Assembly (NCBI GenBank): GCA_002269645.1 | Contig: NIVC01000179.1 | Coordinates: 62,001 to 126,000, forward strand | Source: Macrostomum lignano | Taxonomy: Eukaryota | DNA length: 64,000 bases | Direction: 5' to 3' | Notes under the pieces: generated by a model | Databases searched by the model: none | What the model saw: only the letters and a program-made list of their open reading frames with translations | What the model was told of the DNA's origin: nothing | Shown here: positions 1 through 64,000 of the stretch, one piece after another | Numbering within the stretch: the first letter of the stretch is position 1 | Layout: each line of letters opens with the position of its first letter | Translations under genes and position numbers: made by a program

Positions 1-261
1 AGGAGTTCGTGTGTACGAGTAGTGTATGCACTCGAAGACGGTGCATGGTGCCAGCTGGAGTCGCCTGCTAAGGGACTAAAAAAGTTGAGCTTTTTCTTTG
101 GCAGATTTATCTCGAAAATCCCAAATGGGCGGAGGAGCCAGCCAGTGAGCAGTTGCTCCCAATATCTCATCCCAGGTCTCCCCTCATCCCAGTGAATCGC
201 AGCAAATCCTCCAATAATTTTGCAACTTTCTCAGGCTCACAGGCCTTTTCTAACTGGCTGG

Positions 262-1050
262 ATGCATAGCAACTGGGATGTACCATAAACACTGACTGCA
301 TAGCAACTGGGATGCACCATAGATACTGACTGCATAGCAACTGAGATGTACCATAGACACTGACTGCATAGCAACTGGATGCACCATAGATACTGACTGC
401 ATAGCAACTGGGATGCACCATAGACACTGACTGCATAGCAACTGGGATATACCATAGACACTGACGGCATAGCAACTGGGATGTACTATAGATAATGACT
501 GCATAGCAACTGGGATGCACCAGAGATACTGACTGCATAGCAACTGGGATGTACCATAGACACTAACTGCATAGCAACTGGGATGTACCATAAACACTGA
601 CTGCATAGCAACTGGGATGCACCATAGACACTGACTGCATAGCAACTGGGATGCACCATAGACACTGACTGCATAGCAACTGGGATGCACCATAGACACT
701 GACTGCATAGCAACTGGAAAGTACCATAGACACAAACTGCACAGCACCTGGGATGCACCATAGACACTGACTGCATAGCAACTGGGATGCACCATAGACA
801 CTGACTGCATAGCAACTGGGATGTACCATAGATACTGACTGCACAGCAACTGGGATGCACCATAGACACTGACTACATAGCAACTGGGATGCACCATAGA
901 CACTGACTGCATAGCAACTGGGAAGTACCATAGACACTGACTGCATAGCAACAGGCGAAATACCATAGACACTGACTGCATAGCAACAGGGATGCACCAT
1001 AGACACTAACTGCATAGCAACAGGCGAAATACCATAGAGATGCAGACTGC
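262..1050. repeat. 34-bp minisatellite (GCATAGCAACTGGGATGCACCATAGACACTGACT)n
   Basis: Direct reading; ~23 copies. Confidence 0.95.
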
Positions 1051-1584
1051 ATTTCTCCTTCCTCCCTAGAGTCCCATAGATAGCAAAGTGCATGCACACC
1101 CTAATTCTCTTAGCACAGCGCAGCCCAATCTCCAGGCCACATTAACACTAGATGACTCTGCATACGGACGTGATTCTTCCGCTCGGTCACTCCGCCCCCC
1201 CCCCCGATCTTCTACCGAATCGCGGCCCAGATTCCGAAGTTCGAATTCTGAAGCGCGCAACCTGCCAAGTCCATTCTGCCTCGCCGTCACCCCTTAGGCG
1301 CCAGTCTGGGGTTTCCCACCATGGGTCTGCGGGGCTCCCTGCCACTCCACTGGCTCAATCGATTCCCGCAGATTCATCGATTAGACGTCTTCTTCCCGTC
1401 TTGCCAAGCGGGTTAGGGCGATTTCTGCCTGGGAGGCCCAGTTGCATTGGGGAAGAATATGTTGCAAAGTTTTCATAGGAAGATTGCTGAGAAACAGCTG
1501 TGCTGCATAGCGATTCTGCCAAATGTTGAACACTTGCGAGTCTTTCTGTGGCTTGTCGTTTTCTGTAGATCTTGTTCTCTCACT

Positions 1585-2279
1585 CCTCCTGCCATTCTCT
1601 CGCTTCTCCTGCCATTCTCTCGCTTTTCCTGCCATTCTCTCGCTTCTCCTGCCATTCTCTCGCTTCTCCTGTCATTCTCTCCCTTCTCCTGCCATTCTCT
1701 CGCTTCTCCTGTCATTCTCTCCCTTCTCCTGTCATTCTCTCCCTTCTCCTGTCATTCTCTCCCTTCTCCTGTCATTCTCTCCCTTCTCCTGTCATTCTCT
1801 CCCTTCTCCTGTCATTCTCTCCCTTCTCCTGTCATTCTCTCCCTTCTCCTGTCATTCTCTCCCTTCTCCTGCCATTCTCTCGCTTCTCCTGCCATTCTCT
1901 CGCTTCTCCTGCCATTCTCTCGCTTCTCCTGCCATTCTCTCGCTTCTCCTGCCATTCTCTCGCTTCTCCTGTCATTCTCTCCCTTCTCCTGCCATTCTCT
2001 CGCTTCTCCTGTCATTCTCTCCCTTCTCCTGTCATTCTCTCCCTTCTCCTGTCATTCTCTCCCTTCTCCTGTCATTCTCTCCCTTCTCCTGTCATTCTCT
2101 CCCTTCTCCTGTCATTCTCTCCCTTCTCCTGTCATTCTCTCCCTTCTCCTGCCATTCTCTCGCTTCTCCTGCCATTCTCTCGCTTCTCCTGCCATTCTCT
2201 CGCTTCTCCTGCCATTCTCTCGCTTCTCCTGCCATTCTCTCGCTTCTCCTGCCATTCTCTCGCTTCTCCTGCCATTCTC
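1585..2279. repeat. 20-bp pyrimidine-rich minisatellite (CTTCTCCTGYCATTCTCTCS)n with ~300-bp higher-order period
   Basis: Lines at 1681 and 1981 are identical; two monomer variants. Confidence 0.95.
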
Positions 2280-2987
2280 ACTCTCTCTTTCCCTTCTTCC
2301 CTCTCATTCAATCCACTCTTATCTCTCTTCCGCCTGCTAATCCCCTTCCTCTCTCCATCCTACTGAGCTTTCAGCATCAGTTGAGAGCTCCCTCAAACCT
2401 CTTGAAGCCCAGACTCCCTACATGCCGACCTCCCCCCCCCTCAATCTCCATCGCCGAGCTCCTCGGGGGCCGCGCAGGCAGAGAAAGTCTGGGCATTCGA
2501 GAGACCTCAGGCGGCGGCCGGCCATTGTCCGGATCGATGAGGACTGGAAGACTCGCCCCCCATCTATTTATCAATCCTTCAATTCTCGCCCGGACAAAAA
2601 TTCAGTCAGTTAGTTTGCACGGCCGCGGTCTCTAAGTGCCCGCTAAGGTTACCCCTGCCGGGCCCAGTCCAGTGACCCATAGGGATTATTTAGCTTGCTT
2701 TCGGCTTCGGAGGAAGGCAATTGAAGGCAGAAAGTTGAGCGGCGGGGATATGGGAAGCGAGGCGAGAGGGCTGGAGGCTGCAAACGGAGATACAGCGGGC
2801 CGCGGATTAACCGGCCGGCCAGCAGATTGAGTGAGGAAGGGAGCGGGTGAGCTGGGAGATGAAGCTGGGCTCAGAGCTGTCCCTGGAATTGGCTGGAGGC
2901 AGATGAGGGAGACAGCAGGCTGAGGCGATATGTTTAGCGACGTTTGGGTGCTAACCCGGTTACCCCTGCCGCTGTAAAGAGCATGTC

Positions 2988-3380
2988 TATAGATCTAATA
3001 GAGTTAGACTAGATCTGACAGTCTTAGACTAGATCTGCTAGAGTTAGACTAGATCTGATAGAGTAAGACTAGATCTGATAGAGTGCGACTAGATCTGATA
3101 GAGTGCGACTAGATCTGACAGTCTTAGACTAGATCTGCTAGAGTAAGACTAGATCTGATAGAGTGCGACTAGATCTGATAGAGTGCGACTAGATCTGACA
3201 CTCTTAGACTAGATCTGACAGTTTTAGACTAGATCTGATAGAGTAAGACTAGATCTGATAGTGTAAGACTCGATCTGATAGAGTGCGACTAGATCTGACA
3301 CTCTTAGACTAGATCTGATAGAGTGCGACTAGATCTGATAGAGTTAGACTAGATCTGATAGAGTTAAACTACATGTAGAT
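2988..3380. repeat. 20-bp minisatellite (GACTAGATCTGATAGAGTDM)n
   Basis: Direct reading. Confidence 0.95.
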
Positions 3381-3804
3381 CTATACACAGATAACGGTCA
3401 AACTCCCACTAAAAAGCCTACATGTTTTCAGGAAAACTTCAGAGGCCAATTTGAAAAAAGTCCAAACACTTAAAGCAAAGCCCGATGGGACCAAAACGGA
3501 AAGCGGCACTGATGAAGAAGCGATGCTGGACTTGGAGGCCGACATCAAGGATGGAGGGGGTTGGCACCAGCTGCCAAAACGAATGAGCAGCAGTTTTGCT
3601 ATTCTATCTGTGCAAAGTCAGCGGGCAAGCCAACTTTTTTGCTCGTGAAATCCGCCTTGTGATTGAATACTCGTGTTTCACCGCCTGCGAGCTCGGGCAG
3701 ACCAAACAGATCCCACTGAGACGGCAGCGACAGATAAGTGGCCGAGGGGAATTTCGAATGAATCGAGACGTTTGGAATTTGAGAACTTGAAATCGAAAAT
3801 AGAG

Positions 3805-4215
3805 ATGGAATTGGATGAGACGGGATGAGATGAAAGAATAGGAATGAGATGGGATGATTTGGGATGAAAAGGATGAGATGAGATGAGATGGGATGAGATG
3901 AAAGAATAGGAATGAGATGGGATGATTTGGGATGAAATAGGATGAGATGAGATGAGATGTGATCACATAGGATCAGATGGGGTGAAATAGGATGAGATGG
4001 GATGAAATAGGATGAAATGGGATGAGATGGGATGAGATGAAATGAGATGGGATAAGATAGGATGAGATGAGATGACATGGGATCACATGGGATCAGATGG
4101 GATGAAAAAGGATGAGATGGGATGAGATAGGGTGAGATGAGATGAGATGAGATGAGATGGGATTTAATAGGATGAGATTAGATAATGTGGGATGAGATAG
4201 GATGAGCTGGATTGC
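3805..4215. repeat. Degenerate pentamer array (GATGA/GATGG)n
   Basis: Direct reading. Confidence 0.9.
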
Positions 4216-4470
4216 GAGAAAATAGGATGAAATAATATAGGGGAAGGAAGAAATAATACGATTTTATTAAATCCTTTGACTAAGCATCGAATTTTTTAAA
4301 TTAATTTGGATCTACAAACTAGGAAGAACAGAATATTGAATTGAGAACAGAACAGAGTAGATTTAGATGTTTTCAGTTTATTTTTCTACTATCAGTAGCG
4401 TACTGCAGACATGCCGATAGATTTTTAAAGAATCAAATCAAATATATTGAAAAAGGCTAATACAAACTCT

Positions 4471-5011
4471 GTCAGTCAGTCAGTCAGTCAGTCAGTCAGT
4501 CAGTCAGTCAGTCAGTCAGTCAGTCAGTCAGTCAGTCAGTCAGTCAGTCAGTCAGTCAGTCAATGAGTCAGTGAGTGAGTCAGTCAGTCAGTCAGTCAGT
4601 CAGTCAGTCAGTCAGTCAGTCAGTGAGTCAGTCAGTCAGTCATTCATTCAGTCAGTCAGTCAGTCAGTCAGTCAGTGAGTCAGTCAGTCAGTCAGTCAGT
4701 CAGTCAGTCAGTGAGTCAGTCAGTCAGTGAGTCAGTCAGTCAGTGAGTCAGTCAGTCAGTGAGTCAGTCAGTGAGTCAGTGAGTCAGTCAGTCAGTCAGT
4801 CAGTCAGTCAGTCAGTCAGTCAGTCAGTCAGTCAGTCAGTCAGTCAGTCAGTCAGTCAGTCAGTCAGTCAGTCAGTCAGTCAGTCAGTCAGTCAGTCAGT
4901 CAGTCAGTCAGTCAGTCAGTCAGTCAGTCAGTCAGTCAGTCAGTCAGTCAGTCAGTCAGTGAGTCAGTCAGTCAGTCAGTCAGTCAGTCAGTCAGTCAGT
5001 CAGTCAGTCAG
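4471..5011. repeat. (GTCA)n microsatellite
   Basis: Direct reading; occasional GTGA variants. Confidence 0.97.
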
Positions 5012-6065
5012 TGGGGGTATCGAGGTCCCATGGCGAGGTCAGAGAGGAGGGCAACTTAATTGGCCGAGAGTGCCTCTCGAATCGAGAGCAGTTAGCTGGG
5101 GGACCGATGAGGGCACCCCCCAGCTGCAGTCGCAATTTTTTGTCGAAGGCAGCGGAAAAGACAGAAAAGGCAGAGAGATGAAGGAAAGGCAGAGCCTGGG
5201 GCGGCAGAGATTTCCCAGTGTAAAGTGACCGCTGCGGAGGTACAGAGGAAAGAAGAGCAGAGCAGCGGGGAGTTCGCGTAGACAGGAGGGAATCTGGATG
5301 GAGACTCAAAGTTTGAACTCCACGCCGAAAGGGGAGAAGTGGGAGAAGGCGTGTGGGAAGATAGTGGAATTTTGGGATACGGTGAGACGAAGAAGCGGTT
5401 TGGGGAGGCGGCTGGCGCTTCAAATTCTCCCGGGCAGGAGGAGAAAAGTCTTTGACATTTTGGGAGGCCTGCGTCCCTTGGGAAGTGACGCTGCGCTGTG
5501 TAAATGCGCCGAGAGCGAGAGAGGGCGGAGAGAGGTGAAGTAAGAAGGACAGTTGTGATGGGGCCTGTAAGCGCTGGATGGGAAACTTAAAGTGCTGGGA
5601 AAAGCAGAAAAAAAGAAGAATGAAGAGACTGGTAGACTGGGGTTCCTCCCTGGATAAGTGTGTAATTTTTTTAACTTTTACCTGTAAAGTTTACCGGAGC
5701 CGTCTACCGGACTGAGGCCGCTCACTCACCTGCTCTGTAGTTCGGTCCGGTTAGCCTGCACGCACGGCGGTTGGTCTGACTGAATTCACCAGTTCTGCAT
5801 AGCCGTCTGTCAGCTTCAAACCCGCTGTAGCTGAAATATAGGGGGGGGGGTTGGGGGGCAGTAAGCAGCGAATGGGAAGCGAAGGCAGACGATTTGGGAC
5901 TTGGGAAGACAGGGCAGGGAGACGTCAGCACCTCTTGGCAGTAGCTTTGGCTTACCGAAACGCTTGGAACAGTTAATGCTGCTGAAAACTACTAGTTAAC
6001 TGCTGAGAGATTTGTTGCACTTTGTTGTTGTTTGCTGCACTTTGATAAAACTAGGTGGCTGCATG

Positions 6066-6972
6066 TGACACTGAGGTATCACTGAGGCACAGTTTGTGGC
6101 ACTGAGGCATCATTGAGGCACAGTTTGTGGCACTGAGGCATCATTGAGGCACAGTTTGTGGCACTGAGGCATCACTGAGGCACAGTTTGTGGCACTGAGG
6201 CATCACTGAGGCACAGTTTGTGACACTGAGGCATCATTGAGGCACAGTTTGTGGCACTGAGGCATCATTGAGGCACAGTTTGTGGCACTGAGGCATCATT
6301 GAGGCATAATTTGTGGCACTGAGGCATCATTGAGGCATAATTTGTGGCACTGAGGCATCACTGAGGCATAATTTGTGGCACTGAGGCATCACTGAGGCAT
6401 AATTTGTGGCACTGAGGCATCACTGAGGCATAATTTGTGGCACTGAGGCATCACTGAGGCATAATTTGTGGCACTGAGGCATCATTGAGGCACAGTTTGT
6501 GGCACCGAGGCATCACTGAGGCACAGTTTGTGGCACTGAGGCATCATTGAGGCACAGTTTGTGGCACTGAGGCATCATTGAGGCACAGTTTGTGGCACTG
6601 AGGCATCATTGAGGCACAGTTTGTGGCACTGAGGCATCACTGAGGCACAGTTTGTGGCACTGAGGCATCGATGAGGCACAGTTTGTGGCACTGAGGCATC
6701 ACTGAGGCACAGTTTGTGGCACTGAGGCATCACTGAGGCACAGTTTGTGGCCCTGAGGCATCGATGAGGCACAGTTTGTGGCACTGAGGCATCGATGAGG
6801 CACAGTTTGTGGCACTGAGGCATCGATGAGGCACAGTTTGTGGCACTGAGGCATCATTGAGGCACAGTTTGTGGCACTGAGGCACAGTTTGTGGCACTGA
6901 GGCATCGATGAGGCACAGTTTGTGGCACTGAGGCATCATTGAGGCACAGTTTGTGGCACTGAGGCATCATTG
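6066..6972. repeat. 31-bp minisatellite (GAGGCACAGTTTGTGGCACTGAGGCATCAYT)n
   Basis: Direct reading; blocks of variant monomers. Confidence 0.95.
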
Positions 6973-7684
6973 AGTTACAACGCGCGAGCATTCCTGCATG
7001 GCCTGCATGAGTGGCCTGCTTAACAAGCCACTCAACCCACTTGACCTCCAGCCCTACAAACTTTCTCTTTCTTTTTCCGCATTCAGCTTCGCCTCATATT
7101 TTCTCTCTTGTGCGAAGCCTCTTCAAAATAGTTCCCTGCTTGTGTCCCCCGCCCGAGGCCAGGATTCGGGGGTCCGGCTCTCGCTTACTGCACTGCCTGT
7201 GACATGCCCAGCAGCTCCTGCTCAGTGCCCCGTAGCACTGCTCTATCTTTCGTGCATCGAATAAAAAAGTGCTCGACCCCTGCAGTCTTAATGGACAAGT
7301 CCAGTTCGCCGTTGCTGCCCCGTTCCTTTCACAAGACACGCAGGAAGCACTCCGAAAAGCTTAAAAGAGACGACTGCGCTGGGTCGATGACGGTCGGAGC
7401 TGCCCTCCCTGCAGCCACAGGAGCTCGGGAGATGCCCAGTTGTGCAATCTCGAAGATACTCGGACAGAGATGAAGAGAAATTTGGGGAGTCTGCTTGCTG
7501 CTTCTTTATCTGCTTCTTTTACTGCTTCTTTTTCAGAAAGCAGAAAGATCTGCTTCTTTTTACCTGCCTTTGCGGTCTCCCGCTTTGGCACGGCACGCAC
7601 GGACTGCATCTGCCATTGCCTGATTTTTGGGCCTCTGGTCCCCCTGAGCAGCTTCTTTATCCGCATTATCTCAGTGCAATGAAA

Positions 7685-9312
7685 CTCAGTCACAACTACT
7701 CAGTCACTCTCAGCTACTCAGTCACTCTCAGCTACTCAGTCACTCTCAACTAATCAGTCACTCTTAACTAATCAGTCACTCTCAGCTACTCCGTCACTCT
7801 CAACTAATGAGTCACTCTCAACTAATCAGTCACTCTCAGCTACTCAGTCAATCTCAGCAACTCAGTCACTCTCAGCTAATCAGTCACTCTCAACTAATCA
7901 GTCACTCTCAGCTACTCAGTCAATCTCAGCAACTCAGTCACTCTCAGCTAATCAGTCACTCTCAACTAATCAGTCACTCTCAGCTAATCAGTCAATCTCA
8001 GCAACTCAGTCACTCTCAGCTAATCAGTCACTCTCAACTAATCAGTCACTCTCAGCTAATCAGTCACTCTCAGCTACTCAGTCACTCTCAGCTACTCAGT
8101 CATTCTCAGCTACTCAGTCACTCTCAGCTATCAGTCACTCTCAAATTCTCAGTCACTCTCAGCTACTCAGTCACTCACAACTAATGAGTCACTCTCAGCT
8201 AATCAGTCACTCTCAACTAATCAGTCACTCTCAGCTAATCAGTCAATCTCAGCAACTCAGTCACTCTCAGCTAATCAGTCACTCTCAACTAATCAGTCAC
8301 TCTCAGCTAATCAGTCACTCTCAGCTACTCAGTCACTCTCAGCTACTCAGTCATTCTCAGCTACTCAGTCACTCTCAGCTATCAGTCACTCTCAAATTCT
8401 CAGTCACTCTCAGCTACTCAGTCACTCACAACTAATGAGTCACTCTCAGCTATCAGTCACTCTCAACTAATCAGTCACTCTCAGCTACTCAGTCACTCTC
8501 AGCTAATCAGTCACTCTCAACTAATCAGTCACTCTCAGCTAATCAGTCACTCTCAACTAATCAGTCACTCTCAGCTACTCAGTCACTCTCAACTAATCAG
8601 TCATTCTCAACTAATGAGTCACTCGCAAGTAATCAGTCACTCTCAGCTACTCAGTCACTCTCAGCTACTTAGTCACTCTCAACTAATCAGTCACTCTCAA
8701 CTAATCAGTCACTCTTAACTTATCAGTCACTCTCAACTAATGAGTCACTCTCAACTAATGAGTCACTCTCAGCTAATCAGTCACTCTCAACTAATCAGTC
8801 ACTCTTAGCTAATCAGTCACTCTCAGCTACTCAGTCACTCTCAGCTAATCAGTCACTCTCAACTAATCAGTCACTCTCAGCTAATCAGTCACTCTCAACT
8901 AATCAGTCATTCTCAACTAATCAGTCACTCTCAGCTAATCAGTCACTCTCAGCTAATGAGTCACTCTCAACTAATCAGTCACTCTCAGCTACTCAGTCAC
9001 TCTCAGCTACTCAGTCACTCTCAACTAATCAGTCACTCTCAGCTACTCAGTCACTCTTAACTAATCAGTCATTCTCAACTAATCAGTCACTCTCAACTAA
9101 TCAGTCACTCTGAGCTAATCAGTCACTCTCAACTAATCAGTCACTCTCAACTAATCAGTCACTCTCAACTAATCAGTCACTCTCAACTACTCAGTCACTC
9201 TCAGCTACTCAGTCACTCTCAGCTACTCAGTCACTCTCAGCTAATCAGTCACTATCAGCTAATCAGCCACTCTTAGCTACTCAGTCAGTCAGCCACTCAG
9301 TCAGTCAGCCAC
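7685..9312. repeat. 18-bp minisatellite (CAGTCACTCTCARCTAMT)n
   Basis: Direct reading; ~250-bp internal duplication between 7.9 and 8.4 kb. Confidence 0.95.
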
Positions 9313-10199
9313 TCTTATTCGCTGTCAATTAATTAACCGTCACGGGCTAGAAAAACAAAAAAGTGCAATTAAAAAGCCACCTGCCCCACTCCGTCAACCC
9401 GCTATGTATTTTAACCATTTTCACCCAGCCTTTTGTGCAGATGTACGCACAGGCAAGCGAGTGGTAATTAATTATAGATCAAGTTGAAAAAAATCCTCAG
9501 CAAAAGTACACTGGCTTTGAGAGGAGCGGAGAGTTTTGCTCGGGAAAAAAGCAGGCCAGAGAAAATAGATTATCGATCTCTAATAATCTCTGCAAGTCTT
9601 TCCTAAGGAAGAAATTCTAGAAGCTTAGAACTGTCAATCAATTATTTTTCTCAAGATCAACAAGTCAGGTGAGTACGGAACAGGCTCTCAGCCGTGCAAA
9701 GGCATAGAAACACAAGTAATATAAAATCGCGGCCAGCGGAAGAAACGATTTTGATACAAAACTGAGATTCAACGGATTTGTAACAAATCGATAAAATAGT
9801 CTCTAAGGAGGAGAGTCAATAGGGTGATTGATGCGGTACAACACCAGGCAAAAACAACAGTCGCAGGCTTAGAGTGCGGTTTTAGACCGAATGAAAGCGG
9901 GCTGAACTGAGGCTACTGTTGGCATGGCAACCAACTGCAGGCTGGCGGCTCCGCCCCGGCCCGGCCCGGCCCAGCAGTAGGACCCAGGCGCGAAGCCGAA
10001 CGGTGTCTTCTGTAATAAGAGGCAAAAAATTTAAGCATAACATAAGCTACAGGATTTTTTTCGTTGCCGGGGGCTAGCCGATTAGCCATGGAATGCAGGC
10101 TATTTAATTAGAAAGTGAATTTGTTAATTGATCAAATAGTGTGACTGTGAGCTCATTCTGTACATAATACAGACTTGAAATACATATATGTAGAAAGAG

Positions 10200-10345
10200 A
10201 GGCTGAGAGCTCAACAGGGGACTGGGGCAGAGAGATAAGATTGAGAGCCAATCAAAATAAGCAATAAGGAGAGAGAGAGAGAGAGAGAGAGAGTGCTCGA
10301 CTGGGGCAGAGAGATAGGATTGAGAGCCAATCAGAATAAGCAATA

Positions 10346-10406
<61 letters not shown>

Positions 10407-10520
10407 CTCGACTGAGGCAGAGAGATAGGATTGAGAGCCAATCAGAATAAGCGATAAAGACAGAGAGGGAGAGATGGATTGCTCGACTGGGGCAGAGAAA
10501 TAAGATTGAGATCCAATCAA
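10200..10520. repeat. Compound repeat: ~55-bp unit containing CCAATC plus variable (GA)n
   Basis: GACTGGGGCAGAGAGATARGATTGAGAGCCAATCA occurs 3-4 times, separated by GA tracts. Confidence 0.85.
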
Positions 10521-11737
10521 GAGAGAGGCGAAGAAGGCGGATAAGGATAGAAGGAGAGGCGGAGTGTTCGACTTAGTACCTAATAAGCCTACAGCATGCT
10601 TAGAGCATGCACGCATCTAGCAGTGCATACCTACTGTCCTCGCTTCCCTGCAACTCAATCGACCCATAAGCCACTGAAGTACAATTCATTCTGTGTTTGA
10701 AGATTACACCAAAGATGTGGCTATACTATAACAATTTTTGTGTCAAAAGCGATCTACAGGTGCGTTTGTTAATTTAAAAACAAAATTAGTAAAAGCACAC
10801 ACGGATTTCTGCATTAGGGCCCGCCATTTTTAAGATTAAAAATTCGAAACACGAATCCCAACTGATCAATCGCACTGATTAGGTGTTGATTTTAATCTCG
10901 CAATTGCTGGCTCTTGTGAGAGAGGTGCTGCAATCCAGCTGCAAGTGCGCACTAGCGATTACTAGCTAGTGGTATTTAAGACATCGGTCTCAAAAGGCTT
11001 ACTCAAAGGTCACAGCAGCCGGCTGTGCCCATCTCCAATGAGCGGCAGCTGCAACAGGCGGATTTCTGTTTTACGTAATTGCGAAATTGGGATAAATTCT
11101 TACAGCATTAGTAGGACTCTGCTAGGGCACGCATGTTACCGCTTAGCTGCCCTGCCTACTCAGTGCACAAAGGCATTAGCAGCACATTAGTACAAAATTT
11201 GAACACAAGTTCGACATCAATAGGACGCCAGTAGACACAAACGGTATACATCTAGTACACGAACTATCGTGCAAGCAAATCGGCAGCTGAATACAATTAG
11301 TACAGGTGGATAGTACATGCAGAACAAAAGTACACAAGAAATACACCAATAACGCTTTCAAACAACTAAACTAACAAGTTCACAATTAGTAAAGGATCGC
11401 TAGTACATTAATAACTACCGCACGGAATAAGCACTGAAATTATAAGCTAAGTACTGTATGCCATGTAAGGATAATCTGGGAGTCAAATTTTGAAAACTCT
11501 CAATGTTGTTCCTACTCATTATCGCCCCAAGGACTCACCCGATTCGGCCTCGATCGCTCAGCCGTCGCGAACTCCGCCGGTTGCTCCGTCAGTGCAGCAG
11601 CTGCCGAGCTCCGCTGCCCGGTGGTGCCCTGAGCCGGCCAGGGCCCGCCGATACTCGCGCGGCTCTTCTGACTCTGGCCGGACCTGCCGTTGCTGTCGGA
11701 CCTACCGCGGTGTCTCCGCTGCTTATCAACTAGAAAC

Positions 11738-12871
11738 CCGCCACCCCACAGCACCCGCCACCCAACTGCACCCGCCACCCAACCGCACCCGCCACCCAAC
11801 AGCACCCGCCACTCAACCGCCCCGCCACTCAACAACACCCGCCACCGAACCGCACCCGCCACGCAACAGCACCCGCCACCCCACAGCACCCGCCACCCCA
11901 CAGCACCCGCCACCCAACAGCACCCGCCACCCCACAGCACCCGCCACCTCACAGCACCCACCACCGAACCGCACCCGCCACGCAACAGCACCCGCCACCC
12001 CACAGCACAGGCACCCAACCGCACCCGTCACCCACAGCACCCGCCACCCAACCGCACCCGCCACCCAACCGCACCCGTCACCCACAGCACCCGCCACCCA
12101 ACCGCACCCGCCACCCATAGCACCCGCAACCCACAGCACCCGCCACTCAACCGCCCCGCCACCCAACAACACCCGCCACCCAACAGCACCCGCCACCCAA
12201 CAGCACCCGCCACCTCACATCACCCGCCACCGAACCGCACCCGCCACGCAAGAGCACCCGCCACCCAACCGCACCCGTCACCCACAGCACCCGCCACCCA
12301 ACCGCACCCGCCACCCAACCGCACCCGTCACCCACAGCACCCGCCACCCAACCGCACCCGCCACCCAACGGCACCCGCCACCCCACAGCACCCACCACCC
12401 CACAGTCCCACCACCCCACAGTCCCACCACTCCACAGCACCCACCACCCCACAGCACCCACCACTCACAGTCCCACCACCCCACAGTCCCACCACCCCAC
12501 AGCACCCACCACCCCACAGTCCCACCACCCCACAGCACCCACCACCCCACAGTCCCACCACTCCACGGCACCCACCACCCACAGTCCCACCACCCCACAG
12601 TCCCACCACCCCACAGTCCCACCACCCCACAGTCCCACCACCCCACAGCACCCACCACCCCACAGTCCCACCACTCCACAGCACCCGCCACCCCACAGCA
12701 CCCACCACCCACAGTCCCACCACCCCACAGTCCCACCACCCCACAGCACCCACCACCCCACAGTCCCACCACCCCACGGCACCCACCACCCCACAGTCCC
12801 ACCACTCCACAGCACCCGCCACCCCACAGCACCCACCACCCACAGTCCCACCACCCCACAGCACCCGCCAC
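11738..12871. repeat. C/A-rich minisatellite (CACCCGCCACCCMACAG…, changing to CCCACCACCCCACAGT)
   Basis: Direct reading; source of the 536/430 aa false ORFs. Confidence 0.93.
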
Positions 12872-12910
12872 CTCGAAGCTATGCAATGCAAGGAACCCCC
12901 AAGCGGTCAC

Positions 12911-13171
12911 TCACTGCCTGCGATCCCGCAGCAGATGCTTGGATGGCGGAAGTCCGGCTGCGTGGAAAGGCCTGGCCGCTGAAGCCATCCGCTGCGCCAT
13001 GAAATCCAGCTCCCGGTCTCGGTCAGACTCCGCGGCCGCTGGCGCCAACTTCGCCTCCGCCGATGGCCCCGGCGCTCCGGCTGACGGGTCCTCCTGCTGA
13101 GAGTCGAGCAGCCGACGAAGCCGACGCTGCAACTCGTCCAGAGATGCCAGAGTGCCAGCTGTGGCCGGATT
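12911..13171 (-). CDS. AGBL2: CCP gene last coding exon of the long 3' form ([22 protein letters not shown]…)
   Basis: Acceptor gtccag in phase 0. Ends either at TGA 12911 or at the overlapping CA|gtgagt donor; splicing to the ttctag acceptor at 11730 would give an immediate stop. Confidence 0.65.
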   Translation of the reverse strand, partial: NPATAGTLASLDELQRRLRRLLDSQQEDPSAGAPGPSAEAKLAPAAAESDRDRELDFMAQRMASAARPFHAAGLPPSKHLLRDRRQ

Positions 13172-13684
13172 CTGGACCGTGGGGAACCAGAGATAGTTGA
13201 AGAATAATCCACGGGCTCAGTTTTTTCAAACAAGTATTTTTGTCATTATTTAAACTCTTCTGGATCACTTTTAGCATTCTGGTCACTTTTTCTTAGCAAA
13301 TCTGTTGTCATTCAGGTCACTCTATTGTCGTTCTGGTCACTCTGCTGACCTCTGGTCACTCTGTTGTCATTCTGGTCTTTCTGTTGTCACTCTGGTCTTT
13401 CTGTTGTCATTCTGGTCACTCTATTGTCATTCTGGTCACTCTATTGTCATTCTGGTCACTCTATTGTCATTCTGGTCACTCTATTGTCATTCTGGTCACT
13501 CTATTGTCATTCTGGTCACTCTATTGTCATTCTGGTCACTCTATTGTCATTCTGGTCACTCTATTGTCATTCTGGTCACTCTATAATCATTCTGGTCACT
13601 CTATCGTCATTCTCGTCACTCAATTGCTTGGTCACTCAGGTCATCCTTACTCCTTCGTTAGTATTTAACTACAACTAAATTACG

Positions 13685-13748
<64 letters not shown>

Positions 13749-16700
13749 TTCTCTCTCTCTCTCTCTACCTCTCTCTCAAAAGTTGTCGTTGGACGAGAGA
13801 AAAAAGTAGAAAAAATCTAAAAGTACACTTAAACTACTATAAGTACAAAGATCGCATAAACAATTATGAAAATGTGATAGAAGTAAGTAGATATTAGACA
13901 AAATACCTTACTATCCTAAGGGTGCCAAATGTATATAAATTATTCGAGAAAAATTTGATGTGACTATTAGATTTAGTAGTTACTAGCCATCAGTGAATCA
14001 ATAATAAAAATAATCATGCACTTATAAGTAGAATTTTATAATTAAAGGAGTCAATTTGCAAATGAAAGCTACTAATAGTAGTAGCTGTGCCTGTTTGTGC
14101 GCTGAATTACCGAAAAGAATGGCTGAACAACTGGCAGAGTGCACCGGCTGGAAATCCCTTGGGTCTCCTTTTGATTTTGGACAAAAAGTTTTTGCTGATT
14201 AGCTGATTGGGAGAACATTGGAATTTTCCTGCGAATACGGCCGCCTTAGCAACCGTGACTCACCATGACAGCTGCGGCCGCTGCTGCCCGTCTTTCCTCC
14301 AGTGGAGCCGGCTTCAGGCCATCGCTGCCTCTCTGAAATGAAAATTCATATTTGTCCAGGTTTAGTTACCTGGAAATTGATTTTTTGCTGTTTTGCTATC
14401 GCGGTGAAGCTATCGCAACAGCTCACTTTGAGATACACCTGAATGAATCTGAAATAACCATGGGGCAAGCTCCTCATACAAAAGAATTACCTCTTGACAC
14501 CCAAAATATGGCTTCTGCAACCCAAAATAGCACAACTAACACAAGAAGGCGCACTCCTAAAACCCTGATTGGCACCTCTGACACCCAAAGTGGCACCTCT
14601 GACACCCAAAGTGGCACCTCTGGCACCCAAAGTGGCACCTCTGACACCAAAATTGGCACCTCTGACACCCAAAGTGGCACTTCTGACACTCAAAGAGGCA
14701 CCTCTGACACCCAAAGTGGCACCTCTGACACCCAAAGTGGCACCTCTGACACCAAAATTGGCACCTCTGGCACCCAAAGTGGCACCTCTGACACCCAAAG
14801 TGGCACCTCTGACACCAAAATTGGCACCTCTGGCACCCAAAGTGGCACCTCCGACACTCAAAGAGGCACCTCTGAACTTCAAAGAGGCACCTCTGACACT
14901 CAAAGAGGCACCTCCGACACTCAAAGAGGCACCTCTGACACTCAAAGAGGCACTTCTGACACTCAAAGAGGCACCTCTGACACTCAAAGAGGCACCTCTG
15001 AACTTCAAAGAGGCACTTCTGACACTCAAAGTGGCTCCTCTGACACTCAAAGAGGCACCTCTGACACTCAAAGAGGCACCTCCGACACTCAAAGAGGCAC
15101 CTCTGACACCCAAAGAGGCACCTCCGACACTCAAAGAGGCACCTCTGACACTCAAAGAGGCACTTCTGACACTCAAAGTGGCTCCTCTGACACTCAAAGA
15201 GGCACCTCTGACACTCAAAGAGGCTCCTCTGACACTCAAAGAGGCACTTCTGACACTCAAAGAGGCACTTCTGACACTCAAAGAGGCACCTCTGACACCC
15301 AAAGCGGCATCCCGAAATTGGTCCCAGACTCCCAACCAGATCGAACCCGCCATCTCACCCTGTTCGCCCTTTCCATCAGCCGTTCCTCGGAGAAGCACGG
15401 AATGCCGTGGTTCGAACGGCCCGCGTACTTGTTCACAAACATGGGATACTGCTTGATGCGCACCCTGCTGCTGGCCTCTTCCCAGTTCTGCGGGTGAGCA
15501 ATTGGTTTTGGATGGCGGTTCATTATTTCCTTGCATTTATGCTGATGGTGTCGCTGCATCAAGTTAACCGGTTTAGCATGCTGCTATCGTGCTTGGAAAA
15601 TAAGAGTCATGCCATTCCGGTTGAGTTAACAAGCCATCCCGCATCGTGTTCTGGTGACAGCAGCAGCAAGAGCGACGGTAGAAAAGGAAAGAATAGGAAC
15701 CCGTAAGTGGCCCGGCATGCCAGTGCATTCCTGTTGAGATGGAACAATCACCACGGCTTACAGGCCCTCTGCCTGGATAGCAATACATCTGACTGATGAC
15801 TTGATGAATGTCTGCGTATTTTGAAGGCCGAAGCCGTCACACTGGCGGCGGCGGGGACGACCTGGAGAGGCTGGAAAAGTCCATGAGGTTGAGCACGTGC
15901 AGCCGCCTGTCGTCCTGGCTGATCGCTGGGACGCGGCCGTCGGGAAGTCTCGGCGGCGGCTGCTGCAGCTGCGGTCGTTCAGAGAGGACGCGGACGCCTC
16001 TACGGCACGGAATGGCGACAGACTCGCCGCCGCTGCCGCGGATGGTCAGCTGCACGAGGCCGCGGCCGAAGTCCTGCTGCTGCGGCTGCTGCTGGCGGAA
16101 GAAGCCGCCGCAGAGGGCAGGCAGTCGAACTCTGGCCGCAGCGTCGGAGCAGAGGCCCGCCTGAGCCCCGGTGAACAGCATCGGCTGCAGGCACTCCAGG
16201 CGCTGCTGGGCCCGGGACTCGGACCTCCGCAGCAGCGGCTGGCGCCAGTACATGGCGCTGATCCGCTTGTACAAGCGGTCATCCGCTGAGCAGGTGGAGC
16301 TGGGATCCCCAGCGTCTGCGCCACCCCAATTGCCGGCCTCCTGGGCTAAGCTAAAGTACTCGGCATAGTGGGATTTCACATTGGCAGCTACCTTTTTCTG
16401 GTTAGAGCCGGTCCGACTTCCGCCAGCTTCCGCTGCATCCTGCAAAGGAAAGTACAATAAACTTTCGGAGAAATAAAGTTGCCAAGAGCGTCTTCAGTTC
16501 ACGAGGTGAAAAGCACGAGTTAGAATTGTACGGCAGACGGTAGTTTGTGCACCTGCTACAGTGGTACCTGGTGCAGCGAGTTATCCAATTGCTACAATAC
16601 GGTACTACCATCATAAAGAATCGCATGCAAGTCAGACGAACGAGTTCAAGTTTTGGTTGACAGTTTGGTTGGATGGTTGAATAAAGGACAGAATATAACT

Positions 16701-19700
16701 GGAGAGTGTCAAGACTGAGATATTCACGTTTAGCTGTGTGCCAAATGACCAAATGCATCCGAAATAAGTTTTCTGTTTTCAATTGCAAACTTGATTGGCG
16801 CTGACTTTGGTTAAAGAGTGCTGAGTGAGTTCGATCGGGCCTAATCGGCATGCTCATTCAGGTGTTAGACAGGCAATAGGCTCGTAAGCATCAGAAATGT
16901 TGTTGTTAGCTTGCTGTAGCACTGTGATTCATAATGACACGCCGAGTTTTACTGCATCATAGCCTTACGGAAGCACGAAAGATAGATTTAGAATTTCTCG
17001 AATCCGATCTTCTTTGGACCGTCGGGCTTGCGATGGGAGTTTCTGGCGTCAGAAACTGGAATCTTGCCTATGTTTGTTGTGGTAGAGCAGCAGCCTCTAA
17101 GTTATATGAGAAATTATACCCGTTCTAGTCCTTCAAACTTCAGTAGCTACTGAGACTATGAGGAGGGTCACAAATCTGTCCCAAACAAGGGCAGCACAGA
17201 ACCACAGCAGGGTGAACTGGAGCTCGGCTTTATTTTCCACTCGTTCTCACAGTGACTGCTGAGCGAGTGAACCGCAGGTGAATCAGCGTAATTCCCAGAG
17301 CGCCAACTCACTGCGCTAAAAGACTTTTAAAACTGTCGGAGCTCACCGCCACCTCCTTGGAGTCCCGTCGATGCTGAGCTGCCGCCGCACCGCCGACCCG
17401 CTTCCGTTTTTCCGCCGCCGTAGGTGGCTCCGGCGGCATCTCCGGCTCCGACTCCGAGTCTGAATCGCTCGAGCTGAGGGAAGTTTGCGGTTTCTTAGAA
17501 TTTCGATTGGCTGGCGTTCATCAATTCATAAAAGAGCTTGCGTGCTGAGGAGGTCAATAGGAGGACCTATTGCGAGTTCAAATCTCATTTCTGGACATGC
17601 ACATAAAAGCTCTTAGGAGTCGAACCCGGGCCACCTGGGTAAGAGCCACGAAACTCACTCTGACTCCTCAGCACCGTCGATGCCCAAAGTGCGCAGGATG
17701 CCCGCGCAGTCGCCCATGGTCTGCAGGGACAGGCGGTCCAATAGGCAGCGCATTCTGGCGTCGCTCGACTCGCCCGGAGGCGTCGGAGCAGCGCGCCGGC
17801 CGTCCTGCAGCGCCGACTTCAACAGCTGCATTGTGGACTCTTTGTCCGCGTCCGGGACGTTGGCAGACTCTTGATTTGCTGGTTGAATGATTGAATGGAT
17901 GAAAGAATAAATGCAGGGTTGGGGTTTTATAAACTTGCTGCTTGGATATAATGAAATGAAATTCTTCATTTTTTTGGTGAACGTATCTCAAACTTCTCAA
18001 ACTAAAGAAGCAATTTGTTTTGGTTCGGTATTAATTAGTAATAGTATTTGATGGGCTATCATTTGAACTTTTCAGTCTTTCTCACCCTCCGCGGTCTTCT
18101 TATCCACCAGACTGAGCTGCCGCTCGACATCAACGCCGCGCTCATTGAGCACGTTGAGCACAAGGTCAAATGTCATGTCTACGACCACCTGTGACTGTCG
18201 AGTGGTGTCAGACTTCACCTGCTGATACTGCCAGAGAGCGCTGGCCAGACTGCCGCCCATTGTCTCCAGATCCTCCGTGTTGAAATGGCGCGAGTCCTCT
18301 CTAGAAGATGCATTTTAATTTATGCTCAATGGTTAATTCTTTACCTAGCTCGTAACTTTAAACATTTAACTAAAGCTGCTCAAAACTTCGTTGAGTAGTT
18401 CGATACACGCAAATAAAAACCCTGCGAGTCAAAAGCTCGAGTATCGCTACATGTTTGACGGGAATGGACCATTTTTTATTACGCCTGCCCTATAATGGGC
18501 AGATGTGCAACCGACAGCTCAGTCTCAGCCATTGCGCGCGGCGCATCTGAAGGCTGCGTACGGCTGTTCAGTCCAAGGACTGGGGGGTCGCCACACACCC
18601 TCAATTACCCCAGCTAATGCTGGCACCCATTTTACAGCTGGGTGAACTGAAGCAATGCAGAGTTAAGTGTCTTGCTCAAGGACACAAATTGTTCCTATTG
18701 GGTCGAGAATCGAACCCCCGACCTATCAGTCGTGAGTCCGACACTCTAACCACTATTCTACAACCCCTTACCAGCTCTCATGCACTCACTCAGTGACGCT
18801 GGTACCGCTGAACGTGGCCTCCATTGTGAAGGAGTTTGCGATATCAAACTGGCGCCACATGACCACGCGCCCGGTGGCCTCCTTGCAGCGCCGAATGTTG
18901 AACCGGCAGCCGTGGAAGGAGAACAGGCCAGGGGCGCAGCGCGACACCAGCCAAGGGAAGAGGCGCTCGTTGAGGAAAGCCTCCGGCTGGAGTCGGAGAC
19001 GAACTGCGTTCACTCGAACTGGCTCAACGTCGCGGTACTGCGAGTCGCAGCCGTACATGAACACGTGCGATTTGCGGGAATGGCCGTGCAGGTCGCAGTA
19101 AAGCGCCACCGGGCGCTCCTTGGCAAAGCTCTCCAACATAGCCTTGGTGTGGTACACTGTGGGAAATGTCTCCTTCCGAGGGTGTCTGTAGTTTCTATTT
19201 AGGTCGCGGCCGGCAAGAGAGGTCCGGTAGTTGCCAACGATTACTCCGTCGGGGTTTAGCATGGGCACGATCTGGGGAGGTTTTTTGGGTTGTCATGGAC
19301 AGATAAAATATTTTATTGAGTTACAGAGTTTTAAAGAAGAATTTGCACGTTCTAAAAATGGGGGTTGTTGATGGCTGGTGCTTGGTTTGATGCAGTTTCA
19401 GCAGGGCATTCTATGCAACAGACGGCCCCCACCTTGAAAATGAAATGCTTCCGCAGCTCCCTGGCCTCTGGCCCGTCACCGGTTAGAAAGTCGATTAGGC
19501 CCTTCATCATCCAGCTGCTGTTGGCTTCGCCGGGGTGCACCCGGGCTGTGACAACCACGCCGTGCTTGCCTTCGTCTGGTACGTCTGCGGAAAATTTTAT
19601 TGTCGGTGGGAACAGGCGAGCCATGTACAAGGGATGACAATAAAGGGATTGAGTAGAGGAATGAAAACGCGTCTAACTCAGACCTAATTTTTTAGTTAAG

Positions 19701-22700
19701 CTAATGATGCTCACCGGGGTCTGTCACAGTGAGCAGGAAGCAGGCGTTCCCGGCTCGAGTCTCGCACAGGATTTCCTCTCTGGCGTGCCGCCGCCTCAGC
19801 TGGTCGCGCTGCAGTCCGGCCAGGTCGGAGCGCAGGTCCGAGTAGGTGTACGGATAGCAGTGGGCCAGGTAGCAGCTGTCCGACTCGTGCGGGAAGTCCT
19901 GGAGTGACCGGCGTGCGAAACTTGCATGGGTGCTTAGAGTAGTTACAGTAGTAAATTGGTAAATAAATCTTTAGTTATAGGAAGGACTCGCTTATAGGTT
20001 CAATACATGTAGTTTATTATACAAACTGCACCACTGCAGCCTCACCATTTGCCACTCCAGCTGGTAATAAGCCATGTCTCTCTGCAGCAGCGCGGACTGC
20101 AGGCGGGTCGCATTTCTTGAATATCGAATGTGGTGGCCGGCCCTGTGCCAGCCCAGACCCCGGGTCTGAGCTGACTTCTCCGAATAGCACAGCGGTTTCA
20201 TGCCCTCCCCGTACAGGCTGCTGGACTTGAGCAGGTTCACGATCACGAATTTGTACACAATTCCCGGCCGCGCGTTCTGCACCCGGAAGTAGAACCACTG
20301 CGTGTGCCGCTTGGTGTACAGGTCGGTGCGCAGTACCAGCTCGTACTCAAACATGCCGCTGCGGCGGGGTGCACAGAGACAAGGTAGACACGAGAGATAT
20401 TTATTCGTAACTTATGCTTTAAGTAAGTTAAGTAATCTAGTTGGTAATTCGGCATCGCATCAGAAGCGTAGCCAGGATCTCTCATTGGGAGCGTTGTGTT
20501 TATTTAAGTGGGCACCAGTGTTAAGCGCGCCAGCACCATAGGCGCTTGATGTGATGACACACAAAAAATGGGGCTCGAACCTCGCGCAGGCAGACCGAGA
20601 CCAGTTTCTGGCTTGTTTGTCTTCGTCAGTCAGCCATCGCCTCACTCCGTCCTCTCCTACCACTCTCAGTGTGCAAAGACACTTCTTTTATGGCGACATT
20701 TCAGTCTACGTGAGAGATTTTACTATTAAAATCTTTACTCGTCTACTTCTCTGAGTAGTCTAAATTGAATCTCTCAGCACTAGACCTGAGACGACATATA
20801 ATTTTTGCATGACGACCCATTTTGCCCTCTAACTCTTAAGACAACTTCTGTATCGTGTGCTCCAGTTCAATCAAATTTTCACAAGCTTACTATTTCAATT
20901 CACAAGGATTTTGCAAGTATGCAGCAAATATTGTTTCACAAGTCAGCTCTGAAACAGCAGTGATTGAAGGCATGAATCCCCAATGCCAACGGGGCTCGGC
21001 ACAACAGAAGCTACATGCAGGTAGGCAGGCCGGCAGGCAGAGTGGAGTTCACGGATGAGTGAGCTGGACCCGCCAGTTGGGCACGCAAAGTTCTGTCACA
21101 CTCAGCTACTACCTGGGTGGGACAGGTGGAAATGTTAGCCGCTCCATCAGCTGCGGTACTGCGGTCCAGTCCTAATAAATTTTGCAGCAGCTAATAGCGC
21201 TGAGGCCGCACCGGGGTCTGGGAATCTCCTTGACCACTTCTTTACTCTCTCTGTATCTTCTCTCGCCCTCACGCGTCTGTCATGCAGCAGCCCATCTCCA
21301 ACGCAAGTCTCATTGCGCATTGAACTGGTCAGAATTTTCAGTCAATTGGTTGAATTCCACATAAAATCTCTGACGGAAAACTTCCGACCGAAATCACCAA
21401 ACAATGGCTAGTTGAGGGCGCGGGGCATATTTTTGGGGCATGCTGCTAAAGCAATAGGAACTACTCGTAAGAACTAGTATTACAAGTAGCTTTATTGAAG
21501 AATTTCCTGATTTTTAAGGGCACAATGTTACCTTTAATATGTACTTAGCAACATTGAAAAGTCGCCACCTATGCGTCCAGTGGGCAGTCTTACGACCAGC
21601 GTCTATCACCTGGCCAACCATTTTGATGTTAAAAATGCTTGAAAAAATATGAAAATCGGGCAGAAGCTTCACTCAAAAGTCAACACTGAGCTAGAATATG
21701 ACACAAATTTGAAGTAAAAGTTTACTATTTCTGTACATTAAATAAAAATAAGACTCTGATCGCAAAATTAAGCGTACAATATTGTGCGACTTGGTAGCAG
21801 CCTGAATCAGTGTAGTTTGTAGGAGAGAGTGCGGTTATGCAACCCCTACTTATTTCGATGTCGTAAATGCCTATGTACTTTGCGCGTAAGTGGATGACTG
21901 GCCTGACTGACTTTTACGCGGGATGACTCAGCCCAGATTCTGCATGCGCCGCGCTGATTGGTCAGCTCCGATAATGAGAATTGACTCTCTGTACATTGCC
22001 TCTCCAACAGCTCTATCACCTTTCGATTGGACTCGCAACAACCCCAACTCTGCCTAGCTAGCAGCTTTCACGCTATTAAAGACTATGCAGTTTCATTATG
22101 CTACTGGAAAATAGACGAGACGCCGCTTCTACGTTGTTCAACTGCGAGGCCAGGCAAGCATAATGGAGCAAACGCAGCAGCTTCAGCCGCATCAGCAACA
22201 ACAGCGGCCTAATCAAGAGACCATGATGATCTTGAACATGCGAGGGGAGCGCATGTACTTCCCCAAATCTGTTTTGAATAATGAGAGGTACACAGGACTG
22301 AGGCAGATGCTGGATGAAAATAAAATCACAGAATGGCCCAATAATGAAAGCTATTACGACTTGGATCCGACCGTGTTTCGCCTCTTACTCAACTATTACC
22401 GCCACGGAAACATGCACCTGCCTACGTACCTGTGCGGACCGCTGCTAGAAAAGGAGCTGCAATCCTGGAATGTGAGGATAACGCCTGACCGGCTGGAGTC
22501 GTGCTGCATGCACACCGCAATGGACAGCAAGTATTGGAAGGTGCTGCTCGACGACTTCGAGAAGAACGCTTTAGCGGATCCCGAGGAGGACGAGCTGCCG
22601 GAGACGAAGAAGTCAACGCTGCACCGGCTGTGGCCTTTGCTGAACCAGCCCTGCAGCTCTATACCCGCCATCATCTACGCCACACTGATGGTCCTCTGCT

Positions 22701-25700
22701 CCATCGCCTCCGCCGTGATGTACACAAAGGATCCGCCGCACCAGTGCAGCGACTGGGGACACCGCGGCGCTTTGACTGCCAACTGCACGCTGCCCAACGG
22801 CTCGCTTGACGAAGCGGCCCGCTCAGACTTTGCCTACGTAATCTGTCAGAGCGCGTTCACTCTGCTCTTCACGGTGGACCTCATGCTGCGGGCTCTGCTC
22901 ACCCCGAATCGAGCCGTATTTGTCCGGTCGCCTCATACCTGGAACGACGTTGTTTCGCTGGTGCCGCTGTACGGCTTCCTGCTGTACCGCATGACCGGCA
23001 GCCGGCTCGACCTGCGCAGCCCGGTCGGCTGGCTGTTCGAGCTGCTCAGCGTCGCTCTGTTCTTCCGCGTGTTCCGCATCATCCGCCACTTCATGGGCAT
23101 CCGCGTGCTGGCCTACACCCTGCTGAACGGGCTCAGCGACCTTCTCATGGTGGTGCTGTTGGTGTTCACCGCTACCTTCCTATTTGGCACCATCTTCTTT
23201 CTGATGGAGCGCGCCGACAAGGAAAATCAGGATAAAGTTCCGACAATGTTTCATGGCTACTACTGGGCGGTGATCACCATCACCACCGTTGGCTACGGAG
23301 ACATCACGCCGAATACGGTCGAGGGTCGAGTTCTCGCCATCCTGTGCAGCCTCGTAGGGCTCATCGTTGTAGCCGTCACGGTGCCCATTGTGAGCGAAAG
23401 CTTCCAGCGCTACTATGGCCACACCTCGCACCTGTCTGTGCGCGGCGAGGTCGGCAAGTTCGCTTTCAAGGCCAAGAAGTCGGTTAAAAGGGCTAAGAAC
23501 TGGCTGTACCATTCGGGCTTCTAGCAAGTCTATTTGAAACTGTTACTGTTCTGCAGTCTAATATGATAGCCAGTGCTTTTAAATGTAGAAGTATCTAGAT
23601 GAAACTGCTGCTCAAGTATTAGGTTTTCAAAAAAGGCACTCTATAAACTATTAACTTTATAATCCAACTTTGCCTCTCATCACAAAGCTGGCGCAACTTT
23701 TGTTCTCAGAAAATTTTCAAGCTATGCGATCAATTTTGGCTTTGTTCTCTTTTAATTTCCTGTGCTTTTTCATTTTTTCGTATGTAAACAATAATTCGAT
23801 AAAGCAGTGTTTTGATTATAGCCATTGATTTCGCTGTTATCATTTTGTGCTTTTCGGTTAGTTTTTTAACCAAAAAATAAAAAAAACTGACACCATTGCA
23901 ACCCTTCTCTATTCGGTTTTGTTGTGTTTTGAAACCTGAAAAGGAGTTAATTCTGAACTACTTTTTTCTCATTAGCAACATCCGGTTAGCAACATCCGTT
24001 AGCAACATTCAGTTAGCAACATCCGCTTAGCAACATCCGGTTAGCAAATATCCGTTAGCAACATCCGCTTAGCAACATCCGGTTAGCAAATATCCGTTAG
24101 CAACATCCGCTTAGCAACATCCGGTTAGCAAATATCCGTTAGCAACATTCAGTTAGCAACATCCGGTTAGCAAATATCCGTTAGCAACATCCGCTTAGCA
24201 ACATCCGGTTAGCAAATATGCGTTAGTAACATTCAGTTAGCAACATCCGGTTAGCAAATATGCGTTAGCAACATTCAGTTAGCAACATCCGGTTAGCAAC
24301 ATCTGGTTAGCAACATCCGGTTAGCAACATCCGGTTAGCAACATCCGGTTAGCAACATCCGGTTAGCCACATCCGGTTAGCAACATCCGGTTAGCAACAT
24401 CCGGATAGCATAAATCAGGCCACCGAATGGGGTTTCCCTGCAGCGCCTGGCTCAGACTTTCTGAGTTTCCAAAGCTCAAGTTTTTATTCTTAATCAGCCT
24501 GGCTCACATCCGGGAGAAGGGGAAGCTCTTTCAGTGGTTCTACTGCGAACATAACGGGGACACTCACACGCGCCGAGCCTGTCTAAGATTGCCGGACTCG
24601 AAACGGGACTCGAACAACAGTGACGGACAGGTGTCCTCCGGCACATTCGGCGGGCTGTAGTGCCTGGGGCTGCGCTCGCTATCGAATACGATCTGGGTGC
24701 CGCGCCATCTGCCGCTGAACTGGGTGCGCTGCGTGTCGAAAGTCACCGTCGGCTCGCTGCCTGTAAGTGGAGAGGCGGAAGGCGGCTGCTGAGATGCTGG
24801 GGAGGGGTGGGTGCGGGGTGTGGGTGCTGGGGAAGGGTTGGAGTGCGGGGTGTGGGTGCTGGGGAAGGGTTGGTGTGCGGGCTGTGGGTGCTGGGGAAGG
24901 GTTGGCGTGCGGGGTGTGGGTGCTGGGAAAGGGTTGGCGTGCGGGTTGTAGGTGCTGGGGAAGGGTTGGTGTGCGGGGTTTGGGTGCTGGGGAAGGGTTG
25001 GCGTGCGGGGTGTGGGTGCTGGGGAAGGGTTGGCGTGCGGGGTGTGGGTGCTGGGAAAGGGTTGGCGTGCGGGGTGTGGGTGCTGGGGAAGGGTTGGCGT
25101 GCGGGGTGTGGGTGCTGGTGAAGGGTTGGCGTGCGGGGTGTGGGTGCTGGGGAAGGGTTGGTGTGCGGGGTGGTTGTGCCGACTTCTAACTAAATGCAGA
25201 CTCCTTCCGACTTTTTCTATTTTCAAAGAGCCGCGACAGCAAAACAAAGGCGACAAAACTAGGATTCAGCAGACCCGCTTGCTTTTAGAAGAAGCAGGAG
25301 AAGCCTGAAGTTATCGCCAGCATGTGGGCGGAAAATAAAGCAGGAAACAGCGCGAATTCCGTCCCATAATGCCAGAGAAGTGGGAAGAATGCCGGAACGC
25401 TCTCTAAAGAAAGCTTCTACCTGGCAGAAATTATTGCAGCGTGCGCTTTCCGGTGTGTTTATTCTAGGAAACTCTTTCCCGTTTGATGTTTCTAATGGCA
25501 AAGGCAAAGTGCTTTGTTGAAACTAATTTTTTTGCTCATTACTACATACTCTAGTGTGCCCAGACAGACACTCGCTATTAAATACAGCAAATATTTGACA
25601 AAAATAACTTCGCCAATGCATTGCCAGAACAGAGGGAGGCAAGGGCGGGAAGAGAAGCTACCCTGCTGTTTGCAGTTCAGGGTGTCCCCTTTCATCCCTC

Positions 25701-28700
25701 AGCCAGTGCGAGTCGGGACATGATGCAGATGCATCTCACAGATGCCAAAATGTTTGGCTAAGGCAGAAGGTGCGCTTTTAGCTCTGACACTCGCCATGGA
25801 GATCTGCCTCTCCTCAGTATCATCAACTCTCTCTTTTCCACCCTTCGGCTCTTCTGTCCCCTCTCTGTCTCCGGTGTCTCCTCTCTGTCTCTGGTGTCCC
25901 CTCTCTGTCTCTGGTGTCCCCTCTCTGTCTCTGGTGTCCCCTCTCTGTCTCTGGTGTCCCCTCTCTGTCTCTGGTGTCCCCTCTCTGTCTCTGGTGTCCC
26001 CTCTCTGTCTGTGGTGTCCCCTCTCTGTCTCCGGTGTCCCCTCTCTGTCTCTGGTGTCCCCTCTCTGTCTCTGGTGTCCCCTCTCTGTCTCTGGTGTCCC
26101 CTCTCTGTCTCTGGTGTCCCTCTCTGTCTCTGGTGTCCCTCTCTGTCTCTGGTGTCCCCTCTCTGTCTCTGGTGTCCCCTCTCTGTCTCTGGTGTCCCTC
26201 TCTGTCTCTGGTGTCCCTCTCTGTCTCTGGTGTCCCCTCTCTGTCTCTGGTGTCCCTCTCTGTCTCTGGTGTCCCCTCTCTGTCTCTGGTGTCCCCTCTC
26301 TGTCTCTGGTGTCCCCTCTCTGTCTCTGGTGTCCCCTCTCTGTCTCTGGTGTCCCCTCTCTGTCTCTGGTGTCCCCTCTCTGTCTCTGGTGTCCCCTCTC
26401 TGTCTCTGGTGTCCCCTCTCTGTCTCTGGTCTCCCCTCTCTGTCTCTGGTGTCCCCTCTCTGTCTCCGGTGTCCCCTCTCTGTCTCCGGTGTCCCCTCTG
26501 CATCTCTCTTTTTCTCCTTGCTTCGCTCTGTCTCTTTCGGGATTCCTCTTCCTTCCTATCATCCCAATGCACTTTAATGTGAGTCATCAAGCTCCCAGTG
26601 GAAAGATAAGGCCCACTATGAGGTTGGGTTGAGTCACTCCTATCGCTGGATTATAATATCCCATTGATGCCAAACAATTGAATTAATTATCGTATAGACT
26701 CTTATCCATCATGGCAACAAAAATACGAGCTACCTGTTGCTGTGAACGCGGTCCCTGACTCACAGCCCGAGAACTGAGAACTTGAGAGCTCTTTTATGGG
26801 CAGAAACTCAAAGCTCAACCCATTTATAGCATTAGCATTCTTCCCCAGCGATATGGAAAGAGGTCTAGTAGCAACGGAAGTTCACCTTGGATACGCACTA
26901 ATAAAATAGAGTCAGCCTCAGATAAAAAAGAGGTTGGGGCAAGTCTGGCCTGAGTAAAGACCGGCTCCAAGCCATTGTTTGCTCACAGTTGCAAGAGAAG
27001 TCACTCACTGACCAAACAAGTTGAAGCCTTCTATTGTTTAAATCAGTGCATTTGCAGAGGCCTGTCAAATAGTCAAACAGCCACTCCATGCTTTGCCATG
27101 CCTAATTTATGAGCCAGACAGAGACATGGCAGGCAGGCTGGGCCTGTGACGTCCCGCTCAGACAATGCCCTTTTGTACAAGCGCTAGCCGAAGTTACACA
27201 ATCGCACGCATAGTCAGACACAACATGAAAGAGGAGCGTAGTGCAGTGCTTCTTAGGCTTGAAAAGTGCTCTTTAAGTAATGAGTAAATGAAGCAATAAA
27301 AAATTAATAAGAAATCATTTTTTTTACCTGATAGTCTTTTTTTAATAACTGGTCTTTTGGGTTCACCTGGTGCAAGAAACAGGGTATTAAATAGAAAAGT
27401 TAATGCTTAAGTTATGATTTGGCTCATGGCTGCGGGGCCAGATGAGAGAGGAAAGGGGAGGGAATTGAGGAGAAAGAGATGAGGAAAAAGGAGATGAGAG
27501 AGAAGATAAAAGGAGAGAAGAGGGGAGACAGTGGAGAATAGAAAAGACAGAATAGACGAGGGAGAAAAGAGAAGAGAGAGGAGAGAAGAGAGAAGAGAGA
27601 AGAGAGAAGAGAGAAGAGAGAAGAGAGACGAGAGACGAGAGCAGAGAGAAGAGAGAAGAGAGAAGAGAGAAGAGAGAAGAGAGAAGAGAGAAGAGAGAAG
27701 AGAGAAGAGAGAAGAGAGACGAGAGACGAGAGAAGAGCGAAGAGAAAAGAGAGAAGAGAGAAGAGAGAAGAGCGAAGAGAAAAGAGAGAAGAGAGAAGAG
27801 AGAAGAGAGAAGAGAGAAGAGAAAAGAGAAAAGAGAGAAGAGAGAAGAGAGAAGAGAGAAGAGAGAAGAGAGAAGAGAGAAGAGAGAAGAGAGAAGAGAG
27901 AAGAGAGACGAGAGACGAGAGCAGAGAGAAGAGAGAAGAGAGAAGAGAGAAGAGAGAAGAGAGAAGAGAGAAGAGAGAAGAGAGAAGAGAGAAGAGAGAA
28001 GAGAGAAGAGAGAAGAGAGACGAGAGACGAGAGAAGAGCGAAGAGAAAAGAGAGAAGAGAGAAGAGAGAAGAGCGAAGAGAAAAGAGAGAAGAGAGAAGA
28101 GAGAAGAGAGAAGAGAGAAGAGAAAAGAGAAAAGAGAGAAGAGAGAAGAGAGAAGAGAGAAGAGAGAAGAGAGAAGATAGAAGATAGAGAGAAGAGAGAA
28201 GAGAGAAGAGAGAAGAGGGAAAACCAGAGGCTTTAGCACCGAGGGCTTTAGCACCGAGGGCTTTAGCACCTGGGGTTCCAGCACCGGGGGCTTTAGCACC
28301 GGGGGCTTTAGCACCGAGGGCTTTAGCACCTGGGGCTTTAGCACCAGGGGCTCCAGCACCGGGGGCTTTAGCACCGGGGGTTCCAGCACCGGGGGCTTTA
28401 GCACAGGTGGTTTTAGCACCGAGGGCTTTAGCACCTGGGGCTTTAGCACCGGGGGTTCCAGCACCGGGGGCTTTAGCACCGGGGGCTCCAGCACCGGGGG
28501 CTCCAGCAAGAGCGGCAGTGTACAAAGCGCATTGCCTACACTTCTGCCTCCCTCACCGGGGTTCTTCAGCGGCAGCAGCAGCGGCTCCGGGCCCGGGCAG
28601 GCCAGGCGCCGGTGGCTGGGCGTCGGATGGCAAGGCCCGAAGTCGCGCGGCCAGAAGGGGCCCCGGGAGTCGCGCGCCACACCAAACTGGTCCCGATAGC

Positions 28701-31599
28701 GTCCGTCCGGCTGCAGGATCAGCGGCGACCCGTCCGGCAGGCGGCCGGTGCGGACGGCCTCCCGAAATCCGTCGCGGGTGAAGTTGGCGAACAAGCGCAG
28801 CTTCTCGTCCGGCGTCAGGTCGCCGAAATGGCGCATCGCCTCGGCGCCGAGGCGGAAGGCGGGCAGCGACAGCTGCGGCGGGCGCCGGGCCAGGGTAGTC
28901 AGGTGGCGAGCCTCACTTCCCGACTCCTCGCTGTCTTCGTCCTCGTCGAAGTCAGAGTTGTCGTCGGGGAAGTCGCCAAATCGGCGACGATGGCGATGCT
29001 GGCGCGGCTGCTGCGTTGGGGCTTCGGTTGCTGCCTGTTCAGCGGCGTCGGAGGTCGCCGCAGCGGGACGTTGGGACCTGTCGGTGGCTGCGGCGGTGGC
29101 TGCTGCTGCAGCAGCCGTAGCGGCCGCCAAAGCGTGGGCGGCCTTGCGGAACTGGGCCAACTGTTCCTCCTTTTGGGCGGCGGCGCGGAGCCTCGCCAGC
29201 TCCCGGTTGCGGCGTTGCCGTTCGCCAGGCGGCGTGTCCAGCGCCTCCCGCACCCGCCGGCTGATGTCCGCCTCCAGGTCGCGGCGGAGGCGCTCGCGCC
29301 ATTCCTCGTTGCCTGGTAGATTGCGGATTTGAGCGGCTTGGTTACTAGAGCGAGGGGTTGCTAGGGCGAGAGTTGCTAGGGCGAGAGTTGCTAGGGTGAC
29401 TGGTTGCTAGGGTGACATGTTATGAGGGCGACGTGTTGTTAGGGCTACGTGTTGCTAGGGTGACGTGTTGTTAGGGCTACGTGTTGCTAGGGTGACGTGT
29501 TGCTAGGGTGACGTGTTGCTAGGGCTACGTGTTGCTAGGGTGACGTGTTGCTAGGGTGACTTGTTGCTAGGGCTACGTGTTGCTAGGGTGACGTGTTGCT
29601 AGGGTGACGTGTTGTTAGGGTGAGGAGTTTTTGAGGCTACTTGAGGTTACTTGAGCTTAGTTAGTTTGCAGGGGGCTTTGGGTACTGCCGCAAATCAAGA
29701 CGTCAGTTATCACTTGGGCGAGGAGGCTGACCCCTGAGCACGCACACGCGGATACGTACGCAGCCACACACTCGCAGGACAGGGTACACTGCCTGCTGCC
29801 TGCCTTTGTCAGGCAGTGTACATACTCTATGCCTTGGGGGTTCGGCCTTCATGGGCAAAAGTACACAGGCATCAGGTCAGCTCCAAAGCTCCAAATTAAT
29901 GTGACGGAGGACGGAATAGAACCAGGGGTCGTCGTGTGAGTGTCAGACATGAGGTTACCGGAGCATTAGGTTACCGGAGCATGAGGTTACGGGAGCATGA
30001 GGTTACCGGAGCATGAGGTTACCGGAGCATGAGGTTACCGGAGCATGAGGTTACCGGAGCATGAGGTTACCGGAGCATGAGGTTACCGGAGCATGAGGTT
30101 ACCGGAGCATGAGGTTACCGGAGCATGAGGTTACCGGAGCATGAGGTTACCGGAGCATGAGGTTACCGGAGCATGAGGTTACCGGAGCATGAGGTTACCG
30201 GAGCATGAGGTTACCGGAGCATGAGGTTACCGGAGCATGAGGTTACCGGAGCATGAGGTTACCGGAGCATGAGGTTACCGGAGCATGAGGTTACCGGAGC
30301 ATGAGGTTACCGGAGCATGAGGTTACCGGAGCATGAGGTTACCGGAGCATGAGGTTACCGGAGCATGAGGTTACCGGAGCATGAGGTTACCGGAGCATGA
30401 GGTTACCGGAGCATGAGGTTACCGGAGCATGAGGTTACCGGAGCATGAGGTTACCGGAGCATGAGGTTACCGGAGCATGAGGTTACCGGAGCATGAGGTT
30501 ACCGGAGCATGAGGTTACCGGAGCATGAGGTTACCGGAGCATGAGGTTACCGGAGCATGAGGTTACCGGAGCATGAGGTTACCGGAGCATGAGGTTACCG
30601 GAGCATGAGGTTACCGGAGCATGAGGTTACCGGAGCATGAGGTTACCGGAGCATGAGGTTACCGGAGCATGAGGTTACCGGAGCATGAGGTTACCGGAGC
30701 ATGAGGTTACCGGAGCATGAGGTTACCGGAGCATGAGGTTACCGGAGCATGAGGTTACCGGAGCATGAGGTTACCGGAGCATGAGGTTACCGGAGCATGA
30801 GGTTACCGGAACATGAGGTTACTGGAGGAGGATGTACCGGGGAATCGGTTACCGGAGAATGGGGTTACCGGGGAATCGGTTACCGGAGAATGGGGTTACC
30901 GGGGAATCGGTTACCGGAGAATGGGGTTACCGGGGAATCGGTTACCGGAGAATGGGGTTACCGGGGAATCGGTTACCGGAGAATGGGGTTACCGGGGAAT
31001 CGGTTACCGGAGAATGGGGTTACCGGGGAATCGGTTACCGGAGAATGGGGTTACCGGGGAATCGGTTACCGGAGAATGGGGTTACCGAGGAATGGGGTTA
31101 CCGGGGAATGTGATTATCGGTGGCATAAGTTACCGGGAAATGGGTTACCGGAGAATGGGTTACCGGGGAATGAGGTTACCGGAGAATGGGGTTACCGGGG
31201 AATGTGATTATCGGTGGCATAGGTTACCGGGAAATGGGTTACCGGAGAATGGGGTTACCGGGGAATGTGATTATCGGTGGCATAGGTTACCGGGAAATGG
31301 GTTACCGGAGAATAGGGTTACCGGGGAATGGGGTTACCGCGGAATGGGTTACCGGGAAATGGGTTACTGGGGAATGGGTTACCGGGGAATGGGGTTACCG
31401 GTGGCATAGGTTTACCGGGGTGGCATGGGTTACCGGATCATAGGGCTACCCAGTGCAGGTACCCGAGCCCAGGCAGAGAAAATCACTCACTCTCAATATC
31501 CACCTGCTGCCGCTTGGCGTGTCGCAGAACTTCGCCCTCCTCCGACTGCAGTCTCGGCAGCAGACGTTCGGTACGCTGCTGCTGCTTCTGGTAGCTCAT
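12911..31599 (-). CDS. AGBL2: Cytosolic carboxypeptidase 2/3-like (M14 tubulin deglutamylase), spliced gene, ~1070-1120 aa
   Basis: Exons joined by hand, GT-AG and in phase: 31599-31491, 29312-28557, 24760-24568, 20358-20046, 19898-19715, 19584-19433, 19271-18790, 18300-18086, 17878-17659, 17473-17347. These are followed either by 16439-15837 (stop) or by 15487-15359, 14332-14264, 13171-12911. Motifs [71 protein letters not shown] and FTMEATF match AGBL2/AGBL3 from recall, and the Zn ligands and catalytic Glu are intact. AGBL2 versus AGBL3 cannot be resolved. The start codon is tentative. Confidence 0.93.
13305..13635. repeat. 20-bp minisatellite (CTATTGTCATTCTGGTCACT)n
   Basis: Direct reading. 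Confidence 0.95.
13684..13776. repeat. (CT)n microsatellite
   Basis: Direct reading. Confidence 0.95.
14264..14332 (-). CDS. AGBL2: CCP gene downstream exon ([23 protein letters not shown])
   Basis: Acceptor tttcag, donor ATG|gtgagt; 23 codons, phase 0 to 0. Confidence 0.65.
14570..15302. repeat. 21-bp minisatellite (GGCACCTCTGACACYCAAAGW)n
   Basis: Direct reading; lies in CCP intron 15358-14333. Confidence 0.95.
15359..15487 (-). CDS. AGBL2: CCP gene downstream exon ([24 protein letters not shown])
   Basis: Acceptor cccgcag, donor AGG|gtgaga; 43 codons, phase 0 to 0; non-low-complexity peptide. Confidence 0.75.
15837..16439 (-). CDS. AGBL2: CCP gene alternative terminal exon (or a 48-nt exon 16439-16392 if the internal AAG|gtagct donor is used)
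   Basis: Strong acceptor tttcctttgcag in phase 0; 201-codon GC-rich open frame to TGA. Confidence 0.7.
   Translation of the reverse strand, partial: DAAEAGGSRTGSNQKKVAANVKSHYAEYFSLAQEAGNWGGADAGDPSSTCSADDRLYKRISAMYWRQPLLRRSESRAQQRLECLQPMLFTGAQAGLCSDAAARVRLPALCGGFFRQQQPQQQDFGRGLVQLTIRGSGGESVAIPCRRGVRVLSERPQLQQPPPRLPDGRVPAISQDDRRLHVLNLMDFSSLSRSSPPPPV
17347..17473 (-). CDS. AGBL2: CCP gene exon ([10 protein letters not shown] acidic tract)
   Basis: Acceptor cctcag, donor GCG|gtgagc; comparable to the SGSDSS tract of AGBL2/3. Confidence 0.85.
17659..17878 (-). CDS. AGBL2: CCP gene exon (post-catalytic)
   Basis: Acceptor aaccag, donor GA|gtgagt; phase 1 to 2. Confidence 0.85.
18086..18300 (-). 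CDS. AGBL2: CCP gene exon ([12 protein letters not shown]…)
   Basis: Acceptor ttctag, donor G|gtgaga; HF-x-EDL motif follows the catalytic domain as in AGBL2. Confidence 0.9.
18472..18768 (-). mobile_element. tRNA-derived SINE, copy 1 (inside a CCP intron)
   Basis: Minus strand: A-box TAGTGGTTAGAG, B-box GGTTCGATTCTC, central TGTGTCCTTGAGCAAGACACTTAAC…CAGCTGTAAAATGGG, 3' hairpin and A-rich end; body nearly identical to copies 2 and 3. Confidence 0.85.
18790..19271 (-). CDS. AGBL2: CCP gene exon ([10 protein letters not shown]…DLHGHS…TMEATF)
   Basis: Acceptor ccccag, donor GA|gtgagt; catalytic core. Confidence 0.95.
19433..19584 (-). CDS. AGBL2: CCP gene exon ([12 protein letters not shown], Zn ligands)
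   Basis: Acceptor ccgcag, donor AAG|gtgggg. Confidence 0.95.
19715..19898 (-). CDS. AGBL2: CCP gene exon ([22 protein letters not shown]…LLTVTDP)
   Basis: Acceptor ctccag, donor G|gtgagc. Not reported in the ORF track on this strand; read directly from the sequence. Confidence 0.95.
20046..20358 (-). CDS. AGBL2: CCP gene exon ([12 protein letters not shown]…YYQLEWQM)
   Basis: Acceptor ccgcag, donor ATG|gtgagg; phase 2 to 0. Confidence 0.95.
21924..21961 (+). promoter_or_regulatory. Candidate Kv promoter elements: TGACTCA (AP-1), TGCATGCGC (NRF1-like), CTGATTGG (inverted CCAAT)
   Basis: Three motifs within 40 bp, ~200 bp upstream of the Kv ATG; motif match only. Confidence 0.3.
22163..23524 (+). 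CDS. Intronless voltage-gated K+ channel subunit, Shaw/Kv3-like, 453 aa, nested antisense in CCP intron 24567-20359
   Basis: T1/BTB domain ([26 protein letters not shown]…ESCC), six hydrophobic segments, S4-S5 linker [13 protein letters not shown] (as in Kv3 RHFVGLRVLGHTL), pore [15 protein letters not shown]. Confidence 0.93.
   Translation: MEQTQQLQPHQQQQRPNQETMMILNMRGERMYFPKSVLNNERYTGLRQMLDENKITEWPNNESYYDLDPTVFRLLLNYYRHGNMHLPTYLCGPLLEKELQSWNVRITPDRLESCCMHTAMDSKYWKVLLDDFEKNALADPEEDELPETKKSTLHRLWPLLNQPCSSIPAIIYATLMVLCSIASAVMYTKDPPHQCSDWGHRGALTANCTLPNGSLDEAARSDFAYVICQSAFTLLFTVDLMLRALLTPNRAVFVRSPHTWNDVVSLVPLYGFLLYRMTGSRLDLRSPVGWLFELLSVALFFRVFRIIRHFMGIRVLAYTLLNGLSDLLMVVLLVFTATFLFGTIFFLMERADKENQDKVPTMFHGYYWAVITITTVGYGDITPNTVEGRVLAILCSLVGLIVVAVTVPIVSESFQRYYGHTSHLSVRGEVGKFAFKAKKSVKRAKNWLYHSGF
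23973..24408. repeat. 14-bp minisatellite (GTTAGCAACATCCG)n
   Basis: Direct reading. Confidence 0.95.
24568..24760 (-). CDS. AGBL2: CCP gene exon (…[17 protein letters not shown])
   Basis: Acceptor cttacag, donor GT|gtgagt; conserved CCP N-domain motif. Confidence 0.95.
24795..25170. repeat. 32-bp G-rich minisatellite (GGGTGTGGGTGCTGGGGAAGGGTTGGCGTGCG)n
   Basis: Direct reading. Confidence 0.95.
25853..26500. repeat. 20-bp minisatellite (CTCTCTGTCTCTGGTGTCCC)n
   Basis: Direct reading. Confidence 0.95.
27565..28215. repeat. (GAGAA)n pentamer array
   Basis: Direct reading. Confidence 0.95.
28226..28508. repeat. 15-bp minisatellite (GGCTTTAGCACCGGG)n
   Basis: Direct reading. Confidence 0.93.
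28557..29312 (-). CDS. AGBL2: CCP gene exon 2 (Ala-rich/acidic N-terminal extension, ending RDSRGPFWP...PEPLLLP)
   Basis: Acceptor ctaccag, donor G|gtgagg; 756 nt, phase 1 to 1. Confidence 0.85.
29340..29622. repeat. 16-bp minisatellite (GTTGCTAGGGTGACGT)n; monomer matches the RFX X-box consensus
   Basis: Nine exact GTTGCTAGGGTGAC copies (29387, 29403, 29451, 29483, 29499, 29531, 29547, 29579, 29595). Confidence 0.93.
29949..30812. repeat. Homogeneous 16-bp minisatellite (ATGAGGTTACCGGAGC)n
   Basis: ~54 copies, essentially invariant. Confidence 0.97.
30813..31438. repeat. 15/16-bp minisatellite with GGTTACCGG core (GGGGAATCGGTTACCGGAGAATGGGGTTACC dimer)
   Basis: Direct reading; contiguous with and related to the preceding array. 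Confidence 0.92.
31491..31599 (-). CDS. AGBL2: CCP gene probable first coding exon ([14 protein letters not shown]...VDIE)
   Basis: In-frame ATG at 31599; donor A|gtgagt (phase 1) joins cag|GC at 29312. The frame stays open upstream to 31770, so the true start could be further 5'. Confidence 0.65.
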
Positions 31600-32224
31600 T
31601 AGCGGTGCTGACTTCTGCTTGCTCTCGAGCTCTGCAATGCCTGCTGGCTGTCTACTGGTGCATGGTGGCAGCAGCGGAGCCGCTCTGGTGGGGATTGATT
31701 GAGTGCGGCGATGCGAACAGCTCAGCTCCCCATCACCCCGTATAGAACTGCACGCCAAATATGCTGGCACATGTCAAGCAGCTTGTCAACCCCCCCCCCA
31801 TAAGGCATGTTTCAGTCCAATGATGAAAGAACTGTCAGCCGATGAAAGCCCTGATAATGCTAGTAGTATAACTTTTTTGCTTGCACCTGGCTCTGCCTCT
31901 CTTCTAGTAGGCTTCTCCTCCCTTTCCTAGCAGTTTTTTTTTTCAAAATGGAGTAGAATGCCAATGGGAATAAATATTCTGCCTCCTATGCTGGGACTCC
32001 TGCGCTTGTGTTATTGGCTAGCGAACAGCATGATGGCTGGCTTCTTGACAGACGGAGTGAAAACTCTTAATAATGTTAATAAGGTTTCACAGCAACTGAC
32101 GAAGTCATGTCAGTGAGGTAAGTACGGTGATCTGAATAGAGAAAGATGACAAACAGATGGACGTCTGAACTCGGAGGGCATGGAAAGGAAGTCCAACATT
32201 GATAATTCGGGGGAAATGGGAGGG

Positions 32225-32560
32225 AAAAGAGAGACGGAGCGTGAGAGGGAGAGGGGAGAGGGAGAGTGAGAGAGGGAGGAGAGGGATAGTGAGAGAGGGA
32301 GGGGAGAGTGAGAGAGGGAGAGGGAGAGTGAGAGAGGGAGGCAGAGGGATAGGAGAGGGAGAGTGAGAGAGGGATGGGGGGAGAGGAGAGAGGGAGAGTG
32401 AGAGAGGGATGGGGGGAGAGGAGAGAGGGAGAGTGAGAGAGGGATGGGGGGAGAGGAGAGAGTGAGAGAGAACGAGAGAGAGAAGGAGAGGGAGAGTTGA
32501 GAATGAGAGAGTGAAAGGGAGAGAGAGGGAGAGAGAGTGTGAGTGAGAGGTGGAGAGTGT
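32225..32560. repeat. Purine-rich (GA/GGA) low-complexity tract
   Basis: Direct reading. Confidence 0.85.
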
Positions 32561-33419
32561 GATGGGAGCGAGGAGAAGGGGAGCACAGAGAACAAAGAGC
32601 AGCAGACCAAGAACAAAATACTCAGTCGCAAGGAGCTTCTACTCCAGCAGTTGGCAAGTCAGAGAAAGCAGAAAGCCGAAAGCAGAAAATGAAAGATAGC
32701 AGCAGTGTTGACCCAGCCGGCAGAGCTGGGGCCAACCTAGTAAAAAAAGGCAAATGAGCCTGTCACTCACCGCAGTCAATTATCAAAGTTTCGCGACTGC
32801 AAAGCACCGCCTACAAGATTTTGCTAATAAGATTTCTTGGCTAGCAGCAGCAGCCGGGCTGAGTGCACAGATTTTATTTCTTTGCTGCTGTTGCTGCTCT
32901 CTGCGGGCTGAAGAGGCCGAGCGGTCCCTGCTATGCGCAGGTCAGGAGCGCCGCAGTTTAGCTACTGAGCCAGACACGGGCTGCTTGGCCTGCCGCCGCC
33001 GCCCGCTGTTGTTGTTGGAGATTGGGGGGTGGTGGGGGCGGGGTGCTGCGCTAGCAGACTGTCTGCCCGCTGCTGCCGCCCCTCCCTCCGCCACCAGCCG
33101 CTCTCAGTTAATGGAGAAGCTTGCGCGCTCAGCCCGCTTACACAGTTGAGTTCTCTCGCCAATGCGCCGCTGCCGCTGCGCCCGCAGCCGCCTCAACTCC
33201 GCTGATGCTCACAGCAGCAGGCCCAATAGCTGCGAGCTCAGCTCAGCCACTGTCTCAAGGCTGCCAGCCCTGTCAATATGTGCGTCGCGCTGATCTTTGG
33301 CATTTCACTTCTCTGCTTTGCCACTGCTGCCGCAGCTGCCCCAGTATCCGCTGTCTACTGGCTCCATCCGCTCTCTCCCTGACTATCCGCTATTTTCCTA
33401 ACTTCCCGAATGCTTTTTC

Positions 33420-33777
33420 CCTACCCGCTATCTCTTTGACTTTGACTATCCGCTCTTTCCCTGGATATTATCCGCTCTTTACCTGCCCTTTTCCGCTCTT
33501 TACCTGCCCTTTTCCGCTCTTTACCTGCCCTTTTCCGCTCTCTCCATGGATATATCCGCTCTGATTTACCTGCCCTTTTCCGCTCTCTGCCTAGTTCTAT
33601 CCGCTCTCTCCCTAATTCTATCCGCTCTTCCTAATTTCGTCCGCTCTCTCCCTAATTCTATCCTCTCATCCTAATTTCATAAAATCTCTCACTATCCTCT
33701 CTTTCCCTAATTCTATCCACTCTCTCCCTAATTCCACCGCTCTCTCCCTAATTCTATCCGCTCTCTGTCTCTATAGC

Positions 33778-33860
<83 letters not shown>
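33420..33860. repeat. Degenerate CTATCCGCTCT-type repeats followed by (CT)n
   Basis: Direct reading. Confidence 0.8.
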
Positions 33861-33864
<4 letters not shown>

Positions 33865-34357
33865 TTCTATCCGCTCTATCCACTCTCAAAACTCTCATCT
33901 CCCCTCTTCCTTCAATTTTTTAACTCTCTAAATCATTTTTTATTTCTACGGAAACATTCTTGGCCCAGCTCAGAACCCTCACCCAAATCCTAGTCTTTCC
34001 CTGCACCTCATTACCTCTCTTGCAGCCTCTTTTCCCCATCAGGCTTAATCCCTGACCAAAACCCACCCACCCCATGATTCCCTGTCCGTCTTTGGTCTCT
34101 CCTGCCTCATCATCTTCTGCTCCCATCGCTTCTTCCCTCCCTCCTCTTCTCATCCTTTGCCTCGCTTGAGACACCTGCAATTTACGCTTAAGGGATTTTC
34201 CCTGACACAACTTGTCCATCTGGACTTTTTGCGTTGTTAATTTTTTACACTTGCGGCTAACAGTGTCGAGAGTGACTCAAGCTTTGACAATCTAGTCAGA
34301 CTCCTATTCAGTAGTATAAAAGCATTTCACTGGATTATTCTGAGCTACTGATATAAT

Positions 34358-34455
34358 AGGGGTTGGAGCCTTAGGGTTGGAGCCTTAGGGGTTGGAGCCT
34401 TAGGGGTTGGAGCCTTAGGGGTTGGAGCCTTAGGGGTTGGAGCCTTAGGGGTTAG
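34358..34455. repeat. 15/16-bp array (GGGTTGGAGCCTTAG(G))n fused to SINE copy 2
   Basis: Six units directly 5' of the SINE. Confidence 0.92.
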
Positions 34456-34707
34456 AGGTCGGGGGTTCGGTTCTCGACCCACTCGGAATAATTTGTATCC
34501 TTGAGCAAGACACTTAACTCTGCATTGCTTCAGTTCACCCAGCTGTAAAATGGGTGCCAGCATTAGCTGGGGTAATTGAGGGTGTGTGTGGCGACCCCCC
34601 AGTCCTTGGACTGAACAGCCGTACGCAGCCTTCAGATGCGCCGCGCAATAGCTGCGGCTGAGCTGTCGGTTGCACATCTGCCCATTAGGGCAGGTGAAAT
34701 AAAAAAG
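34447..34707 (+). mobile_element. tRNA-derived SINE, copy 2 (5' head partly deleted and amplified into a tandem array)
   Basis: Same body as copies 1 and 3; B-box-like GGTTCGGTTCTC retained; ends TGCCCATTAGGGCAGGTGAAATAAAAAA. Confidence 0.85.
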
Positions 34708-35364
34708 GCTACTGACGCTTATTTCTCGCGAATTGCCAAAAAGTACAAGCATCTTAAATGATAAAAAATGGTCGAAACTTCGAAGATTTGCCAGGTTCGA
34801 ACCAAGGTCGCTGCGTTTGCAGGCGAACGCATTGGTGATTTGGCTGGTACAGCTTTGATTATATAGCATCACTCTGGTTTCTCGTTGCTCCAGCAAAAAA
34901 AACGAAGTTAATACGCCAATATGCTACTAAAATTGGTTGAATAACTTAATATTTGCAAGGCTCTCCATATTTTCGTATTTAACGGAGAGAGACAATATTT
35001 GTAACAGTTGTAAAACTTTTAACAACATTGGCGCATCCGCAGATGCTATTTTCCAACCCATACTGTTTTTGTCTATAAAAAGACTCAAAATCTACTCAGA
35101 ACCTGCAGAAATGCCTTCATAAGCTTGGCGTTTATTAAGGGGGGGTGGGTGAGGTTGGTTGGTAGCTTCGCTACGCAGTGGGAAGGAGATGATTTATTAC
35201 TAAATTTAGCATCCGCGCATGCGGCCCCCCACAATAGCCCGCTGAATTATTATATTTTTATAATAAAGGCCTCATTTGGCTACTGTAACAAGTAGCCAAG
35301 TAAGATTTTAACTAGATTATTTAGAACTGCTTAGCTAATAGATTCCTGCCCAATAGGTTCGAGA

Positions 35365-35978
35365 TAGGGAGAGAGGGGAAGGCGAGAGGACAGGGAAAAA
35401 GTGAGAGGGTGAGGGAAGAGGGTGAGGGAAGAGGGTGAGGGAAGAGGGTGAGGGGGAGAAGGGAGAAGGGAGAGTAGAGGACGGGAGGGGAGAGGGTAGA
35501 GGGGAGAGGTTATAGAGGAGAAGGGAGAAGGGAGAAGAGAGAAAGGAGAGGGGAGAGGGTGAGGGGAGGAGGTGAGGAAAGAGGGTGAGAGGAGAGGGAG
35601 AAGGTGAGGGGAGAGGGAGAGTGGTGAGGGGAGAGGGTGAGGGGAGGAGGTGAGGAAAGAGGGTGAGAGGAGAGGGAGAAGGTGAGGGGAGAGGGAGAGT
35701 GGTGAGGGGAGAGGGTGAGGGGAGAGGGAGAGGGTGAGGGGAGAGGGTGAGGGGAGAGGAGAGAAGGATGAAGGGAGAAACGAGAGAGGAGAGGGAAGTG
35801 AGAGGGTGAGGGGGAGAAGAGAGAAGGGAGAGGGGAGAGGATAGAAAGGAAAGGGGAGAGGGGAGAGGGTGAAGGGAAAGGGAGAGGGTGAGGGAAAGGG
35901 GAGAGGGGAGAGGGTGAGGGAAATGGAGAGGGTGAGGGAAAGGGGAGAGGGGAGAGGGTGAGGGAAATGGAGAGGGTA
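35365..35978. repeat. Purine-rich (GGGAGAGGGTGAG-like) low-complexity tract
   Basis: Direct reading. Confidence 0.85.
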
Positions 35979-36367
35979 ATCGTTGAATTTCAGCCTGATT
36001 GATTTTTCTCTTAAAGATTTTCCTCGTTTATTACTTCGTACTTGAACTCGGTTATCAAGTTGAAGTATTACTGGTAAGTAAACAGAAAGCTGCGGTATCT
36101 ACTGCAATATTAATTAAAGCTACTGCTCTAGGTATGCTAAGGCATGTTTCTTCGTGCAAAACATGGCTTAAAAGTGTATTTAAGGTTAAGGAAAATAAGT
36201 GATTGATAAAGCTAATAAAGCGTCAATATTGAAGATGCCCTAAGCTGAGCATTAGTAATAAAATAAATGAGTCTAGTGAATAAATCTGCACTGGTAAACA
36301 GATGAAACCCTACCTATGGATAATAGACTCAGCGATGGAGTTGAATTCCATAGCATCCCACTTAAGT

Positions 36368-36840
36368 TCATAGATCCCAGATCCCTATAGATCCCAGATC
36401 CTTATAGATCCCAGATCCCTATAGATCCTAGATCCCTACTATAGATCCCAGATCCCTACTATAGATCCCAGATCCCTACTATAGATCCCAGCTCCCTACT
36501 ATAGATCCCAGATCCCTACTATAGATCCCAGATCCCTACTATAGATCCCAGATCCCTACTATAGATCCCAGATCCCTATAGATCACAGATCCCTACTATA
36601 GATTCCCAGATCCCTACTATAGATCCCAGATCCCTATAGATCACAGATCCCTACTATAGATTCCCAGATCCCTACTATTGATCCCAGATCCCTATATAGA
36701 TCCCAGATCCCTACTATAGATTCCAGATCCCTACAATAGATCCCAGATCCCTACAATAGATCCCAGATCCCTACAATAGATTCCAGATCCCTACAATAGA
36801 TCCCAGATCCCTACTATAGATCCCAGATCCCTATAGATCC
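36368..36840. repeat. 20-bp minisatellite (ATAGATCCCAGATCCCTACT)n
   Basis: Direct reading. Confidence 0.95.
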
Positions 36841-37233
36841 CAACTCGGCCGACCGGCCCCGGCCTCGGTCAGTCAGACAGGAGCACAGCTCGCACACCGG
36901 CTCGTACCAGCAGCATCCGGTTTGTTGCCGTGACAACGGCGTCAAGCCGCTGACTGCAAATATGTCGCAGCAGGTCTCGCACATCACGGCCAGGGTGGCG
37001 CCGACGCCGCCATCGACACTGCCGCCGACGCTGTCGAGGTCGCAGAGGTCGCAGTCGACGCTGCGGCCCATGCGGATGTAGGACGACGAGTCTCCGCTGG
37101 CGGCGGCGCACCGGCTGCTGCTCAGTTCGGCGCCGGAGTCGCAGCCGCTGCCGCACCGGCTGAACAGGCGGCGGAGGGCGCCGGAAAGGCGGCTCAGCTG
37201 AAAGCGGCTACGGCGAAGGCGGCCTGCAGACAT
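36814..37233 (-). CDS. Small Cys/Ser/Gly-rich ORF of unknown function, 139 aa
   Basis: GC-rich island with strong C/G3 codon use. The last codons run into the 20-bp array, so the 3' end is uncertain. No family recognised. Confidence 0.45.
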   Translation of the reverse strand: MSAGRLRRSRFQLSRLSGALRRLFSRCGSGCDSGAELSSSRCAAASGDSSSYIRMGRSVDCDLCDLDSVGGSVDGGVGATLAVMCETCCDIFAVSGLTPLSRQQTGCCWYEPVCELCSCLTDRGRGRSAELGSIGIWDL

Positions 37234-37769
37234 TTTTTCTGAGCTGGGCTTGAGCTGCCTGCCTGCCTGCCAACGTATGCTAAAATACTGGATTGATGCA
37301 TGAGCGCTGGCTTGGACTGTTATAGTTTATGGTCATTCTCTGCGGGTAGCGCAGTGTGTGAAAAGCAAGGAACACAAAAATCCCAATTTAAAATAATGTT
37401 CGTATAAGCTACTTGCCAGAAGTAGTTTAACTAACCAACTATTTGAAAAAAATAACGAAATCACTCTAACCAGAATGCATTGAATCAAGAGGGCTTTTAC
37501 CACCAAATAAATGTCAGCTTCGTGTGATCTTTTTAGTGGCTCTTGTGCTCGCCTCATGGCTGGGCGCCGGCGTCAGCCGATGCAACTCCGAGTGCGCGCC
37601 TGTGTTTGCCGGTAGGGTGTCTGCAGCGTCAGCCAATCGTATGGCTAGTGTATTCTGTATGCTCTCCAGAAATCGGGATTTTCTCGGGTGATTTGTCTAT
37701 GGTGAAAACCCATTCGTACTAAATGCACTTGCAATACGACTATACGTTCCTAACCGATCCGATAAGTCA

Positions 37770-38040
37770 TTCAGGGCCCAACTGCTTGGACTCAACCGCA
37801 GGGACATCAGGGCGGTGACCATGGCCCTCTGGATGTCATGGCTGTTTTGCCAGACATCGCTACCTCCAAGAAAAAATCCGTGGCAAGGAATGCCCCTTCT
37901 GCCTCTCCGGTGTCGAGAATGCGGAGCATTTCATCTGTGAATGCCCCGCCTTTACTCAGGACAGGCTCAACTACCTCGGCCCAAACCTCTAAAGTTTTCA
38001 CGCCCGAGAATCTCAGCCACCTAACGGCTACAGGATGAGC
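37770..38040 (+). mobile_element. Decayed 3' end of a non-LTR retrotransposon ORF2 (C-terminal CCHC zinc knuckle)
   Basis: With one frameshift it reads FRAQLLGLNRRDIRAVTMAL/GCHGCFARHRYLQEKIRGKECPFCLSGVENAEHFICECPAFTQDRLNYLG. This is the C-x2-C-x7-H-x4-C knuckle pattern of I/R1/LOA-type LINE C-termini. Confidence 0.75.
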
Positions 38041-38145
38041 AACCATTCACCTCCTTGACTCTCCGAAGGGGGACCGCGCTGCGGACACAGGCATCACCGG
38101 ATCTCCCTGCGCGACACCGCAGCACCAGGTGTCCGTGGTCGCAAG

Positions 38146-39570
38146 CCCATACCATACCATAGACACAACCCCATACCATACCATAGACACAACCCCATAC
38201 CATACCATAGACACAACCCCATACCATACCATAGGCACAACCCCATACCCTACCATAGACACAACCCCATACCATACCATAGACACAACCCCATACCATA
38301 CCATAGACACAACCCCATACCCTACCATAGACACAACCCCATACCATACCATAGACACAACCCCATACCATACCATAGACACAACCCCATACCATACCAT
38401 AGACACAACCCCATACCATACCATAGACACAACCCCATACCATACCATAGACACAACCCCCATACTATACCATAGACACAACCCCATACCATACCATAGA
38501 CACAACCCCATACCATACCATAGACACAACCCCATACCATACCCTAGACACAACCCCATACCATACCCTAGACACAACCCCATACCATACCATAGACACA
38601 ACCCCCATACCATACCATAGACACAACCCCCATATCATACCATAGACACAATCCCATACCATAGACACAACCCCATACCATACCATATACACAACCCCAT
38701 ACCATACCATAGACACAAACCCATACCATACCATAGACACAACCCCATACCATACCATAGACACAACCCCATACCATACCATAGACACAAACCCATACCA
38801 TACCATAGACACAACCCCATACCATACCATAGACACAACCCCATACCATACCATAGACACAACCCCATACCATACCATAGACACAATCCCATACCATACC
38901 ATAGACACAACCCCATACCATACCATAGACACAAACCCATACCATACCATAGACACAACCCCATACCATACCATAGACACAACCCCATACCATACCATAG
39001 ACACAAACCCATACCATACCATAGACACAACCCCATACCATACCATAGACACAACCCCATACCATACCCTAGACACAACCCCATACCATACCCTAGACAC
39101 AACCCCATACCATACCATAGACACAACCCCCATACCATACCATAGACACAACCCCCATATCATACCATAGACACAATCCCATACCATAGACACAACCCCA
39201 TACCATACCATATACACAACCCCATACCATACCATAGACACAACCCCATACCATACCATAGACACAACCCCATACCATACCATAGACACAATCCCATACC
39301 ATACCATAGACACAATCCCATACCATACCATAGACACAACCCCATACCATACCATAGACACAACCCCATACCATACCATAGACACAACCCCATACCATAC
39401 CATAGACACAATCCCATACCATACCATAGACACAACCCTATACCATACCATAGACACAACCCCATACCATACCATAGACACAACCCCATACCATACCATA
39501 GACACAATCCCATACCATACCATAGACACAATCCCATACCATACCATAGACACAACCCCATACCATACCA
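38146..39570. repeat. 24-bp minisatellite (CATACCATACCATAGACACAACCC)n
   Basis: Direct reading. Confidence 0.95.
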
Positions 39571-40161
39571 TAGACGAAATTTGGGCTAAAAACATTTAGG
39601 AGAATTTATAATTCTCGGTTCGTGCTACCACAGCAAACGATTTTACACAGACACCAATAGGAGTATTGTAGCGAATTTGTCAGACAGACAGCTGTGCAAC
39701 CGTTAACAGCAACAGTTTGCATAGTTTTTGATTAAACGTATTTGGCTTCGGCTGCAGAAGAACAAAAAAATTATGATTTATTCTTGCACGCAAATTCGAA
39801 ACGTACCGTGCACAGGCTGCGGAAATGATTGACTGCGGTGCATGTATGCAGGACCGGACTAACCATGTATGGTTGGGTACGGAAATCAATAGGACCGTGA
39901 AGCCCACTGTGGAAAGGTCACTAAGGCAAGACAGACAGAATTTCTCCGAAGGGGGATTCCAGGCTGGCCAGATAACCGTTTAGGAGAAGTATTTCTGCAC
40001 AGAATGCCGCCATGGACAGCTAAAGTTGAAGGATACGGCATTCACAGATTGTGAAAATTTTATTTGGAAACATTCGCTGCAAAACTAGAATTTTATATCA
40101 CAGAAATGACGATGCTCACATGCTGAGCTGTCGAATGTGGAATAAGTCGTGTCTTTTGCCC

Positions 40162-40665
40162 TATGGTATAGGGGTTATGTCTATGGTATGGGGTTTATGT
40201 CTATGGTAAGGGGTTTATGTCTATGGTAAGGGGTTTGTGTCTATGGTAAGGGGTTTGTGTCTATGGTAAGGGGTTTGTGTCTATGGTAAGGGGTTTGTGT
40301 CTATGGTAAGTTGTTTTTGTTTATGGTAAGTTGTTTGTGTCTTTGGTAAGTTGTTTGTGTCTTTGGTAAGTTGTTTGTGTCTATGGTAAGTTGTTTGTGT
40401 CTATGGTAAGGGGTTTGTGTCTATGGTAAGGGGTTTGTGGCTATAGTAATGGATTTGTGTCTATGGTAAGGGGTTTGTGTCTATGGGAAGGGGTTTGTGT
40501 CTATGGGAAGGGGTTTGTGTCTATGGTAAGGGGTTTGTGTCTATGGTAAGGGGTTTGTGTCTATGGTAAGGGGTTTGTGTCTATGGTAAGGGGTTTGTGT
40601 CTATGGTAAGGGGTTTGTGTCTATGGTAAGAGGTTTGTGTCTATAGTAAGGGATTTGTGTCTATG
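40162..40665. repeat. 20-bp minisatellite (GTCTATGGTAAGGGGTTTGT)n, inverted relative of the 24-bp array
   Basis: Direct reading; its reverse complement shares ACCATAGACACAA(A)CCCC. Confidence 0.95.
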
Positions 40666-41377
40666 GGAGGATCTATGGGAAACCACTGAGTTACCACAAA
40701 GTTCGTCTGTGGTAAAAACCCATTAGACAAATTGCAACCCAGAAAAAATCTTAGGAAATTCTTTTTTCAGAGCACAGCTGCTATTTGAAGCCTTCTGTTC
40801 TGCATTAATCTATTTTTCGAAAATGTATCTTGATGAGTGAGTCTCAGACAAAACCCATATCATACCATGGACAAAAGTTGGGCTAAAGTCTTACTTTAAT
40901 AATTTGCGATTAGAAAGTACCAAAGGTGATTAAGTAATACATTTTGCAGTGAAAACCGGCTTCCAGTGCAACTGCGGCATTCTTCTACTTTTAGTGGTCC
41001 ATGGCCGCGGCATTAAATTGATGCCCAGCAACTGGCGAAGCTGGCAGCCGTGCACTCAAGGAAGCAGCAATGCACTGCCGAAGTAGAAAAAAAGTTTGAA
41101 AAAGCTCGCTTGCACAGTACTAATTTCGAATGGCAGTCTGATAAATATAGTTAGCTTCAAATTCTTGCACTAAAAACTAAAGCTTGCAAGGGTTTGCATT
41201 TTCATTCGCCATGCACGAAGGTAAAGTGCTGCAAAACTGCGCTGAATGTCCCTCAACTCGACAAGCAATGTGTAAGCCGATGCTGCATCACCGCACTGTC
41301 CCCAACTGTTCAATTCAAGTGCGCACCGCAAACGCAGTTTCATGATTTCGCAACGCCTCTGTGCCCGGCTGTTTCTC

Positions 41378-44300
41378 TCAGCCTCTCAGCTGATCCACCA
41401 TGGCGACCCCCACGGCCGAAGTCCGCCTACCGCTGAGCAGCCAGTCCAGCTGCCTGGACAGCACGTTGAGCTCACGGCTCTGCGCCTCCAGGCTGTCCAG
41501 CATGCCGGCCTGGGCGACGCCGACCTTGTTGAGCCTGGCTGCCGCGGCCGCCGACTCCCCGGTTAGGCTGGCTTCGTCGCCGCCGACGCCGACGCCGCCA
41601 AACCCGTCGAGCCTCGGGCGCAGCCGCCTAAGCGTGACGGCCTGGTAAAACAGGTACACCATGTACACGGAGCTCCGCTCGCCGATCGCCGCCAGCTTGT
41701 CTGCCGAGGCCGCGTCAGCTGGCGACGCCGATCGGTCGGCGCCGGTGCAGGCGGAGCTCAGCTGGCGGACCAGCCAGCACAGCAGGTTCCACAGCTCCAG
41801 CAGCAGGTTGAAGGGCAGCGGGACGGCCGAACGGGCTGTGAATTCTTCGTTGAGCTCGTAGCAGCCGATCAGCCACATGGAGCGGGACTCCGCGTCCACT
41901 GAGTCCACCGTCTTGCTGAACAGCGCCACGATCACGTTCAGGAGCAGGATCTGTACGATGGCGATGTATAGTACTAGCAGGATGTAGTGCACCAGGTCGC
42001 TGCCGGGGTGCGCCACGCACATGCTAGCGCCATCCGGCGCGGAGGTGTCGTTGCCGTCGCTGGGGCTGTAGTCGCACACGTTTTCGAGTTCGTCCAGGCC
42101 GTATTCGCCTGCGAGGGGAGTTATAATCCAACCCAATATAATCCAACCCAATATAATCCAACCCAATCCAATCCAACCCAATATAATCCAATCCAATATA
42201 ATCCAATCCAATATAATCCAATCCAATCCAATCCAACCCAATATAATCCAACCCAATATAATCCAACCCAATATAATCCAACCCAATCCAATCCAACCCA
42301 ATATAATCCAATCCAATATAATCCAATCCAATATAATCCAATCCAATCCAATCCAACCCAATATAATCCAATCCAATATAATCCAATCCAATATAATCCA
42401 ACCCAATATAATCCAATCCAATATAATCCAATCCAATATAATCCAATCCAATCCAATCCAACCCAATATAATCCAATCCAATATAATCCAATCCAATATA
42501 ATCCAACCCAATATAATCCAATCCAATATAATCCAATCCAATATAATCCAACCCAATATAATCCAACCCAATATAATCCAACCCAATCCAATCCAACCCA
42601 ATATAATCCAATCCAATATAATCCAATCCAATATAATCCAATCCAATCCAATCCAACCCAATATAATCCAATCCAATATAATCCAATCCAATATAATCCA
42701 ACCCAATATAATCCAATCCAATATAATCCAATCCAATATAATCCAATCCAATCCAATCCAACCCAATATAATCCAATCCAATATAATCCAACCCAATATA
42801 ATCCAATCCAATATAATCCAATCCAATATAATCCAATCCAATCCAATCCAACCCAATATAATCCAATCCAATATAATCCAATCCAATCCAATCCAATCCA
42901 ATCTAATCCAACCCAATATAATCCAATCCAATCCAATCCAATCCAATCCAACCCAATCCAATCCAATCTAATCCAATCCAATCCAACCCAATCCAATCCA
43001 ACCCAATCCAATCCAATCTAATCCAACCCAATATAATCCAATCCAACCCAATATAATCCAATCCAATCCAATCCAACCCAATCCAATCCAATCTAATCCA
43101 ATCCAATCCAATCCAATCCAATCCAACCCAATCCAATCCAACCCAATCCAATCCAATCCAATCCAACCCAATATAATCCAATCCAATCCAATCCAATCCA
43201 ATCCAACCCAATCCAATCCAATCTAATCCAATCCAATCCAACCCAATATAATCCAATCCAATCCAATCCAATCCAATCCAACCCAATCCAATCCAATCTA
43301 ATCCAATCCAATCCAACCCAATATAATCCAATCCAATCCAATCCAACCCAATATAATCCAACCCAATATAATCCAATCCAATCCAATCCAACCCAATATA
43401 ATCCAATCCAATCCAATCCAACCCAATATAATCCAACCCAATATAATCCAATCCAATCCAATCCAACCCAATATAATCCAATCCAATCCAATCCAATCCA
43501 ATCCAATATAATCCAATCCAATCCTATCCAATCCAATCCAATCCAATCCAATCCAATCCAATCCAATATAATCCAATCCAATCCTATCCAATCCAATCCA
43601 ATCCAATCCAACCCAATCCAATCCAATGCAATCCAACCCAATATAATCCAATCCAATCCAATCCAATCCAATCCAACCCAATCCAATCCAATCTAATCCA
43701 ATCCAATCCAACCCAATCCAATCCAACCCAATCCAATCCAATCTAATCCAACCCAATATAATCCAATCCAACCCAATATAATCCAATCCAATCCAATCCA
43801 ACCCAATCCAATCCAATCTAATCCAATCCAATCCAATCCAATCCAATCCAACCCAATCCAATCCAACCCAATCCAATCCAATCCAATCCAACCCAATATA
43901 ATCCAATCTAATCCAATCCAATCCAATCCAACCCAATCCAATCCAATCTAATCCAATCCAATCCAACCCAATATAATCCAATCCAATCCAATCCAATCCA
44001 ATCCAACCCAATCCAATCCAATCTAATCCAATCCAATCCAACCCAATATAATCCAATCCAATCCAATCCAACCCAATATAATCCAACCCAATATAATCCA
44101 ATCCAATCCAATCCAACCCAATATAATCCAATCCAATCCAATCCAACCCAATATAATCCAACCCAATATAATCCAATCCAATCCAATCCAACCCAATATA
44201 ATCCAATCCAATCCAATCCAATCCAATATAATCCAATCCAATCTTATCCAATCCAATCCAATCCAATCCAATCCAATCCAATCCAATATAATCCAATCCA

Positions 44301-47300
44301 ATCCTATCCAATCCAATCCAATCCAATCCAACCCAATCCAATCCAATGCAATCCAACCCAATATAATCCAATCCAATCCAATCCAATCCAACCCAATCCA
44401 ATCCAATCTAATCCAATCCAATCCAACCCAATCCAATCCAACCCAATCCAATCCAATCTAATCCAACCCAATATAATCCAATCCAACCCAATATAATCCA
44501 ATCCAATCCAATCCAACCCAATCCAATCCAATCTAATCCAATCCAATCCAATCCAATCCAATCCTATCCAATCCAACCCAATCCAATCCAATCCAATCCA
44601 ACCCAATATAATCCAATCCAATCCAATCCAATCCAATCCAACCCAATCCAATCCAATCTAATCCAATCCAATCCAACCCAATATAATCCAATCCAATCCA
44701 ATCCAATCCAATCCAACCCAACCCAATCCAATCTAATCCAATCCAATCCAACCCAATATAATCCAATCCAATCCAATCCAACCCAATATAATCCAACCCA
44801 ATATAATCCAATCCAATCCAATCCAACCCAATATAATCCAATCCAATCCAATCCAACCCAATATAATCCAACCCAATATAATCCAATCCAATCCAATCCA
44901 ACCCAATATAATCCAATCCAATCCAATCCAATCCAATATAATCCAATCCAATCCTATCCAATCCAATCCAATCCAATCCAATCCAATACAATCCAATATA
45001 ATCCAATCCAATCCTATCCAATCCAACCCAATCCAATCCAATCCTATCCAATCCAATCCAATACAATCCAATATAATCCAATCCAATCCAATCCAATCCA
45101 ATCCAATCCAATCCAATCCAATCCAATCCAATCCAATATAATCCAATCCAATCCTATCCAATCCAATCCAACCCAATCCAATCCAATCCAATATAATCCA
45201 ATCCAATCCTATCCAATCCAATCCAACCCAATATAATCCAACCCAATATAATCCAATCCAATATAATCCAATCCAATCCTATCCAATCCAATCCAATCCA
45301 ATCCAATCCAATCCAATATAATCCAATCCAATCCTATCCAATCCAATCCAAACCAATCCAATCCAACCCAATATAATCCAATCCAATCCAATCCAATCCA
45401 ACCCAATATAATCCAACCCAATATAATCCAATCCAATCCAATCCAATCCAATCCAATCCAATCCAATCCAATCCAATCCAATCCAATTTAACCCAAAAGC
45501 CCCTGTTGCCTAGCCTCCAGTGTGTCCGCAGTTACTTACCCACAATGGCATAAAATGTCCTCCTGATGATGGCCACCGCCAGCTCGGCAGGCGGGATGTT
45601 CACACTTCTGCCGTTCCGGTGGTAGGCGGCGCCCGGCCAGAGCAGAGCGGCGAAGGCGATCCCGAAGCCGGCCATGACCACAGCCAAGATGTATAGGAAC
45701 GGGATGAAGTCGCGCCGGATGACCTGGGACAGCATTTTGAGCTTGACGCCGACAGACTCCAGCACGACCGAGACGAACAGGATGCGCAGCCAGAAGATGA
45801 GGGTGGCCGCTACCACGAAGATGTATCCGACGCTGCGGGAGCGGCGCTCGTGGTCCGGCATCAGGGTGCCAAGCAAGTCCCAATCGCTCGAGCTGAAGCG
45901 GCGAGAGACGAAAGCGATCAAGCCGCAGGTGACAGCCACCAAGTCCAAGATGTTCCAGCCATCGGAGAGGTAGGCGGCGAGCACGCCCCGGTGATAACAT
46001 GCGACCAGCTCGCGAAGCTCCTCGGCCAGAACGCCCAGCATGGCCAAGTAGCTCGCCACCTCCAGGCTGCTGACGTCACCCTGCGTGGTACCGAAAACCT
46101 TTTATCTATTCAGCCCTCCTTATCTTTGCTTTAGCAGGAAATAAACGTGGAAAGAATGACACCCGATGCAACTCTTTTCGGCACCTTCTGGCCGATGAGA
46201 GCAGTCAGCTCAGCCGCATGCCAAACAATCTGCCATCACGCCAATAAGTAAAACAGTCTCACCTGAAAGTCGTGCAAAATCATCAGCGACAGCATGGTCA
46301 CGGTTGCAAAGTAGAACGCTACGCTGGCGCGGAACTTCACGCACGGAGTGTCGTAGAAGCGGTGCAGGTCGGCGGCGCAGGCCCGAAGCTCTGAGCACCA
46401 GCCGGGTGGAGGCGGCGGCGGCGGCCGATTGGACGAGTTATTCTCGACAGACTCTTCCTCATCGGCGTTAGCGAGCTCATCCTCTTCAACACCGTCGTCG
46501 TTGCCCTCGCCATCCGAGTCGCCCAGCATTTTGTCCAGGAAGCGCCTCTTCTCCGGATCATTCAGCCGACGCAGCAGGCGCGGCAGGAAGGGCAGCAGCG
46601 GCGGTAGGAAGCCGCAGGCGATGAGCAGCTCGCGAACAAACGACGACTGGCCGGGCAGGGAGCGACTTTTAAAGAACTCGCCATACCAGCGCATGTCCGT
46701 GGCCAGCTCGGCGATGTCCAGCTTGACGAGGCTGGTGACGCAGCCGATGGCGGCCAAGTCAAGCACCGTGTAGTCGGCGTAGTTGGGCAGTGGCTGGCTG
46801 ATGAAGCTGATGGTCAGGCAGTTGCCCACAGAGCTGTCGACGTCTTTCACCGCGCGCAGCGTCCGCACCGCCAAGGACTCGCAGATGCCGGCGACGCGGG
46901 CTGCGGCCTCGGCGAACACGTTGTCCACCTCCGGCCGGCGAGCCAGGGCGCGGAGCAGCGTGGCAGAGAGCAGCGCCAGCGGCACCATGTCGAACTCCTC
47001 CTGGCGTAGCAGCACCGTCACCAGCCGCAGGCGACCCGTCAGCACCGCCCAGGTGGTCAGCGACTGCAGCGGATCGCGCAGCGCCCCGACGGCGTCGATC
47101 TCACGAGGGAACACCGGCTCGCGGGAGCGGAACCGCTCGAAGCCGGTCAGCCGGGCCACCACCCGGTTCAGCCGGCCGGCCTCCACGCGCCAGCGGCCGT
47201 CAGGGGAGCCGGCGGCCAGCTCCCGGCGAATCGCCTGACACGGCCCACCGACAACAGAAGCCGAGGCAGCCGCAGCGGCGGACGACCCAGAGACCGTCGC

Positions 47301-48533
47301 CTTGCGGTAGCGGAGGGCCACCGAGTACAGCTGGCGGATGCGCAGTCGGAGCCGGGCGGCCAGCAGCAGCCAGAGACGCCTGCAGGCGGTCAGCCGCCTC
47401 AGCTGGCCAGCTTCCTGCGTCAAAAGGACGAGTCGGCCGACACGACCGGCCAGTCGGCCAACCAGGCCGGCCGAGTCCGCCAGCTCTAGATCGGGCGTCA
47501 GGCCCAGCTGATGCGCGTCGACCAAGGCGTCGACCAGCCGCTGGCTCGACATTCCCCGCTCGCTGGCGACCGCCTCCAGACCGGCGAGCCGCTCCTTACA
47601 GACCCGGTCGCTCGGCCGGAACGGCGTCTCCCCGTCAAAGGCGGTGCCTGTGTCGATGCTCAGCAGCTGGGCCAGGTAGGCGCGGCCGGGTCGGCTGGAG
47701 AGCAGGTCGCTGGCGGTCTGGCCCCGTCGCAGGCCCGGCCGCAGGGGGGCAGCCAGGCGCCGGCCAAGGCAGTCCAGGCCATCGGTGTCGCGGCCAACCA
47801 GCAGGATGTCAACCGGCGCCCGGCCTCGCCCGTCCAGAGCCAGGTGGTCGGCGCCGCAACGCAGCAGCAGCTGCAGCAGCTCAGCGTTGCCGGCGGCCGC
47901 GGCCACGTGCAGGCAAGTGATTTTCCCGAGGCCGAGCCCGATGGTGGGGCAGCAAGCCAGCCGCGGTTCCGCCGCCAGCAGAGCTGCCGCGGCAGAATTG
48001 TTGCCGGCCAGGCAGGCGCGATGCAGCGGGTTGTCGCCATCGGCGTCAGTCGCCCAGCTGTCGGCACCGGCGGCGAGCAGGGCGAGCAGGCAGGGTGCGT
48101 CGCCGCTGTGGCAGCTCTCGGCTGCCGTGTGCAGCGGCGTCTCGCCGACATTTTCGCCATTATATTCGAAGCTTTCGTTATCACCGCTGCTGCCGCGATC
48201 TTCATCAGCGTCGGTGAGGTCTGGGTCGGCGCCGCTGGCTAGTAAAAGGCGCAGACAGGCCGGCCGGCACTCAGGCGACACGGCCGCGTGCAGCAGGCGG
48301 CGCCGGCAACGGCGCCCGATGAGGTCGGCGTCCTCGCAAGCTGCACAGGGCGCGTTGGGATCGCCGCCGCTACGCAAAAGCTTTTCAAGGGCGTCGGCAT
48401 CGTCCAGCTGGACGGCCGCGTGCATGCGGGATGCGAGATCGGCCTGCTGCATGATAATGCGATACGGCTGGGTCTGCACTGCCTTCTGCTGCTTCAAATA
48501 GCTGGCAGAGAAGACGGAGCGCCGACATGACAT
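41378..48533 (-). CDS. TRP cation channel with N-terminal ankyrin repeats and TRPM-type body, ~1180 aa, 3 exons
   Basis: Exons 48533-46263 (donor CAG|gtgaga), 46080-45540 (acgcag| … G|gtaagt) and 42108-41378 (tcgcag|, stop) are in phase and total 3543 nt. There are ~5 ankyrin repeats (GETPLHTAA, GDNPLHRAC, TCLHVAA). Also present: TRPM MHR4-like DPLQSLTTWAVLTGR…TVLDLAA…MRWYG, pre-S1 FYDTPCVKF, S2/S3 DGWNILDL, pore FYAIVGEYGLDEL, S6 ILLLNVIVALFS, and a TRP helix MWLIGCYEL…AVPLPFN. Confidence 0.9.
42124..45486. repeat. (ATCCA)n pentamer satellite with ACCCA/ATATA variants, ~3.36 kb, filling TRP intron 2
   Basis: Direct reading; ~720-725-bp higher-order duplications (identical ORFs at 42968 and 43693). 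Confidence 0.97.
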
Positions 48534-48621
48534 GCACTGCTACAATTCTTTTGCGCGGGCCAATCACAGCACTTCCAGCAAAGGCAGCCTGCACTGTTAA
48601 ATTTTTACTTGCCACACTGGC

Positions 48622-49890
48622 TTTGTCTCCCCATCGAGCTCCGCTGTCTGCCCACCGAGCTCCCCTTCTCCTTGTCGAGCTCCGCTGACTCCCCATCGAG
48701 CTCCCCTTCTTCTTGTCGAGCTCCGCTGTCTCCTCACCGATTTCCCCTTCTCCCCATCGAGCTCCGCTGACTCCCCATCGAGCTCCCCTTCTTCTTGTCG
48801 AGCTCCGCTGTCTCCTCACCGATTTCCCCTTCTCCCAATCGAGCTCCGCCGTCTGCCCATCGAGCTCCGCTGTCTCCCCATCGAGCTCCGCTGTCTCCCC
48901 ATCGAGCTCCGCTGTCTCCCCATCGAGCTCCACCCTTCCCCCGATAAGAGCTCCGCTGTCTCCCCACCGAGCTTCGCAGTCTCCTCATCGAGCTCCGCTG
49001 TCTCCTCCCCGATTTCCCCTTCTCCCCATCGAGCTCCGCTGACTCCCCATCGAGCTCCCCTTCTTCTTGTCGAGCTCCGCTGTCTCCTCACCGATTTCCC
49101 CTTCTCCCAATCGAGCTCCACCGTCTGCCCATCGAGCTCCGCTTTCTCCCCATCGAGCTCCGCTGTCTCCCCATCGAGCTCCGCTGTCTCCCCATCGAGC
49201 TCCGCTGTCTGCCCATCGAGCTCCGCTGTCTCCCCATCGAGCTCCGCTTTCTCCCCATCGAGCTCCGCTGTCTCCCCATCGAGCTCCGCTGTCTCCCCAT
49301 CGAGCTCCAGCCTTCCCCCGATAAGAGCTCCGCTGTCTCCCCACCGAGCTTCGCAGTCTCCTCATCGAGCTCCGCTGTCTCCTCACCGATTTCCCCTTCT
49401 CCCAATCGAGCTCCGCCGTCTGCCCATCGAGCTCCGCTGTCTCCCCATCGAGCTCCGCTGTCTCCCCATCGAGCTCCACCCTTCCCCCGATAAGAGCTCC
49501 GCTGTCTCCCCACCGAGCTTCGCAGTCTCCTCATCGAGCTCCGCTGTCTCCTCCCCGATCTCCCCTTCCCCGATAAGAGCTCCGCTGTCTCCCCATCGAG
49601 CTCCGCTGTCTCCCCATCGAGCTCCGCTGTCTGCCCATCGAGCTCCGCTGTCTCCCCATCGAGCTCCGCTTTCTCCCATCGAGCTCCGCTGTCTCCCCAT
49701 CGAGCTCCGCTGTCTCCTCCCCGATCTCCCCTTCCCCGATAAGAGCTCCGCTGTCTCCCCATCGAGCTCCGCTGTCTCCCCATCGAGCTCCGCTGTCTCC
49801 CCATCGAGCTCCGCTGTCTCCCCACCGAGCTTCGCAGTCTCCTCATCGAGCTCCGCTGTCTCGTCATCCAGCTTCATTGTCTCCCCATCA
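48622..49890. repeat. 21-bp-based minisatellite (CCCCATCGAGCTCCGCTGTCT)n with longer variant units
   Basis: Direct reading. Confidence 0.93.
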
Positions 49891-50139
49891 TATCGCTTTG
49901 TTGTTGCTTACTATTTTTCAAACGTCACCCGGACTATAGTATCAGCTTTATATTTGGCGGAACTTACTTTTATCCCATAGACAAAGTGCTGTTCCAATTT
50001 CCCTAATATGTCGCGTAGGTCTTATATTCGCTAGAAAGTATCGATTCAGTAGTTTGTCTGACCAACGAGTGCAATCAGATCTGAGAAAGGACTCAAACAG
50101 ATCAGTCATCAACAGCCAGCCCATCACCGCACCGTCCCC

Positions 50140-50739
50140 ATGGCGCACTTCACTCAACCGGACTGCTGGTGCGCCAGCCTCGACGATGAGATGTGCGAGA
50201 GCGACGAGGTCGAGCGGGCCGCCTCGGCCGGGGCTCTGCACAATTTCTACCCGCTGGAGGCCAATCTGTACCCCGGCGAGCGGATGCTGCGGCCCTTCCC
50301 CGGCCTGCTGCTGTGGGACGTCCGGGATCCACCTGGGCCTCTGGGCTGCAGCATCGCTTATGTGCCGCCGCCGCTGGGCTGGACCACCCTGTACACCAAC
50401 GCCGGCCTCCAGCTGCATGTCTGGGTTGGTGACATGCGGCCGCAGGCTCAGGACACTATGGCGGCGTCGGGCGGAGCCGCTGTGACCGCCGCAGCTTTGT
50501 CGTCGTCGACGTCGGCGTCTGGCGCCGGCTGGCGACCGCCCGCGGGCACCCTGCTGCCGAACTGCAACGGCCAGACCCAGGTGGTTGGCCTGAACCTGCC
50601 GCCCGCGCCGCCGGTGCACGAGCACCGCTGCATCGCCTGCGGCCGGCGGGGCCTCAATGTCGACGTTGTGCCGATCGGAGGAAGCGGCGGCGCCGGCGGC
50701 TGCGTCGGCGGCGGCCGGATGGGCGACCAGCAGAGATGA
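50140..50739 (+). CDS. Single-exon ORF of unknown function, 199 aa, divergent from the TRP gene
   Basis: GC-rich island matching the ORF limits, with C/G-ending codon bias like the neighbouring genes and AT-rich flanks. Globular-looking N-half, Ala/Gly-rich C-half; no family recognised. Confidence 0.6.
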   Translation: MAHFTQPDCWCASLDDEMCESDEVERAASAGALHNFYPLEANLYPGERMLRPFPGLLLWDVRDPPGPLGCSIAYVPPPLGWTTLYTNAGLQLHVWVGDMRPQAQDTMAASGGAAVTAAALSSSTSASGAGWRPPAGTLLPNCNGQTQVVGLNLPPAPPVHEHRCIACGRRGLNVDVVPIGGSGGAGGCVGGGRMGDQQR

Positions 50740-51884
50740 CGGACAGACTGGCTTGAATAGTGCTGATCGGAGAGACTGCCATTGCTGTTTTTGTCAGTGC
50801 GCAGAGTTCGTTAGGCTCTGAGTAGCACTAGCGGGTTACTGTGGTCCCAAGGCCGATAATTAGGAGTCGCCATGTTAGCCGTTCTTTCAAAGCTTACTAT
50901 GAGAAGGGTTTAGTTCGTAGCTCAACCATACGGGCCAATTTCTTGCTGGTACGATGTAGGGCCTTGTGAGTCATATCTACAAGTCTGCATGCGTTTCTCA
51001 AAGTAAGTGTCTGGGAAAACACAAAAGCAAGAATTTGCTTTTAAAGTACATCAGCAATCGGTAAAGTACATCAGAAATTGTTAAATCTGCTGTCAAACGT
51101 GTAGTTAGCGATCATGAAATTGGCTTAAGTGTTATAAGCAATGGCCCAGATAGTAGTGAAATGAAGTCGCCCATTTTAAGTATGCCTGTGTACTTTATTA
51201 CTTTAGTTTGTACTTTTCCAAGCAGAATGCTTTTAATAGATAGGCTGCTAAAAATATTGATTTTACTGTTAGAAAAGCGTGCAGTTTTGCAGCAAGTTAT
51301 AGCACAGTGTACTTTTTAACCATTGCGTTTTTCTCTATTCATTCGAACGCGAACTAAAATTCTTTTAGCACTACTGCAAGTAGGCTGTCGGAATTTTTAA
51401 AGGAAAATTCGTGATTGGCTTTTAATCGCAGTGCGCTTATTAAAACTGGGTGAACTGGAGAACAAAGGCTGCCCCCCACCCCTATCTGGGGTTGGGGTTG
51501 GAGCCGAATGAGCCGAAAGAAATTCATTAAAATATCCCTGCGACAGATGGGCCGGGCTTCTCTGTGTGTTCGAGGATCGTGGATAATTGCCGTCCCGCCG
51601 AACAGCCAATATTAGAGGGAAATGCCATCTATCTTTGGGTCCCCATCGGTTATCCCAGCAGCCCCGGGTCTGTGCTGTGCTGCCTGCAGAGGGGAACCTG
51701 CACCTGCTTTTTATAATCGATTGATGATCGAGTTGCCAATTCACCTGAACTGAGTATAGGCCTGCAAGTTCCACAGCCTCAATATTCAGATATTGAATTC
51801 ACAATTCCCAAGCTTCACAACCCCCAGAATTCATAAACTCCACAATACGAGTATAACCACAGAATTTTACAATCCTGAAATTTT

Positions 51885-53405
51885 TAAATCCATAAACTTC
51901 ACAAAACCAAAGCTTCACAACCTCAAAGTTTCACAACCCCAAAGTTTTACAACCCCAAAGTTTCACAATCCCAAATTTTCACAACTCCAAAGTTTCACAA
52001 TCCCAAAGTTTCACAACCCCAAAGTCTCACAGCCTCAGTTTCACAATCCCAAAGTTTCACAACCAAAGTTCCACAAGCTCAAAGTTTCACAACCCTAAAG
52101 TTTCACAACCCCAAAGTTTCACAGCCTCAGTTTCACAATCCCAAAGTTTCACAACCCCAAAGTTTCACAGCCTCAGTTTCACAATCCCAAAGTTTCACAA
52201 CCCAAAGTTTCACAACCCTAAAGTTTCACAACCTCAGTTTCACAATCCCAAAGTTTCACAACCCCAAAGTTTCACAACCCCAAAGTTTCACAGCCTCAGT
52301 TTCACAATCCCAAAGTTTCACAACCAAAGTTCCACAAGCTCAAAGTTTCACAACCCTAAAGTTTCACAACCCCAAAGTTTCACAGCCTCAGTTTCACAAT
52401 CCCAAAGTTTCACAACCCAAAGTTTCACAACCCTAAAGTTTCACAACCTCAGTTTCACAATCCCAAAGTTTCACAACCCCAAAGTTTCACAACCCCAAAG
52501 TTTCACAGCCTCAGTTTCACAATCCCAAAGTTTCACAACCCTAAAGTTTCACAACCCTAAAGTTTCACAACCCTAAAGTTTCACAACCTCAAAGTCTAAC
52601 AACTCCAAAGCTTCACAACCCCAAAGTTTCACAGCCTCAGTTTCACAATCCCAAAGTTTCACAACTCCAAAATTTCACAACTCCAAAATTTCACAACCCC
52701 AAAGTTTCACAACCCAAAGTTTCACAACCCCAAAGTTTCACAATCCCAAAGTTTCACAATCCCAAAGTTTCACAACCCCAAAGTTTCACAACCCCAAAGT
52801 TTCACAATCCCAAAGTTTCACAACCCCAAATTTTCACAACCCCAAAGTTTCACAACCCCAAAGTTTCACAACCCAAAGTTTCACAACCTCAAAGTTTCAC
52901 AATCCCAAAGTTTCACAATCCCAAAGTTTCACAACCCCAAAGTTTCACAACCCCAAAGTTTCACAATCCCAAAGTTTCACAACCCCAAATTTTCACAACC
53001 CCAAATTTTCACAACCCCAAAGTTTCACAACCCCAAAGTTTCACAACCCAAAGTTTCACAACCCCAAAGTTTCACAATCCCAAAGTTTCACAACCCCAAA
53101 TTTTCACAACCCCAAAGTTTCACAACCCCAAAGTTTCACAACCCAAAGTTTCACAACCCCAAAGTTTCACAATCCCAAAGTTTCACAACCCCAAAGTTTC
53201 ACAACCCCAAAGTTTCACAACCCAAAGTTTCACAACCCAAAGTTTCACAACCCCAAAGTTTCACAACCCAAAGTTTCACAACCCCAAAGTTTCACAATCC
53301 CAAAGTTTCACAACCCCAAAGTTTCACAACCCCAAAGTTTCACAACCCCAAAGTTTCACAATCCCAAAGTTTCACAACCCCAAATTTTCACAACCTTGAA
53401 GTTTC
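51885..53405. repeat. 16-bp minisatellite (AAAGTTTCACAACCCC)n
   Basis: Direct reading; degenerate 5' edge. Confidence 0.95.
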
Positions 53406-54438
53406 ACAACGCTGCATAAAGGTTTGAGAAAACTCTTCAGTTCGATTGGGGGTATGAAGAAGCAGAATGTGTCCTGAATATAATTAGGCACGCAACCGGT
53501 TTTTATACCTTTACTAAAAAACAAGTCGGAAATGCCTTCAAAAGACTGCGAGAAAAATGGGAGTAAAAAATAAGACGGAATGCAAATCTTTTGAAAAGCA
53601 GAAAAGCTGCGGAAGCATCGCGTCGCGTCCTCCTTCTGGGTCGGCCGTTTGCTCGCGGGCTTATTAAATAATACGGGGTTAGAGAGTTCAAGCAGGACTG
53701 TATCGAAATTGCCTCAATGAGAATGGGCGGCGGGGCTGAGTAACGAAGGAACTCTTCTTTAATCAGAAAGCGGAGAGGAGAGAAATAGCAACTGCAAAAC
53801 TGCACTGGGGCCCGGCTCTGATTTCACAAGATTTCAAGCCCCCCATTAGTTTGGCGATTTGCCAGATACAAATTCAGGGCATGGGAGGGGGTCGCAAACC
53901 ACTCGGATTTTAAATCAGATATAATTAAAATCCTTGCGTATACCAGCGTACACTTTGGGAAATTTTGTGCTTGGCTAAAAATACCCCGTCGACTTAGATG
54001 AATAAGTTGCTGGTTGCGACTCCAAGACAGAGACAGACGCCCCAACTTTAATTTCATGTTGCCAGGCCGGCTTTTTGAGGCTTTTAGGATTCGTGTTTAT
54101 ACATACCCCCCAACCTCAGTTCCGTTTGTTTGAAGCATCGAAAGCCGGCCAGCTCCGAATCTTGGTGCTGACAAAGCGAAGAAGTCATAAAACTGTTGCT
54201 AATTTTACTTCTTCCTTTACGCCCGTTTTGGCTTTAAAGGCTTGTTATGCCGTTCTATTAATACCTGAGTTTCCAACTGAACTCGCTAAAATTAGCATTC
54301 CCACCCAACCGAAAATTCATCAGCCGCCACCAGCTATACATTCTGTGCCCTTCTCCTGGTGTTGCTGGTAAAAGAATAACAGAAAATAACAATGATAGAA
54401 AATAATTTTTGTTTGCTCAGCCTCAGCCATCTCAGCCA

Positions 54439-54735
54439 GAGGCGGTTGTATCCTAGTGGTCAGAGCGTCGGACTCACCTGAAGGTCGGGGGTTCGATTCC
54501 CGATCCCTTTTGAAACTATTTGTGTCCTTGAGCAAGACACTTAACTCTGCATTGCTTCAGTTCACCCAGCTGTAAAATGGGTGCCAGCATTAGCTGGGGT
54601 AATTGAGGCTGTGTGTGGCGACCCCCCAGTCCTTGGACTGAACAGCCGTACGCAGCCTTCAGATGCGCCGCGCAATAGCTGCGGCTGAGCTGTCGGTTGC
54701 ACATCTGCATATTAGGGCGGTGTAATCAATTATTA
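54439..54735 (+). mobile_element. tRNA-derived SINE, copy 3
   Basis: A-box TAGTGGTCAGAG, B-box GGTTCGATTCC, same body, AT-rich tail. Confidence 0.85.
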
Positions 54736-55794
54736 TAGTATTATTACCTAAGCCGGCAAAATGACAGATTTTCCAAGGATTCTTCCAGGAAGGATATTTC
54801 CAGGCCACCATCGCTGTCTCAGTGCCTGCGCACTTTTCCCGACCCCCAGTCTAAATGAGCTGTGGGAAATTCGGTCGAAGTTAGTGCCAGAATTGGGAAG
54901 CCAAGTTGGGAAGAGCGGACGGGCAGTTCAAGGGCGCATTGGAGGAGGCACGCAGAGCCGAGAGGACGAGGGGAGAGCTGCTGAACAGTGTCACATGACG
55001 CCGTGGAATTGAAGGACTGGCGGGGGGGCTGGCGCGGGTCCCACTTCGCTGCGGGGTTACGTAATCCCCCCCCCCATTCAGCCAGAGGCCCTAGAAGAGA
55101 GAGAAGAGAGTTAGGGAGAAGATCTGGGCAAGGAAGGCCTGGCATTGTGTGGGAGGCAGCCCGTCTGCTTAGCTGGCTCGGGGGGACGGGCATAGAGTGA
55201 CACCTGCAGTGCCTGGCGGGCGGCGAGGACACAGTTTTGGGGAAGCCTTCGGGTATGCGGGCCATGGGCTAAAGGACTGGGAGGCTGGGAGATGAAGATC
55301 AAAATAAGAGAGACGACAGGAGAAAGCAGCCAGTGGCGGGAGCGCAGCGGCCGCAGCCTTGAACTCCGGTTGACCCGACAGCCTCATTCCGCCTCCACGC
55401 CCAACCCCCCATCTCTCTTCCCCATCGTGGAGTTCGATTTTGGAATTTGCCCGTTTCGATCGGCGCGAGGATTTTTGGGGGAAGAAAATACGAGGGGAAG
55501 AAATGAAAGCGCCAATTGCGATGGCTGATGAGTCATCGCCAGCAGCCCGCCACATCCCCCATGAATATAGTGAAGCCCGTGCTCCCCCTAGTTCAAGCAA
55601 ATCCCAAAGCAGGAGCAGCCCTCCCGGAAAAATCCCATTCGGGACTTTGGATTGGGAGAAATCCACGGAAATATTTGGGATGCGAACTTCCTATAGAGGC
55701 CTCGCACTAGCTGGCTGAGGGGGCATCGAAGAAGGAGCGACAAAGACCAAGTTTTGGAACTCTCGCTGCAGATATGGGAAGAAGGAAGGTGAGA

Positions 55795-56220
55795 TGAAGG
55801 GAAGTGAGGTGAGATAAATGGAAGTGAGGTGAAGGGAGGTGAGATGAATGAGGTGAGATGAAGGGAGCTGAGATGAAGGGAGCTGAGATGAAGGGAGCTG
55901 AGATGAAGGGAGCTGAGATGAAGGGAGCTGAGATGAAGGGAGCTGAGATGAAGGGAGCTGAGATGAAGGGAGCTGAGATGAAGGGAGCTGAGATGAAGGG
56001 AGCTGAGATGAAGGGAGCTGAGATGAAGGGAGCTGAGATGAAGGGAGCTGAGATGAAGGGAGCTGAGATGAAGGGAGCTGAGATGAAGGGAGCTGAGATG
56101 AAGGGAGCTGAGATGAAGGGAGCTGAGATGAAGGGAGCTGAGATGAAGGGAGCTGAGATGAAGGGAGCTGAGATGAAGGGAGCTGAGATGAAGGAAGCTG
56201 AGATGAAGGGAATTGGGATG
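55795..56220. repeat. 15-bp minisatellite (GAGATGAAGGGAGCT)n
   Basis: Direct reading. Confidence 0.95.
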
Positions 56221-59200
56221 ATGAGTAGTGAAAGCCCGAGGACAAGAGATGGAAAAAAATTAAAAACGCTATCACACATGATAAATATACTTTGTATGTG
56301 CAAAATTTTCTGTTAACACGTTTTTTCTCTTCCGCGTAACTGGGGCATCACCAACCATGCTTCCTTCCTATCCCGATTTCTAGCTCGAGTTGTCCTTGAC
56401 TTAGAGATCTTATTTGAAACAAAGCCTGTAGGCGCCCGCCCAACCCTCCGCAGCGTTCCTTCCGCCTGAACAAACACGTGACTCTTGTGTCCCAGTTCGG
56501 GGCTAGCTAAAATTCTAACAGAATTTTCTTCCTATAAATGGGAAAACAGGGGGCGGTATACAAACAGAAATTGGGAGAGTCTTTGTCCGAACTGCTGACT
56601 AATTGCGCTCCACGTCTTGCGAAGGTCCGAATCCGCACAAAGCTTTGGAGTCCCGACAGCTTGGGCTCTGTCTGGGCAGTTGGCCTTAACGTTTCTCGAA
56701 TGGCCTAACTTATATGTATGTAAACTGACTTCTAATACAGCATACTCTGGGATATTTATTCCCTTCGATAAGAGATCTCGCTAGTAATTAAGGAATATTG
56801 AGGAAGACATGAAAAAAGAAGAGACCGTCAATATTCGGGCGGAGTAAAAGGAAGGTAAAAAATCTGAAGTTAGCCATTAACCTGCGCATGCAGCAATTGC
56901 GCTCGCTGCAGCACAGGTGCAGGCAGTGGGGCAGGCCGGTGTAGCAACAATGCTTCCTCGAACAGAAACCATAGGCAGTCGTAGGGGGGGGGCGCAAACT
57001 GGGCTGGCGGAGTCTGAAAATCGGGTCCCGCCTTGACCAGCCTCCCCACCGCGGAGGCTGCAAATTGCTTCTAATGGAAAGCCAGTCGTGGAGGGGGGAA
57101 CTGGCAAGTTCCAACCTTCCAAGTTCCAACCTCCACCAATCCTGTAGTCTCTGCAGCTTTACTTTTCTGTAGGAAAGTAAAGGAATGAAATTACAGAAAT
57201 GAAGCTCGCATTTTATATAGTTGAAGAAATCTGGCTGCTTTCGTAAAGAAATTTTCAGCTGACGCAACGTCGGGGCCCAATTATTGGAACTTTGCATCCT
57301 CCTTGTGCCCCCGGGTTTTTTGTGATGAAGCCAACATTTTGCCATTTTATTGCTTCTCTTGCTCACATATAACTCGGCCCACACGAACGGTGGTAAAGGC
57401 GGTGGGATTGAAAGTCTTGTAAAGTCTTGTCACCACACCTTACCACTCTTTGTTACATGCACTCGCCCCCTTTTTGCCTCAAATTTTCTGTTGCGCCCAA
57501 TGCAGGACCAGAGCCGATGAGTCACGATCTGTTCTTTCTAACCATTTTTTCCATGCCACTACAAGTCTGCAAGCCACCTCGGAGTCGGGGCGCTTTCACA
57601 AATCACAAGATCTAAATTTTCAAGTCGCCGAAACTTTAGACGACCCAGCCAGCTGTCGCACTCGTTGGAACTGAAGTTCACATCGCCTAAATGCCTAAAA
57701 ACGTTAACATCATGAAATCGCATGTACAAACCACTGAGACAAACCCTGAGACAAATTGTGCAGAAGTAAGGACTGATATCTAATAATTTAAGCAATTAGG
57801 CTATTTGAAGTTTTGGCGATGTGAAATGAAGGTTTTATGAAATTCCCAACCTGTCGAGTCTCAGCTCATCTCCCATGCGGACGTACCAGGAAGCCCTGAG
57901 AAAAGTCATGGTGATTACAGTGATAGGAATTCTGAAAGAAACTGATTCATACATAGCAGATCAATCAGCCATCCATCAAATGATCTTACGATCTTCGTAG
58001 GACAAAGGAAGTCGCTTAGTATGGTTGATTGACATGATGAAAACTGAACTGTAACATCCGTCGTCTGCCAAAATCCTAGAGGGACACGGGTGGGCCGAAC
58101 TGATATTGCTTATACGATTACGAATGACTAAAATGAAGGCTGCGTCACGTTCTAAAAATAGCATCACACGACATCTCCATTAGTAATTCATATATGCTTT
58201 ACTATGCTATACTTTGTTCGGCATGACTGCCCTACCGATAAGGCGGAAAACTCTCAGTCCTGCTGGGGGTTGGTTCGATTCGAATTAATCAGAATTTTCT
58301 CTGCCTTATTTATGGCTTTTCGATGCAGAACGCACTGGTGGAGCCGCCAAGAATGAATCTCTCAGGAGAAGGAAGAGCGCATTTATAAATATGTTTCGCG
58401 TTAAGGGTAAAGGAGCTGATATACATAAGTGCAGCCATTCAAATCGCCTGAACTTCCACATTTAGCACTTTTCGCAGTCCAATTCAAAGACTTGCTGCTT
58501 TGCTGTCTGTCTATCTGCTTTGCTGTCTGTCTATCTGTCGCATGCGCGAAATATAATTATTAGTGTAGCAATTGTGCATTAGCTGGTCCGCATGGCATGC
58601 GTTGCCTCGGTGCCTGTTCCTGCCTTAATAACAGAGCCGCAGACACGGAAATGCGAGCTACACTGCCGCTATCGCTGCGCACAGGCACATGCACTACACA
58701 CACATACACACACTGATACACAGGCTGCACCGCTCTACCGAAAGATAACCAAGCACTGAGTGCATGGCGGCTCGATGCGTTCGGTTTAGCTGAGCTCGCC
58801 GAATCGCTCAACTGACCGAAGGATCGAGTTGAATCGAGAGAGAGAGAAAGAGAGATCAGAGTGCGCGGGTGGGGACTGTGGAATTAAATTTATGTCAGGG
58901 AATGACTATTTTTTTCAATGCGAATTTCGCAATTTCAGTATACTACGGCACCGCAGCTACATGACTGGCATGCATGAGTTCAGTTGCTTGTTATCTCAAA
59001 ATTGTTGAGCTTTGCGTAAGCATACTCACAGTGCGTTGTAGAGGAAAACAAACCAAATTTACCAAGCACATCTGGAGCGATTTTTGCTGACTAGAACTTT
59101 TTGTATGTACTAGCACGATTAGGACATGCTGGTGTCTCCTGACTCCTAATATCCATGCGATTCAGAATGAGTCAGCTGAGCTCAGTCACAGGTTTCTCAC

Positions 59201-59239
59201 CAAAATTGTGAAAATCAGGATTGGATCCTGGCTCTTTCT

Positions 59240-59760
59240 GTGTCAGATTCTGTGAAGCTATATCAGATACTGCCAACCCCTGTGTCAGATGCTGTCAAAC
59301 TATGTCAAGTAGACACTGCCAAGTGCCAACCCCTGTGTCAGATGCTGTCAAACTATGTCAGATACTGCCAACCCCTGTGTCAGATGCTGTCAAGCTATAT
59401 CAGATACTGCCAACCCCTGTGTCAGATGCTGTCAAGCTATGTCAGATACTGCCAACCCCTGTGTCAGATGCTGTCGTCATGTGTCAGATGCTGTCAAACT
59501 ATGTCAGATACTGCTAACCCCTGTGTCAGATGCTGTCGTCATGTGTCAGATGCTGTCAAACTATGTCAGGTACTGCCAACCCCTGTGTCAGATGCTGTCA
59601 AACTATGTCAGATACTGCCAACCCCTGTGTCAGATGCTGTCGTCATGTGTCAGATGCTGTCAAACTATGTCAGGTACTGCCAACCCCTGTGTCAGATGCT
59701 GTCAAACTATGTCAGATACTGCCAACCCCTGTGTCAGATGCCGTCGCCATGTGTCAGCTG
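59240..59760. repeat. 42-bp minisatellite (TGTGTCAGATGCTGTCAAACTATGTCAGATACTGCCAACCCC)n
   Basis: Direct reading; built from TGTCAGAT subrepeats. Confidence 0.93.
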
Positions 59761-62700
59761 CTGTCGCTCTCTATCTAAAAGTTCTGGCGCTATCCTAGCT
59801 AGCCTAAAAGTTTAAATTTCTAAAAAAACAAGCTGGACATTCCCTGATGCAACCAAAATATAACTCTTGGATAGTACTGAGCTTGACTGCACTCGGGTTT
59901 CGGGACAGTGGGTCCAGTAAAAAGTTTATGAGCCGGCGGCTTGCCTTCTTTGATCCCAGCCCAGCACTAGGAGCAGGAGGGGAAATTCCCAACGTTCGTC
60001 GTGCGCATGATAAAATCGGATCGCTAAATAGCCCCCCCCCACAGATGGTGGGATAAATGCACCCGGAGATTCCGGAGATTTAGACAACACGTTGTTAAGT
60101 AGTCCTTGGATTTAGATTGGTAGATTCAGCATAGAGTCTGCGCCGGACCATTGGTAAAATTTGAACAAAAAGCGACGAAAATGTGACATTTTTTGTTGAA
60201 TCCCTTGCAGTCACCATGGTGATCTGACAATGACCAGAAAAAATGATTAGGCTTTCAGTTGTTGCAATGCCAAATAAATGATACCTTATATTATATTGCT
60301 CCGTGACCTTTTTGCAAATAGCATTTTGCAAATCGGCGACCATCTTGGCTAATTTGGTTCATTCAATAGTTGAATAGTCTATGGTCATAAGTTGGAGCTT
60401 CGACCCACACCCAATTCCGGCCCAAATGTCTATGGTACAATACCAGTAATACAACTGACGGCGCCTGGAACTAGACCCAATCACGTGGGTCGTGGGTGGA
60501 GGTCTCTCACGTGCTTCACTTGCGGAGGGAAGTATGCGTGTGCATTGCCAGTCCAAAAGAAACACTATTAGACACAGTGTTAGCCATGAATTTTATATTT
60601 GGGTTCAAATGGAATACCGTCCATGATATCCACTGGCTTTAGAGAGGCTTGGCTGAGTCATGTGACATGCTAGACAAGGCCAGACGCGCATTGTCGGTCC
60701 CGTGCTCAGCGCTCCACTCCTCTTTCTTTTTCCTCGCATGAGTCACTCACTCACTCGCTTTCCTCTCAAGCCTGGGCTGAACTCGCGCGCACACTTAGCA
60801 TGCCGGGGGGGGGGGGTTGCCACAGCCTGCCCAGAGCTCTCTTTTCCAAGTCCTATAATAGCTGAGCAAGGATGGGGCGTGCGTGCGGTCCACCCACCAA
60901 CCCTCCCTGCCCCCAGGGGAGTCTGAGCTCAGAGCGCAACCCTGGAGCGCAAGATGACTCAACGGCGTACAGTCTGAAAGAATTGCCTGTAACAGTCTCC
61001 TTACTATCCTTGCAATAGCGCTTGAAATGTGAATTTTTCAATCAATATCAAATAAACAATGAGGAGCAAATCAATAAAGCATGAAGTCAATAGTCAATGC
61101 TTGGGGCCTAGCAGCCGACTTAAATAAGCTTCAGTCGGATACATACATAAAATTTTTGGCTGATCTCTCCTTTCCATTTTCCTGAATTTCCTGAATAGGT
61201 CGCATTAGTCAACAAGCATGACTCATCTGAAACACACTGAGGCAGCAGCTAGCTCTGTGAAAATCCTCTCGCTAAACAAAGACCGAATAGCTTAGCTATC
61301 CACGATTAATGCAGGTCTTTAGCTCCAAACATGAACAGACAGGAAATTGTAAGAATTTAGTTTTGTCTTGGCTCGGGACTCGATTAAGTATATGAATATG
61401 TATTTAGCACGGCCGAGAGAGGGGAGCGAAGTCTGCGAAGAGACGGGGAGCAAGTTAAATTATCGTTAAAAATGATGACAAAAATCGAACTAAATGAATT
61501 GGAAAAATTGCGCGATTAATTTAAGAGAAATTACACAAGCTGTGCGAGAAGACGGAGAATGAATAGAGCAAAACACAACACCAATTAGCGTGCTCGGGTG
61601 TTTAACTTAATACAAAAATCAGTATTTGAGGTTGTCCGCGGAAAAATTCTGGGGCTTTGACTTTTCCAAATGAATGGTAAATCTCTTGATAACAAGTGCA
61701 AAAATAGCCTTGAATGATGATATGACAAAGTTCTGATTCGGAATTCTCAGTACTCATCAGCCGGTGTCGGAAACACACGTCGCTAGCGAATCACAAGACC
61801 GCTTCCAAAATGTGGGAGACCTTGCCGAGTCATGACCTCACAGGTGCTGTACAGCTCACTAATTCATAATTCGGATTCAATAATTCAATGTTTCCATATC
61901 TCGGCTCGGTCTCCTCCACATTTAGGAACCTCTAGCTTTGCACCTGAGTGAGCAGTGTTTAGAAAATATAGCAGACGAGTGTTCTCAGACGCACAGATAT
62001 ACTCCAAGCATAGTGGGAGATATGATATAGGGCGGATATTTATAAATCTATTGTCACGCAGAGGGGGGAGATGCAGAATTGTTATCGCGGATTAGAACTT
62101 CTGGTCAGAGCAATTTGCTATATGAAGTATGAATAAATGAAATATAATATATAGAGTCCATATTCCATACCGATATTAGCAGCAACAATCCAGCAGTAAA
62201 AATGTACACGGAGCAGGTGAGGGCACCATTTTCAAACGATCGCAACAGGTGGTGTTAAATTTGAAAAAAAAACTATCGCATTGGTTTTGCAGGCGAAAGT
62301 GCAAATATCGAACAGCGATGCAGACACAAAAACTCGATGATCACACCCGCACAAAGATATTGCCTATGTTAGCAAAAATAGTCGACACGTAGCTGGAACA
62401 GTGGATTAAAATAATTTATCATAGCGGCTAGATTCGATCAAACTATATAAAATGGGAGGGCATATCTCAAACATCGAATTTCTGGGGGGGGGGCGATTTG
62501 CGGGTACTCGAATTAAATGATTTTAGTGCCATCAGCTGAGTAAAATGCACTGCAGTTGTTGTGCTTGGATTTGCAGCCATATAAAGCAATAGAAAAATAC
62601 CTAAACTATATGCTGGATCTCTCGACGTGAAAAGCTATCTAGATATAAAAGTACGCACAAAATCTCGTTAAAAAATTGTCAGTTAAAGCGTACAGTCCCG

Positions 62701-64000
62701 TCTTCAGCTAGGAGCGCACAGTGCAAACATCTTTTTCGATGAAAATTGTTGACTAATAAAATTAGGATTAAAATAGATTCAATGGGAAAACCAACTATTA
62801 GGAGAGCTGCGATTGAGAAGCGTCAGTTAGAAAAATAGAGAATGCGGATGCCAGGCCGTTCGGACAAAATTGCAAATTCGCACAGCTAAATGCCTGCCTA
62901 ATTGACAAACGGAAAGGAAAACTGCTCTGATTTATAGTTGCTTTTGTTTAGGGATTTTTTTTAGAAAAAAAGCTATCGATGAATAAACGCAGGCAGCGGT
63001 TAGAAAATCTGACCGAAGTACAAAAAGATCGGCAGTGGCAGCGTCATTGAAGTTCGCGTTTAAGTCTCTAGCAAAAAATAAACCAAGCAGTGGCCATCCA
63101 TTGCGACAAGCTGAGTAAAAAATAGGAGTTAAAAATATTGAACGAATTTGAGAGCCGCGAATTGAAAATGTGGGGTGAGGGGCACTTGTTAAAGCTGCTG
63201 AAATGAGTTGATGGATAGCACGGACAGATGGTAGAACCGGTAAATTTGTCTAAAAAATTTCATCTAAAAACTGTTTCTAAAAAGTGTTTAAAACTGACGT
63301 AAATCGAGGATCCAATTTGCGGGGTTTCAATACATTAGCAGGCAGATAACTATGGTAGAAAATTCGCTGATTTGTAACAGATTTGCAGCAAGAATATCCG
63401 AAGGGAGCAGCGGACAGTCACCGAGCTTGGATCAGCTAATTTATAAACGCAGAGTTATAATAGTTGAAAAATGAATTCGGACATCATTATGTACAGTGCG
63501 CAACGCCTACAGTCAGACTGCATTGGAATTAACAGTGACAATTGTGAGAGCAATATCGATTAGCCAATTGATTAATTCCCGCAAATGCATCCAGTCCTAC
63601 TGCATCTATACAGAGATAAAATATATGTATATAATATAGTATATATATATTCGACATAGTATATATATATATATGTATAACGTAAAACGCAAAATTGCTA
63701 ATGATATTTAACTTAGTGGCGAGGTACTACGAAAATACGAGCATTTCAAGTAGCAAATAGACCTTTGTGAGGCGCCTTGAAATACTGTACCAATAGATAA
63801 ATAGATTTATATGCAGAAATAGACTATAATATAGGAATTTGATAGGCTATCTCCGCTTTAAAGCAAAATATTAATAAAAAACTTTCATAGCAAATGATAG
63901 ATTTGTAATTAAAAAAAGAGAAATTTCAAAAAAACGCGCGCCGACCTTATAGTAGGAAAATAGAAAATAGAGAAGCAATGAACTTTGCGTCAGTGCAAAA

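Follow-up and report, generated by a model that had tools for sequence, protein, structure and literature searches.

Among described channels, the closest to the locus reported here is Schistosoma TRPM_MCLZ (Smp_333650; formerly Smp_035140, 'TRPM7-like'), which was described between 2023 and 2026 as 'TRPM-like', with N-terminal ankyrin repeats, no MHR1/2-SLOG, three exons and a short C-terminus (PMC10788528, PMC11731825, PMC12861061). Sm.TRPM_MCLZ has been cloned and recorded electrophysiologically, giving meclonazepam-evoked currents in HEK293 cells, and activation of a cation channel by (S)-meclonazepam has been demonstrated for the schistosome channel only (PMC10788528). The architecture has also been published for orthologues in trematodes, monogeneans and cestodes, and among 63 parasite orthologues the S1 histidine H831 is completely conserved and H827 well conserved (PMC12861061).

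We analyzed a 64-kb stretch of Macrostomum lignano DNA (the window; contig NIVC01000179.1) in which an earlier note had recognized a gene encoding ankyrin repeats, then an MHR4-like region and a TRPM-type channel, without SLOG, and had proposed a new domain-shuffled TRP subfamily. The architecture is as the note described it; the claim of novelty fails because the same architecture has already been published for flatworm TRPM_MCLZ (PMC10788528, PMC11731825, PMC12861061). It is thus known from parasitic flatworms, and the window gene adds one divergent member. For this locus the analysis establishes how the gene is built, which domains its product contains, how it folds and to which family it belongs. 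We put at roughly 0.88 the probability that it encodes, in M. lignano, a divergent paralogue within the flatworm TRPM_MCLZ ('TRPM-like') family of channels.

Gene structure

The coding sequence lies on the minus strand and joins three exons, complement(41378..42108,45540..46080,46263..48533), into 3543 nt that translate in frame into a 1180-aa product ending at a TGA (41378–41380), with GT..AG borders at both introns. Provided that the window runs collinear with contig NIVC01000179.1, offset by 62000, the locus occupies about 103378–110533 of that record. Exon 1 (46263..48533) is an uninterrupted open frame of 757 codons, as previously noted, whose ATG is preceded by an in-frame stop two codons upstream (fragment 46239–48539); it encodes the ankyrin domain, the MHR3/4-like region, an acidic/proline loop, pre-S1 and S1. 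Intron 1 (46081..46262) spans 182 nt and has a GC content of 47%, compared with 63–69% in the exons. Exon 2 (45540..46080; residues 758 to ~938) supplies S2, S3, S4, the S4–S5 linker, S5 and the pore helix, as placed by the AlphaFold2 helices. Intron 2 (42109..45539; 3431 nt) consists almost entirely of an (AATCC)n array at 42122–45487, and satellite arrays also adjoin the 5' end of the gene. Exon 3 (41378..42108; residues 938–1180 and the stop) encodes the filter (VGEY), S6 (41921–42004), the TRP helix (41834–41908), the C-terminal helices and a coiled-coil helix (41429–41560). Its junction with exon 2 falls inside the conserved pore motif, between FYAIVG and EYGLD, and the frame continues across it. 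The earlier assignment of S1–S6 and the TRP helix to exons 2 and 3 therefore holds for S2–S6 and the TRP helix; S1 (residues 730–755) is encoded in exon 1.

When a profile of relatives was searched against the ORFs of the window, exactly three pieces matched, corresponding to exon 1 (profile coordinates 17–719, E 5e-170), exon 2 (716–897, E 7e-71) and exon 3 (897–1098, E 1e-59). These coordinates are contiguous, indicating that the gene model is colinear and complete. Because the ankyrin and TRPM parts share one ORF, and because the design recurs in more than ten paralogues and orthologues, a splicing artefact is impossible, as the earlier note had argued from the single exon. An artefactual gene fusion is likewise ruled out by the single ORF, the colinear paralogues and the cloned schistosome cDNA.

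Domain architecture and fold

Pfam analysis of the 1180-aa product returned Ank (E 9e-17), Ion_trans (E 1e-14) and a weak TRPM2-like/MHR match (0.005), while kinase, NUDIX and SLOG (LSDAT_euk) models gave none; apart from the weakness of the TRPM2-like hit, this is the combination that had been anticipated. The ankyrin domain (residues 30–250; 47784..48446, minus strand) is delimited by Pfam (Ank, Ank_2, Ank_3, Ank_4 and Ank_5), by PDB matches that include DARPin and NOMPC ankyrin regions, by paralogue alignment and by the AlphaFold2 model (pLDDT 80.6). In the model it forms about five helix pairs (33–54, 80–99, 133–154, 169–188 and 207–225) and a C-terminal cap, in agreement with the roughly five repeats first counted. 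Alignment to paralogues revealed two insertions peculiar to the window gene, at about residues 70–80 and 112–130. When the protein and all ORF fragments from both strands of the 64-kb window were searched with a local SLOG profile, nothing was detected, nor was an upstream SLOG exon found, either in the ~15 kb before the gene or in the rest of the window.

The ankyrin domain is followed by an all-helical TRPM homology region (MHR3/MHR4-like, residues 251–645; 46599..47783). Its hhalign comparison with a canonical TRPM N-terminal profile gave a probability of 99.8 (E 1.5e-29), the matched part beginning where SLOG ends, covering MHR3/4 and reaching pre-S1, which substantiates the MHR4-like region proposed earlier. 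With phmmer, product residues 475–1053 aligned to TRPM4 546–1095, and when residues 239–712 were modelled alone, the Foldseek top 50 comprised TRPM structures only. The Pfam model PF25508 (TRPM2-like) scores 17.4 bits in the window protein, below its 27-bit cut-off, and exceeds the cut-off in 7/8 paralogues. A variable stretch (residues 646–711; 46401..46598) differs in length and sequence among paralogues and ends in a disordered acidic, proline-rich loop before pre-S1; residues 669–703 have pLDDT <50. Pre-S1 and S1 (residues 712–757; 46263..46400) are modelled as helices 712–728 and 730–755. At the C-terminus, helices spanning 1038–1096 precede a coiled-coil helix (1121–1164), and the stop follows residue 1180. 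Together with the Pfam result, this is consistent with the short coiled coil and the lack of a kinase or NUDT9H tail reported in the earlier note.

The membrane domain is of the TRPM type

Ankyrin repeats are typical of TRPA, TRPC, TRPN and TRPV, and NOMPC appears among the PDB matches of the full-length protein, which could suggest that the channel part comes from one of these families and resembles TRPM by chance. However, NOMPC is matched through its ankyrin region only. When the membrane domain alone was searched against the PDB, the 57 best distinct sequences were all TRPM (E 1e-21 to 1e-11), and the first non-TRPM match, TRPV3, covered 59 residues only (E 3e-9). The membrane domain thus sides with TRPM rather than with TRPC or TRPA, the alternative that the earlier note had raised. 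Foldseek with the full model also returned TRPM for all of the top 50, as it did for the ankyrin-free cytosolic part, and the TRP box of the paralogues, WQFER[YFH] followed by PPPF/L, is TRPM-type. In view of the two Foldseek searches, the membrane-domain search and the hhalign match to MHR3/4, we reject membership of an ankyrin-bearing TRP family, whose probability we consider negligible.

With canonical TRPMs (TRPM2, TRPM4, TRPM8 and TRPM3 structures; Pfam LSDAT_euk, TRPM2-like and Ion_trans) the window protein shares the MHR3/4 fold, the membrane domain (best PDB E 1e-21), the FY..G-E pore motif, the S2 E..E/Q and S3 N..D residues, the TRP-helix Trp and the C-terminal coiled coil. Nothing is missing from the pore motif FYAIVGEY, from S6 or from the acidic residues of S2 and S3; the S2 EExxE and S3 WNxxD acidic/polar residues are retained, and we take them to be the Ca2+ site seen in TRPM2/4/5/8 structures. 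Unlike canonical TRPMs, the protein lacks SLOG/MHR1-2, NUDT9H and kinase domains and has canonical ankyrin repeats at its N-terminus. Its TRP box is degenerate: WLIGCY replaces the canonical WKFQR and the WQFER[YFH] of the paralogues, and the TRP-box arginine is Cys in this protein alone among family members. Likeness to TRPS (ced-11-like), the sister family of TRPM in Group 1 TRP, is limited to that relationship: TRPS carries SLOG and Nudix and no ankyrin repeats (PMC7306681), whereas the window protein shows neither of these defining features and has ankyrins.

Relatives and family assignment

Relatives were identified by exhaustive HMMER searching of protein collections. Word-index protein searches retrieved none, yielding either a flood of generic ankyrin proteins or empty results, the latter probably through crowding of the candidates by words of low complexity or hydrophobic character. 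Every one of the closest relatives (E 3e-180 to 4e-41) has Ank without SLOG; the reverse holds for matches further away, which have SLOG and no Ank. These closest proteins come from M. lignano, Opisthorchis, Dicrocoelium and Schistocephalus, so the search of other flatworms suggested by the earlier note did recover the same architecture. The best match is only 48% identical to the window product, and neither the 1180-aa product nor a read-through 765-aa ORF had an exact match in the protein collections searched.

Neighbour-joining distance trees, from which Smp_333650 and named TRPS, TRPC and TRPA references were left out, grouped the window protein with about ten M. lignano paralogue lineages and trematode and cestode proteins. 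Bootstrap support for this family clade was 97% with the membrane domain and 100% with MHR3/4 plus membrane domain; in the membrane-domain tree, support was ≤12% at every node above the family. Of the columns that are invariant in a 16-sequence alignment of the family, the window protein matches 15/15. The link to Smp_333650 was drawn from published residue identities and numbering rather than from its full sequence. The Dicrocoelium protein carries 13/13 published Sm.TRPM_MCLZ pocket and pore residues at constant spacing, and its position 946 is Tyr, as published for Plagiorchiida (PMC12861061). The six published cestode substitutions are covered between two cestode-type proteins, that of Schistocephalus (P0044) and P0051, with I892L in P0051 only.

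Sm.TRPM_MCLZ and the window protein both have N-terminal ankyrins replacing MHR1/2-SLOG, TRPM-type MHR3/4, S1–S6, a TRP helix, a short C-terminus without an enzyme domain and three coding exons. Residues E868, D893, R943 and the pore Tyr (Sm numbering) are kept. The window protein is shorter (1180 versus 1380 aa), its filter, like that of the M. lignano paralogues, reads VGEY instead of the parasite IFES, its TRP-box Arg is Cys and its coding sequence is very GC-rich. Its channel domain is distributed across all three exons, whereas in trematode genes exon 3 carries the entire channel domain. In the meclonazepam pocket (H827, H831, Y864, E868, R943 and Y1117), only E868 and R943 persist; H827, H831, Y864 and Y1117 are replaced by S, Y, V and F, respectively, which leaves neither of the histidines in S1 nor the tyrosine in S2. 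Most M. lignano paralogues retain the S1 His pair. The window gene is a paralogue from a Macrostomum-specific expansion and not a 1:1 orthologue; the pocket losses argue against orthology to TRPM_MCLZ and against drug sensitivity, and not against family membership. The points that count against the overall reading of the locus are the lack of a matching annotation, the extreme composition, the lost TRP-box Arg and H827/H831, exon borders unlike those of trematodes, and the indirect link to Smp_333650.

The idea of a previously unknown TRP subfamily, in which an ankyrin array was swapped in for the SLOG/MHR1-2 sensor, matches the architecture, and it finds some backing in the literature: TRP reviews and TRPM/TRPS phylogeny papers call both groups free of canonical ankyrin repeats (PMC7306681), and flatworms were unsampled in a 2026 metazoan TRPM survey. 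Nevertheless, Sm.TRPM_MCLZ and its published trematode, monogenean and cestode orthologues share this architecture, and the window protein clusters with TRPM_MCLZ orthologues. Flatworm TRPMs with ankyrins ahead of SLOG also speak against a simple swap. We therefore regard a new subfamily as very improbable.

Functional gene or decaying copy

Several features would suit an unexpressed or recently decaying TRPM_MCLZ-like copy, an incipient pseudogene shaped by GC-biased substitution and not by function. The product is absent from the annotated or predicted proteins searched; GC3 reaches 84% and G+A+R+P make up 34% of the product, compared with 20–25% in paralogues; the loss of the TRP-box Arg is unique and the conserved S1 His pair is gone; and satellite arrays fill intron 2 and lie against the 5' end. 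Because high GC makes stop codons less likely, an open frame by itself says less here than it normally would. Against decay, all 1180 codons in three exons are free of stops and frameshifts, the splice sites are canonical, every invariant column of the family alignment is matched, the pore motif, S6 and S2/S3 acidic residues are preserved, and the AlphaFold2 model is confident. We consider a decaying copy unlikely and retain the interpretation as a divergent family member.

Origin of the architecture

Two flatworm TRPMs, M. lignano PAA85706 (P0050) and Clonorchis sinensis KAG5447154 (P0105), share N-terminal ankyrins, TRPM2-like and Ion_trans with the window protein, but keep SLOG and are much longer (~1700–1800 aa). 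By score they are the closest SLOG-bearing group, and they stand next to the family with a 62% bipartition (neighbour-joining, MHR3/4 plus membrane domain). Against a profile of the family's ankyrin domain, generic ankyrin proteins outscore P0050 and P0105, so that the comparison says nothing on a shared ankyrin origin. Since such Ank-SLOG TRPMs exist and adjoin the family with moderate support, we rate a swap as no more likely than an origin in which an ankyrin-capped TRPM lost its SLOG. These proteins may be the sister group of the family, a possibly new relationship that hints at SLOG loss over a swap. The presence and expansion of the family in a free-living flatworm also looks possibly new. 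Somewhat short of even odds, we tentatively propose that the TRPM_MCLZ type predates Neodermata, expanded to about ten deeply diverged M. lignano lineages, the window gene being one, and arose through deletion of SLOG from an ankyrin-bearing TRPM of the P0050/P0105 type and not by a one-step swap.

Discussion

In the proposed subunit an N-terminal ankyrin-repeat domain would occupy the position that the nucleotide-binding SLOG/MHR1-2 domain has in canonical TRPMs; the subunit would keep the MHR3/4 helical scaffold, the S1–S4 voltage-sensor-like domain, the pore (S5, pore helix, VGEY and S6), the TRP helix and the coiled-coil tail. By homology to cloned Sm.TRPM_MCLZ, it would assemble into a tetrameric non-selective cation channel and would probably be gated via the S1–S4/TRP cavity. 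Given that the residues of the putative Ca2+ site in S2 and S3 are kept, Ca2+-dependent gating is plausible. From its altered pocket and the loss of its TRP-box arginine, we predict that the channel is insensitive to meclonazepam and responds to a different natural stimulus.

The window gene is no new kind of channel, and its own value is modest: it fills a missing annotation and contributes one naturally occurring, divergent version of pocket, filter and TRP box. As the target of meclonazepam, TRPM_MCLZ has been validated for anthelmintic treatment. M. lignano, which is free-living, tractable to transgenesis and endowed with many paralogues, could help to study the role of ankyrins in place of the nucleotide-binding SLOG, and its paralogues could also help to work out what opens these channels and to trace the evolution of the drug pocket.

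Gene model of the channel and surrounding repeats

The channel gene lies on the minus strand and comprises three exons (46263..48533; 45540..46080, 541 nt; 41378..42108, 731 nt) whose translation joins into 3543 nt in frame, corresponding to 1180 codons followed by a TGA. Both introns are of the GT..AG type, with donors GTGAGA and GTAAGT, and an in-frame stop is located two codons 5′ of the ATG at 48533. A profile of the relatives run against the whole 64 kb matched exactly three ORF fragments, contiguous in profile coordinates (17-719, 716-897 and 897-1098, with E-values of 5e-170, 7e-71 and 1e-59, respectively), indicating that the gene model is complete and colinear, with no missing exon. 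The second splice junction divides the most conserved pore motif into FYAIVG and EYGLD, and splicing restores it exactly. The three-exon join of the earlier note thus holds. Regarding the exon layout, a single uninterrupted exon of 757 codons does carry both the ankyrin and the MHR part, but S1, which the note had assigned to the later exons, is encoded in exon 1.

Intron 2 is almost entirely filled by a 3.36-kb pentanucleotide array (42122-45487, 88% matches). This array reads (AATCC)n along the plus strand and (GGATT)n along that of the gene, displays a strong GC skew and gives rise to ORFs in several frames that are long but spurious. Only 91 bp upstream of the start codon begins a 21-bp minisatellite (48624-49889; about 60 copies, higher-order unit ~377 bp), so the space for the promoter and 5′ UTR is either very short or within repeats. 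Further minisatellite arrays occupy 250-2635, 11490-13100, 14352-15536, 25699-26632, 27407-28525, 38047-39595 and 55691-56316; their long ORFs, which run in several frames and on both strands, were rejected as genes and considered repeat artefacts. A 609-aa ORF at 27424-29253 (minus strand) may be part of a gene: Pfam gives no match for the non-repetitive stretch formed by its first ~240 residues, and the remainder derives from repeats and reaches only an extensin-like match below threshold. Elsewhere, an intronless voltage-gated K+ channel gene annotated in GenBank (22163-23524, plus strand; BTB_2 and Ion_trans, 453 aa) appears to be nested in an M14 carboxypeptidase gene (1151 aa) that runs across it on the other strand and of which a part lies at about 18786-19268.

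Domain content and predicted fold

Pfam analysis of the 1180-residue product, hereafter the window protein, identified Ank (E 9e-17), Ank_2 (3e-15) and Ion_trans (1e-14), together with a weak TRPM2-like (MHR3/4) match (E 0.005; 17.4 bits, under the 27-bit cut-off); domains of the SLOG, NUDIX and kinase types were absent. Among PDB sequences, the ankyrin part matched DARPins and the remainder matched TRPMs only, with TRPM4 546-1095 aligned to residues 475-1053. For the membrane domain alone, the best 57 distinct PDB sequences were all TRPMs (E 1e-21 to 1e-11), headed by a TRPM2-type channel; the first non-TRPM match was TRPV3 (3e-9, over 59 residues). In a profile-profile comparison, the stretch linking the ankyrin domain to S1 matched the N-terminal part of canonical TRPMs (probability 99.8, E 1.5e-29), beginning at the end of SLOG and continuing across MHR3/4 as far as pre-S1. 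Scanning both strands of the window with a local SLOG profile, the ~15 kb upstream of the gene included, detected no SLOG-like ORF fragment.

An AlphaFold2 model built with a 63-sequence alignment (pLDDT 80.6, pTM 0.79) shows five ankyrin helix pairs with a cap at the N-terminus, an all-helical region (274-670) followed by a disordered acidic/proline loop, and a membrane part composed of pre-S1, S1-S6, the pore helix and the TRP helix. A 44-residue terminal helix in the model is consistent with a coiled coil. The top 50 Foldseek matches were exclusively TRPM structures, both for the full model and for residues 239-712 modelled alone. The structural interpretation in the earlier note (ankyrin repeats, an MHR4-like region, a TRPM-type channel and no SLOG) is therefore correct.

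Relationship to TRPM_MCLZ

TRPM and TRPS channels are described in the general TRP literature as lacking canonical ankyrin repeats (PMC7306681), and flatworms are not among the taxa sampled in a 2026 metazoan survey; judged by these sources alone, the gene would appear novel, and a new TRP subfamily had been proposed. That proposal fails, since the same design is already published and functionally characterized in parasitic flatworms (PMC11731825, PMC10788528, PMC12861061). In Schistosoma mansoni Sm.TRPM_MCLZ (Smp_333650), the NH2-terminal MHR1/2 or SLOG domain is absent and ankyrin-repeat modules are present instead; its three exons encode 1380 aa with a short C-terminus devoid of an enzyme domain (PMC11731825). 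This meclonazepam target has been cloned and produces drug-evoked currents in HEK293 cells (PMC10788528). The TRPM_MCLZ clade adjoins the TRPMs, and the name "TRPM-like" was proposed owing to the N-terminal ankyrin repeats (PMC12861061). The window protein shares the ankyrin N-terminus, lack of SLOG, three exons and absence of a C-terminal enzyme domain, but is shorter (1180 vs 1380 aa), and its channel domain is spread over all three exons, whereas in trematodes exon 3 holds it whole.

We tested the tie to Smp_333650 through its published pocket residues and numbering, not its full sequence. All 13 pocket positions (L826, H827, H831, Y864, E868, I892, D893, R943, H946, Y1038, Y1117, R1120 and T1121) were located at a constant offset in a Dicrocoelium protein, with Tyr at 946 as published for Plagiorchiida. 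The six substitutions published for cestodes (L826F, I892L, D893E, H946F, R1120K and T1121S) were found jointly between a Schistocephalus protein (P0044) and another cestode-type protein (P0051), I892L being present in P0051 only. A duplicated, alternative exon 3a/3b has been reported for TRPM_MCLZ of Opisthorchiida, and it is matched by Opisthorchis models that contain two channel domains. Two such Opisthorchis viverrini models (P0038, 1906 aa; P0202, 2059 aa) carry a tandem pair of MHR4-plus-channel modules and probably fuse mutually exclusive exons. Because pocket residues, cestode variants and the duplicated exon of these parasite proteins all agree, we identify the family of ankyrin-bearing proteins that includes the window protein as TRPM_MCLZ.

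An exhaustive HMMER protein search with the ankyrin-free part as query retrieved 688 relatives. The top-scoring ones (E 3e-180 to about 4e-41) were Macrostomum lignano paralogues and proteins of Opisthorchis, Dicrocoelium and Schistocephalus. The paralogues form about ten lineages with mutual identity <50%, comprising the pair PAA53095/PAA86244 (44-48% identity to the window protein), A0A1I8J777, PAA64338, PAA66045, PAA90938, PAA51132, PAA79435, PAA64798 and PAA57148. Every full-length family member combines ankyrin repeats, TRPM2-like and Ion_trans without SLOG, the TRPM2-like domain exceeding the Pfam cut-off in seven of eight members tested; SLOG-bearing matches are nearly all more distant and lack ankyrin repeats. 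Neighbour-joining placed the ankyrin-bearing proteins in one clade, with 97% support for the membrane domain (125 sequences, 317 columns) and 100% for MHR3/4 plus membrane domain (62 sequences, 610 columns), containing an M. lignano (100%) and a parasite (78%) subclade.

Ankyrin repeats also precede SLOG in P0050 (M. lignano PAA85706) and P0105 (Clonorchis sinensis KAG5447154), two TRPMs from flatworms, each about 1700-1800 aa long and with the domain order Ank, SLOG, TRPM2-like, Ion_trans. Their clade (92% support) is the top-scoring SLOG-bearing group in the HMMER search, and an unrooted distance tree joins it to the TRPM_MCLZ family in 62% of bootstraps. TRPMs of this type may be the sister group of the family and may represent an intermediate architecture. 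The grouping, with only moderate support, hints that the family arose when a TRPM already capped with ankyrin repeats lost its SLOG, and not by a swap. The sequences of the ankyrin domains hold no usable signal on this origin.

Divergence of the Macrostomum channel

The window protein is an outlier within the family. The 13 pocket positions read A, S, Y, V, E, L, D, R, F, Y, F, R and S: the S2 tyrosine and the histidine pair of S1 are gone, while E868, D893, R943 and the pore tyrosine are retained. The TRP-box arginine is lost in this protein alone (WLIGCY vs WQFER[YFH] or WLA[ED]RY elsewhere in the family alignment). The coding sequence is 67% GC (GC3 84%) against 37-47% in the introns, and Gly, Ala, Arg and Pro make up 34% of residues vs 20-25% in the paralogues, which suggests strong GC-biased substitution at the locus. 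That such a divergent gene is a non-functional copy seems unlikely to us, given a frame intact over three exons and agreement with all 15 invariant columns of the 16-sequence family alignment. Neither exact look-up nor exhaustive HMMER found the product in the protein collections searched, and the gene is apparently a divergent, unannotated TRPM_MCLZ member.

The selectivity filter is VGEY in the window protein and VGEY/VGDY (TRPM-like) in the M. lignano paralogues, and IFES in trematode and cestode TRPM_MCLZ; with the motif being lineage-specific, ion selectivity may differ between free-living and parasitic members. As far as it could be searched, the TRPM_MCLZ literature is confined to parasites and makes no mention of free-living flatworms, so the occurrence of this family in Macrostomum, together with its expansion there, may add a minor new point.
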